In this document: positions 1 through 64,000 of the stretch, one piece after another
Position numbering within the stretch: the first letter of the stretch is position 1
Layout of the letters: the number at the start of each line of letters is the position of its first letter
Origin: Candidatus Poribacteria bacterium
Lineage (GTDB): Bacteria; Poribacteria; WGA-4E; WGA-3G
Reading direction: 5' to 3'
Length of the DNA stretch: 64,000 bases
Assembly: GCA_965116815.1 (NCBI GenBank)
Contig: OZ220722.1
Span: forward strand, 2,293,941-2,357,940
Program-made: the position numbers and the translations under genes
The notes under the pieces: model-generated
Database searches by the model: none
Told to the model about the DNA's origin: nothing
What the model saw: the letters and a program-made list of their open reading frames with translations, nothing else

Positions 1-156
1 CGTGAGGGCATCACGACTGTTCTGGGTGTCCCTGAAGGCACGCCTGTCCTCATCGGACATATTATGTTAGAGGATCTCGACCTCTGTCTTGACATGAAGC
101 AGGGGTTAATCTATAATCCTGACCATGATGGCGAATGGATGTCAGAACTCTATTAA
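1..156 (+). CDS. 3' end of an upstream gene (partial; frame 1 open from nt 1, ends ...GEWMSELY*). It may be a retropepsin-like aspartyl-protease domain, but the assignment is weak.
   Basis: Frame 1 is open from nt 1 to the stop at about 154-156. There is only a weak resemblance to clan AA protease C-termini. Confidence 0.3.
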   Translation, partial: REGITTVLGVPEGTPVLIGHIMLEDLDLCLDMKQGLIYNPDHDGEWMSELY

Positions 157-387
157 AAGTCTCGGGTCCTACTGAGACACAGGGACTTGGCACAATGGAT
201 TATCTTCATTCAGTTTTCGTTTCTATCCTTCCACGCTTCTATCCTTTAGATTGGTTGCTGCGCAACGATGTATACCCACTCTTAGAAAAATTTGAATTTG
301 TAGCGAATTTGTGTTAAAATTTAACCTCTACAAACACAATGCTATCTCGTATTTTAATTACAATTTAATTACAAGCGGTGAACAAAA

Positions 388-1650
388 ATGAACACATTGG
401 AATCCAAATTAGGTGAAGTCGACCCGCAAATTGTTGAAATCGCCGCCAAAGATTTAAAACGTCAGCAAGATTCTCTCATGTTAATCCCTTCCGAAAATTA
501 CGCCAGCCGTGCTGTTATGGAGGCGCAAAGCAGCATTCTCGCCAATAAATACGCCGAGGGTTATCCCGGCGAGCGTTACTATAATGGGTGCCAGTTTATG
601 GACGATGTTGAATCGCTGGCGATTGCGCGCGCGAAGGGACTTTTTGGCGTTGATCACGTCAATGTCCAACCGCACGCTGGCAGCCAAGCGAACATGGCGG
701 TCTACCACGCGCTGCTTGAACCGGGTGACACAATTCTCGGTATGTCTCTCAGTCAAGGTGGACATCTCACGCACGGTGCCGGTGTCAACTTTTCGGGAAA
801 CTATTACAACATTGCTGCTTATGGTGTGGATGCTGAGAGCGAACGGATCGATATGGAAGAGATCACGCGTCTTGCTAAGGAGCATCGTCCGAAACTTATC
901 GTTGTTGGTGCGACAGCCTATCCTCGACACTTTGATTTTGCCGCATGGCGACAGGTTGCTGATTCCGTGGGTGCCTACTTACTTGCAGACATAGCGCATA
1001 TTGCGGGACTTATTGCTGGTGGTGCGCATCCGGATCCGGCTCCATACAGCGATGTGATCACTACAACAACACACAAGACCTTACGCGGTCCCCGCGGTGC
1101 CATGATTATGTGTAAAGCCGAACATGCGGATAAGATTGATCGCGCGGTGTTTCCGGGTTTACAAGGCGGACCTTTTCTCCATACAATCGCTGCGAGAGCC
1201 GTTGCTTTCAAGGAAGCGAGTGAACCCGCTTTCAAAACATATCAGGCACAGATTGTTAAAAATGCTAAAGCACTCGCTGCGAGGTTAACTGAAAATGGAT
1301 TCCGATTGGTGAGCGGTGGAACCGATAATCACCTGATGCTGATAGATCTTACCTCCAAGTACGAGAAGCTCAGTGGACGACAAGCCGCCGATCATTTGGA
1401 AGATGCCGGAATTATTGTGAATAAAAACACGATTCCTTTCGACAAAAGGAAACCGAGAACAACAAGCGGGCTACGCCTCGGTACACCGATGATCACGACA
1501 CGCGGGATGAAAGAGGATGAGATGGTCCAGGTTGCGGATTTCATCGCGGAGACGCTTGAAAATAGGCAGAAAGCCTCTATCAAACGGCAAATCCGAGAGA
1601 AGGTCAAAGAGCTCTGCGCACAATTTCCGATTTATGAATATTTAAATTAG
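388..1650 (+). CDS. glyA: serine hydroxymethyltransferase
   Basis: 420 aa with the full-length SHMT hallmark motifs, including SENY/S..GGHLTHG and the PLP-lysine region [12 protein letters not shown]. Confidence 0.95.
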
Positions 1651-1775
1651 TTATCGGTTGTCAGTTTTCAGTTAAGAGGGTTGGTGTAGCCTCTACAATG
1701 AACTGGACTGCCATAAGTAATTAACCGATAACTGATAACTGAAAGGTTTTTCATAGAAAAACCGAACTGACAACT
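1651..1775. repeat. Palindromic MITE/REP-like intergenic repeat, copy E1. Core GTTATCGGTTGTCAGTT...AAGAGGGT with an inverted partner AACCGATAACTGATAACTG, plus the hairpin GGTTTTTCATAGAAAAACC.
   Basis: It fills the whole glyA-folC spacer. It shares its core and hairpin with the copies at 21865-22040 and 30861-30943. Confidence 0.6.
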
Positions 1776-3152
1776 ATGAATTATGAAGCAGCACTCGCCT
1801 ATATTGAATCATTTATTGACTATGAAAGAAGCCCTGATTTTTCACGGCAGGCGAGGTTCTATAATCTGGACAGGATCTCTTTATTATTAGAACTGCTTGA
1901 TAATCCACACGATAGATTGAAGGTTATCCACATCGCAGGAAGCAAGGGGAAAGGCTCCACGGCTGCACTCGTGGCATCGGTGCTTACGCATGCTGGCTAT
2001 AAAACAGGGCTGTTTACATCCCCGCATCTCATTACGCCGCGAGAACGGTGCTGTATAGATGGTGCGTTAATTTCAGAGGCAGACGTTGCGTTCTATATTG
2101 AAAAACTCAAGCCTGCGATAGAAACTGTCTCCGCTTCTGAATTCGGACGTGTTTCGTTTTTTGAAATATACACTGCGCTTGCTTTTTCCTATTTCGCCGA
2201 CAAGGCAACAGACTTTGCCGTTATTGAAGTTGGTTTGGGCGGTAGACTCGATGCAACAAACGTTGTCACGCCCATCACGACTGTTATTACACCGATCGGT
2301 TTGGAGCACACCGCGATATTAGGCGAAACTTATATTGAGATAGCAGGTGAGAAGGCGGAAATCATTAAACAGGAGTGTCCATTGGCACTCGCTCCGCAGC
2401 GTCCGGAGGCGCAAGCTGTATTTGAAAAAGTGGCAGGTGAACGCAAGGCACCGATTATTGAAGCAAAGGGTTTCGTTGGAAAAAATTCTCTTCGCCTCAT
2501 TCAGGATACCGATGGTGTCCCTGTAGCACAACAATTTGACGTGGAAACGGATTCGGAGCGTTATTCGCAGCTCACTATGCCACTTTTAGGGCACCATCAG
2601 TTCGTAAACGCGATAACGGCTATTGCAGCGATTGAATGCCTGAAACAGAAAGGATACATAATTCCAAAAACCAGCGTTCACGCGGGATTTAAGTATGTGA
2701 AATGGCGTGGGCGAATTCAGCGAATTATGTCCTCACCCATTATTATACTTGATGGTGCACATTCGCCGATCTCAATGGAAGCGTTATGTTGTACGATCCG
2801 TCAGAGTTTTCGTTACACTCGGGTGACCTTTATTGTTAGCCTAATGAAAGATAAAAATCTGACAGCAATTGGCGACGTTATCTCACAAATAGCAGATTCC
2901 GTGATTACGACACAAGTGCCGAATAACCCGCGTGTGATGCCAGCTGAAGAGATACAGTATACTTGGAAGGGTATATGCAAGCGGGTGGCTACGTGTTCGA
3001 TGCCGGAAAAAGCCATCAAGAAGGCGTTATCCGACGCATCACCAACAGATTTAATTTGTATTACAGGTTCGCTCTATCTTGTTGGTCAAGCACTTAAAAT
3101 ATTTAAATCGAATTTTTCAGCGAAAGATCGTATTGAAATTTCGTTTTCTTAG
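1776..3152 (+). CDS. folC: bifunctional folylpolyglutamate synthase / dihydrofolate synthase (Mur-ligase family)
   Basis: P-loop HIAGSKGKGST and the Mur ligase central and C-terminal domains. 458 aa. Confidence 0.85.
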   Translation: MNYEAALAYIESFIDYERSPDFSRQARFYNLDRISLLLELLDNPHDRLKVIHIAGSKGKGSTAALVASVLTHAGYKTGLFTSPHLITPRERCCIDGALISEADVAFYIEKLKPAIETVSASEFGRVSFFEIYTALAFSYFADKATDFAVIEVGLGGRLDATNVVTPITTVITPIGLEHTAILGETYIEIAGEKAEIIKQECPLALAPQRPEAQAVFEKVAGERKAPIIEAKGFVGKNSLRLIQDTDGVPVAQQFDVETDSERYSQLTMPLLGHHQFVNAITAIAAIECLKQKGYIIPKTSVHAGFKYVKWRGRIQRIMSSPIIILDGAHSPISMEALCCTIRQSFRYTRVTFIVSLMKDKNLTAIGDVISQIADSVITTQVPNNPRVMPAEEIQYTWKGICKRVATCSMPEKAIKKALSDASPTDLICITGSLYLVGQALKIFKSNFSAKDRIEISFS

Positions 3153-3167
3153 CGAAAGATCGTAAGT

Positions 3168-3294
3168 CCGTAATGAAATGGAGAGATTTTGCTTGGGTAT
3201 TTCTGCGGATTTCTCCAAATCTACGGAAAGGAACTTCAATGCTCAAACACACTTCATCGAACTGCAAGGAAAATTAAAAAAAGAGAGGTTTTTA
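3168..3294 (+). repeat. conserved ~125-nt upstream/leader element, copy U1 (CCGTAATGAAATGGAG...TTTTGCTTGGGT...GCAAGGAAAATTAAAAA), immediately 5' of the hppA ATG
   Basis: About 75% identical across its whole length to 10797-10900, which lies upstream of an unrelated gene. Confidence 0.5.
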
Positions 3295-5664
3295 ATGCGT
3301 GATATCACTTGCAAGAGAGGGTGGCTAAATTGGAAGTCATTTCTGATACTCCTACCCATCCTAAATTTAGCCACCGAGGCTTTTGCCCAAACAGCCTCCC
3401 AACCTGCTCTGCCACTGGTATGGTGGATTGCCCCAATCGGTGCGCTTATTGCTTTAGGATTTGCTTATCACTTTTACCGTGCTGTGATGAAACAGGACGA
3501 GGGCAATGAAACAATGCGAGACATCGCACAATCTGTGCGCGATGGTGCAATGGCATATCTCCGGCAACAATACAAAGTGGTAGGTATCGTTTTTGTTGTC
3601 CTCTGCCTTATTTTTATCTTCATGGCTTTCGTCCTTGATGCGCAGAACAAAGTTGTTCCGTTTGCCTTTCTCACAGGCGGTTTTTTCTCAGGTCTCTGCG
3701 GTTTCCTCGGCATGAAGACAGCGACTAATGCCTCTGCTCGTACGACGAGTGCCGCGATGCAAGGCCTCAACGCAGGTTTAAAAGTTGCGTTCCGTGCTGG
3801 GGCAGTTATGGGACTAATAGTCGTCGGATTCGCCCTCCTCGATATTACGGGATGGTTTCTGATTCTCTACTACCTGTTCCCCAAGATACTGCCCGGATTT
3901 TTAGAAGTAAATCCGCTCCCGCAAATTACTGTGATTATGCTCAGCTTTGGTATGGGTGCCTCAACCCAAGCCCTCTTTGCCCGCGTTGGTGGTGGTATCT
4001 ATACCAAAGCAGCGGACGTTGGGGCAGACCTGGTTGGAAAAGTGGAAGCCGGAATCGCAGAAGATGACCCGCGTAACCCTGCTGCTATCGCAGATAACGT
4101 CGGCGATAACGTCGGCGATGTTGCGGGCATGGGAGCAGACCTCTACGAATCCTACGCAGGTTCAATCCTCGCGACGGCTGCGCTTGGTGTTGCTGCTGTC
4201 GCTGCCAAAGATCATGGTAACCTTGTCCTCCAACTTAAATATCTCTCGGCACCAATGATTATTGCTGGTATCGGCGTAATTCTCTCCATTTTGGGTATCT
4301 ATATGGTCAGAACAAAAGAGGGTGCGTCGATGAAACAACTGATGGGTTCGCTTAACTTCGGCATTAATGGCAGTGCAATAGGTATCGCAATTCTCTCTCT
4401 TCCGGTGTTACTCTATCTTGGTAAGGAAGAGGGTTTTGACAACGAATGGCAGATTTGGGGAGCAATTATTGCTGGACTTGTAGCAGGTTTAGTTATCGGC
4501 AAAGTCACCGAAATCTTTACGTCTCACGATTATTCTCCGACGCGTGCCATTGCGAAGCAGGCACAGACTGGACCCGCGACAGTAATTATTGAAGGCATCG
4601 CCGTTGGCATGGAATCAACGGCAATTCCGGTTATAACTATCGTTGCAGCGGTTGCTGTCAGTTACTACCTCCCTGGTGGGGCAACCGAACCACTGATGGG
4701 ACTTTACGGCGTCGGTATTGCTGCTGTTGGTATGTTGGCAACGCTCGGGATTACCCTTGCCACAGATGCCTACGGCCCCATCGCGGACAACGCTGGCGGA
4801 AACGCTGAGATGGCGGAACTCGATAAAAGTGTCCGAGAGCGGACAGATCAGTTAGATGCACTCGGTAATACGACAGCCGCAACCGGTAAAGGATTTGCGA
4901 TCGGTTCAGCCGCGCTAACGGCACTCGCACTTTTGGCAGCCTATTTAGAAGAAATTCGGTACGGTCTAATCCACTTAGCAGGCAAGGAAACACTGGATAT
5001 TGAAGGCGAAGGCACGATTGATACATTGAAGGTCACCGTCAGCCAATTTATGGATTACTACGATGTCACGCTGATGAATCCACAGGTCCTTATTGGATTG
5101 TTCATCGGGGCAGTGATGGCGTTCTATTTCTGCGCATTGACAATGAAAGCCGTGGGACGTGCTGCTGGAGCTATGGCCGCGGAAGTCCGTCGTCAGTTTC
5201 GTGAGAAGCCGGGCATTATGAAAGGCGAAGAAAAACCGGATTACGCACGATGTGTCGAAATTTCAACCGTTGGGGCACAACGAGAAATGATTTTTCCATC
5301 ACTCATCGCCATTATTGTGCCTGTCGCTGTCGGTCTAATTTTTGATGTCGGTGGTGTGTTAGGATTGCTGGCAGGTGGATTGGCGACTGGGTTTGTTCTC
5401 GCAATTATGATGGCAAATGCCGGTGGTGCATGGGATAACGCCAAGAAGTTCATTGAAGAAGGCAGTCATAAGGACGAATACGGTGAAAAGGGGTCCGAGC
5501 CTCATAAAGCTACCGTTGTTGGTGATACTGTCGGTGATCCTTTCAAAGACACTTCTGGTCCCTCGCTCAATATTTTGATTAAGTTGATGTCTATGGTGTC
5601 TGTCGTTTTTGCGGGTCTCATTGCGAAATACGGCGGTATGCTTAGCAGCTGGCTCAATATGTAG
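3295..5664 (+). CDS. hppA: membrane-bound proton/sodium-translocating pyrophosphatase (V-type H+-PPase)
   Basis: Polytopic membrane protein with the PPase signature GDNVGDNVGDVAGMGADL and C-terminal DTVGDPFKDTSGPSLN. The start is set at MRDITCK because the upstream in-frame stretch is the conserved leader element. Confidence 0.9.
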   Translation: MRDITCKRGWLNWKSFLILLPILNLATEAFAQTASQPALPLVWWIAPIGALIALGFAYHFYRAVMKQDEGNETMRDIAQSVRDGAMAYLRQQYKVVGIVFVVLCLIFIFMAFVLDAQNKVVPFAFLTGGFFSGLCGFLGMKTATNASARTTSAAMQGLNAGLKVAFRAGAVMGLIVVGFALLDITGWFLILYYLFPKILPGFLEVNPLPQITVIMLSFGMGASTQALFARVGGGIYTKAADVGADLVGKVEAGIAEDDPRNPAAIADNVGDNVGDVAGMGADLYESYAGSILATAALGVAAVAAKDHGNLVLQLKYLSAPMIIAGIGVILSILGIYMVRTKEGASMKQLMGSLNFGINGSAIGIAILSLPVLLYLGKEEGFDNEWQIWGAIIAGLVAGLVIGKVTEIFTSHDYSPTRAIAKQAQTGPATVIIEGIAVGMESTAIPVITIVAAVAVSYYLPGGATEPLMGLYGVGIAAVGMLATLGITLATDAYGPIADNAGGNAEMAELDKSVRERTDQLDALGNTTAATGKGFAIGSAALTALALLAAYLEEIRYGLIHLAGKETLDIEGEGTIDTLKVTVSQFMDYYDVTLMNPQVLIGLFIGAVMAFYFCALTMKAVGRAAGAMAAEVRRQFREKPGIMKGEEKPDYARCVEISTVGAQREMIFPSLIAIIVPVAVGLIFDVGGVLGLLAGGLATGFVLAIMMANAGGAWDNAKKFIEEGSHKDEYGEKGSEPHKATVVGDTVGDPFKDTSGPSLNILIKLMSMVSVVFAGLIAKYGGMLSSWLNM

Positions 5665-5691
5665 TAGGTGGAGCATTAAAACGGACCTAAC

Positions 5692-6207
5692 ATGAGATTA
5701 AAAAACATCGTTACATACGCTTTGAGTCTATCTATCTTCATCATTGGATGTCAGCAGTTAGATGATCAGATAAAAACGGGACCCGATGATGTCATATCTA
5801 TTTCTGTAGATGATGTTAATCCAGACGAAATATTTTATACAGGTGCTGTTTTCATCGGTGATGCGCGAGATAAGTTCGGAACCGACGCATATACCTTAAA
5901 TTCTGCCACTATCACAGATGATACACTGAATATCAGTGTATCCTACGGTGGTGGGTGTGAAGCACATCAATTGACGCTTATCGTTTCGGATACATTCCTT
6001 GAATCGTTCCCTGTTCAACTCCATGTTTCCCTCGCGCACAATGCTAACGGGGACGCATGCGAAGCATGGCTAACTGATGACTATCACTTTGATCTTACGC
6101 CGATCAAAACACTATATCAGAACGCTTACCGACAAGAAACAGGAACCATCATTTTACGACTCAAAGATGCTCCAAACGAAGACCTTGTCTACGAGTTTAC
6201 AATGTAA
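5692..6207 (+). CDS. hypothetical lipoprotein (signal peptide with lipobox ...FIIGC)
   Basis: 171 aa with an N-terminal lipoprotein signal. No recognisable domain. Confidence 0.45.
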
Positions 6208-6299
6208 TTGCGATTTCTAAATCTCGGCGTTGTGGGGAAACCGTGTTCCCTTGCCGTCGCCTTCTGCTTGTTTATCAATTTGTAGGAGAACCCAAAGAA

Positions 6300-7979
6300 A
6301 TGTCCAATAAACTGAAACCCCGAAGTTATGCGATTACCGATGGCCCCGACCGCGCTGCTGCACGCACCATGCTCATGTTCGGCGATGGCGGGCTTTCCCC
6401 TGACGACCTTGACAAGCCGATTATCGGGGTTGCCAATACATGGATCGAAATCGGTCCCTGTAACTTCCACTTAAGAAGACTTGCCGCCAAAGTCAAAGAG
6501 GGTATCCGTGCTGCAGGTGGAACACCGCTTGAATTCAACACCGTTAGCATCTCCGATGGTATCACGATGGGCACTGAGGGTATGAAAACCTCGCTTATCA
6601 GTCGGGAAATCATCGCCGATTCGATTGAGTTGGTTTCTATCGGCAACATGTTTGATGCTGTCGTTGCTCTCTGTGGGTGCGATAAGACCGTCCCTGGCAC
6701 CGTCATGGCGTTGGCACGGTTAGATATCCCATCGCTCACCCTCTACGGCGGTTCAATCATGCCGGGCAATTTTCAGGGACGCGATGTCACCATCCAAGAT
6801 GTATTTGAAGCGGTCGGGCAGCATGCAGAAGGCACAATCACGGTCGAAGAATTGGACGATCTAATTAGTAAAGGGTGTCCCGGTCCGGGGGCATGTGGTG
6901 GACAATTTACCGCCAATACCATGGCAACAGCGGTTGAGATGTTAGGTATTGCCCCCTTGGGAAGTGGAAGTGTCCCTGCTGTCGCTGAAGACAAGGATCA
7001 GGAGGCATACAAAGCTGGACAACTCGTCATGGACATGCTCGCTGATGATCGGCGGCCGAGTCAGATTATCACTCGTAAGTCGCTTGAAAATGCGATTACC
7101 TCTGTCGCTGCAACTGGAGGCTCTACGAACGGTGTTTTGCACCTCCTCGCTATCGCCTACGAAGCACAGATTCCGTTGACGCTTGAGGATTTCCACGCCA
7201 TTAGTCAAAGGACCCCGGTATTGGCGGATCTCAAACCCGGTGGACAGTTTGTTGCCACCGATCTCTATGAAGCGGGTGGCATTCCATTCTTGGCAAAACG
7301 CTTGGCAGAAGCAGGCTTGCTCCACACTGACGAACTTACCGTCACAGGTAAAACCATCGGTGTAGAGGCAAACGCAGCGACCGAAACTGAAGAACAACAG
7401 GTCGTCAGACCAGTAAAGGCACCGCTCAAACCGACGGGTGGCTTTGCGATCTTGAGGGGGAACCTCGCTCCGGATGGGTGTGTCATCAAGTTGGCAGGAC
7501 AGGATAAAACGCTCCATCGCGGTCCCGCACGTATCTTTGAACGTGAAGAGGATACCTTTGCCGCCATCAAAGGTGGAGAGATTAAACCGGGTGACGTTGT
7601 CGTTATCCGTTATGAGGGACCCACTGGTGGTCCCGGTATGCGCGAGATGTTGGGCGTAACGGCAGCAATCGTCGGTGCAGGCTTGAGCGAAGATGTTGCT
7701 CTCTTAACCGATGGCAGATTCTCTGGTGCAACACACGGTTTCATGATTTGCCACGTCGCGCCCGAAGCAGCAAGAGGCGGTACGATTGCTATCCTCCAAG
7801 AAGGCGACGAAATCGTAATTGACGCAAAGGAACGACGACTCGACGTTCAACTCTCCGAGGCGGAAATTCAAGCACGCTTTGAACAGTGGACACCACCTGA
7901 ACCGCGCTATGCACGCGGAGTTATGGCAAAGTATGCGAATTCGGTTTCTTCTGCCTCTGAAGGTGCTGTGACCGGATAA
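6300..7979 (+). CDS. ilvD: dihydroxy-acid dehydratase
   Basis: IlvD/EDD family motifs (CDKTVPG, SGATHG...[12 protein letters not shown] Fe-S cysteines). The start is set at MSNKLKP with an AGGAGAA RBS. Confidence 0.92.
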
Positions 7980-8003
7980 AACCTGTTCCCATTTTTATCT
8001 TTA

Positions 8004-8032
8004 GGGCAGGACCTGGTGCCTGCCCTTTTTTT
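8004..8032 (+). terminator. rho-independent terminator after ilvD (GGGCAGG-loop-CCTGCCC + T7)
   Basis: A GC-rich perfect stem followed by TTTTTTT, 25 nt after the ilvD stop. Confidence 0.7.
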
Positions 8033-8110
8033 GTATATAAGCATCGGAGGGGATGTCCATTGAATGAGAAAAATCTTGTAAAATCCGCTTTAATTTGTTA
8101 GAATGTGCCT

Positions 8111-8509
8111 ATGAGTAAACAGAGACCTATTATCCTCAACCAATCAGAACTTGACTGGGAAACGTGGGACGATCCAGACCTCGCTGCCAAAAGTCCAGTT
8201 CGTTGGAAGATCCTCATATCGGGTGAACGTGGACCCAGCAGTCGGCTGGCCACCGGAATAGCAGAGATAGCTCCGGGGACCTTGCTACCGCTCCATCACC
8301 ATGAACCCGCGGAGACGTATTATGTCATCAGTGGTTCCGGGTATGTAACAGTAGAAGATCACGAGGCATCGCTCAGTCCGGGTGCGTCAGTCTTTATACC
8401 TTCTAACGCAAAGCATTCACTCCGTTGCACCGGCACCGAGAAATTGGTTTTCCTGTTCACCTTCGCAGCGGATCGGTTCGATGAAATCGTCTACCATTTC
8501 AATGTGTAA
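8111..8509 (+). CDS. cupin-domain protein (RmlC-like cupin, small barrel)
   Basis: The LPLHHHE...E..YVISGSGYV...G..V.IP...H motif pattern is typical of cupin_2. Confidence 0.6.
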   Translation: MSKQRPIILNQSELDWETWDDPDLAAKSPVRWKILISGERGPSSRLATGIAEIAPGTLLPLHHHEPAETYYVISGSGYVTVEDHEASLSPGASVFIPSNAKHSLRCTGTEKLVFLFTFAADRFDEIVYHFNV

Positions 8510-8557
8510 TGTTCTTTACCGAACAGTTTGACAATGCTTCTAAGGTAAATTGTTGAG

Positions 8558-9547
8558 ATGTCAACATTAAAAACAACAGACACTAAACCTATCATTTCCA
8601 ACGCGGATGCCAGTTTGATAGACATCGGCGATGGCATCGTCCGGCTTGAATTGCATAGCAAGTTGAACATCATCGGGGACGAAATGTTGGAGATGTTTGA
8701 TGCCGCGTTGGACGAGGTGGAAACGAATTATGCGGGGATGGTTGTTGCTACAGAAGCGAAGCATTTTTCCGTGGGACTCAACCTCATCCTTCTGTTGGAA
8801 CGTGCCAAGAACCAAAATTGGGATGCGATTTCGGGAACACTTCGCAAACTGCAAACCGTCTGCACAAGACTTCGGACAGTATCAAAACCGGTCGTTGCAG
8901 CGACAGCAGGTATGGCACTCGGCGGTGGGTGTGAACTCGCATTCGGTGCGGATGCGGTGCAAGCCTTCTCTGAAAGTTCCATCGGTCTCGTTGAACTCCG
9001 CGTGGGGCTTATTCCCGGTGGCGGTGGCACCAAGGAGATGGCATTCCGGTGCTTGCACGGACAAACACTGTCCGCCCCGATTCAGGATCTGTTTCCGTCC
9101 GTTAATAAGGCTTTTGATACAATTCGCGAATCCAAGATTTCACAAAACGCTGCAGAAGCAGTGGGACTTGGTTACCTTCGTCTAACTGATGCTATCTCAT
9201 CGAATCAGGAGACGCATATTGAAGATGCCAAGCAACTGGTCCTCTCAAAGCACAAAGCGGGGTATAATCCGCCTGAACCGCAACAGATATTTGTACTTGG
9301 TGAGGAGGGGATCGCTCGTCTCAATCTACAAACACATCTCCTTCGGCAAGCGGATGCTATTGATGACTATACGCAGCATCTCGCCAATCAATTGGCTTAC
9401 GTCCTCTGTGGCGGCGCACTTTCGGCTCCGCAATTTGTCCCCGAACAGTATCTACTTGACTTGGAACATGAAGTCTTCCTCAGCCTTTGTGGACGACAGG
9501 AAACGCATGCGAGGATAGAAGCAACGCTCCAAAAGGGTAAAAAGTAA
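8558..9547 (+). CDS. enoyl-CoA hydratase/isomerase (crotonase-fold) family protein
   Basis: Oxyanion-hole region ATAGMALGGGCELAF with the crotonase fold. Its stop overlaps the next start (TAATG), which suggests translational coupling to the thiolase. Confidence 0.7.
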   Translation: MSTLKTTDTKPIISNADASLIDIGDGIVRLELHSKLNIIGDEMLEMFDAALDEVETNYAGMVVATEAKHFSVGLNLILLLERAKNQNWDAISGTLRKLQTVCTRLRTVSKPVVAATAGMALGGGCELAFGADAVQAFSESSIGLVELRVGLIPGGGGTKEMAFRCLHGQTLSAPIQDLFPSVNKAFDTIRESKISQNAAEAVGLGYLRLTDAISSNQETHIEDAKQLVLSKHKAGYNPPEPQQIFVLGEEGIARLNLQTHLLRQADAIDDYTQHLANQLAYVLCGGALSAPQFVPEQYLLDLEHEVFLSLCGRQETHARIEATLQKGKK

Positions 9548-10734
9548 TGCGAACGCTATCAGACGTAGTTATCGTATCTGCGGTGCGCACAGCTGTAGGA
9601 AGAGCAGGGAAAGGAACGCTGAGAAACACGCGACCTGATGAACTCGCCGCTGCCGCGCTCCATGGTGCAGTTGATAGACTCCCACAGCTTGACTTGGACA
9701 CCATAGATGATGTCATCATTGGATGCGCTACACATGAGGGACCACAAGGGTACAATATCGCTCGCATTGCCAGTTCGCGTGCCGAGTTTCCCGTCTCTGT
9801 GCCTGCCATTACGATCAACCGTTTCTGTGCCTCCGGTTTAGAAACGATTGCAATGGGTGCTGAGCAGATTCGATCTGGACGCGCCGAGATAGTAGTCGCG
9901 GGTGGTGTGGAGAGCATGAGTCAAGTCCCGTTCGGTGCCAATCTTTCTCCGAACCCTATGCTTATAGCGCATGCGCCGGATGCCTACCTCAGTATGGGAT
10001 TAACTGCTGAAAATCTGGCGCGAAAATATAGTATATCTCGCACCGCACAGGACGCTTATGCGTATCAGAGCCATCGCAAGGCGATCTCGGCGATTGATGC
10101 AGGCAAATTTCGAGAAGAAATTGTTCCGTTCACGGTAGAGGAAACGCATCTCAATTCAGAGGGTGCCTCTGAAACGAACAGTTCTGTCTTTGATATAGAT
10201 GAGGGACCCCGCCGAGATACATCACCAGAAGCGTTGGCATCTCTCAAACCCGTTTTTCACGTGGATGGCACAGTGACGGCTGGCAATGCCTCCCAGATGA
10301 GTGACGCTGCCGCCGCTGTCGTCCTCATGTCCGAGGCGCGCGCGGAGGCAGAAGGTTACAAGCCCTTGGCTCATTTTGCCAGTTACGCCACAGCCGGTGT
10401 ATCGCCCGAAATCATGGGCATCGGACCTGTGCCAGCAATCCCGAAAGCACTCGCGTCGGCAGGGTTAACTTTAGCAGATATAGACGTTATAGAACTCAAC
10501 GAAGCATTTGCCGTACAAGCCCTCGCCGTAATTGAAGAGGCACAGTTGCCATCCGAAAAAGTAAACGTCAACGGCGGGGCAGTCGCGTTAGGGCATCCGC
10601 TCGGTTGCACTGGAACGAAACTCACTGTGAGCCTGATTAATGAGATGCGTCGGCAACATCACCGATACGGCATGGTAACGATGTGTGTCGGCGGTGGTAT
10701 GGGTGCCGCTGGTATTTTTCTAAATCCGACGTAG
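9547..10734 (+). CDS. acetyl-CoA C-acyltransferase / 3-ketoacyl-CoA thiolase
   Basis: Thiolase active-site Cys NRFCASGLE, and a C-terminal GHPLGCTGTK...CVGGGMG. Confidence 0.9.
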   Translation: MRTLSDVVIVSAVRTAVGRAGKGTLRNTRPDELAAAALHGAVDRLPQLDLDTIDDVIIGCATHEGPQGYNIARIASSRAEFPVSVPAITINRFCASGLETIAMGAEQIRSGRAEIVVAGGVESMSQVPFGANLSPNPMLIAHAPDAYLSMGLTAENLARKYSISRTAQDAYAYQSHRKAISAIDAGKFREEIVPFTVEETHLNSEGASETNSSVFDIDEGPRRDTSPEALASLKPVFHVDGTVTAGNASQMSDAAAAVVLMSEARAEAEGYKPLAHFASYATAGVSPEIMGIGPVPAIPKALASAGLTLADIDVIELNEAFAVQALAVIEEAQLPSEKVNVNGGAVALGHPLGCTGTKLTVSLINEMRRQHHRYGMVTMCVGGGMGAAGIFLNPT

Positions 10735-10796
10735 AAAAAAGGAGACGGTGTTCCTCCGCTTCCGCCACACCCGCGAAGTTTTAATGCGCGCATAGC

Positions 10797-10900
10797 CCGT
10801 AATGAAATGGAGGGTTTTTGCTTGGGTGTTTTTTTAGATAGACGGGGAGGAACGTCAAAGATCAAATCCACTTCAACAAACCGCAAGGGAAATTAAAAAT
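10797..10900 (+). repeat. conserved upstream/leader element, copy U2, immediately 5' of the lactonase ATG
   Basis: Aligns with 3168-3294 (CCGTAATGAAATGGAGGGTTTTTGCTTGGGTG...GCAAGGGAAATTAAAAAT). Confidence 0.5.
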
Positions 10901-11917
10901 ATGCAAACTCATGTCTATCTCTCCATAGCAGGAGAAAACAGAATCGCCATTTACACGTATGATGCCTCTAATGGCGGCATCGAACTTCAGGAAAACATCA
11001 ACGTTACGGGTTCTCCAGGTCCCTTAGCACTCTCACCGTGTGGTAACTACTTGTATGCTGGTCTACGCTCCAGTCGCGAAATCGCAAGTTTCCGTATTGA
11101 CGAAGAGACAAAACACCTCTCACACTTGCGGACAGTCCAGTTAGACGCGGATACGTGTTATATTGCGCCAGACAAAACCGGTAATTTCCTGCTTTCCGCC
11201 TATTACGGTGCTGGCAAAGTTACTGTACATACAATCGGCGACGATAAAACCGTTCAAGGTGAACCGCTTCAGACCGTCGAAACCGATATACACGCCCACT
11301 GTGTCGAAACAGATGCCTCAAACCGATTTGCTTTTGTGCCACACACTGTCCCTCGAAACGCTATCTACCAGTTCCATTTTAACGAGGATACAGGCGTACT
11401 TACGCAAAACCCTGTAGGAAATCTCAATCCGGGTGCACCGATTGGACCCCGGCATTTCTGCTTTCATCCGAACAAACCGGTCCTCTATTTTTCAAATGAA
11501 CAGGGATCAAGTGTCTCCGCATACACCCTTCAGGAAGGAGGAGACCACCCCGGAATCTTAGTAGACTTACAGGACGATCTCTCTACGCTCCCCGCAGATT
11601 TTGATGCAGATAATACTTGTGCGCAGATTCACATCGACCCACAAGGAACGTTTCTCTACGTCTCTAATCGCGGGCACGACAGCATCGCAGGATTCGCAAT
11701 TGACGAGGACAGCGGCAAATTAAGTGCTGTCGGACATCAACTGACCGAGCCGACACCACGCGTTTTTAATATCGACGGAACTGGCAATTATCTCTTTGTC
11801 GGTGGTCAGGGTTCAGGACAACTCGCTACCTACCGCATCAATCGGGAAAGTGGCGCGTTGTCTCCTCTCACCACCTATGCTGTTGGCGAAAACCCTATGT
11901 GGGTGCTTTTTGTATAG
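10901..11917 (+). CDS. 7-bladed beta-propeller lactonase (6-phosphogluconolactonase / YbhE-Pgl-like)
   Basis: Lactonase-family pattern: repeated ...GxxPRHF.F.P.G..LYV.NE.., and YVSNRGHDSIAGFAID. Confidence 0.6.
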   Translation: MQTHVYLSIAGENRIAIYTYDASNGGIELQENINVTGSPGPLALSPCGNYLYAGLRSSREIASFRIDEETKHLSHLRTVQLDADTCYIAPDKTGNFLLSAYYGAGKVTVHTIGDDKTVQGEPLQTVETDIHAHCVETDASNRFAFVPHTVPRNAIYQFHFNEDTGVLTQNPVGNLNPGAPIGPRHFCFHPNKPVLYFSNEQGSSVSAYTLQEGGDHPGILVDLQDDLSTLPADFDADNTCAQIHIDPQGTFLYVSNRGHDSIAGFAIDEDSGKLSAVGHQLTEPTPRVFNIDGTGNYLFVGGQGSGQLATYRINRESGALSPLTTYAVGENPMWVLFV

Positions 11918-11927
11918 AAAGAGGAAA

Positions 11928-12542
11928 ATGGCACGACGCGGAATTTTTATTACATTTGAAGGCATAGAAGGCGCAGGGAAGACGACGCAATCAGAACGTT
12001 TAGCAACCGCTCTGGGACCGGACATTGTACTCACCCGTGAACCTGGGGGCACACACATTTCTGAACGGATTCGCGATCTCTTCCTGACATCAGACGGAAT
12101 AACGCCGATGACAGAGTTGTTGCTGATAGCTGCTGCACGCACACAACACGTCACTGAACTCATACGTCCCGCATTACACGCGAAGCGAACCGTCATCTGT
12201 GATAGGTTTATTGATGCTACTGTGGCGTATCAAGGCTATCGCGGGGGCATCGACCTTGCGTTTATTCACCAATTAAACCACACTGCTACTGACGGCTTGA
12301 CACCTGACATCACCTTTATCCTCGATCTATCTCCAGAGATAGGACTATCACGCCAACAGCAAGGCGGCGTGCAGCGCGATCGCCTGGACAGAGAGTCGTT
12401 GGAATCGCATCGGAAGGTTCGCGAGGGATACCTATCCGTCGCGAAAGCGAACCCACATCGTATCAAATTGATAGACGCTACACAGCCTGCAGATGCTGTC
12501 CACGCTGCGATCTTAGCTGAATATCAAGATTACGCATGGTAA
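11928..12542 (+). CDS. tmk: thymidylate kinase
   Basis: MARRGIFITFEGIEGAGKTTQ (P-loop), a DRF/DRY motif and the LID region. The ORF-track extension back to 11796 overlaps the lactonase and was rejected. Confidence 0.85.
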   Translation: MARRGIFITFEGIEGAGKTTQSERLATALGPDIVLTREPGGTHISERIRDLFLTSDGITPMTELLLIAAARTQHVTELIRPALHAKRTVICDRFIDATVAYQGYRGGIDLAFIHQLNHTATDGLTPDITFILDLSPEIGLSRQQQGGVQRDRLDRESLESHRKVREGYLSVAKANPHRIKLIDATQPADAVHAAILAEYQDYAW

Positions 12543-12691
12543 GCGATGAAACTCTTGTAAAGTGTGCGAAAGTTATGAATGCCTCGCAGTGAGAGTAAAG
12601 TTGAAAGAGGCTTCTGGTGCAATAACAACTTTAGATCCCTTTGCAACTTCGTTGACTTTGCAACTTTCTTACTTTCCTCTTGGAAGGAAAA

Positions 12692-13648
12692 ATGCAAAAT
12701 CCAATCATTGGACACCAACAAATTGTCGAACAACTCCAACGAACTGTCGCCTCGGATCGTATTGCTGGAGCATACCTTTTCTATGGACCGGAAGGTGTTG
12801 GCAAGGAAACGGTCGCTCGCTATTTTGCACAACTCATCCTTTGCGAACAAGAAACACAACCACCGACGGTGTGCGGAACGTGTCTCGCCTGTCGGAAGAT
12901 AGATTCAGGCAACCATCCTGACCTACAATTCATTCATCCTGAAGGGCGTCAGTTGAAGATCGGACAAATCCGAGAATTGCAGAAACAGATTATCTATGAG
13001 CCCCTTGAAGCGAGTCGAAAAATCTATATTTTGGCAGACACGGAACGGATGAACGCAGAGGCTGAGAACTGCCTGCTCAAGACACTGGAGGAGCCACCTG
13101 CAGCCTCAGTTTTAATTCTGCTTACATCAAACATCCAAGCATTGCTCCCTACGACCCGTTCTCGGTGCCAAATCCTCCAATTTCACCCAATGCCGACACA
13201 AGCGTTAGCAGAAATCTTGATGGATAAATTTTCGGTCGCGCCAGATCAAGCAACGACGCTTGCCATTGCGGCGGATGGCGCGATAGGAAAAGCACTCACG
13301 CAACTTGAAAAAGGCGAGGTACACACTGAAAGCGTTCCAGAAGTCCTCAAGGAGACAAATTTATTAGCCGCTTTCAGACTTGCTGAAGACTTCAAAGATA
13401 ATCCAGAGACTTTAAGTGAGCTGGTGACTTGGTATCGCGATCTTCTCTTTTTACAACAGGGCGCGCCCAGCGAACTCATAACACACTTTCACTTCCTTGA
13501 CGAACTCCGAGCGATTGTTCCCCGCTACTCTCGACTGCGCATACAGCAAGCCATCCAGACTATCTTTGACACCAAATCCCTCATCGAAAACACAAACACA
13601 AACGCTACCTTGGCTTTAGAGATAATGTGTTTGAAGTTACTCAAATAA
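12692..13648 (+). CDS. holB: DNA polymerase III delta-prime subunit
   Basis: AAA+ clamp-loader fold with the HAYLF.GP.G.GK motif and a Zn module CGTCLAC. The tmk-holB order is the conserved one. Confidence 0.8.
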   Translation: MQNPIIGHQQIVEQLQRTVASDRIAGAYLFYGPEGVGKETVARYFAQLILCEQETQPPTVCGTCLACRKIDSGNHPDLQFIHPEGRQLKIGQIRELQKQIIYEPLEASRKIYILADTERMNAEAENCLLKTLEEPPAASVLILLTSNIQALLPTTRSRCQILQFHPMPTQALAEILMDKFSVAPDQATTLAIAADGAIGKALTQLEKGEVHTESVPEVLKETNLLAAFRLAEDFKDNPETLSELVTWYRDLLFLQQGAPSELITHFHFLDELRAIVPRYSRLRIQQAIQTIFDTKSLIENTNTNATLALEIMCLKLLK

Positions 13649-13799
13649 GTTTACCTTCCTTTGATGACGAACTACCGACTGCGGACTGCTGATAGCCAAG
13701 AAACAGAGATTGACAAACGGGTTTCCTGATGGTATAATTTCTTAACGAATGAGTCAATGCCGACTGAACGGGAACCGCAAAAAAACAGAAGGAAATACA

Positions 13800-15695
13800 A
13801 TGAGCGCATTTTACATCACCACACCCATCTACTACGTCAACGATGAACCGCATGCGGGACACGGTTATAGTACCATTGTCGCAGATACTTTGGCGCGCTA
13901 TCACCGCCTCAAAGGCGATGAGGTTTTCTTTTTGACCGGCGTTGATGAGCATGGTGCAAAGATACATAAAGCCGCTGAAGAAGCAGGACTTACCCCGCAA
14001 GATTATTGCGATAAAATAGCACCTACATTTATCAAATTTTGGAAACGGCTGAATATCTCGCACGACGTCTTCATGCGTACGACAAGCGATATGCACAAGC
14101 GCGGCGCAGCGAAATTCCTCACCGCCCTCTACGACAGTGGGGATGTCTACAAAGGGGCTTATAAAGGATACTATTGCCTCCCATGTGAGCGGTTTGTTCC
14201 TGAAAAAGAATTGACGGACGAAAAAATCTGCCCGATTCATAAATTGCCCCTGGAATGGCTCGAAGAGGAAAACTATTTCTTTAGACTCTCCAAGTATCAA
14301 GATCGCTTACTCGCGCATTTCCACGAGAATCCTGACTTTGTCTACCCCGCAGCCCGGCGCAATGAGCTCCTGAGCGTCCTCAACTCTGGATTGGAAGATA
14401 TAAGCATATCTCGCTCCTCTGTCTCATGGGGAATCTCTTTACCGTTTGATCCTGAGCATATCGTCTACGTCTGGATTGAAGCATTGATGAATTATATGAC
14501 AGCACTTGGTTATGAAACTGATAGTGAGCAGTATCGCACTTTTTGGCCCGCTGATGTCCACATGATGGGGAAGGACATCACCCGCTTCCATGCGCTGATC
14601 TGGCCCGCAATGTTGATGGCTGTAGACTTGCCACTACCCAAGCAGATTGTCGCACACGGGATGATGACGAAAGATGGCGAAGCGTTGAGTAAAACGCGAG
14701 GTATTTTCGTTGACCTGGATGCAGACATCGCGCAATACGGATTGGATGCGTTCCGCTATTACCTTCTGCGTGAATTTAGTTTCGGCAACGATGGTGATTA
14801 CCGCCCTGCCCGTTTGCACGCCCGCTACAACGCCGATCTCGCGAACGATCTCGGTAACCTGCTCAATCGTGTTCTCGGTTTAGTCAACAAGAACTTTGAA
14901 GGGATTCCCACGCCGACAACACCGGGGGAATTCGACGATGAAATCGAAGCGATCGCGCAGACCACTATTGATCAATTAGACGCGCATATAAGCGCGTTCG
15001 CGTTCGACGCTGCGTTGGAAACCATCTGGGAGTTTGTCCGGCGTATCAATCGGTATGTCCAACAGACACAGGTCTGGACGCTGGCAAAGCCGGAGACGAA
15101 ACCGAGAATGGGCACCATCCTTTACAATAGTTTGGAGGCATTACGGTTCATCTCTGTGCTCATATCGCCTTTTGTTCCAGATACTGCTGAGAAAATTCAG
15201 ACACAGATCGGTCTGCCGGAATTTGATACCGTTGCCGAATGGGGACATTTGCCCGCAGGACTAACGGTCAGCAGAGGCGAACCTATTTTCCCGCGCGTTG
15301 ATACTAAACAGCAGAAACAGCCGCAACCGAAAACGGAAGCCGAACCGAAACAGAAAAAGACAGAAAAAACAAGCACCCTTATCTCCTTTGCTGATTTCCA
15401 AAAGTTGGATCTTCGGGTGGCATGTATCCTCGCTGCTGAGTCAATTGAAGGGACTGACCGGCTTCTCAAATTGCAGGTTGACCTCGGCACAGAGAAACGA
15501 CAACTGATCGCTGGGATTGCCGAACACTATACGCCAGAGGCATTGATAGGGAAACAGGTGATAGTCGTCGTGAACTTAGAACCCGCCACCATTCGCGGCG
15601 TTGAGTCGCAAGGTATGGTTCTCGCGGGGAGTGGTGACTCCGTGGTTTTGGCAACTCTTGAAACAGAAATGCCGCTCGGCACACAAATAAAATAG
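13800..15695 (+). CDS. metG: methionine--tRNA ligase (with a C-terminal EMAP/Trbp111-like tRNA-binding domain)
   Basis: Class I HAGH (HIGH) motif and KMSKS-like KTRG. The C-terminal LDLRVACI...KLQVDLG is the OB-fold tRNA-binding domain. Confidence 0.92.
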   Translation: MSAFYITTPIYYVNDEPHAGHGYSTIVADTLARYHRLKGDEVFFLTGVDEHGAKIHKAAEEAGLTPQDYCDKIAPTFIKFWKRLNISHDVFMRTTSDMHKRGAAKFLTALYDSGDVYKGAYKGYYCLPCERFVPEKELTDEKICPIHKLPLEWLEEENYFFRLSKYQDRLLAHFHENPDFVYPAARRNELLSVLNSGLEDISISRSSVSWGISLPFDPEHIVYVWIEALMNYMTALGYETDSEQYRTFWPADVHMMGKDITRFHALIWPAMLMAVDLPLPKQIVAHGMMTKDGEALSKTRGIFVDLDADIAQYGLDAFRYYLLREFSFGNDGDYRPARLHARYNADLANDLGNLLNRVLGLVNKNFEGIPTPTTPGEFDDEIEAIAQTTIDQLDAHISAFAFDAALETIWEFVRRINRYVQQTQVWTLAKPETKPRMGTILYNSLEALRFISVLISPFVPDTAEKIQTQIGLPEFDTVAEWGHLPAGLTVSRGEPIFPRVDTKQQKQPQPKTEAEPKQKKTEKTSTLISFADFQKLDLRVACILAAESIEGTDRLLKLQVDLGTEKRQLIAGIAEHYTPEALIGKQVIVVVNLEPATIRGVESQGMVLAGSGDSVVLATLETEMPLGTQIK

Positions 15696-15720
15696 TAGGC
15701 ACTCCGTGTGCCGTGACAAA

Positions 15721-18700
15721 ATGCGAGATATAGAAAACATCCTTAAAACCCGCATTGAAAACGATGAGGCGAACACCTTTGTCGTCATTGTACCGACCGA
15801 TTCTGCGCGTTTGAAACGTCAGCGCGAATTGGTCGGTTATCACCGAAACAGGGCAGTCGCCAATTTGCGTGTGTATAATATTGAAAATTTTGTGCAGCGG
15901 TTATATACGCAAGTACGCCCGTCGAGACAACATATTTCGCAAGGACTCCAAACCCTTTGGCTCCATGAAATCGCGAATAATACCGATGCCTACCGTTATG
16001 AGGTGTTCCGACCAAGCCAAGACATTTCGGTGCCGGATAGCACACTCTCCCTCATCGCAGACACAATTAATCGCCTCAGAGAACGCGGCGAGACACCCCA
16101 AAATATTATAAGAGATAATCCGACCCGGATTGACCTCGCTCACATTTATAACGATTATGAGGCAAAACTTGAGGATCGCTGGATCGATGAGCAGGGTAGG
16201 CACCTGTACCTTGCTAACAATTTCAATCCACGGTTTATGAGCAACGCATTTCCCCGAGTCAATCTTGTTGTTGTTGAAGGTTTCACTGTGCTTTCTCAGG
16301 CTGACATTAAAATCTTGACGCGCATCTCCGAGATGCCTAACTTAGAGATGTGGTTCCGCACCGACTGTGTTGAAGAAAATGAGAATCTCTATAAAAATAT
16401 TACCAAGCTCGTCTCGCAATTTAAAGCCGTAGACGTCCAGATTGATACAACCTATGCGCGTGAACCCAGTCTACATCAACGTTTTGCTGATAACCTGTTT
16501 CAATTGGATACTGCCAAGGCAACTTCGGTTCCAAATTCCGATACGGCGTTTCAGATTAGGTTATTGGAACCAGCCGACCGTTCGGCAGAGGTGGCGCAGA
16601 TCGCACACCATATCCAAAAACATGTCTCAGAAGGGGACTGCAAACTCAGTGACATCTGTGTTGCGTATTACAATGTGGGGTATTATCAACAGCGAATCGC
16701 CGAGACTTTTCCTGCTTACGGCATCCCTTATTCGCTTGTTGAAAGTATACCGCTAACAAAGTCAGAGGTCGTCAAAGCGATCTTTTCCCGCCTTTCATCG
16801 CGCCGAGTCCCACTAAACGATGTCTATTTTGGCACAGATTGCAAGCCAAAACTTGCGACAGAAAAGCCTGATGTTGAGCCTGCATCGCACACACGTCTAT
16901 TTCAACCTATCGAGTTTCAGGAATATGTTGACGACTTGCTTGCAGATGGTGCGGTTGTCAAGCATATTCTAAATCCTATGCTCGGACAGAACCGGGAAAT
17001 CGTTGAAGGAGAGGTTGAGGCGTATCGCCAATTCAATAGGATTGTCAAGGAGCTTTGCGAAGTATTAAAATCGGAAGGAAATGAGACTGATTTCCTTGAC
17101 AACTATATTGAAAAACTTTACTACATTGCAAGGCATACAAATTATCGAAATAGGGCGGCACCAAGCGGAGAGGTTGTGAGGATTGTTCAACTTGGTGAAC
17201 TCAGAAGTTTAGAATTTGATACCGTCTTTCTGGGTGATTTTGTAGAGGGTCGGTTCCCCGAAAATTATCGTCCAGATCCGTTGCTACCAGACACTCCTTA
17301 TCGTACTGAGGAGGAGCAACTGCACGATAATCGGTTCATGTTCTATCGAGTCCTCAAATCTTTTCGTAAGCGACTTTACCTGCTTGTACCACAACGTGAA
17401 CGTGAATCGGAACTAATCCCCTCTCCTTTTCTTGGGGAATTAAAAGCAATCGCCGACGTTCAGACGATTGACGTAGGGAATCCTGAACAAGGCAGTGTTC
17501 CCGGTTTTCTCAGCACATACGGCAACCACGTATGGACTACACCTACACCATCCAACCAAGAATTCCCAGATAACTTAGCAGACATGCGTTCTCTGATAGA
17601 CCATGTAATTGGGGTTGAAAAGAGCCGCGAGGAAACACATGAGCATTTGGCTTATGAAGGAATGTTAGCGGCTGAAATGCTTTCTGCCCAAAGCCAATTA
17701 CGGTTGGAAAATCGGCGGCGGAAAGTTTATTCCGTCACAGAATTGGAAACTTACGCGAAGTGTCCGTTTCAGTACTTTGTTGATAGTGTTTTGAGGTTCC
17801 ATATCGAAGAGGACGAAACGGAGGATGAGTTATCCAGCCTTGAAAGAGGATCATTGCTTCATGATGTTCTCCGCGCATTCTACAACAGCCGCCGCGAACA
17901 AGGATATCCGAGTATCGGACAATGTAGCGAGGAGGTTTTTGAGGACGCGAAAAAGCAATTAGCTGAAATATTAAATACCAAATCTGAGGAACACCGCAGC
18001 AAGCGCACTGAGACCCCTATCGGCGAGGGTAACCTCTTTTGGGAAATGGACATAGAGAAACTTCGCGTTGCTCTCCATAAGTGGCTTAAAGCGGAACGTA
18101 CCTATGGTTTACCCGTTATTCCGCGCTACTTTGAAGTTAACTTCGGTCAATCGGATGAACTGGCAGATTTGGAACTTGATTGTACGAAACCAATCCGCAT
18201 CGGTGACGTGCGGATGAAGGGCAGAATTGACCGCATTGATATTGGCAACGGTGCCTTTAATATTATCGACTATAAAACTGGCAGCTCCACAATTAGAATG
18301 CCGGAGATCCTTAATGGACGGAGTCTCCAACTCCCCATCTACCTTCAAATCACAGAGAAACTGCTGGAGGACCATGGACTAACAGGGCTAGACTCGGCGG
18401 CGGGACTCTATCATAAAATCAGGCTGGACCAATGTACAGTTGAACTCGGTATTGGCAAGGAGTCTTTAAACGAAGTCGCTTATAGTGCTTACAACGGCAC
18501 AGACTGGAGGTCGGTGGGTTCCAGAAGTGGTCAGCTGCTGGATGATGAACTGTTCGACGAACGGCTCGCCCGGACCCGTGGCTATGTTCAACAGTACGTT
18601 GACAGTATCTCTAAGGGGAAATTTCCGCTCATCACGCGCGTCAAAACCTTTTCGGTGTCTGAAGATGAATCTGAAGAAGATGATTTTATAGAGACTGATG

Positions 18701-18840
18701 AATATGGCTTTGTAGATTCTGAAGAGGACGGTGACAAGCCCCTTACCCCCCGTAACAAAACGGAACCCTGTAGTTATTGTACCTATAAGCGTGTATGCCG
18801 TGTTGGTGTAATTTCTGAAGTAAGCCAATCGGATGATTAG
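15721..18840 (+). CDS. AddB-like PD-(D/E)XK nuclease family protein (inactivated helicase-like N-terminal region plus a C-terminal Cas4/AddB-type Fe-S nuclease domain)
   Basis: C-terminal GRIDRIDIG...IIDYKTG nuclease motifs. Cys ligands CPFQYF plus a terminal CSYCTYKRVC. No Walker A. No AddA/helicase partner is adjacent. Confidence 0.55.
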   Translation: MRDIENILKTRIENDEANTFVVIVPTDSARLKRQRELVGYHRNRAVANLRVYNIENFVQRLYTQVRPSRQHISQGLQTLWLHEIANNTDAYRYEVFRPSQDISVPDSTLSLIADTINRLRERGETPQNIIRDNPTRIDLAHIYNDYEAKLEDRWIDEQGRHLYLANNFNPRFMSNAFPRVNLVVVEGFTVLSQADIKILTRISEMPNLEMWFRTDCVEENENLYKNITKLVSQFKAVDVQIDTTYAREPSLHQRFADNLFQLDTAKATSVPNSDTAFQIRLLEPADRSAEVAQIAHHIQKHVSEGDCKLSDICVAYYNVGYYQQRIAETFPAYGIPYSLVESIPLTKSEVVKAIFSRLSSRRVPLNDVYFGTDCKPKLATEKPDVEPASHTRLFQPIEFQEYVDDLLADGAVVKHILNPMLGQNREIVEGEVEAYRQFNRIVKELCEVLKSEGNETDFLDNYIEKLYYIARHTNYRNRAAPSGEVVRIVQLGELRSLEFDTVFLGDFVEGRFPENYRPDPLLPDTPYRTEEEQLHDNRFMFYRVLKSFRKRLYLLVPQRERESELIPSPFLGELKAIADVQTIDVGNPEQGSVPGFLSTYGNHVWTTPTPSNQEFPDNLADMRSLIDHVIGVEKSREETHEHLAYEGMLAAEMLSAQSQLRLENRRRKVYSVTELETYAKCPFQYFVDSVLRFHIEEDETEDELSSLERGSLLHDVLRAFYNSRREQGYPSIGQCSEEVFEDAKKQLAEILNTKSEEHRSKRTETPIGEGNLFWEMDIEKLRVALHKWLKAERTYGLPVIPRYFEVNFGQSDELADLELDCTKPIRIGDVRMKGRIDRIDIGNGAFNIIDYKTGSSTIRMPEILNGRSLQLPIYLQITEKLLEDHGLTGLDSAAGLYHKIRLDQCTVELGIGKESLNEVAYSAYNGTDWRSVGSRSGQLLDDELFDERLARTRGYVQQYVDSISKGKFPLITRVKTFSVSEDESEEDDFIETDEYGFVDSEEDGDKPLTPRNKTEPCSYCTYKRVCRVGVISEVSQSDD

Positions 18841-18897
18841 CCTTCCATCCACCGTTTTCCACTAACGATGTTTGAAATCTCACCTTTCAGAAAAAAC

Positions 18898-18926
18898 TTG
18901 CACACTTCTGATAAATCTGTTATACT
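18898..18926 (+). promoter_or_regulatory. putative sigma70-like promoter of the SOD gene (TTGCAC - 17 nt - TATACT)
   Basis: A -35/-10-like hexamer pair with 17-nt spacing, about 90 nt upstream of the ATG. The promoter consensus of this lineage is unknown. Confidence 0.3.
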
Positions 18927-19017
18927 TTCTTAGATTTTTTAAGAACTTTGCTTGCACGCCCGTTAGCGCAAAACTCGCAAGCACATGTGAAAGAACAAAA
19001 TAGGAGGCTATTTTTAA

Positions 19018-19623
19018 ATGGCACATACATTACCAGCGCTCCCTTATGCACACGATGCTTTGGAACCGCACATTGACACACAAACAATGGAAATCCATCA
19101 CGGCAAACACCATCAGGGTTATGTCAACAACCTCAACGCTGCCTTAGAGGGACTCGGTGATCTCGCCGATATGGGTGTTCACGAACTGCTCGGCAATCTT
19201 GATCAAGTTCCAGAAGACAAGCGTCAAGCCGTCATCAACAACGGCGGCGGACACGCCAATCATTCACTCTTTTGGTCCATCATGAGCCCTAACAGTGGTG
19301 AGCCGGGCGGAGAAATTGCAGCGGCGATAACCTCTACCTTTGGATCACTTGAAGCGGCGAAAGAGGAGTTTACAACTGCCGCAACGACACGCTTCGGTTC
19401 TGGCTGGGCATGGCTCGTCCTTGGTGACAGTGGGTTGGAAATCTATTCCACAGCGAATCAGGACAGCCCAATCATGCAGGGACATACTCCACTTCTCGGT
19501 ATTGATGTCTGGGAACACGCATACTATCTGAAATACCAGAACCTCCGTCCTGCTTACGTTGAGGCGTGGGGGAACGTTATCAACTGGACCCGAGTCAACG
19601 AACTCTATGTGGCGAATGCCTAA
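19018..19623 (+). CDS. sodA: Fe/Mn superoxide dismutase
   Basis: N-terminal LP.LPYA.DALEP.I...HH.KHH..YV and C-terminal D.WEHAYY metal-ligand motifs. Confidence 0.93.
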
Positions 19624-19644
19624 CTTTTCGCAACAAGTTTAGGA

Positions 19645-19698
19645 TTTTGGGAGGGGTAGGCGCGAACAGCGTTTCAGACCTACCCTTTACTCCCAAAA
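19645..19698 (+). terminator. long hairpin (TTTTGGGAGGGGTAGG ... CCTACCCTTTACTCCCAAAA) just after the sodA stop. Probable terminator.
   Basis: A 16-20 bp imperfect inverted repeat about 20 nt after the stop. It lacks a clean T-run. Confidence 0.45.
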
Positions 19699-19874
19699 TA
19701 GCGGAGGTCTGCTGAATTAAGTTTTTTTGACATCGTTCTTTAAATGTGTTATACTTAAAGAGGAAATATAATGCTTTCAGCATGGCCGTGAAACTTACTA
19801 AAACGGCGTGCGTAATTAACATCTAAATAGATTACCCAAAAAAGGCGTTGAAGGGGAGGAGTAAGTCGTCTGGG

Positions 19875-20125
19875 CTTGCGAGAGATGGAGACTCATCGGC
19901 TGAAAGGTCTCCTCAAGTTTCCACGACTGAAGGTCGCCCCGGAGCTGCTCATCTGAACAACTGTAGCAATAAGTAAGGTGAGTCGGTGTGATGCCCGTTA
20001 TCGCATCCCAAAGAGTGCTCTTTCTCGGTAAATGAAAATGAGAAAGGGAATTGGAGTGGTACCACGGTAAGGTCAGTGCAAATGTCCTTCTCGTCTCCAT
20101 GTTTGGAACGAGAAGGTTTTTTAAT
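19875..20125 (+). ncRNA. candidate T-box riboswitch leader (Leu specifier CUC?) with an intrinsic terminator, upstream of ilvB-ilvN-ilvC
   Basis: The boxes occur in the canonical order. AGAGA (AG box) is at about 19881. GCUGA (GNUGA box) is at about 19899. CUCA lies 3' of the distal hairpin at about 19912. CCGUUA (F box) is at about 19995. AAUUGGAGUGGUACCACGG, at about 20049-20067, matches the T-box consensus AAUUAGGGUGGUACCGCGG at 16 of 19 positions. The terminator CCTTCTCGT-loop-ACGAGAAGG + T6 is at about 20086-20122. Confidence 0.5.
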
Positions 20126-20175
20126 TTCAACGACTCCCGTAGGGACGATCCCTACAATTCATGAGGAAAATTGGC

Positions 20176-21852
20176 ATGGAACTTTCAGGAGCGCAAATCC
20201 TTGTTGACAGTCTCAAGCGGGAAGGTGTCGAATATATCTTCGGTGTGAACGGTGGCGCGGCGATGCCGATTTTCGATGCCCTCTACAGTGAGACCGAGGT
20301 TAAATTGATACCGATGCGGCATGAACAAGGGGCTTCCCACGCCGCTGATGGCTACGCACGTGCCACTGGGGATGTCGGCGTTGCGCTCGCAACTTCCGGT
20401 CCCGGCGCAACGAATCTTGTCACTGGCATCGCAACCGCTTATATGGATTCGATTCCGATGGTTGCGATTACTGGACAGGTTTTCACCCATTATATCGGTA
20501 GCGATGCCTTCCAAGAGTGTGATGTTATCGGCGTAACACGTCCGATCTGTAAACATAGTTACCTTATCACAAGTTGCGATGAGGTAGCAGATGTCGTCGC
20601 TGAAGCGTTTCACATCGCGAAGACCGGAAAACCCGGTCCCGTAATTATTGACATTGCCAAAGACGCGCAGATTCACGAAGCACTGTTTCAATATCCAGAA
20701 ACAGTTGACATCCGTAGTTACAAGCCGCAAGTTCATGGTGATCCAGCACAAATTGCAAAGGCAGCAGCACTGATTAAAGAAGCGAAACGCCCCATGCTTT
20801 ATGCCGGTGGTGGTGTTGTACTCGCCAATGCCAGTGAGGAGCTGCGGCAACTCACTCTCAAAACCCAGATTCCGATTACTGTTACATTAATGGGACTCGG
20901 CGCATTTCCCGAAACGCATCCTTTAGCGATGGAAATGCCCGGAATGCACGGTTCTTGTTGCGCTAATTACGCTTTTACCGACGCTGATCTCGTTATCGCT
21001 ATTGGCGCAAGGTTCGATGACCGCGTTACGGGTGATCTCAGTAAATTCGCACCGAACGCGAAGAAAATCCACATCGATATCGACGCGTCCTGTATTGGAA
21101 AAAATGTACCGGTGGATGTTCCGATCGTAGGTGATGCGAAGAGTGTTCTGACAGAACTGAATAAACAGGTTGAGACAGCAGACATTGACCCATGGCGCGA
21201 CCAGATTCAGGAATGGAAGCAGAAGTACCCGTTTGAGTATGAGCAGAAAGCCGATAAGGTAATGCCGCAATATGTCATTGAGCAGATTTATGAGCATTAC
21301 AGCGATGCCATTGTCGTTGCGGATGTCGGACAGCACCAGATGTGGGCGGCACAATACTTCAAATTCACCGAACCGCGGCAGTGGCTCAACTCCGGCGGTC
21401 TCGGCACGATGGGATTCAGCCTCCCCGCCGCAATCGGTGCGCAGCTCGGATGTCCGGACAAAACCGTTGTCAACATCAACGGAGACGGCTCCTATATCAT
21501 GACGATCCAAGAATTGGTGCCAGCGATTACGATGAAACTGCCGATTAAAGTTTTCATCATCAACAACATGTACCTGGGGATGGTGCGCCAGTGGCAGGAA
21601 TTGTTCCACGGCAAACGCTACTCTGCTGTCGATTACCACGATAATCCGGATTTCGCCTTGCTCGCACAGGCATTCGGTGCCACAGGGCTGCGGGTTGAAC
21701 ACCCAGACGAGGTCGAACCCGCATTACAGAAGGCGAAAGGGATTACCGATGGTCCTGTGGTTATTGATTTCATCGTTGATGAAGAGGAGAATGTGTTCCC
21801 AATGGTGCCAGCGGGTGCTGGACTTGGAGATGTTATCCGCGGGCTATCCTAA
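20176..21852 (+). CDS. ilvB: acetolactate synthase large subunit (biosynthetic, TPP/FAD-dependent)
   Basis: Full-length AHAS large subunit (GPGATNLVTGIATAYMDSIPMV, TPP-binding GDGSY...NN). The start is set at MELSGAQ behind a GAGG RBS. The ORF-track ATG at 20161 is an alternative. Confidence 0.92.
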   Translation: MELSGAQILVDSLKREGVEYIFGVNGGAAMPIFDALYSETEVKLIPMRHEQGASHAADGYARATGDVGVALATSGPGATNLVTGIATAYMDSIPMVAITGQVFTHYIGSDAFQECDVIGVTRPICKHSYLITSCDEVADVVAEAFHIAKTGKPGPVIIDIAKDAQIHEALFQYPETVDIRSYKPQVHGDPAQIAKAAALIKEAKRPMLYAGGGVVLANASEELRQLTLKTQIPITVTLMGLGAFPETHPLAMEMPGMHGSCCANYAFTDADLVIAIGARFDDRVTGDLSKFAPNAKKIHIDIDASCIGKNVPVDVPIVGDAKSVLTELNKQVETADIDPWRDQIQEWKQKYPFEYEQKADKVMPQYVIEQIYEHYSDAIVVADVGQHQMWAAQYFKFTEPRQWLNSGGLGTMGFSLPAAIGAQLGCPDKTVVNINGDGSYIMTIQELVPAITMKLPIKVFIINNMYLGMVRQWQELFHGKRYSAVDYHDNPDFALLAQAFGATGLRVEHPDEVEPALQKAKGITDGPVVIDFIVDEEENVFPMVPAGAGLGDVIRGLS

Positions 21853-21864
21853 TGATTTTAAGGG

Positions 21865-22040
21865 TCGTCAGTTATCGGTTATCAGTTACAAGAGGGTACC
21901 GTTAAACGAGGGGAAACACCCTATCAAAAACACCTCTTAACCGATGACCGAAAGGTTTTTCGGAGAAAAACCGAACCGATAACCGATAACCATAAAACCG
22001 ACAACTGAAAGCCTGCGCAGCAGGCGAACTGAAAACTAAA
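21865..22040. repeat. MITE/REP-like palindromic repeat, copy E2, inserted between ilvB and ilvN. It contains GTCAGTTATCGGTTATCAGTTACAAGAGGGT, the hairpin GGTTTTTCGGAGAAAAACC, the inverted partner AACCGATAACCGATAACC and the hairpin GCCTGCGCAGCAGGC.
   Basis: Same core and hairpin as E1 and E3. It makes a 193-nt spacer between genes that are normally adjacent. Confidence 0.6.
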
Positions 22041-22045
22041 AAAAA

Positions 22046-22546
22046 ATGAATCCAGAAGAACGACACATCTTTTCGGTATTGGTCGAAAACCGATTTGGTG
22101 TCCTTGCCCGTGTGGCAGGACTCTTCAGCGGGCGCGGCTTTAATATCGACAGTCTCAACGTCGCCGAGACGCATGACAAAAGCATTTCGCAGATAACCCT
22201 TGTCACACACGGTGATGCACAGATCATTGAACAGATCTACCACCATTTAAACAGACTCATTGACGTTATTGAGGTGACGGACCTCTCCACGGCTGGAACG
22301 CATGTTGAGCGAGAACTTGTTCTTATCAAGATCGCTACCGATGATCCTCAAAAACGTACCGAAGTTCTACAAGTCGCGGAGGTTTTCCGTGGGCGGGTTA
22401 TAGATATGAAACCCGCCTCCCTCGTCCTCGAAATTACAGGTGATGAGGGTAAATTGAAAGCTGCGATTGATATTTTCAATACGTACGGTATCCTTGAATT
22501 GGCGCGCACCGGCAAAATAGCGATGTTACGCGGATCAGAAAAATAG
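22046..22546 (+). CDS. ilvN: acetolactate synthase small (regulatory) subunit
   Basis: ACT domain start HIFSVLVENRFGVLARVAGLFSGRGFNI. 166 aa. Confidence 0.9.
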   Translation: MNPEERHIFSVLVENRFGVLARVAGLFSGRGFNIDSLNVAETHDKSISQITLVTHGDAQIIEQIYHHLNRLIDVIEVTDLSTAGTHVERELVLIKIATDDPQKRTEVLQVAEVFRGRVIDMKPASLVLEITGDEGKLKAAIDIFNTYGILELARTGKIAMLRGSEK

Positions 22547-22565
22547 GATATAAAGGAATAGACTT

Positions 22566-23558
22566 ATGGCAACGATTTATTACGATAGTGATGCTAATTT
22601 TGATTTACTGAAAGAGCGTACCGTCGCTGTCGTCGGCTACGGTGCGCAGGGTCGCGCCCAATCGCTGAACCTTAAAGACAGCGGTGCAAACGTCGTCGTC
22701 GGGTTATACGAAGGCAGTCGCTCAAAGGAGCGAGCAGAGGCGGAGGGTTTGACCGTCAAAACCGTTGAGGAGGCCGCAGCGATGGCGGACATCGTTCAGG
22801 TCCTCATTCCTGACGAACGCCATGCCGCTGTTTACCGCGACCAGATTGCCCCAAACATGCAGGCAGGAAATATGCTGCTCGTCTCACACGGGTTCAGCGT
22901 CCATTTTGGGCAGATTGTGCCTGCCGGTGATATTGATGTCGCAATGATTGCGCCGAAGGGACCTGGCTCCCTCGTCCGTGAAGTGTTTGAAGGTGGTGGT
23001 GGTGTGCCGTGTCTTATCGCTATCCATCAAGATACCACGGGTCTCGCGCGCGATGTGGCACTTGCCTATGCCAGAGGCATCGGTGGCACACGTTCAGGGG
23101 TTATTGAAACCACATTTCGTGAGGAAACCGAAACCGACCTCTTCGGTGAACAAGCCGTCCTCTGTGGTGGAACTGCTGCACTCATTAAAGCCGCCTTTGA
23201 CACACTCGTCGAAGCCGGTTACCAGCCGGAAATGGCTTATTTTGAGTGTCTCCACGAACTCAAGTTGATTGTTGACTTGATTTACTCTGGCGGATTGAGC
23301 AAAATGCGGAATGATATTAGCAATACCGCCGAATTCGGAGACCTCACACGTGGTCCGCAGATTATTGACGACAACGTCCGAGACAAGATGCGCCAAATCT
23401 TAAAGGACGTGCAAGAAGGTGTCTTCGCACGAGAATGGGTTTTGGAGAACGAGGCGAACCAACCCGTGTTGGGTGCGCTCCGCCGGCAGGAAGAAGAACT
23501 CAAAATAGAAGAGGTCGGCAAGAACCTGCGCAGCATGATGAGTTGGCTTGACGAGTAG
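22566..23558 (+). CDS. ilvC: ketol-acid reductoisomerase (class I)
   Basis: Rossmann motif [17 protein letters not shown] plus the KARI C-terminal domain. Confidence 0.93.
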
Positions 23559-23613
23559 ACTGTCCCTTCCCAAACCCTGGTAGGTGTGGTTTCTAACCGC
23601 ATCGATCACAACA

Positions 23614-24060
23614 ATGGATGTATCCGACAACACGAATACCCATCCAGATCCATTCTTCATTCGCGAGTGCCGCCCCGAAGAGGCGGAAGCACTTCTCGGG
23701 TTGTGGCAAGTTGCTGGCACCTCTCCGAGCGTCACAGATACAATCACGGACATCCGAAACACGATAGAAAGCCCCGCATTCGTGCTGATTGCTGAGGCAG
23801 ATCGATGCATTGTTGGCTCTTTAATCGCCACTTTTGATGGATGGCGCGGGAACATGTATCGGATCGCAGTTCACCCTGACTACCGACGGCGTGGTATTGG
23901 ACGCGCCTTAGTCAAGGAAGGCGAGAGATATTTGGTGAAACAGGGTGCTAAACGCATCACTGCACTCGTGGAGGAGAAGTATCCAAGGGCTGCCGCGTTC
24001 TGGTCGAGTGTCGGGTATGAGATAGAACCTGGGATAATAAGATTTTTCCGCAATCCCTGA
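23614..24060 (+). CDS. GNAT family N-acetyltransferase
   Basis: Acetyl-CoA-binding motif RRRGIGRALV. The start is uncertain. The ORF-track GTG at 23584 is an alternative. Confidence 0.6.
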   Translation: MDVSDNTNTHPDPFFIRECRPEEAEALLGLWQVAGTSPSVTDTITDIRNTIESPAFVLIAEADRCIVGSLIATFDGWRGNMYRIAVHPDYRRRGIGRALVKEGERYLVKQGAKRITALVEEKYPRAAAFWSSVGYEIEPGIIRFFRNP

Positions 24061-24107
24061 AGTAATGGGAGGCACACAGTGTGTGCCGTTGCGTAAGGAG
24101 GTTAGTC

Positions 24108-25229
24108 GTGGAATTTAGAGGACATCTACTGGACAACACCTTCAAAAGCGTTTACGGGCTTGCCGTCGCCGATATAAACGGAGACGGACAACTTGACATC
24201 ATCGCTGGCTCTACAGGTGAACCGATCATTGCTTGGTATGAGGCCCCTCACTGGAAAAGGCATCTCGTGACTGATCAGGGCAGCGGACATATCACTATTG
24301 CGCCTTATGATCTGACCGATAACGGCACACCTGACCTCATTGTAGGGAGCGGCTTCAATCGTGGGGTAAACGCTGCGGGTGGCTACCTCCACTGGCTTGA
24401 GGCACCGGCGCAAGACGGACAAAACTGGAAGAGCCACCACATCGCCGATGTTCCTTTCATCCACCGCATCGCATTGGCGAATTTCTCTGAAAATACATCA
24501 ATCCCTTTCCTCATCGTCGCTTCAATCCGCGGTGAAGACGGCAAACCCAGTGAATGGCATAGTCCCGGTTCGCTTTGGTGCTATGAACTCTCAGATACCC
24601 CACAAGACACAAATTCTTGGCACTTCCATCTCCTTGACGATTCCCTCCACATCAACCACGGCTTGAGTATCAACGATGTTGACCAAGATGGTCGCGATGA
24701 TGTCTTAATCAGTTGCACAGAAGGATTGATCTGGTATGAACCGCCTGCTAACCCAATGACTGACGACTGGGGTAAGTGGATTATTAGTGACCGTGAGTGT
24801 AGTGATGCATTCGCCGCAGACATTGATGGGGACGGTATCAACGAAATTTTAGGTATTGAGCCGTGGCACGGGAACAATCTCGTCTGGTATAAAGCCACTG
24901 GTGATCTACGTACCGATCCGTGGGAGCGTCACCTCATTGATGATACGCTCAATCGCGGACACTCCCTCGCTGCTGTTGATGTTGATGGCGACGGTGTACT
25001 TGAGATCGTCTGTGGATACAACGGCGAAGGCACAAGCCTTCACCTCTACCGTCCGGAGGATTTGGAACATAACCACTGGCGTAAAGAGACGATTGACGAT
25101 GGTGGTTTGGGTGTTGGACAGATGCATGTCTTAGATATGAACGGAAACGGTAGGTTGGACATCGTCGCGAGCGGTCTCAGTACAGGGAATGTCAAATGGT
25201 ATGAAAACCAATTTTATAATGAATTATAA
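24108..25229 (+). CDS. FG-GAP/VCBS repeat beta-propeller protein
   Basis: Repeated D.NGDG..DI/V...G motifs. GTG start behind an AAGGAGG RBS. Confidence 0.6.
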   Translation: MEFRGHLLDNTFKSVYGLAVADINGDGQLDIIAGSTGEPIIAWYEAPHWKRHLVTDQGSGHITIAPYDLTDNGTPDLIVGSGFNRGVNAAGGYLHWLEAPAQDGQNWKSHHIADVPFIHRIALANFSENTSIPFLIVASIRGEDGKPSEWHSPGSLWCYELSDTPQDTNSWHFHLLDDSLHINHGLSINDVDQDGRDDVLISCTEGLIWYEPPANPMTDDWGKWIISDRECSDAFAADIDGDGINEILGIEPWHGNNLVWYKATGDLRTDPWERHLIDDTLNRGHSLAAVDVDGDGVLEIVCGYNGEGTSLHLYRPEDLEHNHWRKETIDDGGLGVGQMHVLDMNGNGRLDIVASGLSTGNVKWYENQFYNEL

Positions 25230-25346
25230 AAGTGAAGTGCCTATCGTAAAATTAACAAATTGAAGGACTTATAATGGAATGGTTTGCAATTTCTATGTTA
25301 GTCATATTTCTCACAGGGCTCGGCATAGTCGCTGGGACTGCTATAA

Positions 25347-25826
25347 GTGTACTGCCAGGTCTGGGTAGGCGATATTACCTACGTCAGACTCAAGGGGCAC
25401 TTCGTCTATGTGAGTCTACTCATGGATGTCTTCACTCGCAGGATCAGAGGGTGGCAGGTGAGTCGACACCTGACCCAGCCGCTGACTTTGAGACCTTTAG
25501 AGCAAGCATTACGCCAAAGCGTCCCGGAGATCCATCACTCTGATCAAGGCGTTGAGTATCTTTCAAATGTCTATCTCTCGACGCTCACAGAGCATGGCGT
25601 TGAGATTTCTGTCGCCCGTCGCGGATGTCCTTGGGAGAACGGGTATGCTGAGAGACTCATCCGCACGCTCAAGGAGGAAGAAGTTTACCTAAATGACTAT
25701 CAGAACATTCACGAAGTGAAAGTCCGCATTGGGCATTTTATCACACAGGTGTATCATCAGAAACGCCCACATTCGGCGTTAGGGTATTTGACACCTATCG
25801 AATTCGAGCAGCAAAACTTGGATTAA
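25347..25826 (+). pseudogene. IS3-family transposase OrfB remnant (integrase catalytic core only; N-terminus and OrfA missing)
   Basis: WVGDITYV...HSDQG.EY...CPWENGYAERLIRTLKEE matches the IS3 DDE core. Only about 160 aa remain. No HTH/OrfA is left, and no obvious IRs. Confidence 0.75.
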
Positions 25827-26019
25827 CTTTGCTAATTTTTGGTCTAAATAAACGTTGGCACTTCAAAGGAATGCCTACAAAGATTAGGATTTACGCAGAT
25901 CCTATAAACGACAGATTAGTAACGGGTTAAAATCCCCAATAGATTATTAGATCGTTAGAGGAACGGACCCGTCCAAGCCAGATGTCTATGAAACAAAATT
26001 TTATGAAAGGATTCAACAA

Positions 26020-27918
26020 ATGGAAAAAAAAGAACTACCCCGGATCACAACACTGAATGAGTTTATAGAATGGGTAGAGCGGTTAAAAGAGCAAGTAGAA
26101 CAATCAAATCTCGGAAAATGTTTATTTCGAGGTCTATCAAAAAGAGAGTACTCAATAGAAGCATCCGCTTGGCGTCGATTGAAGCGTGAAGCAGAAAAAA
26201 ATAACCTTGAGATATTCCTTGAAATTAATACCAGTTTAATCAATGATGCTCGCCTGCATGAACACGACCACAGAAACGGACGTGAACTAAAGGACTTGGA
26301 AATACTTGCTGAACTCCAGCATTTCCGAGTAGCAACATGCCTGATAGACTTTACCTATAGTGCTCAAGTTGCGCTCTGGTTTGCCTGTCAATCATCTTAT
26401 AAAAATCCACCAGATTCTGAGGAATTGGCAGACGGTAAAGTTAGTGTGGTGTTTGATAATACAAGTAAAATTAAACAAATTACACCGGATTTGCTCAACG
26501 AAGAGATTAATTCCTTCTTCGAGACCAACGAAGATGGTATATATCCCCTTTATCAATGGCAGCCAAGGCAGCTGAACAACCGTATTTTTCCGCAGTATTC
26601 CGTTTTTTTATTTGGTGGTGACAGAATTATTGAACCAGATGAAGGATGCATCATTGCAGCAGGTAGTAAACAAAAAATCCTAACTTCTCTCGAAGATTTC
26701 TCACAGACTACTGAAGCAACTCTGTTTCCTGATTTTGAGGGTTTCGTGTATCAGCGAACTCAGGAAAGGCCCTACAATGTCCCTGATTATAAGGAATACG
26801 GTTATCGGGCTTACCAAAATCGTCAATACCAGGAAGCTATTACCTATTGTGACGAGGCCATTAAGAAAAATCCTGATGATGTAGAGGCTTATAAATTGCG
26901 CGGAGATGCGAAGGTTCGCCTAGAGCAGTATACAGAAGCTATTGCTGACTTTGATGACGTGCTCAACAGGGATCCTGATATGGCATCTGCCTACTACTCT
27001 AGGGGAGCTGCAAATTACTTCTTGTATCAAAACGAATCAGCCGTTGCTGACTTTGATGATGCTATCCGTTTAGACTCCAATGATAGACGTTCCTATAAAT
27101 TACGCGGAGATGTGAAGCGGGATCTTGGTCGCTTTGAGGATGCGAGGAACGATTATCAAACAGCATTGGAACTTGCTTTGCAGGTTGACGATACTTTTCT
27201 TATAGCAAGTATTACGCCTGCCCTTCATGAAATTGATTCGCGTATCACTGAAGGAGGGTATTGGACACCAGAAAGGTTTGAAGCACTAGTTCCTGAGCAG
27301 TTTAGGCAACTTTATGAAGCCAAAAACAGAGATGGAGAATTATATAGTTTGGGGGCAGATCTGCAAACGTTTTTTCATAAACAGGGTTGGGAATTAAGCC
27401 ACCGATTTAGTGTAAAGCATATTTTCTTTTTTGCTAAAGATAGACGGCTTTTTGGCATAAATCTATTTTCGTCGCTTCCAAGACTTACTTTCTGCGATGT
27501 GTCAGAAGAAGAAGCCAGAGCTATTGTCCCTCAATATGGCTTTACTGCTTACCCTCAATATTCACAATTGGTGTGTCAGCGAGGCCCGAGCGTAGAAGAC
27601 CTTCGACCACTTTTTGAATTTGTCTATAGGCAACATATAATGCCACTATGGGAAGATCAGGAAATTGTGGATGCCCTTAAGCATATTCTGGAAAATTACG
27701 ATTACTTAGAATATGATGAAGAAGCCTCAGAACGTACTAATGGATTACGGGTTAAAGTAACTCGTTTAGAGGCAAATCGCGATTTTTCCGTTACAGGTCA
27801 TATTTGTAGGGTATTAGAGCAATCTACTGGAAGACGTTTCTTCGTTCCTAGTGTTGTTGGGCACAGCTTTCAGAATTGGGAAACAGAGTGGACATATTTC
27901 ACTGTGCGTGAATGGTAA
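26020..27918 (+). CDS. FRG-domain protein fused to TPR repeats and a C-terminal unknown domain
   Basis: The N-terminal CLFRGLSKREY...ELQHFRVATCLIDFTYSAQVALWFA matches the FRG-domain signature. The central AYKLRGDAKVRLEQYTEAIADFDDVL... segment is TPR repeats. The last ~270 aa are unassigned. Confidence 0.55.
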   Translation: MEKKELPRITTLNEFIEWVERLKEQVEQSNLGKCLFRGLSKREYSIEASAWRRLKREAEKNNLEIFLEINTSLINDARLHEHDHRNGRELKDLEILAELQHFRVATCLIDFTYSAQVALWFACQSSYKNPPDSEELADGKVSVVFDNTSKIKQITPDLLNEEINSFFETNEDGIYPLYQWQPRQLNNRIFPQYSVFLFGGDRIIEPDEGCIIAAGSKQKILTSLEDFSQTTEATLFPDFEGFVYQRTQERPYNVPDYKEYGYRAYQNRQYQEAITYCDEAIKKNPDDVEAYKLRGDAKVRLEQYTEAIADFDDVLNRDPDMASAYYSRGAANYFLYQNESAVADFDDAIRLDSNDRRSYKLRGDVKRDLGRFEDARNDYQTALELALQVDDTFLIASITPALHEIDSRITEGGYWTPERFEALVPEQFRQLYEAKNRDGELYSLGADLQTFFHKQGWELSHRFSVKHIFFFAKDRRLFGINLFSSLPRLTFCDVSEEEARAIVPQYGFTAYPQYSQLVCQRGPSVEDLRPLFEFVYRQHIMPLWEDQEIVDALKHILENYDYLEYDEEASERTNGLRVKVTRLEANRDFSVTGHICRVLEQSTGRRFFVPSVVGHSFQNWETEWTYFTVREW

Positions 27919-28198
27919 CTATAAGATGAGTTTTTTCGCTCGTAAATTGACACTTAAACGAACTGCTGCTTCCATTTCCAGAGCTGGTCTTAATTGAGGT
28001 TATGGGGTTTCCGACACAGTTCCGCTTGTGAACTTTCACCGCGGAGTGCCTCAAGAACGACCCCTGCTTTAAAGTCGGTGGTGAAGTTTCTTCGTTTTCG
28101 TTTCGCCATCGGAGACTCCCTTCAATGAGATTGTTATCATATCACAATCTTGGTTTAGACAGTAGCCCAAATTTCCGATGGCAGTACATAGAATCCAG

Positions 28199-29680
28199 TT
28201 AGTTAAAGGCGTTAGCGATTAGGACGAGATCGAGGATATTAACCACTCCGTCAGCGTTAACATCTGCTTGTCCGCCTGGCTCGCCCAGTGAATTAGCAGT
28301 AAGCACTAAATCAAGGATATTGACATCCCCATCGGCGTTGATATCAAGTCTATTGTCTTTTAGGTATATCTCGCCGTCTAAGTCTGGAATGATGTGTTTG
28401 GTGCCGCCAAATCCGCTCGCTTTGCCGCTTACGTGCGATCCAAACCTGATTTCCTGCTCACTACCGCTACGGTTGTACACAACCCAACCTCGTGCGAATT
28501 CTCGGATAAATAAGCCTTCTCGATTGTCGTAAAGTTGGGATTTCGCGCCGATCGGTTCACCGAGATCGACGTCATAAAAATCATACCAGTATTTCTCGTG
28601 GGTATGACCATGAGGCACACCTAATTCATGCTCATGAGTATGACCTTCCCATATTTCGTATTGATGATTATGTGTAGGCGAAATAATACCAGGCACAAAA
28701 GATACATACCCATCAGAATGCGTGAGCCCTAACGCTATGATGGCTCGTGCTTGTTGATAGTTATTTGGTGCATTTAAGGATTCGGTTGGCATCCCCCAAC
28801 CTTCCAAGCAATTAACCTGTGGGTATCTTAAGTTGGTTTCGTACCACGATAACGCATGTTCTATACCTATCAATTCCTCGTGGGTATACCCGTCTATGCC
28901 AGAGGTAACTTCCATGAACGCACCGTTCACATAAGGAGCGGAACGTGGTATCTTGCGTGTGTTCGTGTTGACAATGATAAGAAAATCGTCGCCAACGTAT
29001 TCACGTATCCGTTTTACGAGTTCGACAATAGCGTCTGTTCTATCGCCGTGGTAGTATTTAGCGACCAGATCGCTCCCGACATCGAATACAAGTTCTTCGC
29101 TCCACCAATCCATGAAAATACCATCATGCAGTCCGCAATCAGCAATCGCTTTCGCACGTTTTGCGAAATGATCGATTGCACCTGGCAAAGTGTAATCGAT
29201 GAGATAGATATGAGACCATCCGGCATCCGTGAGCCTGTTGCCGTTCTCGTCTCTCAACCAATACTCCCAATCGTCTGGATAGTGGTCTCCGCTCACACCA
29301 TAATGGTTTAACGAGGCGATGTATAAAAAATTAGGATTAATTTCGTGCAATTCATTTATTAATCCTATATCATACTGAGTCCCACCATCAACGGTGACAA
29401 TTTGTGAGTGGTCGATATTCCAATGCAAGCCCCTAAACAACCCGCTCCAAAACAAGTCGTGGTACGAATACATCTCTTTTGTGTATCCCCATTCCCAAAT
29501 ATCATCTGGTCTGTCATGGTTAATAATACTATGGTGCCATGCACCAAAGACAGACGGGAAGGTTCGGTTTTCGACCCGACTAATCACGTTGTTCCGTTCA
29601 ACAATACATACTTCTTCGCTATAAACCAAGCCACACACTAAAAACACGAACACTGCTATCAACACTAATTTTTTAAACAT
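28199..29680 (-). CDS. secreted protein with a putative glycoside-hydrolase-like (TIM-barrel) domain and a C-terminal type-I dockerin repeat pair
   Basis: Signal peptide MFKKLVLIAVFVFLVCG. The C-terminus DINADGDVNILDLVLTANSLG...DVNADGVVNILDLVLIANAF is a duplicated dockerin Ca-binding repeat. Confidence 0.55.
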   Translation of the reverse strand: MFKKLVLIAVFVFLVCGLVYSEEVCIVERNNVISRVENRTFPSVFGAWHHSIINHDRPDDIWEWGYTKEMYSYHDLFWSGLFRGLHWNIDHSQIVTVDGGTQYDIGLINELHEINPNFLYIASLNHYGVSGDHYPDDWEYWLRDENGNRLTDAGWSHIYLIDYTLPGAIDHFAKRAKAIADCGLHDGIFMDWWSEELVFDVGSDLVAKYYHGDRTDAIVELVKRIREYVGDDFLIIVNTNTRKIPRSAPYVNGAFMEVTSGIDGYTHEELIGIEHALSWYETNLRYPQVNCLEGWGMPTESLNAPNNYQQARAIIALGLTHSDGYVSFVPGIISPTHNHQYEIWEGHTHEHELGVPHGHTHEKYWYDFYDVDLGEPIGAKSQLYDNREGLFIREFARGWVVYNRSGSEQEIRFGSHVSGKASGFGGTKHIIPDLDGEIYLKDNRLDINADGDVNILDLVLTANSLGEPGGQADVNADGVVNILDLVLIANAFN

Positions 29681-29681
29681 T

Positions 29682-30815
29682 TTATTTCTCAATTGCCTCA
29701 ACATTCGCACGAGGCAGTGTCATCTGTTGACCGTCCGCAAGTTCAACCCGCAATACCCGCACCTGTGCCTCTGTCTCCAAGTTCTGAAGTTCTACTGGTA
29801 GTTCCGTAACACGTCCCAATTTGCCGAAATGCGGTTCCCGAATAATCCGCACCGAGCTGCCAATCTCTAAAATACCCTCGATGCTTCCATCCTGCTCCTC
29901 TTCCACCGTTTCCGCAGTGTCTGATACCAATGGAATCACTATCTCCGGACGGACGACCCCAGCACGAATCTGTGTCGCGCCGTTGATGGAGGTTTTCATA
30001 CCCTCCCGTGCTTTCAAGAGCGCGAACGTCTGCTCCGCCATCGCTATCTCTCCGAACCCCTCCGTGATAACGAGTGTGATGCCGATCTCCTCAGAACCGG
30101 TAATCGCAACGCCGAGTTCATAGCCGAGAAGTTTCCGCAGATCCGCGTCATCGATACCACCAGCAATGATGCCCTTGACCCCCTGCTGGATCGCCTTCTG
30201 AATTGCATCGGTCGTAACAAGCGAACCACCAACCAAGATATTATCTTGATGTTCAGGTAATATCTGTTCAGCGGTCAGTTCATCACCCGACGATTGGGAG
30301 ATGACGACTAAGTTTCCAACTGTCTCACCGCCGACACCGAAGATGCCTTGAATATAAGTGCCGTAAGTTTCTACTGTGACACCTTCGTTTGGGACGGTCT
30401 CCGTTACTGTGCCATTTGTGTAAGCTTTGACTTCCACTGGGATGGGCGGTTCACGAAGGATAACCTGTCCTGTGACATCGGACACGGCTTCAATCGTGCC
30501 GTCGATCGGTGACCGCGCTTGCGATTTGAAAAGCCCGAAAAGCCCTTTTGTCGTGGCGATAATCTCGTCTTCTGAGACGGCTTCACCTACAGATTTAAGC
30601 ATATATTCGGCAACTTCTTCAGGTGGGACACTCAGCAGGTTGGCAACGTTTAACAGCTGAACATTGCCCGGCAGATCTGCTTTCGCGATAACATCTTCTG
30701 CCTCAACTGTCGCGCCGGTTTCGACGAGGACCTCGCCTTCAAGCGGGAGCCTGCGTTCCTTTTGTATTGTCATTCCCTCGGTAACCTTAAGACCGGGGGT
30801 ATATGCATGCGCCAT
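29682..30815 (-). CDS. conserved hypothetical cytoplasmic protein (Gly/Ala/Val/Glu-rich; no family recognised)
   Basis: Clean 377-aa ORF with good codon usage. It abuts the dockerin gene and is probably co-transcribed with it. Confidence 0.5.
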   Translation of the reverse strand: MAHAYTPGLKVTEGMTIQKERRLPLEGEVLVETGATVEAEDVIAKADLPGNVQLLNVANLLSVPPEEVAEYMLKSVGEAVSEDEIIATTKGLFGLFKSQARSPIDGTIEAVSDVTGQVILREPPIPVEVKAYTNGTVTETVPNEGVTVETYGTYIQGIFGVGGETVGNLVVISQSSGDELTAEQILPEHQDNILVGGSLVTTDAIQKAIQQGVKGIIAGGIDDADLRKLLGYELGVAITGSEEIGITLVITEGFGEIAMAEQTFALLKAREGMKTSINGATQIRAGVVRPEIVIPLVSDTAETVEEEQDGSIEGILEIGSSVRIIREPHFGKLGRVTELPVELQNLETEAQVRVLRVELADGQQMTLPRANVEAIEK

Positions 30816-30860
30816 TAAAAAGCCTCAATTTCAAGATATAATCTGTAATATGATTTTTAG

Positions 30861-30943
30861 GTTATAAGTTGTCAGTTATCGGTTGTCAGTTAAGAGCGTG
30901 TTCATTTACGGATAACCTCTTGTAACTGAAAACTGAAAACTAA
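30861..30943. repeat. MITE/REP-like palindromic repeat, copy E3 (GTTGTCAGTTATCGGTTGTCAGTTAAGAGCGTG ... ACCTCTTGTAACTGAAAACTGAAAAC)
   Basis: Same core as E1 and E2. It lies in the divergent region between the 377-aa gene and the PhyH gene. Confidence 0.55.
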
Positions 30944-30999
30944 TATATTATACCATTTTAGTTGTGTTTATGGTAGAATGAAATCAGAATTTAGATAAG

Positions 31000-31860
31000 G
31001 TGAAGCAACAAATGTCAAACCAAGGCGTAACCTACAAAACCGACAAAATCATGCCGACGTGGGAACAACTCGCTGAAATGGGGCGCGATCTCCAATTTCA
31101 TCCAAGCACCACGGAGCATCCGAAGGTGCTAACCCAAGAACAGTTGGCTGATTTCAACCGCATCGGTTACATCAAAGGTATCCCGATTTTCGATGAAGCC
31201 GAAATCGGTGAACACCGTCAATATTTTGATGCCCTATTAGCAAACGTCATGGCAGAAGGCGGGAGTAGTTATTCGATTATCTCCGCACATATAAAATACG
31301 GGAAGGTCTATGACCTGCTCACACACCCAAAGATCGTCACCTGTGTGAAAGACCTGATTGGTGAAGACGTTATCGGTTGGGGTGCGCACTACTTCTGCAA
31401 GATGCCCCACGATTCGCAGACCGTCGGTTGGCATCAAGATGCGGGTTACTGGCCCCTCACACCTTCCAAAACCGTTACCGTTTGGCTCGCGATTGACGAC
31501 GCAACTGTTGAAAACGGTGCGATGCGGTTTATTACAGGTTCGCATCATCTTGGACACTTGACACCTCGGCACAGTGAACCCGGCGATAACAGCGTCTTGG
31601 GTCAAGTCGTTGAAGACGCTGAGAAGTACGGTGAACCCGTCGATGTTGAACTCAAAGCGGGTGAAATCTCTATCCACACTGACTTGCTGCTGCACGGTTC
31701 AAACGCCAATCCCTCGCCCAAACGACGGTGCGGGCTGACTTTACGCTACTGCACTACCGATGTCCGGGCATCTTTCCGTTGGGATAAAGAAGGTGTCGTC
31801 GTGAGTGGAGAGGATAGAAATGGGAACTGGGGAAACCCACCACGTCCTGCTGTCGATTAA
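31000..31860 (+). CDS. phytanoyl-CoA dioxygenase (PhyH) family Fe(II)/2-oxoglutarate oxygenase
   Basis: HQDAGYW...WLAIDDATVENGAMRFITGSH...H facial triad pattern. Confidence 0.7.
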   Translation: MKQQMSNQGVTYKTDKIMPTWEQLAEMGRDLQFHPSTTEHPKVLTQEQLADFNRIGYIKGIPIFDEAEIGEHRQYFDALLANVMAEGGSSYSIISAHIKYGKVYDLLTHPKIVTCVKDLIGEDVIGWGAHYFCKMPHDSQTVGWHQDAGYWPLTPSKTVTVWLAIDDATVENGAMRFITGSHHLGHLTPRHSEPGDNSVLGQVVEDAEKYGEPVDVELKAGEISIHTDLLLHGSNANPSPKRRCGLTLRYCTTDVRASFRWDKEGVVVSGEDRNGNWGNPPRPAVD

Positions 31861-31929
31861 TCCAACAGATTGTAGACACCCACAATTGGCGTTTCTTTTT
31901 GTTAAAATTATCAAACGTTTCCGAGTCTA

Positions 31930-33415
31930 AAACCGCCTTGCTTTAGCTGGGGGATACAGACTCGCTCTTGTGAATTAGACCAAAGCGTTTTTTGAAAAAA
32001 ACACTTGACATTTCTACGAAAATATGTTTTAATAGATGTATCACGTTGGCAGACATACCAAGCGTAACCGCAAGGTTACGTGTCTGCCTCCCCACTTGGT
32101 AGGGGTTAAAAGCGTGATACGTGAACATCCATGAAAACCTATAAACTGAAAATCCCTCACACTCAACAGTTAGACGCTCTGAATGCTGCGTCTGCGTCGG
32201 TTTGGAACGAGTGCCTGACTCTCAAATCCGTTTGGGATTATGCGCACGGCTATCGAAGCACCGGACGACTTGATCCACAATGTGAGTTGTGGATGGACAA
32301 GCAACTTTCCAAGTCCCAATCCCTACACTCACAGAGTATCCAAGCTGTCCGTGAGCGGTATTTCAAGAACAGAAAAGCCTATCGTGTGTTACGTAGGAAC
32401 GGCAATTCAACCGCCAAACCGCCGCATAAGTCTAAACGCTTTCAAACAACGACTTGGAAAAAGTCAGCCATCCGTTTCAAAGAAACATTGCTTGGTAAAG
32501 TCTTGATACTCTCTAATGGTAAAGGCACCCCTGCTTTAGAGATACCGCTTCCAAAGTTGTTTAACCTTTCTTTGACCCCTAATATTGTAATTGTGCACCT
32601 TGTCTATACTCGTGGACAATACGAACTTCATTTTGTCTATAACACCGAGACACCTGAAGTCTCTAAGGTTTCCGATGGCGTTGTGGGCGTTGATATTGGC
32701 GAGATACACCCGATTGTCAGCCATGACGGACATAACACACTGATTTTCAATGGGCGGTATATCCGAAGCCTATACCGATTGAGAAACAAGGTGATTGCCT
32801 CCTTTGGTAAAAAGATTGATAGGTGTAAACGCTATTCCAAACGTTGGTGGCATCTCGTGCGTAGGAAGTGGAAACGTCTTCAAAGGATTGACAATCAAAT
32901 CAAGGATGCGCTCCATCAACACACCACAAAGTTTGTGAAAAAATGTGGTGAGTCGGGTATAGGCACGATTGTCATTGGAGACCTAACGGGTATACGAGAC
33001 GATATCAACTATGGCAAACGTGCAAATCAGAAACTTCACCAGTGGGCTTTTGGTAAGGTTGCCGAGTTGATAACCTACAAAGCGAAATCTTTGGGTATCA
33101 AGGTTGACTTGATAGATGAGGCACATACCTCACAGACATGCCCAAAATGTGGCAACCGAAAGAAACCTACAAACCGAAACTACACCTGCAAATGCGGATT
33201 TAACTTTCACCGTGACGGTGTAGGTGCTATAAACATTCGCAAAAAGTATCTTGGACACTTCGGTGTCCCAGTAGTGGCGGACATGGATACCCAGGTTTCC
33301 ATGAAAATGACACCGCCCGTTGGATTTCGTCTCGAAGTCAAACGTTGCTCTGCCTGAGCAGAGAATGTTCCCACGAGGAACAAAAGAATCACCCTTGCTT
33401 TAGCTGGGTGAGTAT
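31930..33415 (+). mobile_element. IS200/IS605-family (IS1341-like) tnpB-only insertion sequence with direct-repeat-type ends
   Basis: The 16-mer CCTTGCTTTAGCTGGG occurs in direct orientation at about 31936 and about 33393, flanking tnpB. The LE carries a long hairpin GGCAGACAT...GTAACCGCAAGGTTAC...TGTCTGCC. The RE has the hairpin CTCTGCCTGAGCAGAG. No tnpA is present. Confidence 0.7.
32131..33357 (+). CDS. tnpB: TnpB (OrfB) RNA-guided endonuclease/transposase-accessory protein, RuvC-like plus Zn finger
   Basis: RuvC motifs VVGVDIGEIHP, IGDLTGIRDD and DEAHTSQTCPKCG, with the Zn finger CPKCGN...CKCG. Confidence 0.85.
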   Translation: MKTYKLKIPHTQQLDALNAASASVWNECLTLKSVWDYAHGYRSTGRLDPQCELWMDKQLSKSQSLHSQSIQAVRERYFKNRKAYRVLRRNGNSTAKPPHKSKRFQTTTWKKSAIRFKETLLGKVLILSNGKGTPALEIPLPKLFNLSLTPNIVIVHLVYTRGQYELHFVYNTETPEVSKVSDGVVGVDIGEIHPIVSHDGHNTLIFNGRYIRSLYRLRNKVIASFGKKIDRCKRYSKRWWHLVRRKWKRLQRIDNQIKDALHQHTTKFVKKCGESGIGTIVIGDLTGIRDDINYGKRANQKLHQWAFGKVAELITYKAKSLGIKVDLIDEAHTSQTCPKCGNRKKPTNRNYTCKCGFNFHRDGVGAINIRKKYLGHFGVPVVADMDTQVSMKMTPPVGFRLEVKRCSA

Positions 33416-33416
33416 G

Positions 33417-34886
33417 TCAATTAACATCAATTCTCATAAACGCCAAGACTGCCGCCATGAATAGGAGGAGTGCGAGCGAGACTAACAACGTTAGATCCAA
33501 CAGTGCGCCTCCGAAGGTGATACCGACAGTTAACTGTTCTGAAAACTTAGGAATGCTATTAAAGGGTACCGGTTTTTGGGATAACCCTTCTTTTACAAGA
33601 TAAACGTGGTAACTGTCGTTGTCTCCTCTATCTTCCGATTTAATAAAGTCGACGAACTGCCGTCTGTAGCGTCGGGCGTGTTGGACGAATCGTTTATGTC
33701 TGGCGAATCCTGTACCTGCCAAAGATTCTACAGCATATTTATAGATAGCCGCCGGAGAGAGTCGCGTAATTTGTTGCGTAAATTCAACCTGTGCGAACTG
33801 TTTATTGAGGTGTTCATCATTGATGCTGCTCTTGGCATCAGCATGTTCGTTTAGATAGTCAGCCCACATCCTTAACACCTCAATTTTAGGTGGCGTGTCG
33901 GAAGGCGAACCTGTTCTGTAAAGTTTGTCTCCTTCTTTGTGCCGAGTATCAATTTCGTCTTCTCTTGCTTTCTGTATGCGAGAAATTTCGCTTCTTGAGG
34001 ACACTTGCTGGAAACCGCTTGCCAATACACCCATAGTGTTCGGGATAAGCACCACAAACACAATCCAAATTAACAGCAACGTCAGCAAACTGCTTGACGA
34101 AGTAGAAAATTGGCTTGAGATAAACAGCCCAAGCCATAAGAATATTGAGATGTAGACAGCGGAAATAACAAAGATTATCCCCATCCGCACCCATTCGCCT
34201 CCGCTAAGCGACACCAATCTTGACGCATTGACGATCATTAAATTCAGTAGTACCGCAATAAACAACGGAATCAGGATCGTGAGAAACGCACCCGTGAATT
34301 TTCCCAGAAGCACGGTCGCGCGGGACACGGAATTAGACATGAGCAAGCTTAACGTGCCTGTTTCACGTTCTCCAGAGATGGCATCGTAAGTGAACAGAAT
34401 CGCCATAAAACTCATTACCAATCCGATGATGAATGTCCAATCCAATTCCGTGAAGTTTGGCAGCGAATCGTTTTTTCGAGATGTATGCTGTGGGTACTGA
34501 AGCCACCAGTTTGCTGACCAAGAGTAGTTGAAACTAAAATCAGGTGTCGTCATACCTATACCATAGCCGCCGCTTGGAGCCCCTTCAACTCGCTTGGGTA
34601 AGTTTGCATCCTCTCCCATTGCAATGAAGGTTAATGGGCTAACCGGTTTGTGTAGATACCCTGGGCCTTTTACTGCAAGTTCACTTAAATTACTGCTTCT
34701 CGTTTTGAGTGAGTCGATGGCTTGGTTGGTATCTTCGGAATATTCCGCGATCCTTCGCGGATATTGACTGCTCACGAATATCACGGCATTCATCACCATC
34801 AACACCATTACCAGAATCAGCGTGAGTGCGAATCGAAAACGCGTCAAATTATCAAGGATTTCTCGTTTTGCTATGTGCCAGATCAT
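33417..34886 (-). CDS. ABC-2-type transporter permease-like membrane protein (large extracytoplasmic loops)
   Basis: N-terminal TM, 4-5 clustered TMs and a C-terminal TM. It is a paralog of the adjacent gene. No ABC ATPase is nearby. Confidence 0.5.
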   Translation of the reverse strand: MIWHIAKREILDNLTRFRFALTLILVMVLMVMNAVIFVSSQYPRRIAEYSEDTNQAIDSLKTRSSNLSELAVKGPGYLHKPVSPLTFIAMGEDANLPKRVEGAPSGGYGIGMTTPDFSFNYSWSANWWLQYPQHTSRKNDSLPNFTELDWTFIIGLVMSFMAILFTYDAISGERETGTLSLLMSNSVSRATVLLGKFTGAFLTILIPLFIAVLLNLMIVNASRLVSLSGGEWVRMGIIFVISAVYISIFLWLGLFISSQFSTSSSSLLTLLLIWIVFVVLIPNTMGVLASGFQQVSSRSEISRIQKAREDEIDTRHKEGDKLYRTGSPSDTPPKIEVLRMWADYLNEHADAKSSINDEHLNKQFAQVEFTQQITRLSPAAIYKYAVESLAGTGFARHKRFVQHARRYRRQFVDFIKSEDRGDNDSYHVYLVKEGLSQKPVPFNSIPKFSEQLTVGITFGGALLDLTLLVSLALLLFMAAVLAFMRIDVN

Positions 34887-34916
34887 GTTGGCTCCTTTGC
34901 AAACCCTGAACCATCA

Positions 34917-36404
34917 TTATACAACGTCGTAGCGTAGGAATGAGATGAATGCGCCCATAAAGAACAGCATGTTTAATACCGCGAGTATCATAATATCGAA
35001 TGACGCGCGTTGCAGACTGTTGCTGATGCCTTCGCTCTGTTCGTTAAATCTCGGAACTCTGCTCAAGTCAAAAGGTGCCTCGAATTCAGTCGTAAACCAT
35101 CTGCGCGAAGAGAATATTTTTTCATCCCTTAGATAGTCGACCCATTCACGACGATATTGTCGGGTCTGTTCCATAAATCGCCAGAAGCTACTCAAATCTG
35201 TTTCCGCAAGAATTGCGGCGGCATTGTAATAAATCGCTGCCGGAGATATACGGGATATGTTCAGTGCTAATAGAGATTGTCGGTTCGGATTTCTGTCGAG
35301 ATACGCTTTGCGTATTTGCCATATTCGATCAGCGTATTGCGTACGGAGATTTTCTTTGAATCCATAACATTCTTGGGCAAAGGGTACACCTTCTTCGTTT
35401 TCAAAGCTGCCCACGTGGACTGTCTCACCACTGTCATAGTCGTTGACACCTGAGCGAGCACCTACACCGCCAAAATTGGCACGATCAAGTGGGCCCTCAA
35501 CCCCTCGTTTTTCAAAATAGTCTTTAACTTCGGCTTCATATTGCTTCCACTGGTCACGTGCCTGCTCTTTATACGGTTCCTCTGACTGTATGGGACTGGC
35601 ATGTTCCACCAATAAAACTGTCAGATTCGGAACAATGAGTACGAAAAGCACCCAGACGCACATTGAGAACATGAGTGTGATAGAAGGTCGGTCGGTTCGA
35701 GTGGAAAGAAAAAGTCCTATCAGGAAAAAGAGCGAAACGTAAAGCATGGATAGCAGAAAGATTAACAGTATCCGTCCCCAGTCCGAACCACTGAAGGAGA
35801 CATAAGCGGAAAATTGTATCACTAACAAGCCTGCGACGAAACTCGCGATAAGCGGAAGCGAAATAGATACCATCCCAGCGACATATTTGCCCAGCAGCAG
35901 CGTTGGTCTCGGAACCGCGCAAGAGAGTGCTAACCTCAAAGTCCCGGCTTCCTTTTCTCGCGATATCGCGTCATAGGAGAAAAGCAGGGCAAGTAGGCTC
36001 ATCACCACTTGGCAGATTACCGTGAAGTCAATAGAAGAAAAAATGTTCAGATACGGATTATCAGAGCCGTGGTGCTCGGCAACGGCAGGAACATATCCGT
36101 GCGCCACCGTCACTGTATTTCCCTTTCTTTTATCTACGCCTTCGTTGAAAATGCTAAGTAGTTTCGGGCTTCTATCACACTTTAACATGTGAGTGAGTCC
36201 GAATTCAGAGTATCTCGTTACCTGACCTATCTTATCTTCATTTTCTCGAATAGCCGTTTGGTAACTTTGCAGCCTATCTTCGTAACCTCTGGTCAAAACG
36301 AAGAGATTTGTCACAATCAGGGAAAAATAGATGAGTAATCCCATGAGGAATCTGAAACTCAAAATATTTGCTGTGATTTCTCTTCTAACAATTGTCCAGA
36401 GCAT
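34917..36404 (-). CDS. ABC-2-type transporter permease-like membrane protein (paralog)
   Basis: Same topology and about 30% identity to 33417-34886. The start is set at MLWTIV behind a GGAGG RBS, 17 nt downstream of the sigma-factor stop. Confidence 0.5.
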   Translation of the reverse strand: MLWTIVRREITANILSFRFLMGLLIYFSLIVTNLFVLTRGYEDRLQSYQTAIRENEDKIGQVTRYSEFGLTHMLKCDRSPKLLSIFNEGVDKRKGNTVTVAHGYVPAVAEHHGSDNPYLNIFSSIDFTVICQVVMSLLALLFSYDAISREKEAGTLRLALSCAVPRPTLLLGKYVAGMVSISLPLIASFVAGLLVIQFSAYVSFSGSDWGRILLIFLLSMLYVSLFFLIGLFLSTRTDRPSITLMFSMCVWVLFVLIVPNLTVLLVEHASPIQSEEPYKEQARDQWKQYEAEVKDYFEKRGVEGPLDRANFGGVGARSGVNDYDSGETVHVGSFENEEGVPFAQECYGFKENLRTQYADRIWQIRKAYLDRNPNRQSLLALNISRISPAAIYYNAAAILAETDLSSFWRFMEQTRQYRREWVDYLRDEKIFSSRRWFTTEFEAPFDLSRVPRFNEQSEGISNSLQRASFDIMILAVLNMLFFMGAFISFLRYDVV

Positions 36405-36423
36405 TACGTTGCCTCCAGTAAAT

Positions 36424-37689
36424 TCAAAAGTTTTCAGTGACGCGCCATGTTTCAATAATCGTTTCGTCAAGATAGGAACTACGCGATTTATATGTGTACG
36501 TAGAACCGATTTGCAAAGGCAGATACTCTTCTGTCTTGCCCGGGGTCCTATATTCCGTTAATTCTATCTCTGTTGTGATGCCGTTGGCATGCTCATAACG
36601 CGTTTTCACAAGCCCAACGCCTTTAGCAAACCACAAATAGCGGACCCCGTTAACAAACGGACTCATCTGTCTGTCACCTGGTTCATAGCGTTTGTCGTTA
36701 GTAATAATAAGCGGGCTGTTCTGTGAGTGAGAATCGATGTCCGTAAGGACACTTTTATGCTTCAGACACGTAGAGAAAACACCGGCGGGAACTTCTACTT
36801 GTTCGTGCCCATCCAAGATTGTCTCCACTTGCGAATTCCAAAATCCTTCCTGCGTCCAAGTATCGCCTACAACTATCGGGAATCTGAGAACGGAAGGCGT
36901 AACAGCCGTTCCGAGCAAGGCTGTTAGCACACACTCAAATCGACTGTCTCCTTCCCAACCGCAATTAAGACTTTTAACTCGCAAAAGTGTATCGTTTCTT
37001 ATTAAGGAGACACTTCCATCTCCTGATTGATTGCCACTTTCGGTAGCGGCATCAAAGCTGACCTTTATATTGCGTTCCATTTTAGCTACCTCACTTAGAG
37101 TTGCGAAAGTTTGAAAATCGTCAGGAGAAGATTGCCCTAAAGATTCGCACTTCTTTAATCGCTGCCGCGCACGACTGAGCCGACTTTTTATCGTATTGGG
37201 AGTTACATCTAAAAAAGCGGCGATATCTTCGCAGGACATTCCATCAAAGTAGTGGAGCGTAACGACGGTGCGTTCACTTTCCCGCAATTTCGCAAGCCAC
37301 TTTTTGATGGTTTCACGAAGTTCTTGCGTTGCCTCTTTTGCTTGCTCTCCCGCAAGGTATCCAGAATACGGATCGCCGTGTCTCATGGCGATATTTATAT
37401 TCTGAGCAAGTTCGGAATTTAGGCGTTTCTCACGAAACCACGCAAGACAACATCGCGTGGCAATGGCGTTAATCCACGCAGAGAATCGATGCGGATCGTT
37501 CAGCGTTTCAAGTTTCTGATGTGCCTTCAGAAAGGTTTCTTGGACGATGTCTTCAGCAATGTGGAAATCCTTGATTGTCCGCCACGCGGTCGCGTGAACC
37601 TGTTTTTGATATTTTTCCACTAACATCGTGAAGGCTGTCTCGTCACCTGCAAGGGCCCGGTGAACCAATGCAACATCATCGTTTCTCAT
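36424..37689 (-). CDS. ECF-type RNA polymerase sigma factor with a ~230-aa C-terminal extension of unknown function
   Basis: Sigma-70 regions 2 and 4 (HRALAGDETAF...DIVQETFLKA...; CEDIAAFLDVTPNTIKSRLSRAR HTH). The start is set at MRNDDVA. A long Ser/Thr-poor globular C-terminal domain follows. Confidence 0.75.
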   Translation of the reverse strand: MRNDDVALVHRALAGDETAFTMLVEKYQKQVHATAWRTIKDFHIAEDIVQETFLKAHQKLETLNDPHRFSAWINAIATRCCLAWFREKRLNSELAQNINIAMRHGDPYSGYLAGEQAKEATQELRETIKKWLAKLRESERTVVTLHYFDGMSCEDIAAFLDVTPNTIKSRLSRARQRLKKCESLGQSSPDDFQTFATLSEVAKMERNIKVSFDAATESGNQSGDGSVSLIRNDTLLRVKSLNCGWEGDSRFECVLTALLGTAVTPSVLRFPIVVGDTWTQEGFWNSQVETILDGHEQVEVPAGVFSTCLKHKSVLTDIDSHSQNSPLIITNDKRYEPGDRQMSPFVNGVRYLWFAKGVGLVKTRYEHANGITTEIELTEYRTPGKTEEYLPLQIGSTYTYKSRSSYLDETIIETWRVTENF

Positions 37690-37953
37690 CAATCTCTCCT
37701 GTCGGTACGGATAAACTTGAATTTCAAATCTCAGCACTCGCCTGATTTGACCAAGTGACGCGAATCGAGTGGGAAAGGTTGCATAATTCTGCAAATTGGC
37801 AGATAGAAATGTTTTATGGAAGGTAGCATCAGCTGCTTCAAAAGAAAAGGTAGTGTTGTGGATGTGAAAGACGGAAACGGGTTCCAAGGCAATCCACCAC
37901 GGGTTAACCCAACACCAAAACATCCACAACAGAGATGGGGAAATATTCTACGT

Positions 37954-38748
37954 TTAAACGGGACCCAGAAATTCCAACTCACGTAACCGATCGATCCAAC
38001 GCTGTCGCCTTTCACTGCCTGCTGGATTGGCAACCCAGTGTGGATCGTAGAGTGAGGTGCCCGGTCGGTTAAAGTGTTCGGGACTCTTGGCGTTGCTTCG
38101 GGCGCGATTGCGTGTGGCGGCATCTTCTTCAGGGGTTTTGGGATTGTTATAGTAGACTATTGTGCACATCCGACGGTCATCATTGCCGCCCCAACTTGCG
38201 TGCCAGCAGCGCATATCGAAAGCAACAACATCACCCGGTTCCGATTTGCAGACGTAACCCGGAACGTCGCAAATCTCCAGGCCCAGTTCATTCAAATTCT
38301 CCCGCAGATCATCATGAAGCGACCGCTTATGAGAACCTGGGATCAATCGCAACGCGCCACTTTCGGCATCGACAGGTTCGAGATAGTATGCGAATTTCAC
38401 GCCGTAGCAGTCTTGGGTTGGATCGGCATTATGATCGGGGTGCCAGCCTGTGTTGCCGACATAACGGTTTGCGTCCGAAACGACGAAAAATACGTCATCG
38501 CCGTAAAGTTGTTCTGCTACTTCTGAGAACCGTGGGTCTTCTGGTAAATTCGCGAAAAATGGCGTTTCGGGTCCCATCATCGGTAGCCAGTGTCGGCGTG
38601 TTCCATCAAATGGTGCGTGGCGATATGCCGCCTCCATTGCCGCTTCAAATTCCTCGTGTATCGTGCTCAGTTCCTCTTGGTTGAACACTTGCCGAAAAAC
38701 GAGAAATCCAAGGGTATGAAAATGCTTGATTTGCTGTTCTGTGAGCAT
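37954..38748 (-). CDS. phytanoyl-CoA dioxygenase (PhyH) family oxygenase
   Basis: WHPD...GALRLIPGSH...WH motif pattern. It is a paralog class of 31000-31860. Confidence 0.7.
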   Translation of the reverse strand: MLTEQQIKHFHTLGFLVFRQVFNQEELSTIHEEFEAAMEAAYRHAPFDGTRRHWLPMMGPETPFFANLPEDPRFSEVAEQLYGDDVFFVVSDANRYVGNTGWHPDHNADPTQDCYGVKFAYYLEPVDAESGALRLIPGSHKRSLHDDLRENLNELGLEICDVPGYVCKSEPGDVVAFDMRCWHASWGGNDDRRMCTIVYYNNPKTPEEDAATRNRARSNAKSPEHFNRPGTSLYDPHWVANPAGSERRQRWIDRLRELEFLGPV

Positions 38749-38764
38749 GATGTTCCTCCACGTT

Positions 38765-39802
38765 TCAACGCGCTAACTTCTGCTGTAGTTTTGGACTGTC
38801 TATAACATCGCGGTTAACAACATACGAAGGGATTTGACCAGCAGCCACATTGATGATACTTCGACAGGCACTCTTGGCGTTGCCTTCAAAACATTCGTCT
38901 GTCCAACAGATACTGTGCGGCGTAACGATTACATTGTCTAAGCTTAAGAGCGGGTCATCATCACGCATTGGTTCCTGCTCAAAGACATCGAGTCCTGCCC
39001 CTTGGATCCGTTTATTCTGGAGTGCCTCTGTGAGTGCCTTCTGATCAACGATTGGACCGCGTGCGGTGTTGATGAGGTAAGCCGTCGGTTTCATCAACCC
39101 GATACGCCTCGCATCAACAATCCCTCGCGTCTCTTCATTTAGCGGGCAGCAGACACATACAAAATCGGCGGTTTGCATTAAGGTGTCCAAATCGACCAGT
39201 TCTACATCAACTTCCGCCGCCTCAGCAGGTGTGACATACGGATCGTAAGTGATATGGCGCATCCCGAAAGGTTTCGCTAATTTAAATGCCTCTTTTCCAA
39301 TATTACCCATACCGACAAGTCCCAGCGTTCTGCCAATCAATCCCATTCCCCTATAGTTTTGTGTATTTCTCCAACCGCCAGCACGGGTGAGTCGATCCTT
39401 TATTAAGAGCATGTGGCTCAGCGACAAGACAAAGGTCATAATAGAGGTGGCAACGGGACGGCGAACACCATCAGGGGCAATTGTTAGCAGCACACCGTTT
39501 TCAGTACAGGCTTCCACGTCCACCTTATCATAACCGACACCGAATCGAGCGATGACAGACAGTTTGTCTGCTCCTGTGAATGTTTCTGCCGTAATACCCG
39601 TACCCAATACTAAGAGTGCATCGTAATCCTGAACCTGTGTTGCTTGTAATACCGGTGTATTTTCAGCAATATATTCCCATTGTAGACCGGCTCCATCAAA
39701 AAGTGGACCGGCAAAGTCATCTAAATCAGAGGTGCCATCGGGACCCAGAAAGTCCCGTGTGACACCTACACGAAATACGGATTTTTTCATATTATTCCTC
39801 AA
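38765..39802 (-). CDS. D-isomer-specific 2-hydroxyacid dehydrogenase (NAD-binding; PGDH/GyaR-like)
   Basis: GLVGMGNIGKEAFKLA Rossmann motif, with catalytic R/E/H in the PHS.CWTDE region. Confidence 0.8.
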   Translation of the reverse strand: MRNNMKKSVFRVGVTRDFLGPDGTSDLDDFAGPLFDGAGLQWEYIAENTPVLQATQVQDYDALLVLGTGITAETFTGADKLSVIARFGVGYDKVDVEACTENGVLLTIAPDGVRRPVATSIMTFVLSLSHMLLIKDRLTRAGGWRNTQNYRGMGLIGRTLGLVGMGNIGKEAFKLAKPFGMRHITYDPYVTPAEAAEVDVELVDLDTLMQTADFVCVCCPLNEETRGIVDARRIGLMKPTAYLINTARGPIVDQKALTEALQNKRIQGAGLDVFEQEPMRDDDPLLSLDNVIVTPHSICWTDECFEGNAKSACRSIINVAAGQIPSYVVNRDVIDSPKLQQKLAR

Positions 39803-41384
39803 TCCAAATCTGACGGAAGTACCTCCACTTCAACGGATGGAGTTTGAGATTCTTGACCTTTTTGTTAATCACTAAAATTTGTTTTGCGTGTGCTAAAGGG
39901 ACCCACGGTACATCTTTATGGAAAATTTGCTGTGCCTCTTGGTAGAGCGAAACCCGCTTTTCTCGATCCGAGATTGCTCTCGCCTGCTCTAAAACGTTTT
40001 GCATTTCATCACTTCGATAAAATGCGATATTTCCGGCGGGCTTCTCGGCTGACGATTTGCTTAAAAGAAAATAGAGGAAATTATCTGGGTCACCGAGGTC
40101 GGCACTCCATCCTAACATTGCCATATCGTGTTCACCGTGTTTCGTTTTCTCAAGATAGGTGCCCCAGTCGAAAGTCACGATTTTTGTTTCAATGCCAATA
40201 TTTCGGAGTTCGGATTGCAGTGCCTCTGCGAGTGCGCGTCCGTCAGGAATATAGGGACGCGGGACCGGCAATGCCCAGAGCGTTGTCTCAAAACCGTCGG
40301 GATATCCGGCTTCAGTGAGAAGTCGCTTCGCCAGTTCTGGATCATAAGTGTAATCCTCAATTGAATCGTCATAACTCCAGAGCGTCGGCGGAATCGGGTT
40401 CTTCGCGGGGATGCCCATTCCCTGATAGAGATGTTCAATAATCACGGATTTGTTAATGGCATGGTTAATCGCGAGTCGGACTTTGAGGTTATCGAAAGGT
40501 GGCTTGTCCATATTCATCGCAAGATAGCCGATACTCATACCGGGCTGTGCGATCAACTTAAGTGTCTCATCGTCTCGAATCTGTTCCAAATCGTCCGGAT
40601 TTGGGAACTCCATGGCATGGAGGCTTCCTTGCTGAAGTTCAATAAGCCTCACCGAGTTATCAGGAATAGAACGGAAGATGACTCTATCTAACATAGGTCG
40701 CCCATCCCAATAGTCATCGTTTGCCACAAGCACGATTTTATCTTTCCTGTCCCACTGCACAAACTTGAACGGACCGGTACCAACTGGGTTGTTGGAAAAC
40801 TCATCACCCCATTTCTGCGCTGCTGTTGGGCTAACAATGGAGAATGGGGTTATTGCAATCGTATAGATGAAAGGGGCATAAGCCGTTTTAAGGCGAATTT
40901 GGACGGTAAAGTCATCTACAGCGGTAATTTTATCGACAATCTCTGCCAAGCCTGTGGCTATCCAGTAAATGTAGCTGCCGCCAATTTTATGGAACGGATG
41001 TGTCTTATCGTGTTGTCGGTTAAGGGAGAAGAGGACGGCTTCGGCGTTGAAGGGGGTTCCGTCGTGGAAGGTTACGCCTTGCCGAAGGTGAAAGGTCCAC
41101 GTCAAACCGTCTTCCGAGTTCTCCCAATTTGTGGCGAGACCCGGCTCAAGTTCAGCACTCTCCTCTTTGTATTGAACGAGTGTATCGTAGATGTTATCGC
41201 AGACTTTGAAGGATTCCCCATCTTCCTCAAGGGCTGGGTCTAATCCGACCGAGTCACCACCGCGACCGAATATTAGGGTGCCGCCCTGCTTTGAATGCGA
41301 GTCGGCAAATACAGGGGAAAGCATGGCAATCGGTAGTATCAGGACAATGAGTAAGAAGACCTGTGTGGAAAGTTTGTTTTGCAT
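39792..41384 (-). CDS. ABC transporter substrate-binding protein, family 5 (peptide/nickel/opine type), orphan
   Basis: SBP_bac_5 pattern (GGTLIFG.GGDSVGLDPA...). Signal peptide. The start is set at MQNKLST. No permease or ATPase genes are adjacent. Confidence 0.75.
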   Translation of the reverse strand: MQNKLSTQVFLLIVLILPIAMLSPVFADSHSKQGGTLIFGRGGDSVGLDPALEEDGESFKVCDNIYDTLVQYKEESAELEPGLATNWENSEDGLTWTFHLRQGVTFHDGTPFNAEAVLFSLNRQHDKTHPFHKIGGSYIYWIATGLAEIVDKITAVDDFTVQIRLKTAYAPFIYTIAITPFSIVSPTAAQKWGDEFSNNPVGTGPFKFVQWDRKDKIVLVANDDYWDGRPMLDRVIFRSIPDNSVRLIELQQGSLHAMEFPNPDDLEQIRDDETLKLIAQPGMSIGYLAMNMDKPPFDNLKVRLAINHAINKSVIIEHLYQGMGIPAKNPIPPTLWSYDDSIEDYTYDPELAKRLLTEAGYPDGFETTLWALPVPRPYIPDGRALAEALQSELRNIGIETKIVTFDWGTYLEKTKHGEHDMAMLGWSADLGDPDNFLYFLLSKSSAEKPAGNIAFYRSDEMQNVLEQARAISDREKRVSLYQEAQQIFHKDVPWVPLAHAKQILVINKKVKNLKLHPLKWRYFRQIWIEE

Positions 41385-41679
41385 AATTTCTCCGATGTGT
41401 GTTGAAAAGATATATGCTCTATGATACAGACTTCTCTCGGAAATGTCAAGCGGTCTTTTTCTTAGCAAAAATGTCCGAGTTGCAGAAGGCAACGGAAAAA
41501 TGTTATAATCTTTGATGGGAGTCCCTTATATACTTCTCGTATAAATAGCAGTATTTTTTATAGTAAAGCTTCTGGTAATCACGAAGCCTTGTTAACTGGT
41601 GTGGCTGAGAAGTGAGGTTTCCAACCTCGCCAGCGTTGCACTATGCATGATTATACTAACATTTTTTTAGGAGGTTTTC

Positions 41680-42159
41680 ATGAAAACCGATAATAATGGC
41701 AATCAGTTACCGAAGGAGACAAAACTGGCGTACGCGTATTATAAACTGTACCGTGATATGCCGGCAGAGGAACGTTCTTTGCGGGTGCTATGTGAACGCG
41801 AAGTGAACGGTAAAAAAAGATCTATTTCGCTACTTGGGCGTTGGTCGAGTGAACACAATTGGCAAGAGCGAATTGCGGCTTATGACGCTGAAGCTGAGCG
41901 TGCGGCGTATCAAGAAAAATTAGCTCAGCGTCAGGCAGAGGTTGAGGCGTTTATAGACGAAGATATGGCGATCTCCATTAAATTCCAAAAGCTTTGTAAG
42001 ACGCGGCTTGAGGAATTGGACCAAGCCGGAAAGGATATGGATTGTAAAGAGTTGCGTCAATTGGCGTTGACGTATAAAGAATGTCGGGAGTGGCTAAAGA
42101 ACCTGATCGGGATTCTGGGGGAGGTAGAGGACGATGAAGCGGAAACGGCAGAAGATTAA
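41680..42159 (+). CDS. hypothetical protein (charged, helical; mobile-element-associated?)
   Basis: 159-aa ORF with a TATACT-type promoter upstream. Its 3' end overlaps the next ORF. Confidence 0.4.
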   Translation: MKTDNNGNQLPKETKLAYAYYKLYRDMPAEERSLRVLCEREVNGKKRSISLLGRWSSEHNWQERIAAYDAEAERAAYQEKLAQRQAEVEAFIDEDMAISIKFQKLCKTRLEELDQAGKDMDCKELRQLALTYKECREWLKNLIGILGEVEDDEAETAED

Positions 42160-43138
42160 TTTTCATGAGGTACGTTATCCGAAGCAGTTGAAATCAAAGG
42201 TAACTTTGATGTCTCCAGAACGACTTGGGGAATTGTATACAGAATGGGTCGATTTCGTTCGGCAGTTTACCCTGTGTGGTGGCGGCGAATGGTATATTGA
42301 TTTCTGTAATGACGAGTTTCGCGAATGGTTTGATAGTGAGGACTGTTGGTGGTCAAAGAAGGATAATATCCTCGCGTTTCGTCGGTGGTATGAAAAGAAC
42401 AAGGAGGTGTTGACATCTGCAGCATTTCAACACTATAAGGCGGAACAAGAAGCACAGAAAACAGCATTACATAAGCGGTTTTATTCCTTAGATCCTATCA
42501 AATACCATTATGAGGTTTCTCTTGGTTATATCGGTAGATGGTTGACTATTCTTGAGAGATGGTATAAAGAGGAGGCAGCGATATATAAACTGGCGCAGGC
42601 TTTGCTTTTGGAGGTTGCAATCACTGAATGCGTCTTTTTACGAGAGACAACATCTGTGCGGGGGAGTCAGGAATATAAAGAGTGGCTTCTGGTGGATGAG
42701 GCGAATGATCTGTTTCCACAGATGCGCAATAGAGGTCCACTGGACTGGAAATGGCAGGCATTGAAATCGAGTAATGATTGCTATCGGGGTGACATGGAAC
42801 AGGCAGGGTTGATTGTTTCGGTGATGCGCGCCCAGGTCTCCTCTGGAAATCTTGATGAAGAGGTTCTCGGTTTGATAGCGGCGGAGCATGCGCGGTTTTC
42901 ATCAAGTGATCTGGATTTTGAGTATCACCGGTCGTTAGCGATTGCGTCTTGTTTTTCTTCTGATTCTATTACAGTAAATCCATCGAGGTTGTTAGAAGGA
43001 ACAGAAAAATGTTTGCAAGCGTGGAATGTAAGAGATAGGAGCTCTGGATGGGATGCACTTGCGGTTCAAAAACAGGAAGAGTATCGGGCATTTTGGGAAA
43101 GGTGGAAGAACGTTCAAACAGAGCATGAGAATTTATAG
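42134..43138 (+). CDS. hypothetical protein (Trp/Cys-rich N-terminal region; unknown family)
   Basis: 334-aa ORF overlapping the upstream gene by about 26 nt (operon). Confidence 0.4.
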   Translation: MKRKRQKINFHEVRYPKQLKSKVTLMSPERLGELYTEWVDFVRQFTLCGGGEWYIDFCNDEFREWFDSEDCWWSKKDNILAFRRWYEKNKEVLTSAAFQHYKAEQEAQKTALHKRFYSLDPIKYHYEVSLGYIGRWLTILERWYKEEAAIYKLAQALLLEVAITECVFLRETTSVRGSQEYKEWLLVDEANDLFPQMRNRGPLDWKWQALKSSNDCYRGDMEQAGLIVSVMRAQVSSGNLDEEVLGLIAAEHARFSSSDLDFEYHRSLAIASCFSSDSITVNPSRLLEGTEKCLQAWNVRDRSSGWDALAVQKQEEYRAFWERWKNVQTEHENL

Positions 43139-43281
43139 TGTTGAAGGGGCATCAAGGTGCATTAGGTGGACATGTTTGTTGCCCGTTTCGTATGGACTGT
43201 CCAAGTTGTTTCTGTGAATCTTCAGTGTGCCTTTTGTTATTGTATAGGTTACGGAGAGTCCACGGCGTGTGCCTACTACTT

Positions 43282-43539
43282 TTAATAAGGATCCGTGATA
43301 GTCTCATTCACAGTCTCACGCCATGAGTCTTCAAATAGCATACGGAAAGACATTGTTTTGTTGTTGGTTGAAATGATCTCCATCGTGCCGTGTTGTGTAG
43401 CGTTTCGATATAATTTTTCTAACGATTTGATAAGTTTCTGTTTGTAGGTGGTGTCGGTGTTACCTTCGAGGTGTTGTCCTTTGGTCTCGAAACCAACGCC
43501 CTTCGTTTCATATCTGAATAATGATTTCCTCATGGTCAA
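43282..43539 (-). CDS. HicA-like toxin (YcfA family), probable
   Basis: The N-terminus RKSLFRYETKGVGFETKGQHL resembles E. coli HicA KQSEFRRWLESQGV..GSNHL. It overlaps the upstream HicB-like gene. Confidence 0.45.
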   Translation of the reverse strand: MTMRKSLFRYETKGVGFETKGQHLEGNTDTTYKQKLIKSLEKLYRNATQHGTMEIISTNNKTMSFRMLFEDSWRETVNETITDPY

Positions 43540-43729
43540 CTTTCGCAGCCTTGATAGCCTCTTTACTATTGTAATCTATCATTTCGAGAAGCATAATTCG
43601 TAGTGCTTCAAGCAATTCGTCCTTCGTCCGTTCTTGACCATTTACGCCGGGAATTTCCTGTATCCAACCCATCCACCAGCCTTCGTCCTGTTGGATAACA
43701 GCGGTATAAGTTTGTGTCAGCGGTTCCAT
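43508..43729 (-). CDS. HicB-like antitoxin (UPF0150 family)
   Basis: YTAVIQQDEGWWMGWIQEIPGVNGQERTKDELLEALR is the UPF0150/HicB N-domain signature. Confidence 0.55.
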   Translation of the reverse strand: MEPLTQTYTAVIQQDEGWWMGWIQEIPGVNGQERTKDELLEALRIMLLEMIDYNSKEAIKAAKVDHEEIIIQI

Positions 43730-43904
43730 CCTCCTTTAAGAGGGTACAACAACTTTAGACTTAAGAATCAAGCCACCCTTTTCATCTTTTATGAAATTTC
43801 CGTGTGTAGTCGGTGAGGAAGTCTTGTTTCTCTTGCCGTTTGATATCCTCACAGAGTGCGCGTAAATCGTACTGAAAAGAAGCAGCCCATTCGTCGCGAA
43901 TCTG

Positions 43905-44180
43905 GTGAATTTCCTCAATACCGACCAGTATCGTGGATACAATGAGATCGGTAAACAGATGAAGCACGAAACGATGAATCGAAGTGAGCAGTGGGAGCCC
44001 AATGGTATCCATACCAACACAATCGAAGGCTTCTGGTCTTTCGTCAAACGGGCGTGGTATGGATCACATCACCACTATTCAACAGGATACACGCCCTTGT
44101 ATCTCGCAGAGGCAGGCTATAAGTATAACTACCGAGAAACCAACATCTTTGAGAAGTTTCTCAAGCAAAGCATGCAGTGA
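43905..44180 (+). pseudogene. IS1595-family (ISXO2-like) transposase C-terminal fragment
   Basis: TDQYRGYNEIG...H..MN....W..NGIHTNTIEGFWSFVKR matches the IS1595 DDE C-terminal region. The upstream two-thirds are absent. Confidence 0.6.
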
Positions 44181-44320
44181 AGAACGGATACAAGTGGAAA
44201 CTCAAAAAGGAAAATTACAACTTTCTCAAGTCCAAAACGACTAATTCCGATAACGCAAGTTGCTACCTTTTTATGCATATAGCACTCCGCTGGAGTGCAA
44301 TCGCACAAATACGCTATTTT

Positions 44321-44530
44321 CTATAGATATATCACCCCGCTGGGGTGGGGAAAAGACAAAAAACCTTTCCGAAGTGGGCAAAATCTGTTAGTAGCAACTT
44401 GGATTAAATTATGACGATGTTTCCAAGAACGTCGCAAATCCAGAACAAGCATGTCTTCAAGGGTTTCCTTTTCAGGTATCCACTCGCCATTTTCAACACA
44501 GTTCGGTTCATAGAAGAATCCGTTTTTCAT
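44321..44530 (-). CDS. small hypothetical protein (good AAGGAG RBS; C-terminal part may be spurious)
   Basis: MKNGFFYEPNCVENGEWIPEKETLEDMLVLDL... behind a strong RBS. The ORF runs into a hairpin-rich region. Confidence 0.3.
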   Translation of the reverse strand: MKNGFFYEPNCVENGEWIPEKETLEDMLVLDLRRSWKHRHNLIQVATNRFCPLRKGFLSFPHPSGVIYL

Positions 44531-44750
44531 TAATCATACTCCTTGTAAAAAATGCCCGGTAGGTGCGGTTTTGCGGCGTACACGCCCAAATGCGACCTGC
44601 ATACTAACCGCACCGGATTTTAGACACAAACTTTGCATATCCCAAAATCTATTATTCAGATTCAGTAAGAGTATCCGATTCATCGGCATATCCCATAAAT
44701 TCTCGCATAAATGTATCGATTGTCTATTTTGTTAAGTTCAGAAATTAATC

Positions 44751-45620
44751 CTATTTCTTTGCCTCTGTTGTGAAATCAATGATGCGTATAACCCCCCAGT
44801 CGGCAGGTTCCCAATTCCGTGCCGCATCTGCCCATCGAAGTTGTACTCTATAGCGCTCTCCATGCCGTAACCAAAGGCCTTCACCCGGTAATCTCAAAAG
44901 GATTATACGCTTACCATCTATCAACATTGTCCATTTCATATCAATCTGGCGCGTGTTATTCCAGAGTTTCACGTTCGCGCTATCAATATCCTCGTCAAAG
45001 TCAAACACAAAACGTTCTGTGTCTTTAGGGACATTTATGTCCCCATGTCCGACACTACTTCTGATCATTTGGGGGGCTCTATTGTCTCCTTTCTTTGTTG
45101 TGAATGTAATTAGAATGGTGCGCTTATTTCCCTCAGTGTCTTCGACATCCCCGGATATTTCATATTGTCCGTCGGTTTTTAAATTAATCACGTTTCCAAG
45201 GGGTGTGAGAACAACTTTCTTGCCATTAACAATCCGTTTCCAACGAAGACTCTGTCTAAAGTTGTCGTGGTTTTTGTGGATTTGGATATTCGATTTTGCA
45301 ACATCTTCATCGAAAGTCAAGGTGATGCTATTCAAACGTATATGCACGTTTCTTTCACCGTCCGAGATGCTGCTTTCTACGAGTTTCGGACCAAAGATAT
45401 CAAAAACAGGTTCAGGTTCAGGTTCATCTACAATAGGTTCTATAATAGGAACTGCCGGATCTGGTTGTGGGACTAAAGGTTGGGATTGTGCTTCTGTATC
45501 AGGTTCCTCTATCACAACAGGTGTCGCAAAAATGCTTTGTGTGCCTTCGTGATCCCCGCTATCGACAGAACAGCCGATCACACAGGCAATGAGTATAGAC
45601 ATTAAGAGTGTTTTTATCAT
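44751..45620 (-). CDS. hypothetical lipoprotein (Ig-like/beta-rich?)
   Basis: Lipobox LIACVIGCS. The Pro/Glu-rich linker suggests a surface location. Confidence 0.45.
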   Translation of the reverse strand: MIKTLLMSILIACVIGCSVDSGDHEGTQSIFATPVVIEEPDTEAQSQPLVPQPDPAVPIIEPIVDEPEPEPVFDIFGPKLVESSISDGERNVHIRLNSITLTFDEDVAKSNIQIHKNHDNFRQSLRWKRIVNGKKVVLTPLGNVINLKTDGQYEISGDVEDTEGNKRTILITFTTKKGDNRAPQMIRSSVGHGDINVPKDTERFVFDFDEDIDSANVKLWNNTRQIDMKWTMLIDGKRIILLRLPGEGLWLRHGERYRVQLRWADAARNWEPADWGVIRIIDFTTEAKK

Positions 45621-45631
45621 CGTTTCCTCTG

Positions 45632-46309
45632 TTAGTGAAAATTGAGCGCAATGTTATAGACAATCTCAGAACTCTCGAAAGAGAATTCAATAGCACCGAT
45701 GAGTGTGATTGTCGGGGACATCTCTATTTCAATTCCGGCTTCTCCAGAGAATAGGTTAGCTGTGTCATCAATAAGAAGCTCACGAGTGGTTGATACGTTA
45801 CGCCAGATATTTGAATAGAAGACACCAAAATAAGGTCTGAGAAAGTTGTTAGGTTCATGTATGATACCGAGACCACCTGCGAGTATCGCATTTACTGAAT
45901 GCTGTGGTAGTCCGCTGCTATGGATTTGGTGATAGTGTGCCCGAAGCCCAGCTCTAAAAAAGTATTGTAATGTTGGCATGTTTCCTAATGGTCCTATGTG
46001 GGTCAATCGTAGTTCAGCAGACGGTGATGGTGGTATATCTAACGGTTCTTTACTGTCAATATGGATGAACCCGACGCTTGGGATTAGTGATACCATTGAA
46101 CTGTGCGTAAAAGCATAATCAAGGCTTATTCTGATGGTTTCTGCTCTAAAAACTTGGTTTTCGCGCCTGCGTTTTGGGAATTCGTAACGCTGTAATCCCA
46201 ATCCGAGTGCCCCTTTTCCTTCAGGTAATGCCTTTAAACGTGTCTGGGCTTCTGATGCCGGTATTAAGAAAAAGATAAAAATTAGGGTGAATATGCAATA
46301 TTTTATCAT
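45632..46309 (-). CDS. putative outer-membrane beta-barrel protein
   Basis: Signal peptide, alternating amphipathic strands and a C-terminal aromatic residue (..NFH). Confidence 0.4.
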   Translation of the reverse strand: MIKYCIFTLIFIFFLIPASEAQTRLKALPEGKGALGLGLQRYEFPKRRRENQVFRAETIRISLDYAFTHSSMVSLIPSVGFIHIDSKEPLDIPPSPSAELRLTHIGPLGNMPTLQYFFRAGLRAHYHQIHSSGLPQHSVNAILAGGLGIIHEPNNFLRPYFGVFYSNIWRNVSTTRELLIDDTANLFSGEAGIEIEMSPTITLIGAIEFSFESSEIVYNIALNFH

Positions 46310-46632
46310 TCAATTATCATCCTTTGGCATTTGGTATTCCTCTTAAAAAAGTGCAAAAGTGCAAAGTGGTGGACAGGGTATCCACGTCTTTGTGTTAGGT
46401 TAGTTCCAATACATACTCTCTTCTTTTTGTCGACGGAAAATTTCACTTGGATATGCCGCTGAATTTCAGAAGATGTAACATATCGTGTTTTCGGGACAGG
46501 TGATGTTTTGGGGCGTGATGGATTTCCTAATGGTTCCGGAAAATATTTAGAATCATTAGGTTTACCGCTCGCGTCCAGAATATCCTCTTGATATGATACA
46601 TAACCCATGAAAATCCCCCTTGCCGAGTTCAA
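46306..46632 (-). CDS. hypothetical protein
   Basis: 108-aa ORF whose start overlaps the OMP-like gene's stop. Confidence 0.3.
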   Translation of the reverse strand: MNSARGIFMGYVSYQEDILDASGKPNDSKYFPEPLGNPSRPKTSPVPKTRYVTSSEIQRHIQVKFSVDKKKRVCIGTNLTQRRGYPVHHFALLHFFKRNTKCQRMIIE

Positions 46633-46824
46633 ATTGAATTCGGATCAATAACAAACTGAAGGTTTGACCACTTTCTGTTTTCGATAGTCTATTTGGATTT
46701 ACCAGTCCAGTCCTTTATCCCCCTACCATGGTGGAAAGGTGGCAAAACGGAGAGAGTCTCCGATTCATGGTAGTGCCACCTTAGAACTGGTTACAATACT
46801 ATGACGTGAGTTCAACTTAAAAGT

Positions 46825-47421
46825 TTAGAGAACATCATACGTAGGAGCGTTCTCTCCACTGTACTTCAGATTAGCACCTTTTTTGTACCACCCGACATCG
46901 TCTTCGAGCCAATCATCAATTTCATCATCATGTAAAGGCACTTCACGTAAAAGTGCAGATCTAGCAACTTTCTCATAAACGAGCACGCTCTCATGCGTAG
47001 TGGTGAAACCTCGATTGTCACGACTTCCTTTTAGATTAAGAACTGCTGCAAGGCATACAATAAACGTATCAGCCCCAAATATTTCGTCCATGATCATTCG
47101 CAAATGATGCTGTTCGTGATGGTCAATAGAAACGAAAATAACGCCATCATCGGAAAGCAATTCGCGCAGCAAATGCAGGCGCGGCCACATCATGCAAAGC
47201 CATTTGTCATGGAGTTCAAGGTCTTCACCATCAACCGGACTGTTTTGAGCAAACCACGCTTGCATCAGCGGGCTATTCACTCGGTCATTGTACACCCAAG
47301 CCTGACTGCCTGTATTATATGGCGGATCAATGTAGATGCACTTGATCTTGCCAGCGTATTTTGGGAGAAGTGCCTTTAGTGCATGTAGGTTGTCGCCGTG
47401 GATAATGAGGTTATCATTCAA
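46825..47421 (-). pseudogene. N6-adenine/N4-cytosine DNA methyltransferase fragment (Type III Mod / beta-class-like), C-terminally truncated
   Basis: DNLHALKAL...IKCIYIDPPYNTG (motif IV DPPY) and HESVLVYEK. It stops after 198 aa, with no TRD or motif I. It begins with TTG directly after a poly-C tract. Confidence 0.7.
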
Positions 47422-47433
47422 CGGAGATTTTTC

Positions 47434-47446
47434 GGGGGGGGGGGGG
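47434..47446. repeat. homopolymeric G13 tract (C13 on the coding strand), 12 nt 5' of the Mod fragment start
   Basis: Seen directly in the sequence (ttcGGGGGGGGGGGGGtaaac). An upstream ATG at about 47546 would read through it into the Mod frame with 12 or 15 Cs rather than 13. Confidence 0.8.
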
Positions 47447-47563
47447 TAAACACGAATTAAGTGATTTTTCTGTGTCTATCTGTAGGGTGCGGACGGGGAC
47501 GGTGAGGTGGTGTCCGTATATGAATTGTTTGCCTTTGAAGTCGAGCGTGGGCATAGAGACTCC

Positions 47564-48412
47564 TTAAAAAATCTTATTCATATCAACAGGAAAACCTGCA
47601 TTTTTGATTTCTTGACCGAGTTTCAATTTCCAGTCTCCGCTATCCATAGGCACGTAGATTACGCCATCAATATCTGAGGGTTTCTCTATTTTTCCTTTGA
47701 AGAGCGGACATACTCGTTCACGACCCAGTTTTCCCATGAAATAACCGAGTTCAAAAACAACGTTCTGACGGGCTCTCGGTTTGCTTTCGTTCTCAATTTT
47801 ATCTTTTAAGGCACCAATATCGTCAGGTGTGAGTAGAACGATTGCAAATCCTGCATTACCGGCGTATTTTTCAAGCTTCTCAATGATCGTTAGTCCACTA
47901 CTGGGCTATTCGTGAAGGATAGTTACCTTTAAGCCCAATCTCTCTACAAACCTCGCAACGGTTTCTTTAACCCCATCATCGCGTCCGTGTACGATGAATA
48001 CTTCGTTACCCGAGATGAGCGGAAATGTGTCTGATGATTCATCGTACAGTTCAAGTTGATCCTGAATTCCCATTAGGTAATTGATATCCCTGTCTACATT
48101 TTCTCTGTATCTAATCAAATCCTTTGAAAACTCGACTCTTTCCTCCCTATTTGGAGACGAAACTATTCCCATAGGGTAAAAAATGCAGGCTCTTTCGTAT
48201 TCTTCTGCAACTAACGTCCCATCAAATAGGTGCAACAAAAGGTTTTTATTATGCCGTGACCAGTTTCCATGATCATTTCGAGCACGACTATATTCATCTC
48301 GTGCATCAATTTGTCTATCGCGGAGTTGTTGCCCTTTATCAATTTGCTCTTGTATTTTCTTCTCGGTTCCCTCTCTACTCACAAGCAATTTTGGAAGCGT
48401 TTTATCTTTCAT
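47564..48412 (-). pseudogene. TIR-like (COG4271/DUF2321-type, Cap12/PycTIR-like) protein with a novel ~130-aa N-terminal domain, interrupted by one in-frame TAG
   Basis: The ORF-track piece 47906-48412 ends ...[31 protein letters not shown]. The same frame continues [29 protein letters not shown]...RARQNVVFELGYFMGKLGRERV... to a TAA at about 47564. The paralog has CAG (Q) where this gene has TAG. Confidence 0.6.
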
Positions 48413-48861
48413 AGTTTCTCCTCAATAGGCAGTCCAGCGTTTTGCATGCCTTGACTGAGTTTCAGTTTCCAATCATCTGCACCATCCATGGGTACATAGA
48501 CTACGTTAGGAATATATGATGGTAATTCAACACCTTCTTTGTAGAGGATACACACTCGTTTATCGCCTAACCCCCCGAGGAGATAACCGAGCTCAAAGAT
48601 AACGTTTTGGCGGGCCCTAGGTTTCCGTTGTCCTGTAGCTTTTGAGGACCCAACATCGTCCGGTGTCAACAAGACAATTGCGAAACCCGCTTCATCTGCC
48701 TGTTCTTCAAACTTATCAATGATTGTTCGTCCCTTACTGGGTTGTTCGTCAAGAACGGTTGGCTTTAAACCCAACGTCTCTACAAATTTGGAGACGGCTG
48801 TTTTGGCTTCATCATCATGCCCATGGGCGATAAACACTTTCGATTGAGTTTTCACATTCAT
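48409..48861 (-). CDS. stand-alone TIR-like domain protein (COG4271/DUF2321-type)
   Basis: [20 protein letters not shown]...[18 protein letters not shown]...[10 protein letters not shown]...[32 protein letters not shown]. Its stop overlaps the next gene's ATG (ATGA). Confidence 0.65.
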
Positions 48862-49100
48862 GATCTTTCCCCCATTTTCACCCTGACGTGCTGGAGGCGG
48901 AAAAACGCCTATTCATAATCAATCAAAACACAACTCTGCACTAAATTATAGCACTAATTCATCCATAGTGTCAAATCCCATTTTGGACAGGAGGTGTAAA
49001 TATTTTGTCAAAAAGGAAACCGAGGACTATACACCTATCACACCATAGGGGCATAGACGCGCGTTCTAAAATCGGGGTTAGAAACCCTTTCTACAAGAAG

Positions 49101-49251
49101 GTTGTCAGTGAGTAAGTCGGGAAGCGGAGTTCCCTCCTACCAAGAGGGTTATCAGTTGTCGGTAAGTGTCGGGAAGCGGAGTTCCCTCCTACATTGGCTT
49201 TCAGCAGTCACCGGAGTTCCTGCGGAGTCGGGAATCGGAGTTCCCTCCTAC
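49101..49251. repeat. short tandem array: the 25-nt unit GTCGGGAAGCGGAGTTCCCTCCTAC occurs three times (third copy carries a T substitution at unit position 9) with 27- and 34-nt spacers that themselves carry GTTGTCAGT / GTTATCAGTTGTCGG motifs
   Basis: Seen directly. The unit has an internal GGGAA...TTCCC palindrome. The spacers resemble each other and the MITE-family core, so this is a tandem repeat rather than CRISPR. Confidence 0.7.
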
Positions 49252-49483
49252 AGCTCAAAATTGTAAAATTCGCCATATTTACACTTTCTTTGGATACGAG
49301 CCTCCGCCCTGTTACGGAGATTTGAAACCCTATTTCTATAAAAATCGTTTTATTAATGGGGATAGTGTATTAAAAATAGTTAGGATTTACGCAGCGCCCT
49401 TTGCTGGCGAGGTTTGAAACCTCGCCAGCGGCGTGCGGGCCATAGGTACTCATCAGTTTGCGTCAGTTTGCGTAAAGAAAATT

Positions 49484-51466
49484 ATGTTATCTTTTGAGCA
49501 ACTCATCCAGAATGTAACAGACACAACACAACCGAGCATTGTGCGCAGTAGTGCTATTGCAAGTCTTGTCGCACAAGGCAACTCACAAGGGATAAGCCCT
49601 CTAATTGAGTGCCTTGCTGATTCGGATTCGGTGATACGGCGCGAAGCCGCGAAAGCACTTGCACAGCTGGACGCAACTCGTGCAGCGGAGCCACTACTTG
49701 AAGCATTACAAGTGGAGTCGAATGACCTTACGCTTTGGGCAATGCTTGAAGCTGTTGGTGAGTTGGCCACACCTGATGCCCTTCCTCTGCTCGAATCGTT
49801 CTCCACTGCTGGTTCTATGCTCACGCGGATAGAGGTGAAAAAAAGTATCGCCCGCATTCAGACTCGTTATGTTGACGGAAGTCCCTCAGTATCTCCAAAG
49901 ACATTTGAACCTGAGCCGCATGATGAACAGATGGATGCAAATGAACCGCCAACAGTGAGTTTTGAAGACTCACAGGTCGCGCCGGAATCGGAAGTGGTAG
50001 AACTGGGTTCAGATCCTTCACCCGCTCATAGTACGCAACGGCTTCAGACAGACACCTCCGAGGATCCGCTTATAGAGCAGGTAGAGGATGTAACAACAGA
50101 TGAGGTATCAGCAGCTGAATCTGGTGAGGAACAGTCTAACCTACACGAAGCGACTGTGGTGGCACCAGAAGAGATAACTGATGCAACGAATTATACACAG
50201 CTCACTGAGGAACCGATTGAGGCTATGGGTGAAGCGGAATCTGTAGAAGAGGGAATCGATATCACAGATCCGGTACATCCTGAAGAACCTACAGAGCAGG
50301 TAGCAACTGATACGGAATCGGCACAACGAGAAAAAGCGGACAAGGAAATAGACGATTTGGCAGAGTCCATCGCGCAATCCACTCGTCTCGCGGGTTCTTC
50401 TGTTAACCTTCCTGTATTAGCACCTAATGCTGCCACTGTGCCGTATCATCCAAAAGGAACCGCACTTGAAGAACCACCCCGTGAGAATTTTTTCCTCACG
50501 CTGATACACCCAGGCAGGTACCTCTCTAAACAGTGGCTATACCGAACGCGTGTTTATCTGCTCTTATGGGCGGCTCTCATTATCGCTACGATCGGTTTTA
50601 CCCAATATCAGAAGTATAGTAGCGTAGAGTTAAGTCCGCTATCTCGCATTGGACTTTCTGACGATGAACTACCGGCGTTGGTAAAACGCTCCTTGGCAGA
50701 AGGTGATTTCTACATCCAAGAGGGGTATTATAGGAAAGCCATTAATTCGTATGAACTGAGTAAGAATCTTGACATCTTACCGATTAGTTTCTATAGAAAA
50801 CTCGGATTTGCATACTTCAAGGAAGGTCAGTATGCACTCGCGGCTGAAGCATACGAAATGTTTTTAGAGGCGAGAGAGGACGACAATCCGGACGTATTTG
50901 CCGCTGAAGCCTCGCTCGTTGGTGTATATCCACTGACTTCGATAGAAAAGGGAACGGCACGCGACTATGAAACCTACAATATCCTCGGTATAGCATACAT
51001 GAAACTCGGACGTGTATTAGAAGCACAACGCGCTTACGAACAGGCGATACGTCTTGCGCCTAAATATGGCGAGGCATACAATAACCTTGCGCGCCTCTAT
51101 GCCGATAATTATCCGCACGTCTTAGCTGCAGACTCGCAAGTTTTACCGTTGTCTACAGTTTCCGTTTTGCAAACTGTCCCCAAACTGAGACTCGCTGAGG
51201 CGTTAGCCTATACAGCGGTGACACTGAACCCAGATGTCGCCGCCTATCACGATACCCTTGGCTGGGTTTTATCAAGACGGGGTCAGGTAAACAAGGCAAT
51301 AAAAACTTTAGAACGTGCTATTGATCTGCAAAGCGATGCCGTTGAACCGCACTATCATCTCGCACAGGTTGCGCTCAAAGCCAACGAACGGAAGAAGGCA
51401 GCGCAAGCCATCCGAAATGTGTTCAAACTTAACCCTGCTTTTGTTCCTCTCAACGCGGAGCAGTAG
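49484..51466 (+). CDS. membrane-anchored protein with N-terminal HEAT (PBS-lyase-type) repeats, an acidic linker, one TM helix and C-terminal TPR repeats
   Basis: SDSVIRREAAKALAQL HEAT-like repeats, TM VYLLLWAALIIATIGF, and C-terminal TPR-like A..YE.A..L.P...A..N units. Confidence 0.5.
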   Translation: MLSFEQLIQNVTDTTQPSIVRSSAIASLVAQGNSQGISPLIECLADSDSVIRREAAKALAQLDATRAAEPLLEALQVESNDLTLWAMLEAVGELATPDALPLLESFSTAGSMLTRIEVKKSIARIQTRYVDGSPSVSPKTFEPEPHDEQMDANEPPTVSFEDSQVAPESEVVELGSDPSPAHSTQRLQTDTSEDPLIEQVEDVTTDEVSAAESGEEQSNLHEATVVAPEEITDATNYTQLTEEPIEAMGEAESVEEGIDITDPVHPEEPTEQVATDTESAQREKADKEIDDLAESIAQSTRLAGSSVNLPVLAPNAATVPYHPKGTALEEPPRENFFLTLIHPGRYLSKQWLYRTRVYLLLWAALIIATIGFTQYQKYSSVELSPLSRIGLSDDELPALVKRSLAEGDFYIQEGYYRKAINSYELSKNLDILPISFYRKLGFAYFKEGQYALAAEAYEMFLEAREDDNPDVFAAEASLVGVYPLTSIEKGTARDYETYNILGIAYMKLGRVLEAQRAYEQAIRLAPKYGEAYNNLARLYADNYPHVLAADSQVLPLSTVSVLQTVPKLRLAEALAYTAVTLNPDVAAYHDTLGWVLSRRGQVNKAIKTLERAIDLQSDAVEPHYHLAQVALKANERKKAAQAIRNVFKLNPAFVPLNAEQ

Positions 51467-51481
51467 TGAGATAATCAAAAC

Positions 51482-54400
51482 TTAGCGGATGATAGAAAGC
51501 TTGCCGACGCGCTGATCCGTTTCAGATGAAAGAACATAGATATAGATACCACTACTGACTCCTGTGAGGTCCCAAACCTTTCTGTCCTTTTCACGTTCCG
51601 TCCTCGTAAGCGATGCGATGCAATTTCCACTGCTATCGTAGATGTAAATATTGGTTCTTGTTGGCAGTTTATCGAATGTAACCTGATTGCATTCTTTTGC
51701 CGGATTGGGGTAGACAATCGCTTCTGCCAACGTTGGTGCCGAGAGTGTTATTGTCAAGGTCCTGGCATCGTCTGCGAGGTCTGCCCCGTATATATCCGAA
51801 AGTTGCAATAGTTCAATCTGGTAATGATTCCCAGTGCGGAAAACCTCAGGTGGGAATGTAAGCACAACCCGTTTCCGTGTCTTATCAAGGATTGCCGAGC
51901 GCGGTATATAACTCTCCGAACTGTTTTCCCTATTTTCTTGCTTATATAGGCGATAACGTCCAGCGTGCGTTGCTGAGATGCCCATTGGTTTGTCAAACTG
52001 CAGCAAAAGTTGATTCGGCGGTGAAAGCACAGCGGTAAGCAGCCGCGGGCGATGGGTTGGCACAACAGATACCGATTCGGATGACTCTGAACGGCCGCCG
52101 CTTGAACTCCGATTGAAAGCCGTCAAGGTGTTATTGCTATTGAATAGCAGAATATTTGCGCCATCTCCGTTTAGATTTGCCACAATCGGTTCAAAGGTGC
52201 TTGTCGCTGAATGGTGCCAGATAGGTCGATACGTTGTCCCGTCATATTGCAAGAGATAGAAGTTCGGTTGGACAGAGATACAAAGCTCATTTCGTCCATC
52301 ACTGTTTGCATCTGCGATCGTCATTCCGTTTCCGCTGTCGTGTAAATCGCGGATGCGCTGCTGCCACACAGGGTGATATGTATCATTACCTTCTGAACTG
52401 AAAACCGTCAAAAGCCAGTGATAGTACCGGTTATCCAATTCTATGGTGCCAACTTGGGTCCCTGTTTTCGCACAAATAGCGAACTCTGCGTTTCCATCAC
52501 CGTCCATATCTCCAGCGGCAAAGAGTTGTGGAGTGCCTTCGGGGAGAGTGTTTGTCCATGTTTGTCTATATTGGTTATTTCCAATCGCTTCGTATATGAA
52601 CAACTCTCCATCGCTGTCCCCGACTAAAATTTCTATCCGTCCATCGCCATCAAAATCGCCTGTAGCAAAATTCGCACTAATTCCGTTGTCCCCTCCCGTT
52701 GGATTTTCAAGAGTGGCTATAACTTTATGAGTGTTATCTCCGTCTGCCTCGTATACTGAAATAGAATTGGTCGCATCGTCGCGCGCAAAGATTTCAGATA
52801 TACCATCGGCATCCGCATCTACAATTGTCCGACTCCAGCTCCCTTGCGCTTCCCAGATACGTTCCGTTGGAAATTCGCCCAGTGTGGGTTGCTCCAACAA
52901 AAACGCCGTGCCTGAAGCGTTGCACAATATCTCAATAAGCCCGTCATCATCTGTATCCGCTATCGCCCAGGGCCATAGGGGTTCAGTGAATGAAAAGACT
53001 GGCTCGTGTATCCTGTTAGCCGTTATCTCAAAAATTTGCGCCGTATCTGTATCCATTTCAACAGCGAAAAGTTCTAATCTCCCATTTCCGTTTATGTCCA
53101 TTGGCGAAACAATAGCGTGCAACCCACGGCCAGCAGATGCGATTTGCGAGAGATACGATGAATGAATTGCTGCATTCTGTACTTCAATCTGATATAACCC
53201 ACCGTTGTTGTCATCAATGTGAGAGAACCCTGCGCGATTTTGCGCTACCAAGCGGTACATATAGACACCTGGTGAGATACCTAAGTCAGACAAGTTGACA
53301 ATATGAAGCAGATTCTCTGCGTCTGAGCGTCCCGTTCTGTCAACATTCCCATTTGCTGTGAGGAGTTCTATTTTCCCTATGGTGAGTTCCTCTGTCTCCC
53401 ATATCACTATTGGATCCAGTTTGCTCCCCGCAAGCCATGGCTGCGATTCGTGTGTTAAAATAAGTGGAGATCTGTGACTTACATCAACAACTGTTTTAAC
53501 TCTCTTGATATCTCCGTCTACCAATTTAACGCTGAGTCGTAGTGTATACCTACCTTCCACTAACGTGGAAGTGTCCCACTCATGTAAACAAGCATTCAAC
53601 TTCGGTTCAGCCTCCACGGTTCCCAAAGGAAACCATAAATTCGGTATTTCGCCGATGCCATATTCTAACCAGTACTCGGTAAATTCAGCTCCCCCCGCGC
53701 TGCCGACAATTTCAATTTCTTCGATAGCCTGCTGGGAGGTCTGCTCGGTGTTGATCTGTGCGATGAAGGGAGTTGAAGCCGCGAGTGCTGCGTATGCATC
53801 CAGTGAACCGGCACCAACAAGTTCAGTAATGAAAAGTGGGTTTGCAGTCGCAATTAACTTCTCTTGAACCTCTGTATTGGTGGCGTGTGGGTTTGCGGAC
53901 AGGACGAGGGCAGTAACGCCAGAGACATGCGCAGCCGCCATAGATGTCCCGGACCTCTTTCGATATTCTCCATTAAGTGCTGTGCTAAGGATCTCCTCAG
54001 CCGGTGCGGCGATGCTAATTGTAGCACCAAAATTGGAGCCGTCCCACATCTGTCTTTCCCGTCCAAGTCCCGCGACAGAGATGACGGTTTTGAGACCCGC
54101 AGGATAATAAGAACCCGATACCGCTGCATTTCCAGCTGCACCAATGAGGACACATCCACGGTTGTAAGCGTATTCTACCGCATCCTCTATAATAAAGGCG
54201 CGCACCGTATCTCCCCAACTCATGTTAATTATGTTTGCTCCATTATCCGCTGCATAGACGATGGCAGCGGCGGCATCGTCGTTCTGAATATACGTGCCAC
54301 CTCCAAATTTGAAACTCGCCCTCACAGGCATCAAACGACAATTTTGGGCGATTCCGGCAATTCCAATCCCATTGTTTGCTTCCGCAGCGATGATACCGGA

Positions 54401-55090
54401 GACATGCGTCCCGTGTCCTCCCTCGTCTTCAGGGTCGTTATCGCGTTCTGTCCAATCGCCACTGCCGAGAAGGGTCGGTGCGTCGCTGAAATCCCATCCG
54501 TTTCTGTCGTCAATGTAGCCGTTTCCGTCATCGTCGATCCCGTTTCGTGGAATTTCACCAACGTTTTCCCAAAGCCGCGAACGGAATTCTGGGTGTTGCG
54601 TTGCTATACCGCTATCAACAACTGCCACTGTCACGTGTGGTTTTCCGTTTTCGATTCCCCACGCTTGTGGCATATTTAGTAAGGTTAGATTCCACTGTTC
54701 CGTATAGTTCGGATCATTCGGTGCTACCTCTGAACAAAACTGGTTGAGACGGTTCGTCTCAACTGCCTCAATTAGAGCGTGCCGTTCATACCGTCGCTGT
54801 AAGGGTTCCAACGCCCGCCCTTTTGGAAATCGGATGAGATAATTACGGCGGAGTCGTGGGTGTTGACCGCCAGGCGTAGTCGGCGAAAAGATGGGAGAAA
54901 CAGACACCGCACCGAGTCGTCTACTCAACGTTTCAAGTTGTTCGCTGGAGACCCCTGGATGTAGACGAACAATCAGTTCTCTCGGTGTTTCGGTGATGTC
55001 GGAAAAGTCGTCCGAGTTGCTTTGTGCAAAGGCGAATTGTGAATTGATGAATAGGACGAGAATGTAGAGATAGATATTTTTTTTTGTCAT
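51482..55090 (-). CDS. secreted subtilisin-like serine protease (S8) with FG-GAP/VCBS repeats and a T9SS-type C-terminal sorting domain
   Basis: Signal peptide. Catalytic D (VAVVDSGI), H (HGTHVSGIIAA) and S (GTSMAAAHVSG). Multiple DxDGDG..E repeats. The C-terminal ...IYIYVLSSETDQRVGKLSIIR resembles the Por/T9SS CTD. Confidence 0.8.
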   Translation of the reverse strand: MTKKNIYLYILVLFINSQFAFAQSNSDDFSDITETPRELIVRLHPGVSSEQLETLSRRLGAVSVSPIFSPTTPGGQHPRLRRNYLIRFPKGRALEPLQRRYERHALIEAVETNRLNQFCSEVAPNDPNYTEQWNLTLLNMPQAWGIENGKPHVTVAVVDSGIATQHPEFRSRLWENVGEIPRNGIDDDGNGYIDDRNGWDFSDAPTLLGSGDWTERDNDPEDEGGHGTHVSGIIAAEANNGIGIAGIAQNCRLMPVRASFKFGGGTYIQNDDAAAAIVYAADNGANIINMSWGDTVRAFIIEDAVEYAYNRGCVLIGAAGNAAVSGSYYPAGLKTVISVAGLGRERQMWDGSNFGATISIAAPAEEILSTALNGEYRKRSGTSMAAAHVSGVTALVLSANPHATNTEVQEKLIATANPLFITELVGAGSLDAYAALAASTPFIAQINTEQTSQQAIEEIEIVGSAGGAEFTEYWLEYGIGEIPNLWFPLGTVEAEPKLNACLHEWDTSTLVEGRYTLRLSVKLVDGDIKRVKTVVDVSHRSPLILTHESQPWLAGSKLDPIVIWETEELTIGKIELLTANGNVDRTGRSDAENLLHIVNLSDLGISPGVYMYRLVAQNRAGFSHIDDNNGGLYQIEVQNAAIHSSYLSQIASAGRGLHAIVSPMDINGNGRLELFAVEMDTDTAQIFEITANRIHEPVFSFTEPLWPWAIADTDDDGLIEILCNASGTAFLLEQPTLGEFPTERIWEAQGSWSRTIVDADADGISEIFARDDATNSISVYEADGDNTHKVIATLENPTGGDNGISANFATGDFDGDGRIEILVGDSDGELFIYEAIGNNQYRQTWTNTLPEGTPQLFAAGDMDGDGNAEFAICAKTGTQVGTIELDNRYYHWLLTVFSSEGNDTYHPVWQQRIRDLHDSGNGMTIADANSDGRNELCISVQPNFYLLQYDGTTYRPIWHHSATSTFEPIVANLNGDGANILLFNSNNTLTAFNRSSSGGRSESSESVSVVPTHRPRLLTAVLSPPNQLLLQFDKPMGISATHAGRYRLYKQENRENSSESYIPRSAILDKTRKRVVLTFPPEVFRTGNHYQIELLQLSDIYGADLADDARTLTITLSAPTLAEAIVYPNPAKECNQVTFDKLPTRTNIYIYDSSGNCIASLTRTEREKDRKVWDLTGVSSGIYIYVLSSETDQRVGKLSIIR

Positions 55091-55366
55091 AGTTATTTGG
55101 GACGCTGTTGTACGGCGTACCCTATTTGATTAAACCTTTAGGATGTGTTGCGAACTCCATTTGCACGCGCCAAAAGCAAGGATTGTCGCACAAACTTCGC
55201 ATGTGTGGTATATCTGGCGCAAACTGGAAAGCTCGCGTTACATTTATCAAACTCACGTTACTTTAAAAAAATTGCAATTCTAAATTCAATCTGTTATATT
55301 AATGATAGAGGATTCAGAGAGAAAAAACAAATTTTTCATATCTAAAAAACACAAGGAAGTGTACCT

Positions 55367-57004
55367 ATGAAAGCGTCAGAACTGATCGTTAAATGCTTAG
55401 AAAATGAAAACGTTGATTATATTTTCGGATTACCGGGTGAGGAAAACCTGGATTTAATGGATGCCTTATTGGGATCCGATATTCAATTTATTCAGACTCG
55501 CGATGAACGGGGTGCCGCCTTTATGGCGGATGTCTACGGACGACTCACTGGGCGCGCCGGTGTTTGTCTCTCTACTCTCGGTCCCGGAGCCATGAACCTC
55601 GTCACAGGAGTTGCTGATGCCAATATGGATAGGGCACCGCTCGTTGCAATCACTGGACAGGCGAGCCTCGACAGGATGCACAAAGAATCGCATCAATATA
55701 TGGATGTGGTTTCTGTCTTCAAACCGATGACAAAATGGAATACACTCCTCCACCTCCCTGAAATCATACCCGAATCGGTCAGCAAAGCGTTTAAGGTCGC
55801 GACGGCAGAAAAGCCGGGGGCGACACACATCGATTTTCCAGAGGATGTCGCGAAAATGGAAATTAGCGCGGAACCTGTCCCACATGACTTTCCGAGCGAA
55901 GCGGAACCCGTTGCGTCCTGTTTGGCACGCGCCGCCCAGTTGATTAACGACGCAAAGCAACCTATTATTCTTGCGGGGAATGGCGTTGTCCGTCAAGGTG
56001 CCTCTCGAATTCTGACGCAATTTGCTGAACTGACGAATATCCCGGTTGCCCATACCTTCATGGGCAAAGGCAGTATTCCGTGGACGCATCGCCTCTCGCT
56101 CCTCAGTGTCGGGTTGCAAGCAAACGATTTCGTTTCTTGTGGATTTGATCGGGCAGACCTCGTTATCGCAATCGGCTATGATATTGTCGAATATCATCCG
56201 CGCCTCTGGAATCCCGATCGGAACAAGAAACTTATCCATATTGACACGGAACCGAGTGAAAGCGATGCCGCTTATGTTACGGATGTCGAAATGGTCGGTA
56301 ACATTCGACAGAGCCTTAGACATTTGATGGCACAAGAAATCTATCCTAAAGATTCGGAGTATGCCTCAAACACCTTGCGGAAAATCATACTCGATCAACT
56401 CGACCAACACCGCGATGATACAGAGTTTCCGATGAAGCCACAAAAAATTTTGAGTGATGTCCGCTCCGTTCTTGCTGAAGATGACATTCTCATCTCCGAT
56501 GTTGGCGCACACAAAATGTGGATTGCCCGCATGTATCCATGCTACCAACCCAATACGTGCATCATCTCTAATGGGTTCGCCTCCATGGGGATTGCGTTAC
56601 CCGGGGCTTTCGTCGCCAAACTTATCTACCCAGAGCGTAAATGTTTGGCAATCTGCGGGGACGGTGGGTTCATGATGAACTCACAGGAACTCGAAACGGC
56701 AACGCGAACCGGTGTGCCGTTTGTTACACTTATCTTCAATGATGAGGCTTACGGACTTATTGAGTGGAAACAGATGAACGGTTTTGGTAGACCTGCACAC
56801 ATCGATTTCACGAATCCCGATTTTGTTAAATACGCCGAAGCCTTCGGTGCCAAGGGCTATAGAGTTGAAGGGAGTGACGAACTGGTACCTATACTCAAAG
56901 ATGCGTTCAGTCAGAAAGTGCCTTCGGTTATCGATTGTCCGGTTGATTATTCTGAGAACCTGCGTTTAACCGACGAACTTGGGCACCTAACATGTCCTAT
57001 TTAA
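55367..57004 (+). CDS. thiamine-pyrophosphate enzyme, acetolactate-synthase-like (AlsS/IlvB paralog)
   Basis: GPGAMNLVTGVADANMDRAPLVAITGQ and the C-terminal TPP-binding GDGGF...NDEAYG. It is distinct from the ilvB at 20176. Confidence 0.75.
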   Translation: MKASELIVKCLENENVDYIFGLPGEENLDLMDALLGSDIQFIQTRDERGAAFMADVYGRLTGRAGVCLSTLGPGAMNLVTGVADANMDRAPLVAITGQASLDRMHKESHQYMDVVSVFKPMTKWNTLLHLPEIIPESVSKAFKVATAEKPGATHIDFPEDVAKMEISAEPVPHDFPSEAEPVASCLARAAQLINDAKQPIILAGNGVVRQGASRILTQFAELTNIPVAHTFMGKGSIPWTHRLSLLSVGLQANDFVSCGFDRADLVIAIGYDIVEYHPRLWNPDRNKKLIHIDTEPSESDAAYVTDVEMVGNIRQSLRHLMAQEIYPKDSEYASNTLRKIILDQLDQHRDDTEFPMKPQKILSDVRSVLAEDDILISDVGAHKMWIARMYPCYQPNTCIISNGFASMGIALPGAFVAKLIYPERKCLAICGDGGFMMNSQELETATRTGVPFVTLIFNDEAYGLIEWKQMNGFGRPAHIDFTNPDFVKYAEAFGAKGYRVEGSDELVPILKDAFSQKVPSVIDCPVDYSENLRLTDELGHLTCPI

Positions 57005-57157
57005 TCTCAGAAAACTGAACCGTGAATTTTGATTGCCATACGGCATGGAAAATGCTATTATCTTTTATAGTAAAAAAATATGTGGGCAACCGTAGTCTTT
57101 TGTCTATTTCTTTCAAATATACTTCGTTTTTTTTAGAGGAGGGGACTTTACCGAAAA

Positions 57158-58198
57158 ATGGCAGTTTCAACAATTGAGTGGGCGGATGGCAGAATTCGGA
57201 TGATCGACCAGACGCTGTTGCCCAACGAATTCAAGCAAATTTATTGCGACGATCTCTCATCAACTTGGGAAGCAATTAAATCGCTACGTGTGCGCGGTGC
57301 ACCCGCAATCGGCATCGCTGGTGCCTTGGGCGCGGTGCTCGGAATATGGGATTCCACAGCGGAAACATACGATGATTTCGCCGCTGAACTCAAGTCCGCT
57401 ACCGATTATCTGGCAACGTCGCGACCAACAGCCGTTAATTTATTTTGGGCACTTGATAGAATGACGCAGACAGCGGAAAAGAACAGTCATCTTCAGATTC
57501 CCGAACTCAAAGAGGTGCTACTTGCTGAGGCTCTGGAGATTATTGATGAAGACAAAGCGATGTGTCGTGCTATCGGGCAGCACGGCATGGCATTGCTGAA
57601 TGAAAACGATACTATTTTGACGCATTGCAACGCGGGTGGGTTAGCTACCTCCGACTACGGCACAGCATTAGCCGTTATGTTCAGTGCACATGAAGCCGGT
57701 AAAAAAATTCAAGTTTATGCGGATGAGACGCGTCCGCTGTTGCAAGGCGCACGTCTCACCACTTGGGAACTTATGCAAGCAGGCATTGATGTAACCCTTA
57801 TCTGTGATAACATGGCGGCACAGGTCATGAAAGAGGGTAAGATCCAATGCGTTATTGTCGGAGCCGACCGGATTGCGGCAAACGGTGACACCGCGAATAA
57901 GATCGGCACCTATAACGTTGCTATCCTTGCAGAGGCGCACGGTATCCCTTTTTATGTCGCCGCACCGACTTCAACATTGGATTTCGCTCTTGAAACGGGA
58001 GCAGAGATTCCTATTGAGCAGCGAGCAGCGGAAGAGGTAACAGAGGGCTTCGGAAAGCTGACAGCACCTGAAGGCGTGAAGGTCTATAGTCCCGCATTTG
58101 ATGTTACACCTGCGGCGTTCGTCACGGCAATTATTACGGAAAAAGGTGTCGCGCACGCGCCTTATACAGATAGCCTGAAGGCTTTACGGGACGCATAG
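57158..58198 (+). CDS. mtnA: S-methyl-5-thioribose-1-phosphate isomerase (eIF-2B alpha/beta/delta family)
   Basis: Full-length MtnA-like (W.DG.IRMIDQTLLP, GAPAIGIAGA, C..ADRIAANGDTANKIGTY). Confidence 0.85.
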   Translation: MAVSTIEWADGRIRMIDQTLLPNEFKQIYCDDLSSTWEAIKSLRVRGAPAIGIAGALGAVLGIWDSTAETYDDFAAELKSATDYLATSRPTAVNLFWALDRMTQTAEKNSHLQIPELKEVLLAEALEIIDEDKAMCRAIGQHGMALLNENDTILTHCNAGGLATSDYGTALAVMFSAHEAGKKIQVYADETRPLLQGARLTTWELMQAGIDVTLICDNMAAQVMKEGKIQCVIVGADRIAANGDTANKIGTYNVAILAEAHGIPFYVAAPTSTLDFALETGAEIPIEQRAAEEVTEGFGKLTAPEGVKVYSPAFDVTPAAFVTAIITEKGVAHAPYTDSLKALRDA

Positions 58199-58199
58199 G

Positions 58200-59489
58200 T
58201 TACGCCGCTTTCGCAATGTTTGAGCGAGTGCCGCTTATATCGAAGCAGTCGTACTGATTTGTATTCATAATCCGGGTTGCAAACGCCATCGCCTGTTTTT
58301 CGGTGAGGTAACCGTCCGCGATTTCAGCCTCAAGCGCGCGTCGAATTTCGTTTCGGGCTTGAATCGCATAAGCCATCGCGCTGGTCGGCCATCCTGTATC
58401 ACCACCGAAGGCGAACAGTTTATTTGATGGCACCGCATGGATACATCGGCGGAGGAAATCACGCGAGCTATACGGATCAATGCTCCACGCCCAGCAGAAG
58501 TCAACCCAGATGTTACGATAATGTTTCGCAAGCGCGACCAATTCATCGTTGTAAGGGTAGGCGATATGCATCAAGACGAACTTCGCGTCAAGATAACGAG
58601 TGAACAGGGCACACATATTGCCAGCGGGGATACGTCGCACCGGCATTCGGTTGTTACCCGCATAGTAGCCAGTGTGAATTTTAAAGGGGAGGTTGTGTTC
58701 AATCGTGAGTTCAACACCTCTCGCCCAGCACCAATCGCCGAGACAGAGTCGTGTTGCTTCATCAATATCTGAAGCGGGTTTTGTAAGTACAGCGTTAAGG
58801 GCAGTAGAAGCCTCTGCCTCGCCCCTTTCGATCCAGTTGAGCGTACGATTGTAAGCGTGCTGCGATTTTACGGCAATAGCGCACGGAGCGTGCTTGGCGA
58901 AAATCGCTTCCATCCCTTGTTTAAGGGAAGCGAGGTCGTTGACTTCAACGCCTGTTTCGGCGTGAATAGCACTTGGGTCAACCTGTCCGTTACAGAATGT
59001 TGCCCACGAAAGATCATAGAGGAAAAAATCGGGACCGGATGTGTCAGGTGTGCACTGCCAACTGAAGTCATCCGTTTGAATGTGGTCAAGATTCGCGATG
59101 TCGTGTAAAATGTGATAACGTTTGCCGGGCGTGCGAAGCGTCTTTAGGTTATCGGCACCGGCAAGCCCATCGCCTGTCAGTTCGTCGAGTCCATAGATGT
59201 GCTTCGCGATGAGGCTGACTGCTTCGCCATATCCGGTAAACTGTGTTGCTTCCCATGCGTCTCGGATACCTTCAAATCGTGATGCGATGTCTTGGGACGC
59301 ATCCATCAGGTTACCCATTGCTTCTGGGGAGGCACCTGCTGTTACCAGGTCGGCTGGAACATAGTTTCCAAATAGGTCTTGGAGGATATCGGGACCATTT
59401 TCCACCCATTCGGTTTCGCGCTTCATGTGTTCGTGTGTATCAACAAGTCGGATGGATTGGATGTGATGTGTCAAATCGGTGGTTGCCAT
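58200..59489 (-). CDS. amidohydrolase-2 family (TIM-barrel metal-dependent hydrolase) protein
   Basis: N-terminal VDTHEH metal-binding motif. 429 aa. Convergent with mtnA with a 1-nt gap. Confidence 0.5.
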   Translation of the reverse strand: MATTDLTHHIQSIRLVDTHEHMKRETEWVENGPDILQDLFGNYVPADLVTAGASPEAMGNLMDASQDIASRFEGIRDAWEATQFTGYGEAVSLIAKHIYGLDELTGDGLAGADNLKTLRTPGKRYHILHDIANLDHIQTDDFSWQCTPDTSGPDFFLYDLSWATFCNGQVDPSAIHAETGVEVNDLASLKQGMEAIFAKHAPCAIAVKSQHAYNRTLNWIERGEAEASTALNAVLTKPASDIDEATRLCLGDWCWARGVELTIEHNLPFKIHTGYYAGNNRMPVRRIPAGNMCALFTRYLDAKFVLMHIAYPYNDELVALAKHYRNIWVDFCWAWSIDPYSSRDFLRRCIHAVPSNKLFAFGGDTGWPTSAMAYAIQARNEIRRALEAEIADGYLTEKQAMAFATRIMNTNQYDCFDISGTRSNIAKAA

Positions 59490-59920
59490 ACTAAAGTCTC
59501 CTTTAAAACTGAAACCGGCGTGTCTGTCGTCTCGTACTTGACAAATGTGTTGGATTATGATTTAATATATAGTGTCTTGGCAATTTGCCTCTCTTTTCAG
59601 TCTTATAGGGCGGTGTTTGCTGTAAAGCAAGATGAGATTTGTTCTATTATAAAAGAGTTAGGGTATTGTGTCAAGAAAAACCTTTCATTCATTTTGCAGG
59701 GCTATTAAGTGTATGGCTTTTTGCTGCTTTTATAATGAGGCGTTGTGATCCAACCGTTGCTCGGATGCATTGAAGTGTGCGAGGTTACAACAGTTGAACG
59801 ACTCTGACAGATTTGGGGACTCGCTCACAGGCTCCCCTTGTGAAAAAAGGAATGCTCGCGCAGGAACGCGAATGGTTAACGTCACCCGTCTGAAAAGGGA
59901 CAAGACCACAGGAGCATATA

Positions 59921-60871
59921 ATGCCTACAGGACGGATTAAGTATTACAATTTCGATAAAGGCTTCGGGTTTATCGCGCAAGATAGTAGTGACGCTGATGT
60001 CTTTTTACACAGCTCCGCTATTAAGCAGCCTGAATATGAAGAACTTCGTGTCGGGCAGCGCGTAAAATACAACATTATTGAAGGCGAGAAGGGACTCGTT
60101 GCCCAAAATGTCGAAGTATTATTGACACCGACGGAACGCCGATGGCTGCGGCAGGGAAAAGCAATTATTCCACGGGGTTATGCTGGCTTCCCTGCTCAGA
60201 ATCAGGGACAATTTCCCAGTGATGAGGCAATAACCGACACGAATCGCGAAAACGATAAATCAAGATCCGTTCGGAATCGCCGAGACCGGAATACACCCGT
60301 ATCACCTTCTGGGTCCAAAACAGAGCCTCAACACACCTCACCGAGAGATGCTGACGATTCCACAGCACAAGCACGAGAGGAACAAGCGCCGTCTTCAAAG
60401 CAACTCAGCTTTGGTGACCTTTATATTCTCAAGCAGATTAATTTTGAAACGTCTATGTTTTTCGCGTTGTATAACCACGTGCAGTTGCCTGCTACCGTCC
60501 TTGAAATGACGCTCTCTACTTTGACGCTCAACAGCAATGGAAAGAAACAGCACGTCGCGAAAACAGATGTTAAATACTGCTATAAAGATGTTGATGCGGA
60601 AAGGGTTCAGGCTTCTGTTGCTATTGATGACGCTGTGAAAGCACAGCAATTGACGCAACTCGCGCCTGACGCACAGGCACCTGAGATTGATACGGAAGCC
60701 GTTCAACACGCCCGAAAAAATGGTACCCCGATTCAGGTTAACCTTCGCGAAGGTGAAATTTTTCGCGGGACTATAGATTGGGTCAGTCCGTATGAGATTA
60801 AGCTCATTTTAGAGAACGGCGCAAAGGTCGTTATCTTTCGGCATGCTATCCACAGTTTTTCCGTAGGTTAG
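59921..60871 (+). CDS. cold-shock-domain protein with a ~250-aa C-terminal extension
   Basis: N-terminal GRIKYYNFDKGFGFIAQD...VFLH (RNP1/RNP2 of CspA), followed by a basic/Ser-rich linker and a C-terminal beta-rich domain. Confidence 0.7.
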   Translation: MPTGRIKYYNFDKGFGFIAQDSSDADVFLHSSAIKQPEYEELRVGQRVKYNIIEGEKGLVAQNVEVLLTPTERRWLRQGKAIIPRGYAGFPAQNQGQFPSDEAITDTNRENDKSRSVRNRRDRNTPVSPSGSKTEPQHTSPRDADDSTAQAREEQAPSSKQLSFGDLYILKQINFETSMFFALYNHVQLPATVLEMTLSTLTLNSNGKKQHVAKTDVKYCYKDVDAERVQASVAIDDAVKAQQLTQLAPDAQAPEIDTEAVQHARKNGTPIQVNLREGEIFRGTIDWVSPYEIKLILENGAKVVIFRHAIHSFSVG

Positions 60872-60879
60872 GTGCTGCT

Positions 60880-61449
60880 ATGAAAGCATATTACGAACTC
60901 GTTGATGAAATTCAACGCGATGTTGAACGCTTGCGCGAGGAGTCTGGAGGCGTGCCGTGCCCTTCTGACTGCTTTTCCTGCTGCCGAAACACCTCAACAA
61001 TGGCGATAAGTGAGGTTGAAGCTCGTGATCTGAAGGTAGGGTTGGAAGCCCTTCCTGCCGAACTCCGCACACATATTCACCAGAAGGCGGAACGGAGCAT
61101 CAAAAAATTAAAAGCGCACGGCTACAATGTTGAAAACATAATGCCGGATGCTGGCATGAAAGCGATTGAAGTGGTAAAAGGCACCCCTGAAGGCGAATGC
61201 CCTATGCTCATCGGTGGTGTCTGCTCCGTTTATGAACACCGTCCGGTCATCTGCCGCGTCTGGGGTTACCCAATTCAAAACAGCAATGAGTTAGCCTGTT
61301 GCCACAAAACCTTCATCGGAAAACGCCGCCAATTCCGCCCGCTCAACTATACGCGCTATTGGAGAGTATGTCAGGATCTTAGTAAGGAACTGGGGGCTAC
61401 CGAAAAAACGCCAAACTGCTATCTCGTCGCGCAACTGCTCTCGGAATAA
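60880..61449 (+). CDS. YkgJ-family cysteine-cluster (CxxCxxCC) protein
   Basis: CPSDCFSCC...C and CSVYEHRPVICR motifs of the UPF0153 family. Confidence 0.7.
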   Translation: MKAYYELVDEIQRDVERLREESGGVPCPSDCFSCCRNTSTMAISEVEARDLKVGLEALPAELRTHIHQKAERSIKKLKAHGYNVENIMPDAGMKAIEVVKGTPEGECPMLIGGVCSVYEHRPVICRVWGYPIQNSNELACCHKTFIGKRRQFRPLNYTRYWRVCQDLSKELGATEKTPNCYLVAQLLSE

Positions 61450-61507
61450 AGTCCGATACATCTGCCACGTTTTTCGGACCTCACCTATTCGGACCCATGG
61501 AAACACC

Positions 61508-62521
61508 ATGAAAAATAGATTGATCCTTTCCTGCTTTTTTTATTTTGCATCTGTCCTCAGTCTTCTGCTCTGCTTCGGTTGTGGAGACACCGAGGACGAG
61601 CAGGAAGTCATCAACCCTACCAACAATACGTTCCTCGACGCACCTGATGAACAACCCCTACGACCTGCTGAACAACTGCCACAGTTGACAGCCGAAGACC
61701 GGGAAAAGTTAGAAGAGGCTAAACAATGGCTACACTTGACAGCCGAAGCCTGGAGAAAGTTAGAAGCCGAAGATTGGGAAAAGTTAAAAGGCGAAGATTG
61801 GGTCAGGTTGACAGACGCGGAAGTTAAAGAACTCATGAACCTTGAGGTTCCGAAAGACTGGGCGCTTGAGGCGGCAGACCCAGCACTACGCGAAAAACAT
61901 CGCGAAGCTGCGCTCTTCCAGCAGTTCGGAGACATTCCACAGGTTCGCTATAAGGTAGAGTTTGATCGACATTATTTGAAAAAGCGAGGTTTCACTATAA
62001 CTGAAACACCTGAAATTGCTAAGCAATTCGTTGGGTATTACGCAGCACACTACTTTCTTTTTCCGACTGAAGACCATAAGCGTTTGCTTGAAGACGCAAT
62101 AAATCAGTTAAAAGCTGTAATAGAACGTGGAGAACGCAGTCTCGAAATAGAGGAACTTCGCCGCTTAGATCAACTCAGAATAGAAGACCCCGAAGCTTGG
62201 GTAAAAAGCATGCGTGCCTTTTTTATTGAAAAATATGGCAACACGCCGGGAGCTAACACGATTATCGAATTTTTGAGAAAATTGGAACTGGATTTACCAA
62301 GAGCAGACCAGGAATGCCGTTCCTATCTTACGGCATACAATGCGCTCTATACTGCCTTTAAAATCCGCTCAACCTATGAATACGAATATTATGCTATGTT
62401 TGAAGCATCGGACCAGCTCCGGCCTATTGTAGCGGGGGTCCCGCTACGCATCCTCGAAAAATATCGAGAGGCGAGAGCAGAAGAGATCTCATTCTATGAT
62501 ATAGATTGGGACGGTGAGTAA
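61508..62521 (+). CDS. hypothetical lipoprotein with acidic EDWEKL-type repeats
   Basis: Lipobox LLLCFGCG. Repeats LTAEDREKLEE / EAWRKLEAEDWEKLKGEDWVRL. Confidence 0.4.
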   Translation: MKNRLILSCFFYFASVLSLLLCFGCGDTEDEQEVINPTNNTFLDAPDEQPLRPAEQLPQLTAEDREKLEEAKQWLHLTAEAWRKLEAEDWEKLKGEDWVRLTDAEVKELMNLEVPKDWALEAADPALREKHREAALFQQFGDIPQVRYKVEFDRHYLKKRGFTITETPEIAKQFVGYYAAHYFLFPTEDHKRLLEDAINQLKAVIERGERSLEIEELRRLDQLRIEDPEAWVKSMRAFFIEKYGNTPGANTIIEFLRKLELDLPRADQECRSYLTAYNALYTAFKIRSTYEYEYYAMFEASDQLRPIVAGVPLRILEKYREARAEEISFYDIDWDGE

Positions 62522-64000
62522 ATGCGAAGTTTTGAAACGCGCGGTCCTGTCTACCCTGAAGATAACTACATCGTTGCCCGGACTGATGAACTTTCGGATT
62601 TCATCGGTCGCCTCGAAAAGGGTCGATACGTCGTCCTCTTTGCCCCCCGGCAGACCGGCAAAACCACGTTCTTCCATCGCGCTTTAGAGACACTCCCCAC
62701 CGACGTATATTTCCCGATCCGGATCGATTTCCAAGCATCCAACAACCTTGAACCCGCCGTGTTTTACCAAGGTCTCTACGAAGATATTTGTGAGGAAATA
62801 GAGGCAGTCTTCCAAAAACGGGGCAGCACACCCGCTCCGGCTCTCACAGAATTTCTGGATAACACCCAAATTACGGATCATCTCTCCATGAGAAGATTCT
62901 TTCGACGCTTCTCAAACTTCCTTGAACACCATCATAATAGACAAAAAGTTGTGCTTATCATTGACGAATTTGACGGTATCCCACGAACCGTTCTCAGCGA
63001 TTTTCTGTATTCACTGCGCCATATCTACCTCTCTGGTCGGGCTCGATGTCCGCACAGCGTTGGTATCGTTGGGGTGAAGAGCATTGCGCAACTCAACTAC
63101 GATCGCTCTATTTCACCTTTTAATATCCAAGACGAATTCAAATTGCCGAATTTCACGCTTGCTCAGGTGCGCGAGCTCCTTTCCCAATACACAGACGAAG
63201 TTGGGCAGCCCTTTGATCCTGCGGTCATTGAATCTATCCACAAACAGACATCAGGGCAGCCTGTGCTTGTCAACCGGTTCGCACAGATTCTTACAGAAGA
63301 AATGGACATCCCGAAAAACGAACCAATCACAATAGAACACTTTTCAAAAGCACACACGCAGCTTCTGCGCGAACGGAACACACATACGGAGCATCTGGTA
63401 ACGAATATTCGTCGGGATCGGCGATTTGAGGCACTCCTGATGAAAATCGCTTCCTATGATGATGGTGTAGAATTCAACTTACACAATGACCTTATAAACG
63501 AACTTGCCACTTATGGCGTAATTGCTAAAGGTGATGATGGGATGTGCGAAATTATCAACCCAATTTATCACTACTGCACTATGCAAGCATTTAAACCTGC
63601 TGTCAATGGCTTAGAGCAAAACTATTTACCGGAAGACACGCGCTCTGGATTTCAGGATTATCTCACACCGGACGGAGATATTCAGATGGAGGCACTCCTT
63701 GATAACTTCCGGGACTTTATCGTACGCGCAGGTTTCAGGATTCTACAAGTACCAGAAACACCGCAAGAATACGTCGGTCAACATCTCCTTTTCGCCTATC
63801 TTGAGCAGTTTGTCCAGATCGTGGGCGGGATGATGTATCTGGAAATACAAACCGGACGCGGCAGGATGGACATCCTCATTCTCTATGATCAGAAAAAGTA
63901 TATCGTTGAGACCAAGATATGGAGCGGGGATATGCGTTATGAGGCAGGCAAGGCGCAACTCGCAACGTATGTTAAACTCGAAGCAGCTGAGGCAGGATAC
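62522..64000 (+). CDS. AAA-ATPase-like protein (predicted orphan AAA ATPase, likely with a C-terminal PD-(D/E)XK domain), partial, running off the window end
   Basis: Hand translation: MRSFETRGPVYPEDNYIVARTDE...VVLFAPRQTGKTTFFHRA (Walker A). The frame appears open as far as I translated it by hand. It is missing from the ORF track because no stop is reached. Confidence 0.55.
   Translation, partial: MRSFETRGPVYPEDNYIVARTDELSDFIGRLEKGRYVVLFAPRQTGKTTFFHRALETLPTDVYFPIRIDFQASNNLEPAVFYQGLYEDICEEIEAVFQKRGSTPAPALTEFLDNTQITDHLSMRRFFRRFSNFLEHHHNRQKVVLIIDEFDGIPRTVLSDFLYSLRHIYLSGRARCPHSVGIVGVKSIAQLNYDRSISPFNIQDEFKLPNFTLAQVRELLSQYTDEVGQPFDPAVIESIHKQTSGQPVLVNRFAQILTEEMDIPKNEPITIEHFSKAHTQLLRERNTHTEHLVTNIRRDRRFEALLMKIASYDDGVEFNLHNDLINELATYGVIAKGDDGMCEIINPIYHYCTMQAFKPAVNGLEQNYLPEDTRSGFQDYLTPDGDIQMEALLDNFRDFIVRAGFRILQVPETPQEYVGQHLLFAYLEQFVQIVGGMMYLEIQTGRGRMDILILYDQKKYIVETKIWSGDMRYEAGKAQLATYVKLEAAEAGY

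Follow-up and report, generated by a model that had tools for sequence, protein, structure and literature searches.

An intact FRG-TPR gene, probably of an anti-phage protein family, in a variable chromosomal slot of Candidatus Poribacteria

The FRG domain is widespread and is predicted to act as an NAD+-using immune effector, and FRG proteins are modeled in PADLOC as PDC-S15, a candidate single-gene defence system. The first discussion of Frg is reportedly that of Burroughs and Aravind from 2020. A passage in Iyer et al. (2022, PMC9503650) classes Frg in the ADP-ribosyltransferase (ART) superfamily and predicts that it is an NADase-type antiviral effector. Our literature search retrieved no experimental work on any FRG protein, nor on phage protection by PDC-S15. 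The combination of FRG with tetratricopeptide repeats (TPR), for which novelty had been suggested from the present sequence when followed by an unknown C-terminal domain, is found in more than 1000 database proteins, and hundreds of these also contain the first tail domain described below (midC). The FRG-TPR family is thus already in the databases as a defence candidate.

The window analyzed here, 64,000 nucleotides of contig OZ220722.1 from Candidatus Poribacteria, contains an uninterrupted open reading frame of 632 codons at 26020-27918 on the forward strand. It is an intact gene of a family of probable anti-phage proteins in Poribacteria, which are sponge symbionts. The reading that we prefer, albeit with only middling confidence, is that the gene encodes a functional, cytoplasmic, single-chain conflict protein of the FRG family (PDC-S15), most likely directed against phages, and that it is one allele of the hypervariable slot that it occupies. 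Were it just another uncharacterised gene of a defence island the finding would be an ordinary one; the locus and its relatives provide handles on the effector prediction.

Domain organization of the 632-residue protein

The features of the gene and of its immediate surroundings are collected in Table 1.

Table 1. Features of the FRG-TPR gene and the adjoining IS3 sequences (window positions).
Feature	Position	Strand	Basis
IS3 OrfB C-terminal fragment, integrase/DDE core, 159 aa	25347..25826	+	transpos_IS3, rve
IS3 right end, ...GGCACTTCA (CA terminus)	25827..25865	+	homology limit
FRG domain, extended form, residues 1-250	26020..26769	+	Pfam FRG match, family-wide invariant residues
Four TPR units, residues ~255-390	26782..27189	+	Pfam TPR_1, TPR_2, TPR_8, TPR_11 and others
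midC domain, residues ~411-545	27250..27654	+	predicted alpha+beta double-wing fold, no sequence family
Cext (C-terminal extension), residues ~548-632 and stop codon	27661..27918	+	small alpha/beta module
IS3 OrfA N-terminal pseudogene, 50 codons (MAKRKRRNFTTDFKAGVVLEALRGESSQAELCRKPHNLN*DQLWKWKQQFV)	27957..28109	-	HTH_Tnp_1
IS3 left end, inverted repeat TGTACTGCCATCGG... from 28188	28110..28188	-	sequence

The N-terminus belongs to the FRG family, as the original prediction held. Pfam FRG (PF08867) matched residues 33-127 with 56.5 bits against a cut-off of 25, and 13 PDC-S15 models of PADLOC matched the protein, the best of them with an E value of 2e-22 over residues 3-242. The FRG motif itself is F36-R37-G38, and the LQHF...LIDFTYSAQVALWFA block is also in place, with Q100-H101 and L108-I-D110-F-T112 forming the conserved QH...LxD[FVW][TS] pattern. 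Eight polar or glycine residues (R37, G38, R52, Q100, H101, D110, R188 and Q192) stay unchanged even among distant FRG proteins, with several bacterial phyla and a phage represented, which argues that FRG is an enzyme and yields a short list of positions for mutation.

Modeling gives the FRG domain a remotely ART-like fold. The folds closest to the model are those of secreted bacterial ART toxins, and the ART-fold matches include Scabin, which is a DNA-modifying enzyme. Compared with the ART catalytic triad (H-Y-E or R-S-E, with the Glu on strand 5), the model would put R37 (strand 1) and T112/S114 (following strand 2) in the expected places. The catalytic Glu of the ART [QE]xE motif was not evident, the strand-5 stretch reading Q192-Y-S194 with Q192 as its only invariant residue.

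The matches to TPR families listed in Table 1 exceed their cut-offs and span four units of 34 residues, in agreement with the three to four units first proposed, and the DNA of this region has a periodicity of 102 bp. Many relatives have three units, and P0015, P0016 and a class of 500-residue proteins are without one 34-residue unit.

The tail (residues ~395-632) measures about 240 residues instead of the 270 previously left without assignment, and the single unknown C-terminal domain envisaged there is replaced by two separable modules, midC and Cext. No family in Pfam, NCBIfam or PHROGs matched the tail; together with its standalone homologs it gave no Pfam match at E values up to 1, DUF1801, DUF419 and MotA_activ included, and sequence and profile searches against the PDB returned nothing. 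One profile search made to identify the tail gave TPR proteins only, because TPR columns dominated the profile. In models, midC shares the double-wing fold of YdhG, YjbR and the C-terminal domain of MotA. A homolog search with the midC profile yielded short unannotated proteins only. Other proteins carry midC next to GmrSD, HSDR_N-type (restriction-endonuclease-like) nuclease or HicB domains in the same chain, and we flag it as an undescribed accessory domain that these proteins have in common with FRG proteins. By analogy, the predicted fold and the fusions to GmrSD and HSDR_N suggest that midC probably binds nucleic acid. Cext behaved as an independent unit in an exhaustive HMMER search (query positions 137-227) and matched mostly standalone proteins of 90-104 residues; P0234 is a direct fusion of FRG-TPR with Cext and P0203 a fusion of Cext with an HTH, and a 181-residue gene product with Cext is encoded two genes upstream of the FRG-TPR gene in loci L042-L044.

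All four modules of the gene are under purifying selection, with dN/dS values of 0.14-0.39 in each of them in comparisons with four homologs. With the frame intact as well, a reading of the gene as a pseudogene or relic is ruled out. A scan for sigma-70 promoters and terminators was uninformative (9 sites, with 5.8 expected).

According to the preferred reading, the FRG domain would serve as the effector, a divergent ADP-ribosyltransferase-like enzyme that either consumes NAD+ or transfers from it. Holding the effector inactive and sensing a trigger would fall to the four TPRs together with both tail modules, among which midC, judged by its fold, is the probable nucleic-acid binder. Once triggered, the effector would shut the infected cell down or modify a target.

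IS3 scraps and the chromosomal slot

The FRG-TPR gene separates two scraps of an IS3 element. The upstream reading frame matched positions 217-369 of the 369 positions in NCBIfam transpos_IS3 (E 9e-52), as well as Pfam rve, rve_3 and rve_2; about 216 N-terminal residues of OrfB are missing there, as is OrfA. Copies of the IS end in L001, L002 and L004 (loci of homologs in other genomes carry the prefix L) are homologous up to 25865/25866 and no further. The DDE core had been correctly recognized in the original prediction, although not as one remnant of two: the N-terminus of OrfA and the left end of the element lie beyond the gene. The OrfA pseudogene (HTH_Tnp_1, E 3e-8, 34.2 bits against a cut-off of 24.1) has one in-frame stop, and its truncation point coincides precisely with the limit, at 27956, of the homology to other FRG-TPR cassettes. 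The left end (TGTACTGCC..., 28188), just downstream of the gene, matches the right end as an inverted repeat at 10 of 14 bases, and has 92% identity across 49 bp with positions 9788-9836 of L001, where left and right ends are joined into a MITE-like element of about 148 bp. A contiguous IS3 with OrfA HTH and OrfB DDE between TG...CA inverted repeats was absent, and no further IS3 copy was found within the window.

An IS3 composite transposon carrying the gene was not supported, since both scraps are dead and their arrangement is non-transposable: the upstream scrap faces the gene with its outer end, the downstream scrap with its broken interior. An inversion would require that the gene was once oriented opposite to all its syntenic relatives.

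The surroundings had been described as a single accessory island at 25.3-33.4 kb. The neighbors named at that time, i.e. a dockerin gene (here identified as GHL15-dockerin), a 377-residue reading frame without family, a PhyH gene and TnpB, are all present as stated, but synteny with five related loci rules out one island. The 377-residue and PhyH genes are conserved core neighbors, syntenic and 84-91% identical in the five related genomes, and the only insertions specific to the window are the IS3 scraps, the GHL15-dockerin gene and TnpB. The core genes flanking the slot, which we designate the ilvC-GNAT-FG-GAP slot, are 80-97% identical at the protein level across relatives, whereas its occupant is 49-65% identical or replaced, and the slot is filled in every relative examined. 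The FRG-TPR gene is one allele of this hypervariable chromosomal slot between core genes. The architectures encountered at one slot, midC alone, FRG-TPR, FRG-TPR with Mod (as in L020, which is the same slot as in the window) and FRG-TPR-midC-Cext, constitute a natural comparison set.

The DNA of the gene is 91% identical to the copy in L001, an unrelated locus, whereas identity to the L006 copy, which is syntenic, does not exceed 75-79%. The modules of the gene show mosaic similarity. This pattern, the GC content falling to 0.405-0.41 over the gene, and the IS3 ends that adjoin FRG-TPR genes at four separate loci (the window, L001, L002 and L004) would be expected of selfish or hitch-hiking cargo that has no current cellular role, recombines fast, spreads with IS3 and is kept by addiction or chance. 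On the other hand, the IS3 copies are dead fragments that could not transpose as arranged, each of the four modules evolves under purifying selection, and no relative examined has the slot empty, which makes the cargo explanation improbable. A plasmid or phage origin was rejected likewise: a PLSDB search gave no DNA match, plasmid proteins are only 23-32% identical, and phage matches are weak.

Relatives and their association with type III restriction genes

Homologs were located in 26 genome loci, 24 of which are from metagenome-assembled genomes of Candidatus Poribacteria, a group with a heavy expansion of FRG-TPR genes that includes tandem arrays of paralogs. FRG proteins on soil-bacterial plasmids are solo genes, and so is a P2-like coliphage protein with a weak FRG match (E 8e-4). 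The contexts of homologs include a defence island with HsdR, AAA_15/21, NACHT, GmrSD_N and cNMP+TIR genes. Consistent embedding in core metabolic operons was not seen; the homologs reside in defence islands or beside Mod/Res genes. The mobile or defence-type context initially proposed therefore applies to the relatives as regards defence islands, but not to the window copy as part of a mobile island, since the latter occupies a conserved slot and stands among housekeeping-type genes.

The concentration in Poribacteria and the massive expansion with tandem arrays, taken together with the TPR enrichment reported for sponge-symbiont genomes and the resemblance of the FRG model to secreted ART toxins, could also be explained by a symbiosis factor, namely a TPR protein of the "eukaryote-like" kind whose toxin-type ART domain would act on sponge host proteins, and which would belong to the TPR/ankyrin expansions of sponge symbionts. 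We consider this highly doubtful, because no N-terminal hydrophobic signal, signal peptide or recognizable secretion domain is visible in the 632-residue sequence, and because the genes next to homologs are restriction-modification (R-M), TIR, NACHT, GmrSD and HEPN genes, not secretion systems. Moreover, the tail domain is common to restriction nucleases and HicB, and FRG occurs on plasmids of soil bacteria and, as a weak match, in a coliphage. For the biology of sponge symbionts this means that at least the FRG-TPR expansion is set apart from the usual reading of "eukaryote-like proteins".

To score the association with type III R-M, Mod was identified as N6_N4_Mtase and Res as ResIII, and neighbors in L029-L041 (111 reading frames) were screened with ad hoc Mod/Res HMMs built from the first batch. 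On the proximity to R-M genes, which the original prediction raised as a question, Mod and/or Res directly adjoin the FRG-TPR gene in 13 of the 20 informative Poribacteria loci, a raw count drawn from 26 loci and one phylum and standing without a matched random-gene control. The gaps are mostly between about -100 and +600 bp. Mod is immediately downstream, co-directional and often overlapping in L017, L022, L029, L034 and L035, and in L018, L025 and L041 the next gene downstream is Res. In L017 the FRG-TPR-Mod-Res operon spans 10001-16215. Neither accompanies the FRG-TPR gene in L001, L006, L026, L027, L031, L032, L036 or the window, where no Mod fragment comes closer than 19 kb (46825-47554).

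In most related loci FRG-TPR thus directly adjoins type III mod/res genes that are read in the same direction, and by analogy to PrrC the family therefore probably accompanies or backs up type III restriction. The window copy stands alone, flanked on either side by IS3 debris. The recurrent operonic link suggests an assay system. A bolder and more tentative proposal, to which we give limited credence, is that FRG-TPR is a third, previously unrecognized part of an immune module coupled to type III R-M; failure or inhibition of restriction would then activate an NAD+-dependent FRG effector by way of TPR and of midC as a new nucleic-acid-sensing double-wing domain, and Poribacteria would maintain a dedicated chromosomal hotspot with turnover of the module's alleles.

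The same gene order could alternatively mean that FRG-TPR serves type III R-M as an accessory or regulatory subunit and is no suicide effector, its FRG enzyme and DNA-binding tail modifying DNA, Mod or Res (e.g. by an ADP-ribosylation mark or by controlling restriction), with the window copy as an orphan left after loss of mod/res. The downstream Mod and Res genes, the FRG-TPR plus Mod pair of L020 in the slot of the window, the fold that midC appears to share with DNA-binding double-wing domains, and the DNA-modifying activity of Scabin would all fit. However, many FRG-TPR genes without Mod/Res are still under purifying selection, the plasmid proteins and the weak phage match are solo genes, and canonical type III systems need Mod and Res only. 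We therefore regard a subunit role as unlikely, and a self-contained conflict protein remains our preferred reading.

Comparison with known systems

Like other members of PF08867/PDC-S15, the protein matches the family HMMs over its N-terminal 250 residues and contains the [FY]RG, QH, LxD and RxxxQ motifs, and the contexts of other members are likewise mobile or defence-type. Typical annotated members, as on plasmids, are solo domains of about 270-340 residues, whereas the protein described here adds four TPRs and two further modules. As to the first of these modules, midC resembles YdhG (DUF1801), YjbR (DUF419) and the C-terminal domain of T4 MotA in its modeled double-wing fold. Unlike them, it is a C-terminal appendage of defence-type proteins and has no sequence-level match to them (Pfam at E up to 1, PDB profile search).

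With NAD+-using ART effectors, such as RES toxins, DarT and the NADase-type ART of Iyer et al. (2022), the FRG model would share a fold-level resemblance, with a strand-1 Arg and a Ser/Thr that follows strand 2 in the expected places, as well as the predicted role as an immunity effector. Abortive-infection effectors of the PrrC/EcoprrI type also offer a putative toxic effector gene inside or abutting an R-M cluster, which suggests that restriction is guarded or backed up, a coupling that we purely infer. PrrC differs in being an anticodon nuclease that accompanies a type I system, while the partner of FRG-TPR is type III Mod/Res, and the copy in the window has no R-M partner. Finally, the TIR/TPR pair BcTir/BcTpr (bioRxiv 10.1101/2023.05.26.542521) similarly combines an NAD+-related effector with TPRs that are thought to sense or regulate, but in the present protein the putative effector is FRG instead of TIR, and a single polypeptide unites it with the TPRs and with the double-wing and Cext modules.

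The FRG-TPR gene and its modules

The 632-aa ORF was predicted to encode an FRG domain followed by 3-4 TPR units, and both assignments were borne out by Pfam, with a match to FRG (PF08867) at residues 33-127 (56.5 bits against a cut-off of 25) and matches to TPR families at residues ~255-390, where four units are present. Alignment A1 and structure models divided the protein into four modules (Table). Residues ~395-632 had no family match in Pfam, NCBIfam or PHROGs, and neither Pfam nor a PDB profile search revealed sequence-level membership of midC in the YdhG/YjbR/MotA-CTD families, whose double-wing fold it resembles. Thirteen PADLOC models of PDC-S15, a candidate defence system of FRG proteins, matched the ORF (best E 2e-22, residues 3-242), as did one of PDC-S18, weakly (residues 437-537). 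The GC content across the gene was 0.405-0.41, compared with ~0.45-0.53 in adjoining 1-kb windows. With dN/dS values of 0.14-0.39 in every module when compared with four homologs, the gene is evidently maintained by selection. It is intact and constrained, and its membership of the FRG family is established.

Features of the window, the 632-aa protein and related loci (nucleotide positions unless residues are stated)
Feature	Position	Strand	Remark
IS3 OrfB, N-terminally truncated	25347-25826	+	159-aa ORF; NCBIfam and Pfam
FRG-TPR ORF, 632 aa	26020-27918	+	ORF list
FRG domain	residues 1-250		AF2 model, pLDDT 85
TPR, four units	residues 255-390		three units in many relatives (alignment A1)
midC	residues ~411-545		AF2 model, pLDDT 91
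Cext	residues ~548-632		small alpha/beta module
IS3 OrfA N-terminus	28109->27957	-	one in-frame stop; just 3' of FRG gene
GHL15 + dockerin secreted protein	28199-29710	-	between IS3 left end and 377-aa gene
377-aa ORF	29682-30815	-	85-88% identical, syntenic in five relatives
TnpB element (OrfB_IS605 + Cas12f1-like TNB)	31912-33420		insertion relative to relatives
Degraded defence locus	43333-48861	-	TIR ORFs, Mod/Res fragments
Res C-terminal scrap	43333-43506	-
Type III Mod N-terminal fragment	46825-47554	-	frameshifted; 53% identical to Mod adjoining P0009
Two CAP12-PCTIR TIR-domain ORFs	48409-48861, 47906-48412	-
IS3 left + right end, locus L001	9788-9935		~148-bp MITE-like element
IS3 ends, locus L002	11925-12066		beside FRG-TPR gene
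IS3 ends, locus L004	11903-12007		beside FRG-TPR gene

Only 120 matches to residues 405-632 were found among 1.84 billion cluster representatives, and these divide cleanly into midC (query 7-136) and Cext (query 137-227). Cext matches are mostly free-standing proteins of 90-104 aa; Cext is also joined directly to FRG-TPR in protein P0234 and to an HTH in P0203, and in L042-L044 a Cext-containing gene of 181 aa is located two genes 5' of an FRG-TPR gene. A C-terminal midC occurs in GmrSD_N+GmrSD_C proteins (P0228, P0235), in an HSDR_N nuclease (P0218) and in a HicB (P0217); the N-termini of other midC proteins, judged by eye, seem to be PD-(D/E)xK-like, Rx4H (HEPN-like), or HTH plus T5orf172-like. 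A midC variant is located between ThsB_TIR and Mod genes in locus L046, and in protein P0020 a weak HSDR_N_2-like segment (E 1e-3, under the cut-off) replaces Cext. The double-wing fold of midC and the module fusions are as described here, and midC and Cext are independent, defence-associated units.

A hypervariable slot with IS3 scraps

Pfam confirmed the neighbours originally listed (GHL15+dockerin, the family-less 377-aa ORF, PhyH and TnpB), with GNAT, an FG-GAP propeller and ABC-2 permeases also nearby, but their reading as an accessory island at 25.3-33.4 kb did not hold. In five related Poribacteria loci the gene order is likewise ilvB-ilvN-ilvC-GNAT-FG-GAP, slot, 377-aa(-)-PhyH-ABC-2, with flanking proteins 80-97% identical to those of the window, and the slot is hypervariable. 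It holds the 632-aa gene in the window, a 588-aa FRG-TPR3-midC-Cext gene (64.5% identical) in L006-L009, a 516-aa FRG-TPR gene (49% identical) plus a Mod gene in L020, an FRG gene at which the contig ends in L023, and only a 181-183-aa helix+midC protein in L010-L014 and L045, with no FRG remnant upstream.

None of the five syntenic loci has the GHL15-dockerin gene, which is therefore an insertion specific to the window, as are TnpB and the IS3 scraps; in relatives TnpB is absent, and after PhyH come either HAD/ABC-2 genes or the ABC-2 genes straight away. The 377-aa ORF, which had no sequence match in Pfam, NCBIfam, PHROG, PADLOC or PDB, is a conserved core protein rather than island cargo. 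Between it and PhyH a repeat copy had been proposed; a match exists (30850-30940 to 21852-21905, in the ilvB-ilvN intergenic region, in both orientations), but it is imperfect, spans only ~40 bp and is probably a short palindromic intergenic motif.

The window's FRG-TPR gene resembles the L001 copy, which is not syntenic, more closely than the L006 copy, which is. The nearest relatives are L001 and L002 for the FRG domain and L001 and L006 for Cext, a difference between modules that indicates recombination among alleles or paralogs.

Only the DDE core of an IS3 transposase had been thought to survive. The truncated OrfB is indeed present, corresponding to the last 153 positions of transpos_IS3 (217-369 of 369, E 9e-52; NCBIfam) and also matching rve, rve_3 and rve_2 (Pfam), but a second scrap lies downstream of the FRG gene. 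Its OrfA fragment, MAKRKRRNFTTDFKAGVVLEALRGESSQAELCRKPHNLN*DQLWKWKQQFV, matches HTH_Tnp_1 over the cut-off (E 3e-8; Pfam), and its left end, TGTACTGCCATCGG..., begins at 28188. The upstream scrap finishes at 25865 with its right end, ...GGCACTTCA, and the two ends agree as inverted repeats at 10/14 positions. Dead pieces of one IS3 type thus flank the FRG gene, OrfB on one side and OrfA on the other, and in this arrangement they cannot transpose. No further copy of these ends was found in the window; they directly adjoin FRG-TPR genes at three other loci (Table), which may reflect insertion preference or co-mobility. The evidence weighs against the gene being selfish IS-associated cargo.

Elsewhere in the window lies a degraded defence locus (Table), and a PADLOC scan of 47 ORFs gave matches of PDC-S35 models to two ORFs (E 3e-62), a Csx1-like match (E 2e-30) and a subtilase match.

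Distribution and genomic contexts of homologs

A pattern scan with one genome per species detected 26 loci that encode relatives, in 24 Candidatus Poribacteria MAGs, one Latescibacteria MAG and one gammaproteobacterial MAG. The protein search gave >1000 matches, and essentially all of the best 120 have FRG plus TPR, which is therefore a common, lineage-expanded architecture rather than a novel one. About 17 clusters are full length (588-640 aa, 60-87% identical), many relatives of ~500-520 aa are homologous as far as residue ~540, and others share FRG+TPR alone. The P2-like phage Peduovirus P22H1 (L047, 320-1684) encodes a protein of 454 aa that matches FRG weakly (E 8e-4); its gene is at the right genome end, where P2-like phages carry exclusion genes. 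On a Hymenobacter plasmid (L050, 5001-7027) an FRG gene lies directly 5' of a DUF262 (GmrSD-like) gene.

The contexts of homologs are of defence type and type III R-M, as the original prediction had it for defence. P0001, the closest homolog (87% identical in aa and 91% in nt), is part of a defence island with HsdR, AAA_15/21, NACHT, GmrSD_N, a cNMP-binding CAP12-PCTIR TIR protein and two further FRG-TPR paralogs; tandem paralogs are common among the loci. Homologs P0009 and P0012 have small ORFs 3' of them, then N6_N4_Mtase and ResIII genes, with Hypoth_Ymh, HEPN_AbiV or a transposase interleaved. Adjacency could be judged at 20/26 loci with enough flanking sequence, and at 13 of these 20 the FRG-TPR gene directly adjoins a type III Mod gene (N6_N4_Mtase, sometimes with TypeIII_RM_meth), a Res gene (ResIII, once with RE_endonuc) or both, which nearly always follow immediately 3' and on the same strand; as a crude control, the window's 47 other ORFs include one Mod fragment. 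The protein might alternatively be an R-M accessory or regulator, or a host-directed symbiosis effector; the evidence weighs against both.

A possible ART-type effector

Iyer et al. 2022 (PMC9503650) placed Frg in the ART superfamily and predicted an NADase-type antiviral effector. The top Foldseek ranks for our FRG model (cholera toxin A1, Arr, pertussis toxin, TreTu and RES; non-significant, best E 0.36) are consistent, if weakly, with that placement. Residues R37, G38, R52, Q100, H101, D110, R188 and Q192 are invariant in an alignment of the domain with FRG proteins of Actinomycetota, Bacteroidota, Beta- and Gammaproteobacteria plasmids and a P2-like phage, a sequence pattern suggesting that FRG is an enzyme. 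The strand-5 position, the site of the catalytic Glu in R-S-E-type ARTs, reads Q192-Y-S194, so a canonical ART mechanism cannot be considered established. A solo FRG gene on Variovorax plasmid NZ_LR594669.1 (L051, 3296-5807) adjoins nadC and a phnN-type ribose-1,5-bisphosphokinase gene, a PRPP/NAD biosynthesis neighbourhood that lends anecdotal support to NAD-related chemistry.

Earlier work already records the FRG family, with its ART classification and its status as a defence candidate. In the searchable literature (Burroughs & Aravind 2020 lying outside its scope) we found no description of the FRG-TPR-midC-Cext architecture, of midC as an appendage common to GmrSD, HSDR_N, HicB and FRG proteins, of the link to type III R-M, or of the Poribacteria slot. 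We propose that FRG would act as an NAD+-using effector, with TPR, midC and Cext serving in sensing and regulation and midC possibly binding nucleic acid. The family might back up type III restriction, a role in which it would resemble PrrC.

What the first reader, a model, noticed from the sequence alone, without database searches (positions are those of the whole stretch)
33417..37689. ECF sigma factor with a fused ~230-aa C-terminal domain, co-transcribed with two paralogous ABC-2-like permeases but no ATPase
The minus-strand gene order is sigma (421 aa; regions 2 and 4 intact, plus an extra globular C-terminal domain), then a 17-nt gap, then permease-like protein 1, then a 30-nt gap, then permease-like protein 2. 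No ABC ATPase or classical anti-sigma gene is present. C-terminally extended ECF sigmas (ECF41/42/56 types) are self-regulated through the extension. The tandem membrane proteins could be an unconventional anti-sigma/sensor pair or an exporter regulated by the sigma. The tnpB element has landed precisely at the 3' end of this unit.
Basis: inference. Interest (0 to 1): 0.5.

Follow-up and report, generated by a model that had tools for sequence, protein, structure and literature searches.

The report
Poribacterial sigma factor with fused barrel
An uncultured sponge-associated bacterium (Poribacteria) encodes a stress-type sigma factor fused to a beta-barrel domain not reported before on sigma factors; it always sits behind its own conserved promoter with two transporter membrane subunits whose ATPase lies elsewhere in the genome, so this is a new variant of a known regulatory design, not a new kind of system.

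Summary
On the minus strand lie an intact 421-aa ECF sigma factor (37689..36424), then two paralogous 6-TM ABC-2/DUF3526 permeases (36404..34917 and 34886..33417). The gaps are 19 nt (not 17) and 30 nt. The fusion is not an artefact: full-length 419-424-aa orthologues occur in about 38 species-level Poribacteria genomes, always followed by the permease pair. The extension (aa ~199-421) is a DUF3108-like/LolA-like beta-barrel, not a SnoaL or TPR domain, so this is not ECF41/42/56. Elsewhere this domain is mostly extracytoplasmic, on M61-PDZ peptidases, BlaR1-like proteins and secreted proteins. Here no TM helix separates it from sigma-4, so it is cytoplasmic. An invariant ECF-type promoter (TGCAACC-N14-CGCGTC, 37783..37757) precedes the sigma gene in all 38 orthologous loci. 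No ABC ATPase lies in the window or within 10 kb of the sigma gene in the Poribacteria loci. However, Poribacteria keep one highly conserved ABC-2 ATPase in a separate ATPase/771-aa/TolC-like operon. Best reading: an autoregulated one-component ECF sigma whose barrel replaces an anti-sigma factor, driving a permease pair powered in trans. The tnpB element (31912..33420) inserted exactly at the permease-2 stop codon. This is a new variant of a known kind, of moderate interest.

The parts
37757..37783 (-). Candidate autoregulated ECF promoter TGCAACC-N14-CGCGTC (AAC-N17-CGT). It lies about 70-95 nt upstream of the sigma start codon.
   Evidence: Both boxes are invariant and the spacer varies in all 38 type-1 orthologous loci. 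The motif is absent from the other 47 loci. In the window it is the only match at 0 mismatches; 0.16 matches are expected by chance at up to 1 mismatch. Promoter activity itself was not tested.
36424..37689 (-). ECF sigma factor with fused C-terminal domain (421 aa, stop codon included).
   Evidence: Full-length orthologues of 419-424 aa share 63-96% identity.
37423..37623 (-). Sigma region 2 (aa 23-89).
   Evidence: PF04542, E 1.5e-14. Closest solved sigma factors are SigW, AlgU and RpoE.
37150..37302 (-). Sigma region 4 (aa 130-180).
   Evidence: PF08281, E 6.9e-15, and PF04545, E 1.4e-11.
36427..37095 (-). C-terminal DUF3108-like/LolA-like beta-barrel domain (aa ~199-421). It is cytoplasmic because no TM segment precedes it.
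34917..36404 (-). ABC-2/DUF3526 permease subunit 1 (495 aa, 6 TM helices, N-terminus inside).
33417..34886 (-). ABC-2/DUF3526 permease subunit 2 (489 aa, 6 TM helices, N-terminus inside). Its last codon and stop codon are supplied by the tnpB element junction.
31912..33420 (+). Inserted tnpB-only IS200/IS605-type element (1509 bp; tnpB ORF 32131..33357). It is not part of the unit but abuts it.
   Evidence: NF040570 scores 196.8 bits against a cutoff of 100. The empty site in L007 joins window positions 31911 and 33421.

Best explanation
This is a Poribacteria-specific, self-contained ECF sigma module. The sigma factor (regions 2 and 4) is fused, through a linker of about 15 residues and with no membrane segment, to a cytoplasmic DUF3108-like/LolA-like beta-barrel. 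The barrel takes the place of a separate anti-sigma factor. Inferred: the barrel holds sigma-4 in an inactive state, or is needed to activate it, until it binds a ligand, most likely a hydrophobic one, or a partner protein. This would parallel the way other C-terminal extensions control ECF41/ECF42-type sigmas. Shown by conservation but not by experiment: the active sigma reads its own promoter (TGCAACC-N14-CGCGTC) and so induces itself and the two co-transcribed ABC-2/DUF3526 permease subunits. Inferred: the two permeases form a heterodimeric type-V (ABC-2) exporter core with two large periplasmic loops. Having no ATPase gene of their own, they are energised in trans by the single, highly conserved ABC-2 ATPase. 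Poribacteria encode that ATPase elsewhere, in an operon with a ~770-aa protein and a TolC-like outer-membrane protein.
For: Fusion and conservation: full-length orthologues are found. Identity to the window protein averages 82% in sigma-2, 81% in sigma-4 and 65% in the barrel.

No TM helix or signal peptide is present.

Domain identity.

Synteny: every type-1 locus with more than 1 kb of downstream sequence carries the permease pair on the same strand.

Promoter: the two boxes are invariant and the spacer varies in 38 of 38 orthologous loci. The motif is absent from paralogous loci and occurs once in the window.

Short gaps with Shine-Dalgarno sites indicate co-transcription.

ATPase: none is found in the window or within 10 kb of the sigma/domain gene in 84 Poribacteria loci, apart from one unrelated hit in L052.

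Distant permease relatives sit in arrays that include an ABC-2 ATPase gene.

Poribacteria have a matching ATPase that is 83-95% conserved. It lies in an ATPase/771-aa/OEP operon beside other permease pairs. One such operon is in the same MAG that carries the type-1 operon.

The most conserved part of the permease family is the cytoplasmic TM2-TM3 loop, YDAIxxExExGTL. In canonical ABC-2 permeases this loop contacts the ATPase (the structural role is established knowledge of ABC-2 transporters).

In a metagenomic relative (L099), a plain ECF sigma with a classical HxxxCxxC anti-sigma precedes four such permease genes. The permeases therefore behave as sigma-controlled outputs in that locus.

Regulation through C-terminal extensions is established for other ECF groups (PMC7826278, PMC8999054).
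Against: No experiment and no reliable inter-domain model exists. The full-length AF2 model has pTM 0.46, so contact between the barrel and sigma-2/sigma-4 is not shown.

In most other proteins the same barrel subfamily is extracytoplasmic, being found behind signal peptides, in lipoproteins, after a TM helix, or C-terminal to BlaR1-like proteins. A cytoplasmic ligand-sensing role is therefore an extrapolation.

The window protein itself is below the Pfam cutoff for PF21347.

Use of the ATPase in trans is inferred from gene content only.

The sigma promoter motif is not found at the ATPase operon.

Insertion sequences lie between sigma and permease 1 in several relatives. This means co-transcription is not strictly required, or those copies are decaying.
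Confidence: 0.55

Rival explanations
1. The permease pair is the sensor and anti-sigma factor. The fused barrel docks on the cytoplasmic coupling surface of the ATPase-less ABC-2 heterodimer, so the sigma is held at the membrane. A signal sensed by the large periplasmic loops, or engagement of the shared ATPase, releases it. This would be a transporter-derived anti-sigma, analogous in logic to MalK-MalT or BceAB-BceS.
For: Linkage of the sigma-barrel gene with the pair is strict. No ATPase is encoded in cis. No classical anti-sigma gene is present. Barrel-containing genes recur next to such pairs in paralogous clusters. The conserved cytoplasmic loop implies some cytoplasmic partner.
Against: The permeases expose only about 18 aa at the N-terminus plus loops of about 28 aa and 7-17 aa to the cytoplasm, and they have no anti-sigma domain. 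The other barrel proteins encoded next to such pairs carry signal peptides or TM anchors, so any barrel-permease contact in those cases would be periplasmic. A matching ATPase exists in the genome. In L099 the same kind of pair is accompanied by a classical anti-sigma.
Confidence: 0.12
2. The sigma is activated by proteolysis. The barrel is a recognition handle shared with the cytoplasmic barrel-M61 peptidase-PDZ proteins of the same genomes. Those peptidases cut the short linker and free the sigma core. The 421-aa protein would be a trimmed descendant of the ~990-aa sigma-barrel-M61-PDZ paralogues.
For: The closest relatives of the barrel are almost all attached to M61 peptidase and PDZ domains. 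Sigma-barrel-M61-PDZ proteins with the same short linker and no TM helix exist, as do neighbouring barrel-M61-PDZ proteins without a signal peptide. Proteolytic activation is one of three known modes for extended ECFs (PMC8999054).
Against: No peptidase gene lies in any type-1 locus. There is no evidence that barrels pair with each other. The barrel of type-1 proteins is well conserved over its whole length, not only at a cleavage site.
Confidence: 0.15
3. The two membrane proteins work without any ATPase, as a scaffold, a secondary carrier or a periplasmic-enzyme platform. They are ABC-2 permeases by ancestry only.
For: None of about 80 poribacterial pairs has an adjacent ATPase. The pairs sit next to varied secreted proteins: proteases with PDZ domains, lectin-like proteins and DUF3108-like proteins.
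Against: The ATPase-coupling loop is the best conserved part of the family. A cognate ATPase is retained at 83-95% identity across Poribacteria and lies beside other pairs. Distant relatives are ordinary ATPase-linked arrays.
Confidence: 0.1
4. The long sigma ORF is an assembly or frameshift artefact that joins two genes.
For: None found.
Against: The same single ORF of 419-424 aa occurs in about 115 protein clusters. It is seen in dozens of independent MAGs, including closed chromosomes.
Confidence: 0.01

Closest known systems
ECF41 / ECF56 / ECF294 / ECF295 (SnoaL-like extension) and ECF42 (TPR extension) sigma factors
   Same: An ECF core plus a cytoplasmic C-terminal domain of 100-200+ aa. 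No anti-sigma gene is present, and the extension is presumed to control activity in cis (PMC7826278, PMC8999054).
   Different: The extension here is an all-beta DUF3108-like/LolA-like barrel, not SnoaL or TPR. The conserved neighbour is an ABC-2 permease pair. The phylum is Poribacteria, which is not mentioned in the main text of the 2021 classification.
Sigma-E / RseA / RseB / DegS envelope-stress pathway
   Same: An ECF sigma whose control involves a LolA-like lipid-binding protein (RseB) and a PDZ protease (DegS); this is established knowledge. The poribacterial paralogues sigma-TM-barrel-M61-PDZ put analogous parts on one chain.
   Different: In the window protein there is no membrane tether and no protease, and the barrel is cytoplasmic. 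There is no sequence homology to RseB.
SigY (ECF31) operon sigY-yxlCDEFG of Bacillus subtilis
   Same: An autoregulated ECF sigma co-transcribed with an ABC-2-type transporter (own knowledge; ECF31 regulators are described in PMC7826278).
   Different: SigY has separate anti-sigma proteins (YxlC/YxlD) and its own ATPase (YxlF). Here the regulator is fused and the ATPase is encoded elsewhere.
ABC-2 (type V) exporters such as NosFY and Wzm/Wzt
   Same: PF12679 six-helix permease topology. The conserved ExxGT loop follows TM2, and the N-terminal helix is cytoplasmic.
   Different: Two paralogous subunits, each with a DUF3526 insert of about 190 aa between TM5 and TM6. The ATPase gene is unlinked and apparently shared among many pairs.
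ECF52 / ECF53 / IutY-type sigma-anti-sigma fusions with a TM helix
   Same: The sigma and its sensor are on one polypeptide. Poribacterial type-3 paralogues (for example P0134 and L052 9020-12343) have this layout.
   Different: The window protein has no TM helix.
4fvs (BDI_3050 lipoprotein, Parabacteroides distasonis) and DUF3108/YmcC-fold and LolA-superfamily proteins
   Different: Those proteins are secreted lipoproteins of unknown or lipid-carrier function. None is fused to a sigma factor.

Membership tests
ECF (group 4) sigma-70 family | Only regions 2 and 4 are present, and the protein scores above family thresholds. | tested here: met
   PF04542 53.9 bits, PF08281 54.9 bits and TIGR02937 99.4 bits (cutoff 42.9). 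The closest solved proteins are SigW, AlgU and RpoE.
ECF (group 4) sigma-70 family | A cognate promoter with AAC in the -35 element and CGT in the -10 element, upstream of its own gene. | tested here: met
   TGCAACC-N14-CGCGTC lies at 37783..37757 and is invariant in 38 orthologous loci. Transcription from it was not tested.
ECF41 / ECF56 / ECF294 / ECF295 | A SnoaL-like C-terminal extension. | tested here: not met
   No SnoaL Pfam hit at E<=0.1. The extension is all-beta and belongs to PF21347.
ECF42 | A TPR-rich C-terminal extension. | tested here: not met
   No TPR hit. The model has no helical repeat.
Any numbered ECF group (ECF Hub classification) | A score against the group-specific HMMs of Casas-Pastor et al. 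2021. | not testable with these tools
   The ECF Hub models are not available here. The main text of PMC7826278 does not mention Poribacteria, DUF3526 or ABC2.
Sigma-anti-sigma fusions with a membrane anchor (ECF52/53, IutY-like) | A TM helix between sigma-4 and the sensor domain. | tested here: not met
   No 19-residue window has mean hydropathy above 1.5. Paralogues with a TM helix exist.
DUF3108-like (PF21347) / LolA-like barrels | A sequence match to PF21347 above its gathering score. | tested here: inconclusive
   The window domain scores 18.2 bits against a cutoff of 27. Thirteen of 18 aligned relatives match, best E 1.5e-07; P0121 scores 40.4 bits.
DUF3108-like (PF21347) / LolA-like barrels | An open antiparallel beta-barrel fold resembling LolA or YmcC. 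| tested here: inconclusive
ABC-2 (type V) ABC transporter | A six-helix PF12679 permease. | tested here: met
   100.5 and 114.7 bits against a cutoff of 27.2, with six hydrophobic segments each.
ABC-2 (type V) ABC transporter | A cognate ATP-binding subunit encoded with the permease. | tested here: not met
   The ABC ATPase HMM finds none in the window. In 84 Poribacteria loci it finds only the unrelated L052 ORF. A candidate acting in trans exists.
ABC-2 (type V) ABC transporter | Physical and functional coupling to an ATPase. | not testable with these tools
   This needs biochemistry or a complex prediction.
TnpB / IS200-IS605 element (neighbour) | An RNA-guided TnpB nuclease ORF and insertion without target duplication. 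| tested here: met
   NF040570 scores 196.8 bits against a cutoff of 100. The junctions against the empty site in L007 show no duplication. No tnpA gene lies in the element.

The most novel reading that the evidence does not exclude
The ATPase-less ABC-2 permease pair is itself the anti-sigma factor. The cytoplasmic beta-barrel on the sigma occupies the surface of the pair that would normally bind the shared ATPase. Transport demand, through competition with the ATPase or a substrate-driven conformational change, would then release the sigma. This would be flux sensing wired directly to an ECF sigma. A milder variant is that the cytoplasmic barrel is a copy of the periplasmic carrier protein and senses the same hydrophobic cargo inside the cell.
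Probability: 0.12. Interest if true: 0.75.

Novelty: new variant of a known kind. Interest (0 to 1): 0.5.

Why it matters
ECF sigma factors with fused regulatory domains are valued as compact, orthogonal switches, and only a few extension types (SnoaL, TPR, Cys-rich, ZAS-TM) are understood. This locus adds an apparently undescribed type, a DUF3108/LolA-like barrel.

It belongs to a lineage-specific series in Poribacteria: sigma-barrel, sigma-barrel-M61-PDZ and sigma-TM-barrel-M61-PDZ. That series could show how an extracytoplasmic sensor module becomes a cytoplasmic one.

It also reveals a modular transporter layout. Many permease pairs are each encoded with their own regulator or secreted partner, while one conserved ATPase/TolC-like operon sits elsewhere. 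This bears on how these uncultured sponge symbionts manage their envelope.

The conserved promoter gives a directly testable sigma/promoter pair for heterologous work.

Tried and rejected
1. My first ATPase screen required a Walker A motif plus an LSGGQ-like signature. It was too strict and missed ATPases with an FSKGM signature. I replaced it with an HMM built from 22 ATPase ORFs. The conclusion for Poribacteria loci held, but the claim that the whole family lacks ATPases was dropped.

2. The full-length AF2 model (pLDDT 64, pTM 0.46) was too poor to judge contacts between the barrel and the sigma core. Its fold search mostly returned sigma factors.

3. The PDB sequence search with the single domain found nothing. 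Only the profile search reached 4fvs.

4. The afdb50 fold library was unavailable.

5. Rfam found nothing in or near the unit, and no tandem repeats were found.

6. Sigma-70 promoter and terminator scans in 33200-38100 gave promoter-like sites at the chance level; terminator-like sites (9 against 4.6 +/- 2.4 in shuffles) were somewhat more frequent than in shuffles and were not pursued.

7. A second promoter-like site at 24691-24717 (1 mismatch) lies antisense inside an FG-GAP gene, so I set it aside.

8. The sigma promoter motif is not present at the ATPase operon.

9. Literature searches gave nothing relevant: DUF3526 returned 0 papers; 'ECF + LolA-like' returned 0; 'Poribacteria + sigma factor' returned none that looked relevant by title or abstract (none was opened).

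10. ECF41/42/56 membership was considered and rejected on domain content.

Full report
**Observation**

The minus strand of 33417-37689 carries three tightly packed genes.
- The first is a 421-aa protein (37689..36424, ATG start preceded by AGGAGA). Pfam finds sigma-70 region 2 at aa 23-89 and region 4 at aa 130-180. It scores 99.4 bits against the ECF superfamily model TIGR02937, whose cutoff is 42.9.
- After a further 30 nt comes a 489-aa protein (34886..33417).

Both membrane proteins match PF12679 ABC2_membrane_2 well above threshold and also match PF12040 DUF3526. They are paralogues, 29% identical with E 4e-52.

Hydropathy gives each of them six helices with the N-terminus inside. Each has two large outward-facing loops: about 90-110 aa between TM1 and TM2, and about 185-200 aa (the DUF3526 part) between TM5 and TM6. 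Only very short stretches face the cytoplasm. The sigma protein has no hydrophobic segment at all.

**Is the fusion real?**

Yes. A search of 5.8 billion proteins returned about 115 full-length cluster representatives of 419-424 aa at 63-96% identity. Those that carry a source name are all from Candidatus Poribacteria.

A scan of one genome per species found 177 relatives of the C-terminal domain. The best 80 were all from Poribacteria MAGs, several of them closed chromosomes. The window is about 96% identical, over the C-terminal domain at the protein level, to OX638352.1.

In an alignment of 47 orthologues, both the sigma core and the extension are conserved. Mean identity to the window protein is 82% for region 2, 81% for region 4 and 65% for the extension. 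A frameshift or assembly artefact is excluded.

**What is the extension?**

The single sequence has no Pfam hit above threshold and no PDB sequence match. A full HMMER scan of 1.84 billion representative proteins found 229 relatives.

These relatives put the domain in PF21347 (DUF3108-like). Thirteen of 18 aligned members match, best E 1.5e-07, and P0121 scores 40.4 bits. The window copy scores only 18.2 bits against a cutoff of 27.

A domain model built on that alignment (pLDDT 75.6, pTM 0.75) is an all-beta meander of about 12 strands.
- Foldseek's best PDB hits are LolA3 of Porphyromonas gingivalis, a DUF1329 protein and LolA-superfamily proteins, but the TM-scores are low, about 0.35.
- A sequence profile reaches 4fvs at E 0.009.

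I therefore call it a DUF3108-like, LolA-like barrel. The family assignment is fairly secure and the fold comparison is only moderate. It is not SnoaL or TPR, so the protein is not of the ECF41/42/56 kind.

**Where else does this barrel occur?**

The closest relatives are mostly extracytoplasmic.
- Lipoproteins or signal-peptide proteins of about 1000 aa carry one or two barrels followed by an M61 peptidase and a PDZ domain.
- BlaR1/M56 membrane proteins carry the barrel at the C-terminus.
- Proteins with an N-terminal TM anchor carry it.
- More distant secreted DUF3108-like proteins of about 290 aa carry it.

In Poribacteria the barrel is also fused to ECF sigmas in three layouts.
- Type 1: sigma-barrel, about 420 aa. 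This window belongs here.
- Type 2: sigma-barrel-M61-PDZ, about 990 aa, with the same short linker and no TM helix.
- Type 3: sigma-TM-barrel-M61-PDZ, about 970-1100 aa.

Types 1 and 2 therefore place a normally periplasmic module in the cytoplasm.

The 2021 ECF classification and a 2022 review list SnoaL, TPR, Cys-rich, ZAS-TM, DUF1835 and multi-TM extensions. In the passages I searched (term searches, not a full reading), I found no extension like this one; Poribacteria returned no match in the main text of the 2021 classification, the only one of the two papers I searched for that term. Text searches for DUF3526 and for ECF plus LolA-like found nothing.

**Conserved unit and promoter**

I annotated 84 loci with HMMs for the sigma core, the barrel and the permease. 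Every type-1 locus with more than 1 kb of downstream sequence has the permease pair next, on the same strand.

In several relatives, insertions of 0.5-1.9 kb separate sigma from permease 1, or split permease 1. One of them, in L001, is a DDE transposase.

The usual sigma-permease 1 spacer is about 77 nt. The window has lost about 58 nt of it.

Upstream of the sigma gene, the only conserved block apart from the ribosome-binding site is TGCAACC-N14-CGCGTC. The two boxes are invariant and the spacer is variable.
- The exact pattern occurs in all 38 type-1 loci that have upstream sequence, and in none of the other 47 loci.
- In the 64-kb window it occurs once at 0 mismatches, at 37783..37757. At up to 1 mismatch the chance expectation is 0.16.

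AAC-N17-CGT is the classic ECF promoter layout. This is the hallmark of an autoregulated ECF operon, although activity was not tested.

**The missing ATPase**

My first motif screen was too strict. It missed ATPases whose signature reads FSKGM.

An HMM built from 22 ATPase ORFs then showed two things.
- The distant permease relatives (27-35% identity) from non-poribacterial metagenomes lie in arrays of up to eight permease genes. These arrays include an ABC-2 ATPase gene.
- The window and the 84 Poribacteria loci contain none. The single hit, in L052, is not next to any permease.

Poribacteria nevertheless own a matching ATPase, 83-95% identical across genomes. It lies in an operon ATPase (243 aa) / 771-aa protein / TolC-like OEP, beside other permease pairs. 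One MAG, GCA_964593655.1, carries both this operon and the type-1 sigma operon on different contigs.

Across 128 distinct permease sequences, the best conserved stretch is the cytoplasmic TM2-TM3 loop YDAIxxExExGTL. In ABC-2 transporters this loop is where the ATPase docks (established knowledge). The simplest reading is that one ATPase serves many permease pairs in trans.

**Mechanism**

Shown:
- a real, conserved fusion;
- a cytoplasmic location for the barrel;
- strict linkage with the permease pair;
- a conserved ECF-type promoter;
- no ATPase in cis, but one in trans.

Inferred:
- the barrel replaces an anti-sigma factor and gates the sigma in response to a ligand or partner;
- the sigma induces itself and the pair;
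- the pair is an exporter core powered by the shared ATPase.

Support for treating the permeases as outputs comes from a metagenomic relative, L099. There a plain ECF sigma and a classical HxxxCxxC, single-TM anti-sigma precede four such permease genes.

I put this model at 0.55. The rivals are these.
- The pair itself sequesters the sigma through the barrel (0.12). This is weakened by the tiny cytoplasmic surface of the permeases, by the periplasmic location of other barrel proteins encoded next to such pairs, and by the existence of the ATPase.
- The sigma is activated by proteolysis through the cytoplasmic barrel-M61-PDZ paralogues (0.15).
- The pair functions without any ATPase (0.10).
- The ORF is an artefact (0.01).

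**Neighbouring tnpB element**

Comparison with the empty site in L007 shows a 1509-bp insertion at 31912..33420, with no target duplication. It carries only tnpB (NF040570, 196.8 bits). Its right end changes the last permease 2 codon from AAA to AAT and supplies a new TGA stop codon.

**Verdict**

The finding is real and correctly described. This is an ECF sigma with a new kind of fused extension, within a Poribacteria-specific expansion. It is coupled to permease pairs whose ATPase is shared and unlinked. That makes it a new variant of a known kind. The interest is moderate, and is higher if the barrel proves to link the sigma physically to the transporter.

Noticed in passing
window 31912-33420: A tnpB-only IS200/IS605-type element of 1509 bp lies between permease 2 and a PhyH gene. 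It shows no target duplication. It replaces the last permease 2 codon (AAA to AAT) and provides a new TGA stop. A 16-nt direct repeat, CCTTGCTTTAGCTGGG, lies near both ends (about 31937 and 33393). No tnpA gene is present.
   Followed up: yes
window 36405-36423; L001, L007, L008, L010, L017, L030, L032, L039: The sigma-permease 1 spacer is about 77 nt in relatives. It is a repeated target of 0.5-1.9-kb insertions, including a DDE transposase in L001. Permease 1 is split in L007 and L017. The window instead has a deletion of about 58 nt that leaves 19 nt.
   Followed up: partly
L006 8001-13419; L043-L083; L052 9020-12343; P0128, P0134: Poribacteria carry paralogous giant ECF sigmas. One kind is sigma-barrel-M61 peptidase-PDZ (about 990 aa, no TM helix), usually followed by a barrel-M61-PDZ gene without a signal peptide. 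The other is sigma-TM-barrel-M61-PDZ (about 970-1100 aa). The latter puts analogues of RpoE, RseA, RseB and DegS on one chain.
   Followed up: partly
L166 10001-14712; L167 16427-21176 (minus strand); L108; L111: A conserved poribacterial operon encodes an ABC-2 ATPase (243 aa), an unannotated ~771-aa protein and a TolC-like OEP. It lies beside permease pairs. In L167 a plain 204-aa ECF sigma follows it. It is probably the shared engine and outer-membrane exit for the many ATPase-less permease pairs.
   Followed up: partly
L147, L150, L151, L137, L125 (metagenome loci): Outside Poribacteria the same ABC2_membrane_2+DUF3526 family forms tandem arrays of 4-8 permease genes with only one to three ATPase genes. 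Fewer ATPase genes than permease pairs are seen in these arrays, which would fit sharing of an ATPase among pairs outside Poribacteria as well.
   Followed up: partly
L104 4753-6150; L099 3016-5691; L085 321-1952: Other regulators or partners sit in front of such permease pairs. L104 has a 465-aa ECF sigma with a different, unannotated C-terminal extension. L099 has an ECF sigma, a ZAS-type anti-sigma and a secreted 441-aa protein. L085 has an HtrA-like Trypsin_2-PDZ protease.
   Followed up: partly
window 24691-24717 (minus strand): This is a one-mismatch copy of the sigma promoter motif (TGCAACTGATTAAGACATCATCGCGAC). Exact copies exist at the matching place in L007, L026 and L028. It lies antisense inside an FG-GAP beta-propeller gene (24081..25229, plus strand), so it is probably not a promoter.
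   Followed up: partly
window 19839-20101 (plus strand): A T-box leader (Rfam RF00230, 112.8 bits) lies upstream of a TPP-enzyme gene (20161..21852), probably the acetolactate synthase large subunit. It is followed by ORFs which, going by the syntenic genes in locus L002, are probably an ACT-domain small subunit and a KARI gene. T-box control of an ilv operon in Poribacteria may be worth a look.
   Followed up: no
window 41500-43500: GC skew is strongly positive (+0.18 to +0.32) over two plus-strand ORFs (41680..42159 and 42134..43138) that have no Pfam match. A stretch of about 1.6 kb with no ORF of 150 aa or more follows.
   Followed up: no
window 37954-38748 (minus strand) and 31000-31860 (plus strand): Two PhyH-family dioxygenase genes flank the unit. 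This arrangement is conserved in some relatives (L002) but not in all (L001), so they are probably not part of the unit.
   Followed up: partly

What the first reader, a model, noticed from the sequence alone, without database searches (positions are those of the whole stretch)
41493..44530. Small mobile-type cargo patch: two overlapping unknown genes, a HicB/HicA-like TA pair and an IS1595 transposase remnant
41680-42159 and 42134-43138 overlap by 26 nt, have their own TATACT-type promoter, and have no recognisable domains. Downstream on the opposite strand sit a 73-aa UPF0150/HicB-like gene overlapping an 85-aa HicA-like gene (N-terminus like E. coli HicA). Then comes the C-terminal third of an IS1595 (ISXO2-like) transposase, then a hairpin-rich spacer. 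Together this looks like the residue of an integrated element. The two unknown genes are candidates for a novel two-component accessory function (defence, plasmid maintenance, etc.).
Basis: partly seen in the sequence, partly recalled or inferred. Interest (0 to 1): 0.5.

Follow-up and report, generated by a model that had tools for sequence, protein, structure and literature searches.

The report
Domesticated small-terminase operon beside wrecked R-M
The two "unknown" genes are a sponge-symbiont-specific operon built from a phage small-terminase gene plus a novel fast-evolving partner, and the rest of the "patch" is debris from a destroyed Type III restriction system, not one integrated element.

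Summary
All ORFs exist at the stated coordinates, but the interpretation needs revision. The window comes from a Candidatus Poribacteria chromosome.

**The two "unknowns"**
- ORF1 (41680-42159) is a homologue of phage small terminase (TerS, phrog_6299). On viral contigs its relatives are followed by TerL.
- ORF2 (42134-43138) is a near-orphan, all-alpha protein.
- In 22 of 24 Poribacteria loci, the TerS-like gene is followed by an overlapping partner of about 300 aa. Partner bodies fall into several unrelated classes. All share one N-terminal motif (basic stretch, then F-x3-RYP), placed 4 nt after the ORF1 stop.
- The pair occurs in 1-3 copies per genome and was not found on viral contigs.
- It is under purifying selection but evolves fast. 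It often sits at the edge of variable defence loci (R-M, CRISPR arrays, TIR/ThsB, ApeA).

**The rest of the patch**
- The "HicA-like" 85-aa ORF is a chimera: seven hicA codons fused at 43491 to the last 69 codons of a Type III res gene.
- The hicB-like gene is an orphan.
- The IS1595 fragment is real.
- A close relative has intact res-mod here. In the window, 3.6 kb of mosaic DNA replaced it.

**Verdict**
The pair is a new variant of a known kind. Its function is unknown. Phage or DNA conflict is the most likely role, and that is an inference.

The parts
41680..42159 (+). ORF1: chromosomal TerS-like (phage small-terminase homologue) protein, 159 aa. It has an N-terminal HTH-like domain, a long helical hairpin and a disordered acidic tail.
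   Evidence: phrog_6299 E 2.5e-15. A profile search gave 6258 relatives, and the distant ones hit phrog_6299 at about 1e-30. Viral relatives are followed by TerL in 8/10 cases. Relatives are annotated terS in cyanophages PSS2 and CL131. AF2 pLDDT 84. dN/dS 0.15-0.22.
42134..43138 (+). ORF2: 'RYP-partner', 334 aa, predicted all-alpha, class A body. The N-terminal docking-type motif KRKRQKINFHEVRYPK sits at 42137-42184.
41493..41679 (+). Upstream intergenic region with the conserved RBS TTTTAGGAGGTTTTCATG and a -10-like TGATTATACT.
   Evidence: Comparison of upstream regions in 22 loci. No consensus sigma-70 hit. No Rfam family or tRNA. The fold is not unusually stable (z -0.24).
43143..43281 (.). 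About 140 nt of extra sequence between the ORF2 stop and the res stop, absent in relative L004.
   Evidence: blastn of window vs L004. Not repeated elsewhere in the held sequences.
43285..43491 (-). Remnant of Type III restriction subunit res: the last 69 codons only.
   Evidence: PADLOC REase_III E 1.2e-11, profile 819-878/883. tblastn of L004 Res aa 808-876 gives 83% identity. blastn 86% to L004 8883-9092.
43491..43512 (-). First 7 codons of hicA (MKRRALV), ending at the breakpoint with res at about 43491.
   Evidence: Three-way DNA alignment with the L017 hicBA locus and the L004 res gene. L017 encodes a full 63-aa HicA here.
43508..43729 (-). Orphan hicB-like (UPF0150 fold) gene, 73 aa, with no DNA-binding domain.
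   Evidence: Pfam UPF0150 E 0.012, PHROG HicB-like E 0.033, PDB 1wv8 E 0.02. 92% nt identity to L017 2980-3230. The 90%-identity cluster has 11 member sequences; one member, P0199, was read on 14 Poribacteria-type contigs.
43905..44180 (+). IS1595-family transposase remnant (C-terminal third of the DDE domain).
   Evidence: Pfam PF12762 E 3.9e-16, NCBIfam NF033547 E 4.5e-16. tblastn hits to annotated IS1595 transposases.
44181..44750 (.). Spacer with two related hairpins (44283-44299 and 44333-44347) and a singleton 69-aa ORF (44321-44530, -).
   Evidence: Fold z -2.1. The pattern CYCCGCTGGRG occurs twice against 0.06 expected. The ORF's cluster has a single member.
44751..46309 (-). Imported cassette: a Big_5 Ig-like lipoprotein (44751-45620) and an OMP beta-barrel-like protein (45632-46309).
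   Evidence: Pfam Big_5 E 2.9e-12, OMP_b-brl E 4e-4. 93% identical to L066, which has a different upstream context.
46825..47554 (-). Truncated Type III mod: a leader ORF (47414-47554), a poly-C13 tract (about 47434-47446) and the N-terminal 198 aa (46825-47421). The TRD and C-terminal half are missing.
   Evidence: PADLOC MTase_III E 9e-70, profile 38-219/542. tblastn finds only Mod aa 1-96 of the relatives. The poly-C tract is conserved in L004 (C13) and L008 (C10).

Best explanation
**What the region is (shown).** The 3-kb "patch" has two unrelated histories.

1. ORF1-ORF2 is a Poribacteria-specific, translationally coupled two-gene operon that descends from the terS-terL junction of a tailed phage. 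ORF1 keeps the small-terminase architecture: an HTH DNA-binding head, a helical oligomerisation hairpin and an acidic tail. The large-terminase gene has been replaced by a lineage-specific, fast-evolving all-alpha partner. Partner bodies come in several unrelated classes. All start with the same peptide (basic stretch, then phi-(N/E)-F-x3-R-Y-P), located exactly behind the ORF1 stop codon.

2. Everything downstream (43139-47554) is the wreck of a convergent Type III res-mod system with a poly-C tract in mod. About 3.6 kb of its interior was replaced by a mosaic: hicB plus 7 codons of hicA, an IS1595 fragment, and a lipoprotein/OMP cassette.

**How it most likely works (inferred).**
- ORF1 probably forms a DNA-binding oligomer, as TerS proteins do.
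- It probably recruits the partner through the conserved N-terminal peptide, in the place where a phage TerS would engage TerL.
- The module then probably acts in phage or DNA conflict. One possibility is a TerS decoy or sensor that interferes with terminase assembly or packaging of infecting phages, with the variable partner as the effector or specificity part.

I put about 0.35 on the anti-phage/conflict role. I put about 0.85 on the structural and evolutionary description.
For: TerS homology:
- phrog_6299 E 2.5e-15.
- The exhaustive profile search gave 6258 relatives, and all 10 sampled members hit phrog_6299, the more distant ones down to about 1e-33.
- The downstream gene is TerL in 8/10 viral contigs. 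In the annotated phages CL131, PSS2 and MSTV1 the matched gene is annotated small terminase and the next gene large terminase.
- The ORF1 model (pLDDT 84) shows an HTH-like head, long helices and a disordered acidic tail.

Chromosomal clade:
- All 24 loci found in GTDB species genomes are Poribacteria, with 1-3 copies per genome.
- 22/24 have an overlapping 192-343-aa partner (20 of them 283-343 aa) carrying the motif.
- The motif occurs 31 times at that junction and nowhere else meaningful in about 1 Mb x 6 frames.
- The ORF1 stop lies 4 nt before the Phe codon in 18/21 distinct junctions.
- Classes A and B share only the N-terminal 38 columns.
- P0057 (396 aa) has an ORF1-like N-terminal half followed by an unrelated C-terminal part that begins KRVDFSDVR. 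It is a possible natural fusion with a third body class, not verified.
- Partners were not found on viral contigs.

Real genes that evolve fast: dN/dS is 0.22 and 0.40, against 0.04-0.05 for the neighbours.

Defence-border position:
- L010 and L011 share the pair and the downstream RNR gene but have different upstream cargo: Type ISP/ApeA/pP_pnuc in one, TIR/ThsB in the other.
- CRISPR arrays end 400-1300 nt upstream of the pair in L035, L040, L042 and L044.
- Type III R-M lies downstream in the window, L004 and L008.
- Type IIG, DUF1156 and methyltransferase genes are neighbours elsewhere.

R-M wreck and hicA truncation.
Against: - No experiment and no recognisable effector domain supports an anti-phage role.
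- Neither gene hits any PADLOC model.
- Only about half of the independent contexts have defence neighbours. No background rate was measured, and sponge symbionts are defence-rich in general (PMC5649159).
- Several contexts are purely housekeeping (L002, L028, L034, L045, L046).
- The ORF2 model has low confidence (pLDDT 55), so "all-alpha" is tentative.
- Binding of the partner peptide to ORF1 is inferred from position and conservation only.
Confidence: 0.6

Rival explanations
1. Cryptic prophage remnant. ORF1 is simply the last surviving terS of a decayed prophage, and ORF2 is a decayed or unrelated phage gene. Neither has a present function.
For: ORF1 is a clear TerS homologue, and its closest viral relatives reach 44% identity. 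The neighbourhood is full of gene debris.
Against: The pair is intact in 22/24 loci across many Poribacteria species, with a rigidly conserved junction. Both genes are under purifying selection (dN/dS 0.15-0.48). No TerL or other phage domain appeared among the neighbours annotated with Pfam; no PHROG scan of neighbours was run. Partner classes were not found in 2.9 million viral contigs.
Confidence: 0.07
2. Regulatory module. An HTH DNA-binding protein plus a sensor or co-factor controls adjacent variable genes or a DNA-damage response, by analogy with the BrxR/CapW and CapH-CapP regulators that flank many different defence systems (analogy recalled from memory, not checked here).
For: ORF1 has an HTH-like head. 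The pair is a constant element beside variable defence cargo. DNA-damage genes recur nearby: DnaE2, UvrB, LexA and GIY-YIG/UVR.
Against: The pair usually lies downstream of, or convergent to, the defence genes rather than upstream or divergent. Half of the contexts have no defence genes. No conserved operator-like repeat was seen upstream. A regulator would not be expected to swap its partner's whole body between unrelated classes.
Confidence: 0.2
3. Mobilisation anchor. The terS-like gene carries or recognises a pac-type site, so that a helper phage terminase packages the adjacent chromosome. This would be lateral-transduction-like transfer of defence islands, or a minimal phage satellite.
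For: pac sites normally lie within terS (general phage knowledge). Lateral transduction is reported to mobilise defence islands next to phage or PICI pac sites (PMC12829572). The same pair is found beside different cargo and in different flanks.
Against: No integrase, replication or other satellite genes occur beside the pair. The variable side is mostly upstream of ORF1, whereas packaging usually proceeds downstream from terS. No helper phage is identified, and the CRISPR spacers next to the pair do not match the held viral loci. The model does not explain the conserved non-TerL partner.
Confidence: 0.12
4. Lineage-specific housekeeping DNA-organising or repair factor. A domesticated TerS would be used as a nucleoid or repair protein in Poribacteria, with no link to phage conflict.
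For: The pair was found in every locus-bearing Poribacteria species genome recovered, and some contexts are conserved and housekeeping, next to UvrB, DnaE2, RNR or ThiE.
Against: Copy number (1-3) and position vary. The partner evolves fast and swaps its body between classes. These are unusual traits for housekeeping genes. Truncated copies exist (L039, L047).
Confidence: 0.15

Closest known systems
Phage small terminase subunit (TerS), PHROG family phrog_6299 (for example cyanophage PSS2 TerS and Aphanizomenon phage CL131 gp058)
   Same: ORF1 shares significant sequence homology, size (about 160-190 aa), an N-terminal HTH-like head, a helical hairpin and a flexible C-terminal tail. It also overlaps the downstream gene.
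   Different: The downstream gene is not TerL, and no portal or capsid genes are present. The gene is chromosomal, multi-copy and restricted to Poribacteria. Its closest viral relative is only 44% identical.
Satellite-encoded packaging hijackers: PICI/SaPI TerS homologues and Rpp, which binds phage TerS (Fillol-Salom et al. 2019, PMC6739421)
   Same: Both are non-phage genes that derive from, or target, the small terminase, and both can block phage packaging. This gives a conceptual model for a TerS decoy.
   Different: No integrase, repressor, replication or att features of a satellite lie beside the pair. There is no sequence similarity to any PADLOC or Pfam family. The interference itself is untested.
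HicAB type II toxin-antitoxin system
   Same: The 73-aa gene is orthologous (92% nt identity) to the hicB-like gene that overlaps a 63-aa HicA in relatives, in antitoxin-first order.
   Different: In the window hicA is cut after 7 codons and fused to res. The HicB-like protein is only the UPF0150 fold, with no DNA-binding domain, and scores below the Pfam cut-off.
Type III restriction-modification with a candidate phase-variable mod
   Same: The res 3' end and the mod 5' end are clearly homologous to the res and mod genes of relatives, which are much more complete. A poly-C tract in the mod 5' region is conserved in three genomes.
   Different: Only 69 codons of res and about 200 codons of mod remain. 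The system is dead in this genome.
IS1595 (ISXO2-like) insertion sequences
   Same: The C-terminal third of the DDE_Tnp_IS1595 domain is present.
   Different: The N-terminal two thirds are missing, and no terminal inverted repeats or target duplications were found.

Membership tests
Phage small terminase (TerS, phrog_6299) | Significant sequence similarity to the family profile | tested here: met
   E 2.5e-15 over profile 11-146/193. Relatives score down to 1e-33.
Phage small terminase (TerS, phrog_6299) | N-terminal HTH DNA-binding domain plus helical oligomerisation core | tested here: inconclusive
Phage small terminase (TerS, phrog_6299) | Encoded next to a large terminase within a virion-morphogenesis module | tested here: not met
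   The downstream gene has no Terminase domain or Walker A motif. No phage genes appear in any of about 20 chromosomal contexts. Viral relatives do have TerL.
Phage small terminase (TerS, phrog_6299) | Binds a pac/cos site and activates TerL for packaging | not testable with these tools
   Needs biochemistry.
HicAB toxin-antitoxin | HicA toxin gene (PF07927, about 60 aa, dsRBD-like) | tested here: not met
   Only codons 1-7 remain, and the rest is replaced by the res 3' end. The 85-aa ORF has no Pfam HicA hit.
HicAB toxin-antitoxin | HicB antitoxin with an N-terminal HicB/UPF0150 fold | tested here: inconclusive
   Pfam UPF0150 E 0.012 (15.9 bits against a cut-off of 27.3), PDB 1wv8 E 0.02. 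Orthology to the gene preceding hicA in L017 supports the assignment.
HicAB toxin-antitoxin | HicB C-terminal DNA-binding (RHH/HTH) domain for autoregulation | tested here: not met
   The protein is 73 aa, the same size as the single-domain UPF0150 protein TTHA1013 (1wv8, 73 aa), and no DNA-binding domain was detected.
IS1595 insertion sequence | Complete DDE transposase with N-terminal Zn-ribbon/HTH | tested here: not met
   Only profile positions 80-153/153 (Pfam) and 138-215/215 (NCBIfam) are present.
IS1595 insertion sequence | Terminal inverted repeats and target-site duplication | tested here: not met
   No convincing inverted or direct repeats flank the fragment.
Type III restriction-modification | Res subunit with SF2 helicase motifs and a PD-(D/E)xK nuclease | tested here: not met
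   Only aa 808-876 of an 876-aa relative are present.
Type III restriction-modification | Full-length Mod (motifs IV and I plus a target-recognition domain) | tested here: not met
   198 aa matching profile 38-219/542, split from its leader at a poly-C tract.
Known anti-phage defence systems (PADLOC-DB v2) | A match of either gene to any defence-system protein model | tested here: not met
   No hit at E <= 1 for ORF1 and ORF2, nor at E <= 0.1 for 10 partner proteins of other classes.
Phage satellites (PICI/SaPI/PICMI-like) | Integrase, regulatory, replication and att features around the terS homologue | tested here: not met
   None of these domains occurs beside the pair in the Pfam-annotated contexts.

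The most novel reading that the evidence does not exclude
The TerS-like protein and its "RYP-partner" form a previously undescribed, modular anti-phage system. A domesticated small terminase acts as decoy or sensor for incoming phage packaging machinery. Interchangeable partner bodies, docked through a universal N-terminal F-x3-RYP peptide that takes the place of TerL, act as effectors. This would be a new principle: immunity built from the terS-terL interface.
Probability: 0.25. Interest if true: 0.8.

Novelty: new variant of a known kind. Interest (0 to 1): 0.55.

Why it matters
- If the pair acts in phage conflict, it would be a defence or interference module built by exapting the phage terS-terL interface. 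It would also show a "one docking peptide, many bodies" design that can be tested directly.
- Even without a known function, this is a clear case of phage packaging genes domesticated in an uncultured, defence-rich symbiont phylum.
- It gives a sequence signature (TerS-like gene, stop codon, then F-x3-RYP) for finding more examples.
- The R-M wreck, the cut hicA and the poly-C mod are ordinary genome decay. They correct an annotation trap: the chimeric "HicA-like" ORF.

Tried and rejected
- **HicA remnant upstream of hicB (43730-43960, - strand):** Pfam on two reading frames found nothing. The real hicA lies downstream of hicB and is truncated.
- **ORF2 as a diverged TerL:** rejected. It has no Terminase or ATPase domain, is predicted all-alpha and has no Walker A motif.
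- **ORF2 N-terminal peptide as a relic of the TerL N-terminus:** the TerL N-termini of CL131, PSS2 and MSTV1 show no convincing F-x3-RYP motif.
- **PDB profile searches** for ORF1, ORF2 class A and class B found nothing.
- **Direct tblastn of ORF1 against GenBank phages** gave no match. A distant family member had to be used as a bridge.
- **First genome-contig scan with ORF2** confirmed nothing.
- **Repeats, att sites or terminal inverted repeats bounding the patch:** only short chance-level matches. The 140-nt insert and the other junk segments are not repeated.
- **Upstream ~70-nt element and spacer hairpins:** no Rfam family, no tRNA and no unusual stability for the upstream element.
- **CRISPR spacers beside the pair, compared with the held viral loci:** no matches.
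- **Domain search of 10 partner proteins from other classes:** nothing in Pfam or PADLOC.


Full report
**1. Observation**

The 26-nt overlap of 41680-42159 and 42134-43138 is also correct. The IS1595 remnant is solid. Pfam DDE_Tnp_IS1595 gives E 3.9e-16 over profile positions 80-153/153, NCBIfam NF033547 covers 138-215/215, and tblastn hits annotated IS1595 transposases.

Two statements are wrong:
- ORF1 is not domain-less. It hits PHROG phrog_6299 "terminase small subunit" at E 2.5e-15.
- The 85-aa "HicA-like" ORF is not HicA. Its residues 17-77 match the extreme C-terminus (819-878/883) of a Type III restriction enzyme (PADLOC, E 1.2e-11).

**2. Source and synteny**

ORF1 is identical to a protein on a 5.85-Mb contig. 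Close relatives of ORF1 and ORF2 are named Candidatus Poribacteria bacterium, a sponge symbiont phylum.

A related contig, L004, is about 90% identical to the window from 38758 to 43142. That stretch covers the dehydrogenase, the SBP_bac_5 gene, ORF1 and ORF2. L004 then continues directly into an 876-aa Type III res gene and a mod gene, convergent to ORF2. The mod gene is called there only from an internal start (448 aa).

In the window, only three things remain of this R-M system:
- the last 69 codons of res (43285-43491);
- a 198-aa N-terminal piece of mod (46825-47421);
- the mod leader ORF (47414-47554).

The 3,585 bp in between in L004 are replaced by 3,584 bp of unrelated DNA (43491-47075).

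**3. The hicBA remnant**

The 73-aa ORF is weakly UPF0150/HicB-like (Pfam E 0.012, below cut-off; PDB 1wv8 E 0.02). Near-identical genes of about 70 aa occur on many Poribacteria-type contigs. In the loci where the flank is visible (L017, L018) they lie downstream of an RNR gene.

In L017, an ATG overlapping the hicB stop opens a 63-aa ORF that reads as a typical HicA by inspection (MKRRALVRHLRKHSCYFIREGGRHS...VPRHNEIG...). No family search was run on it.

The window shares this DNA (92% identity) only between 43741 and 43491. A three-way alignment shows the window following hicB-hicA through codon 7 of hicA and then switching to the res 3' end. The 85-aa ORF is therefore a chimeric artefact. 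The toxin is gone, and hicB is an orphan.

**4. The rest of the filler**

- An IS1595 C-terminal fragment lies at 43905-44180.
- A spacer follows, with two related hairpins. The pattern occurs twice against 0.06 expected, and the fold z-score is -2.1. No Rfam family matches.
- A Big_5 lipoprotein gene and an OMP-like gene come next. Window 45078-46285, which spans most of the OMP-like gene and the first part of the lipoprotein gene, is 93% identical to a contig from another strain. There the upstream context is different.
- No bounding repeats were found.

This is a mosaic of independent pieces, not one element.

**5. ORF1 is a TerS homologue**

- An exhaustive profile search of 1.84 billion cluster representatives found 6,258 relatives at E <= 1e-3, 502 of them at E <= 1e-10. 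All 10 sampled members hit phrog_6299, the more distant ones more strongly, down to about 1e-33.
- In GenBank phages, relatives are annotated terS and are followed by terL. Examples are Aphanizomenon phage CL131, cyanophage PSS2 and M. smithii tailed virus 1.
- On IMG/VR contigs, the gene after the ORF1-like gene is TerL in 8 of 10 cases. It is a ParB-methylase in the closest relative, which is 44% identical.
- The AF2 model (pLDDT 84) shows an HTH-like head (residues 15-58), a 55-residue helix, a return helix and a disordered acidic tail.

**6. ORF2 and the partner family**

ORF2 has only 8-13 related clusters among 5.8 billion. It has no domain hit anywhere. Its model is poor and all-helical (pLDDT 55), with no meaningful structural neighbour.

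A scan of one genome per GTDB species with the ORF1 alignment returned 24 loci. All are Poribacteria, with 1-3 copies per genome. Findings across these loci:
- In 22 of 24, the TerS-like gene is followed by an overlapping ORF of 192-343 aa, 283-343 aa in 20 of them.
- These partners fall into several mutually unrelated body classes: A as in the window, A', B and others.
- Profile-profile comparison of classes A and B aligns only the first 38 columns (probability 96.7%).
- All partners begin with a basic stretch followed by phi-(N/E)-F-x3-R-Y-P.
- This motif occurs 31 times at exactly this junction, plus twice by chance elsewhere, in about 1 Mb x 6 frames.
- In 18 of 21 distinct junctions, the ORF1 stop codon starts exactly 4 nt before the Phe codon. 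The basic stretch is therefore dual-coded with ORF1's acidic tail. The F-x3-RYP part lies outside the overlap, so it is conserved at the protein level.
- P0057 (396 aa) has an ORF1-like N-terminal half followed by an unrelated C-terminal part that begins KRVDFSDVR. It may be a natural fusion with a third body class.
- Partner classes A and B were not found in 2.9 million viral contigs.

**7. Selection**

Between the window and L004, dN/dS is 0.04-0.05 for the PhyH and SBP genes, 0.22 for ORF1 and 0.40 for ORF2. Against L008 the values are 0.15 for ORF1 and 0.48 for ORF2. Both are real genes, and both evolve far faster than their neighbours.

**8. Neighbourhood**

- L010 and L011 share the pair (98% identity from 190 nt upstream) and the same downstream RNR gene. 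Their upstream cargo is entirely different: Type ISP R-M, pP_pnuc, ApeA-HEPN and DUF2806 in one, TIR_2, ThsB-TIR and Nmad2 in the other.
- In L035, L040, L042 and L044, a CRISPR array of 46-107 repeats ends 400-1300 nt upstream of the pair. In L040 the order is cas6, cas4-cas1, cas2, array, pair, then housekeeping genes.
- Type III R-M lies downstream in the window, L004 and L008.
- Type IIG, DUF1156 and methyltransferase genes occur in L033, L030 and L029.
- Other contexts are housekeeping, with recurrent DNA-damage genes: DnaE2, UvrB, LexA and GIY-YIG/UVR.
- Many loci share the downstream flank but not the upstream one.
- Overall, about half of roughly 22 independent contexts border defence genes. 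I did not measure a background rate, and sponge symbionts are defence-rich in general (PMC5649159).

**9. Interpretation**

Shown:
- ORF1-ORF2 is a Poribacteria-specific operon derived from a phage terS gene.
- The terL position is occupied by a novel, modular partner family.
- The rest of the patch is a gutted Type III R-M system filled with unrelated fragments.

Inferred:
- ORF1 oligomerises and binds DNA like TerS.
- The conserved N-terminal peptide docks the partner onto ORF1, as TerL would dock.
- The module acts in phage or DNA conflict, for example by packaging interference. Satellites provide a precedent (Rpp binding phage TerS, PMC6739421).

Rivals are a regulator of adjacent genes, a pac-type mobilisation anchor (compare lateral transduction of defence islands, PMC12829572), a housekeeping DNA factor, and a dead prophage remnant. 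The last is largely excluded by conservation and selection.

**10. Verdict**

The pair is a new variant of a known kind (an exapted small terminase with a novel partner). Interest is moderate. The remainder is ordinary decay.

Noticed in passing
window 47414-47554 and about 47434-47446 (- strand); L004 about 12900-13160; L008 about 13950-14230: The 5' end of the Type III mod gene carries a homopolymeric C tract (C13 in the window, C13 in L004, C10 in L008). In all three genomes the reading frame is split at the tract. This is the hallmark of a phase-variable mod (a 'phasevarion'), although homopolymer sequencing error cannot be excluded.
   Followed up: partly
window 47564-48861 (- strand): A cluster of CAP12/Pycsar-type TIR genes: one complete TIR-domain ORF (48409-48861) and a PDC-S35-like gene broken into pieces (47906-48412 and 47564-47737). 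This suggests the whole 43-49 kb stretch is a decaying defence island.
   Followed up: partly
L035 824-8731, L040 3331-9047, L042 5976-9408, L044 4503-9598: Large CRISPR arrays (46-107 repeats) with the 37-nt repeat GGATCAAAGAGAAGAATCTCGAGTCCGAGATTGAAAC lie directly upstream of TerS-like/partner pairs. cas6, a cas4-cas1 fusion and cas2 sit upstream in L040. No spacers are shared between the four arrays, and none matches the held viral loci.
   Followed up: partly
L017 3210-3401: A complete 63-aa HicA gene that overlaps the stop of the hicB-like gene was not called by the gene caller in the source assembly. HicBA pairs of this type may be systematically under-annotated in Poribacteria.
   Followed up: partly
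window 43491-47075 vs L004 9092-12677: The segment that replaced res-mod is 3,584 bp and the segment it replaced is 3,585 bp. This may be coincidence, or a hint of replacement by homologous recombination at both conserved gene ends with an allele that then decayed. The window's mod diverges from L004 at the DNA level after 47075 but stays Mod-like at the protein level to about 46880.
   Followed up: no
L010 9324-9830 and 9896-10205; L011 4972-5537: Tandem repeats of about 62-63 nt and 94 nt lie between the pair and the downstream RNR gene, with copy number differing between strains.
   Followed up: no
window 44283-44299 and 44333-44347: Two related perfect hairpins (GCACTCCGCTGGAGTGC and CACCCCGCTGGGGTG) lie 50 nt apart, enclosed by a 16-nt inverted repeat (44251-44266 and 44391-44406). 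The core pattern is unique in the window. This could be a small non-autonomous element or the end of an IS.
   Followed up: partly
L039 and L047 (OZ244616.1, OZ250160.1); L001 and L025: Some ORF1-like copies are truncated. In L039, the ORF found after the truncated copy reads like a transposase by eye (not scanned). In L001 and L025, ORF1 appears interrupted before the partner. The module itself therefore also decays in some genomes.
   Followed up: no
L004 13193-17893: A type IV CRISPR-Cas gene (Csf3), followed by three genes of 155-755 aa with no Pfam hit, lies immediately beyond the Type III R-M in the syntenic relative. In the window the corresponding position holds the TIR genes instead.
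   Followed up: no
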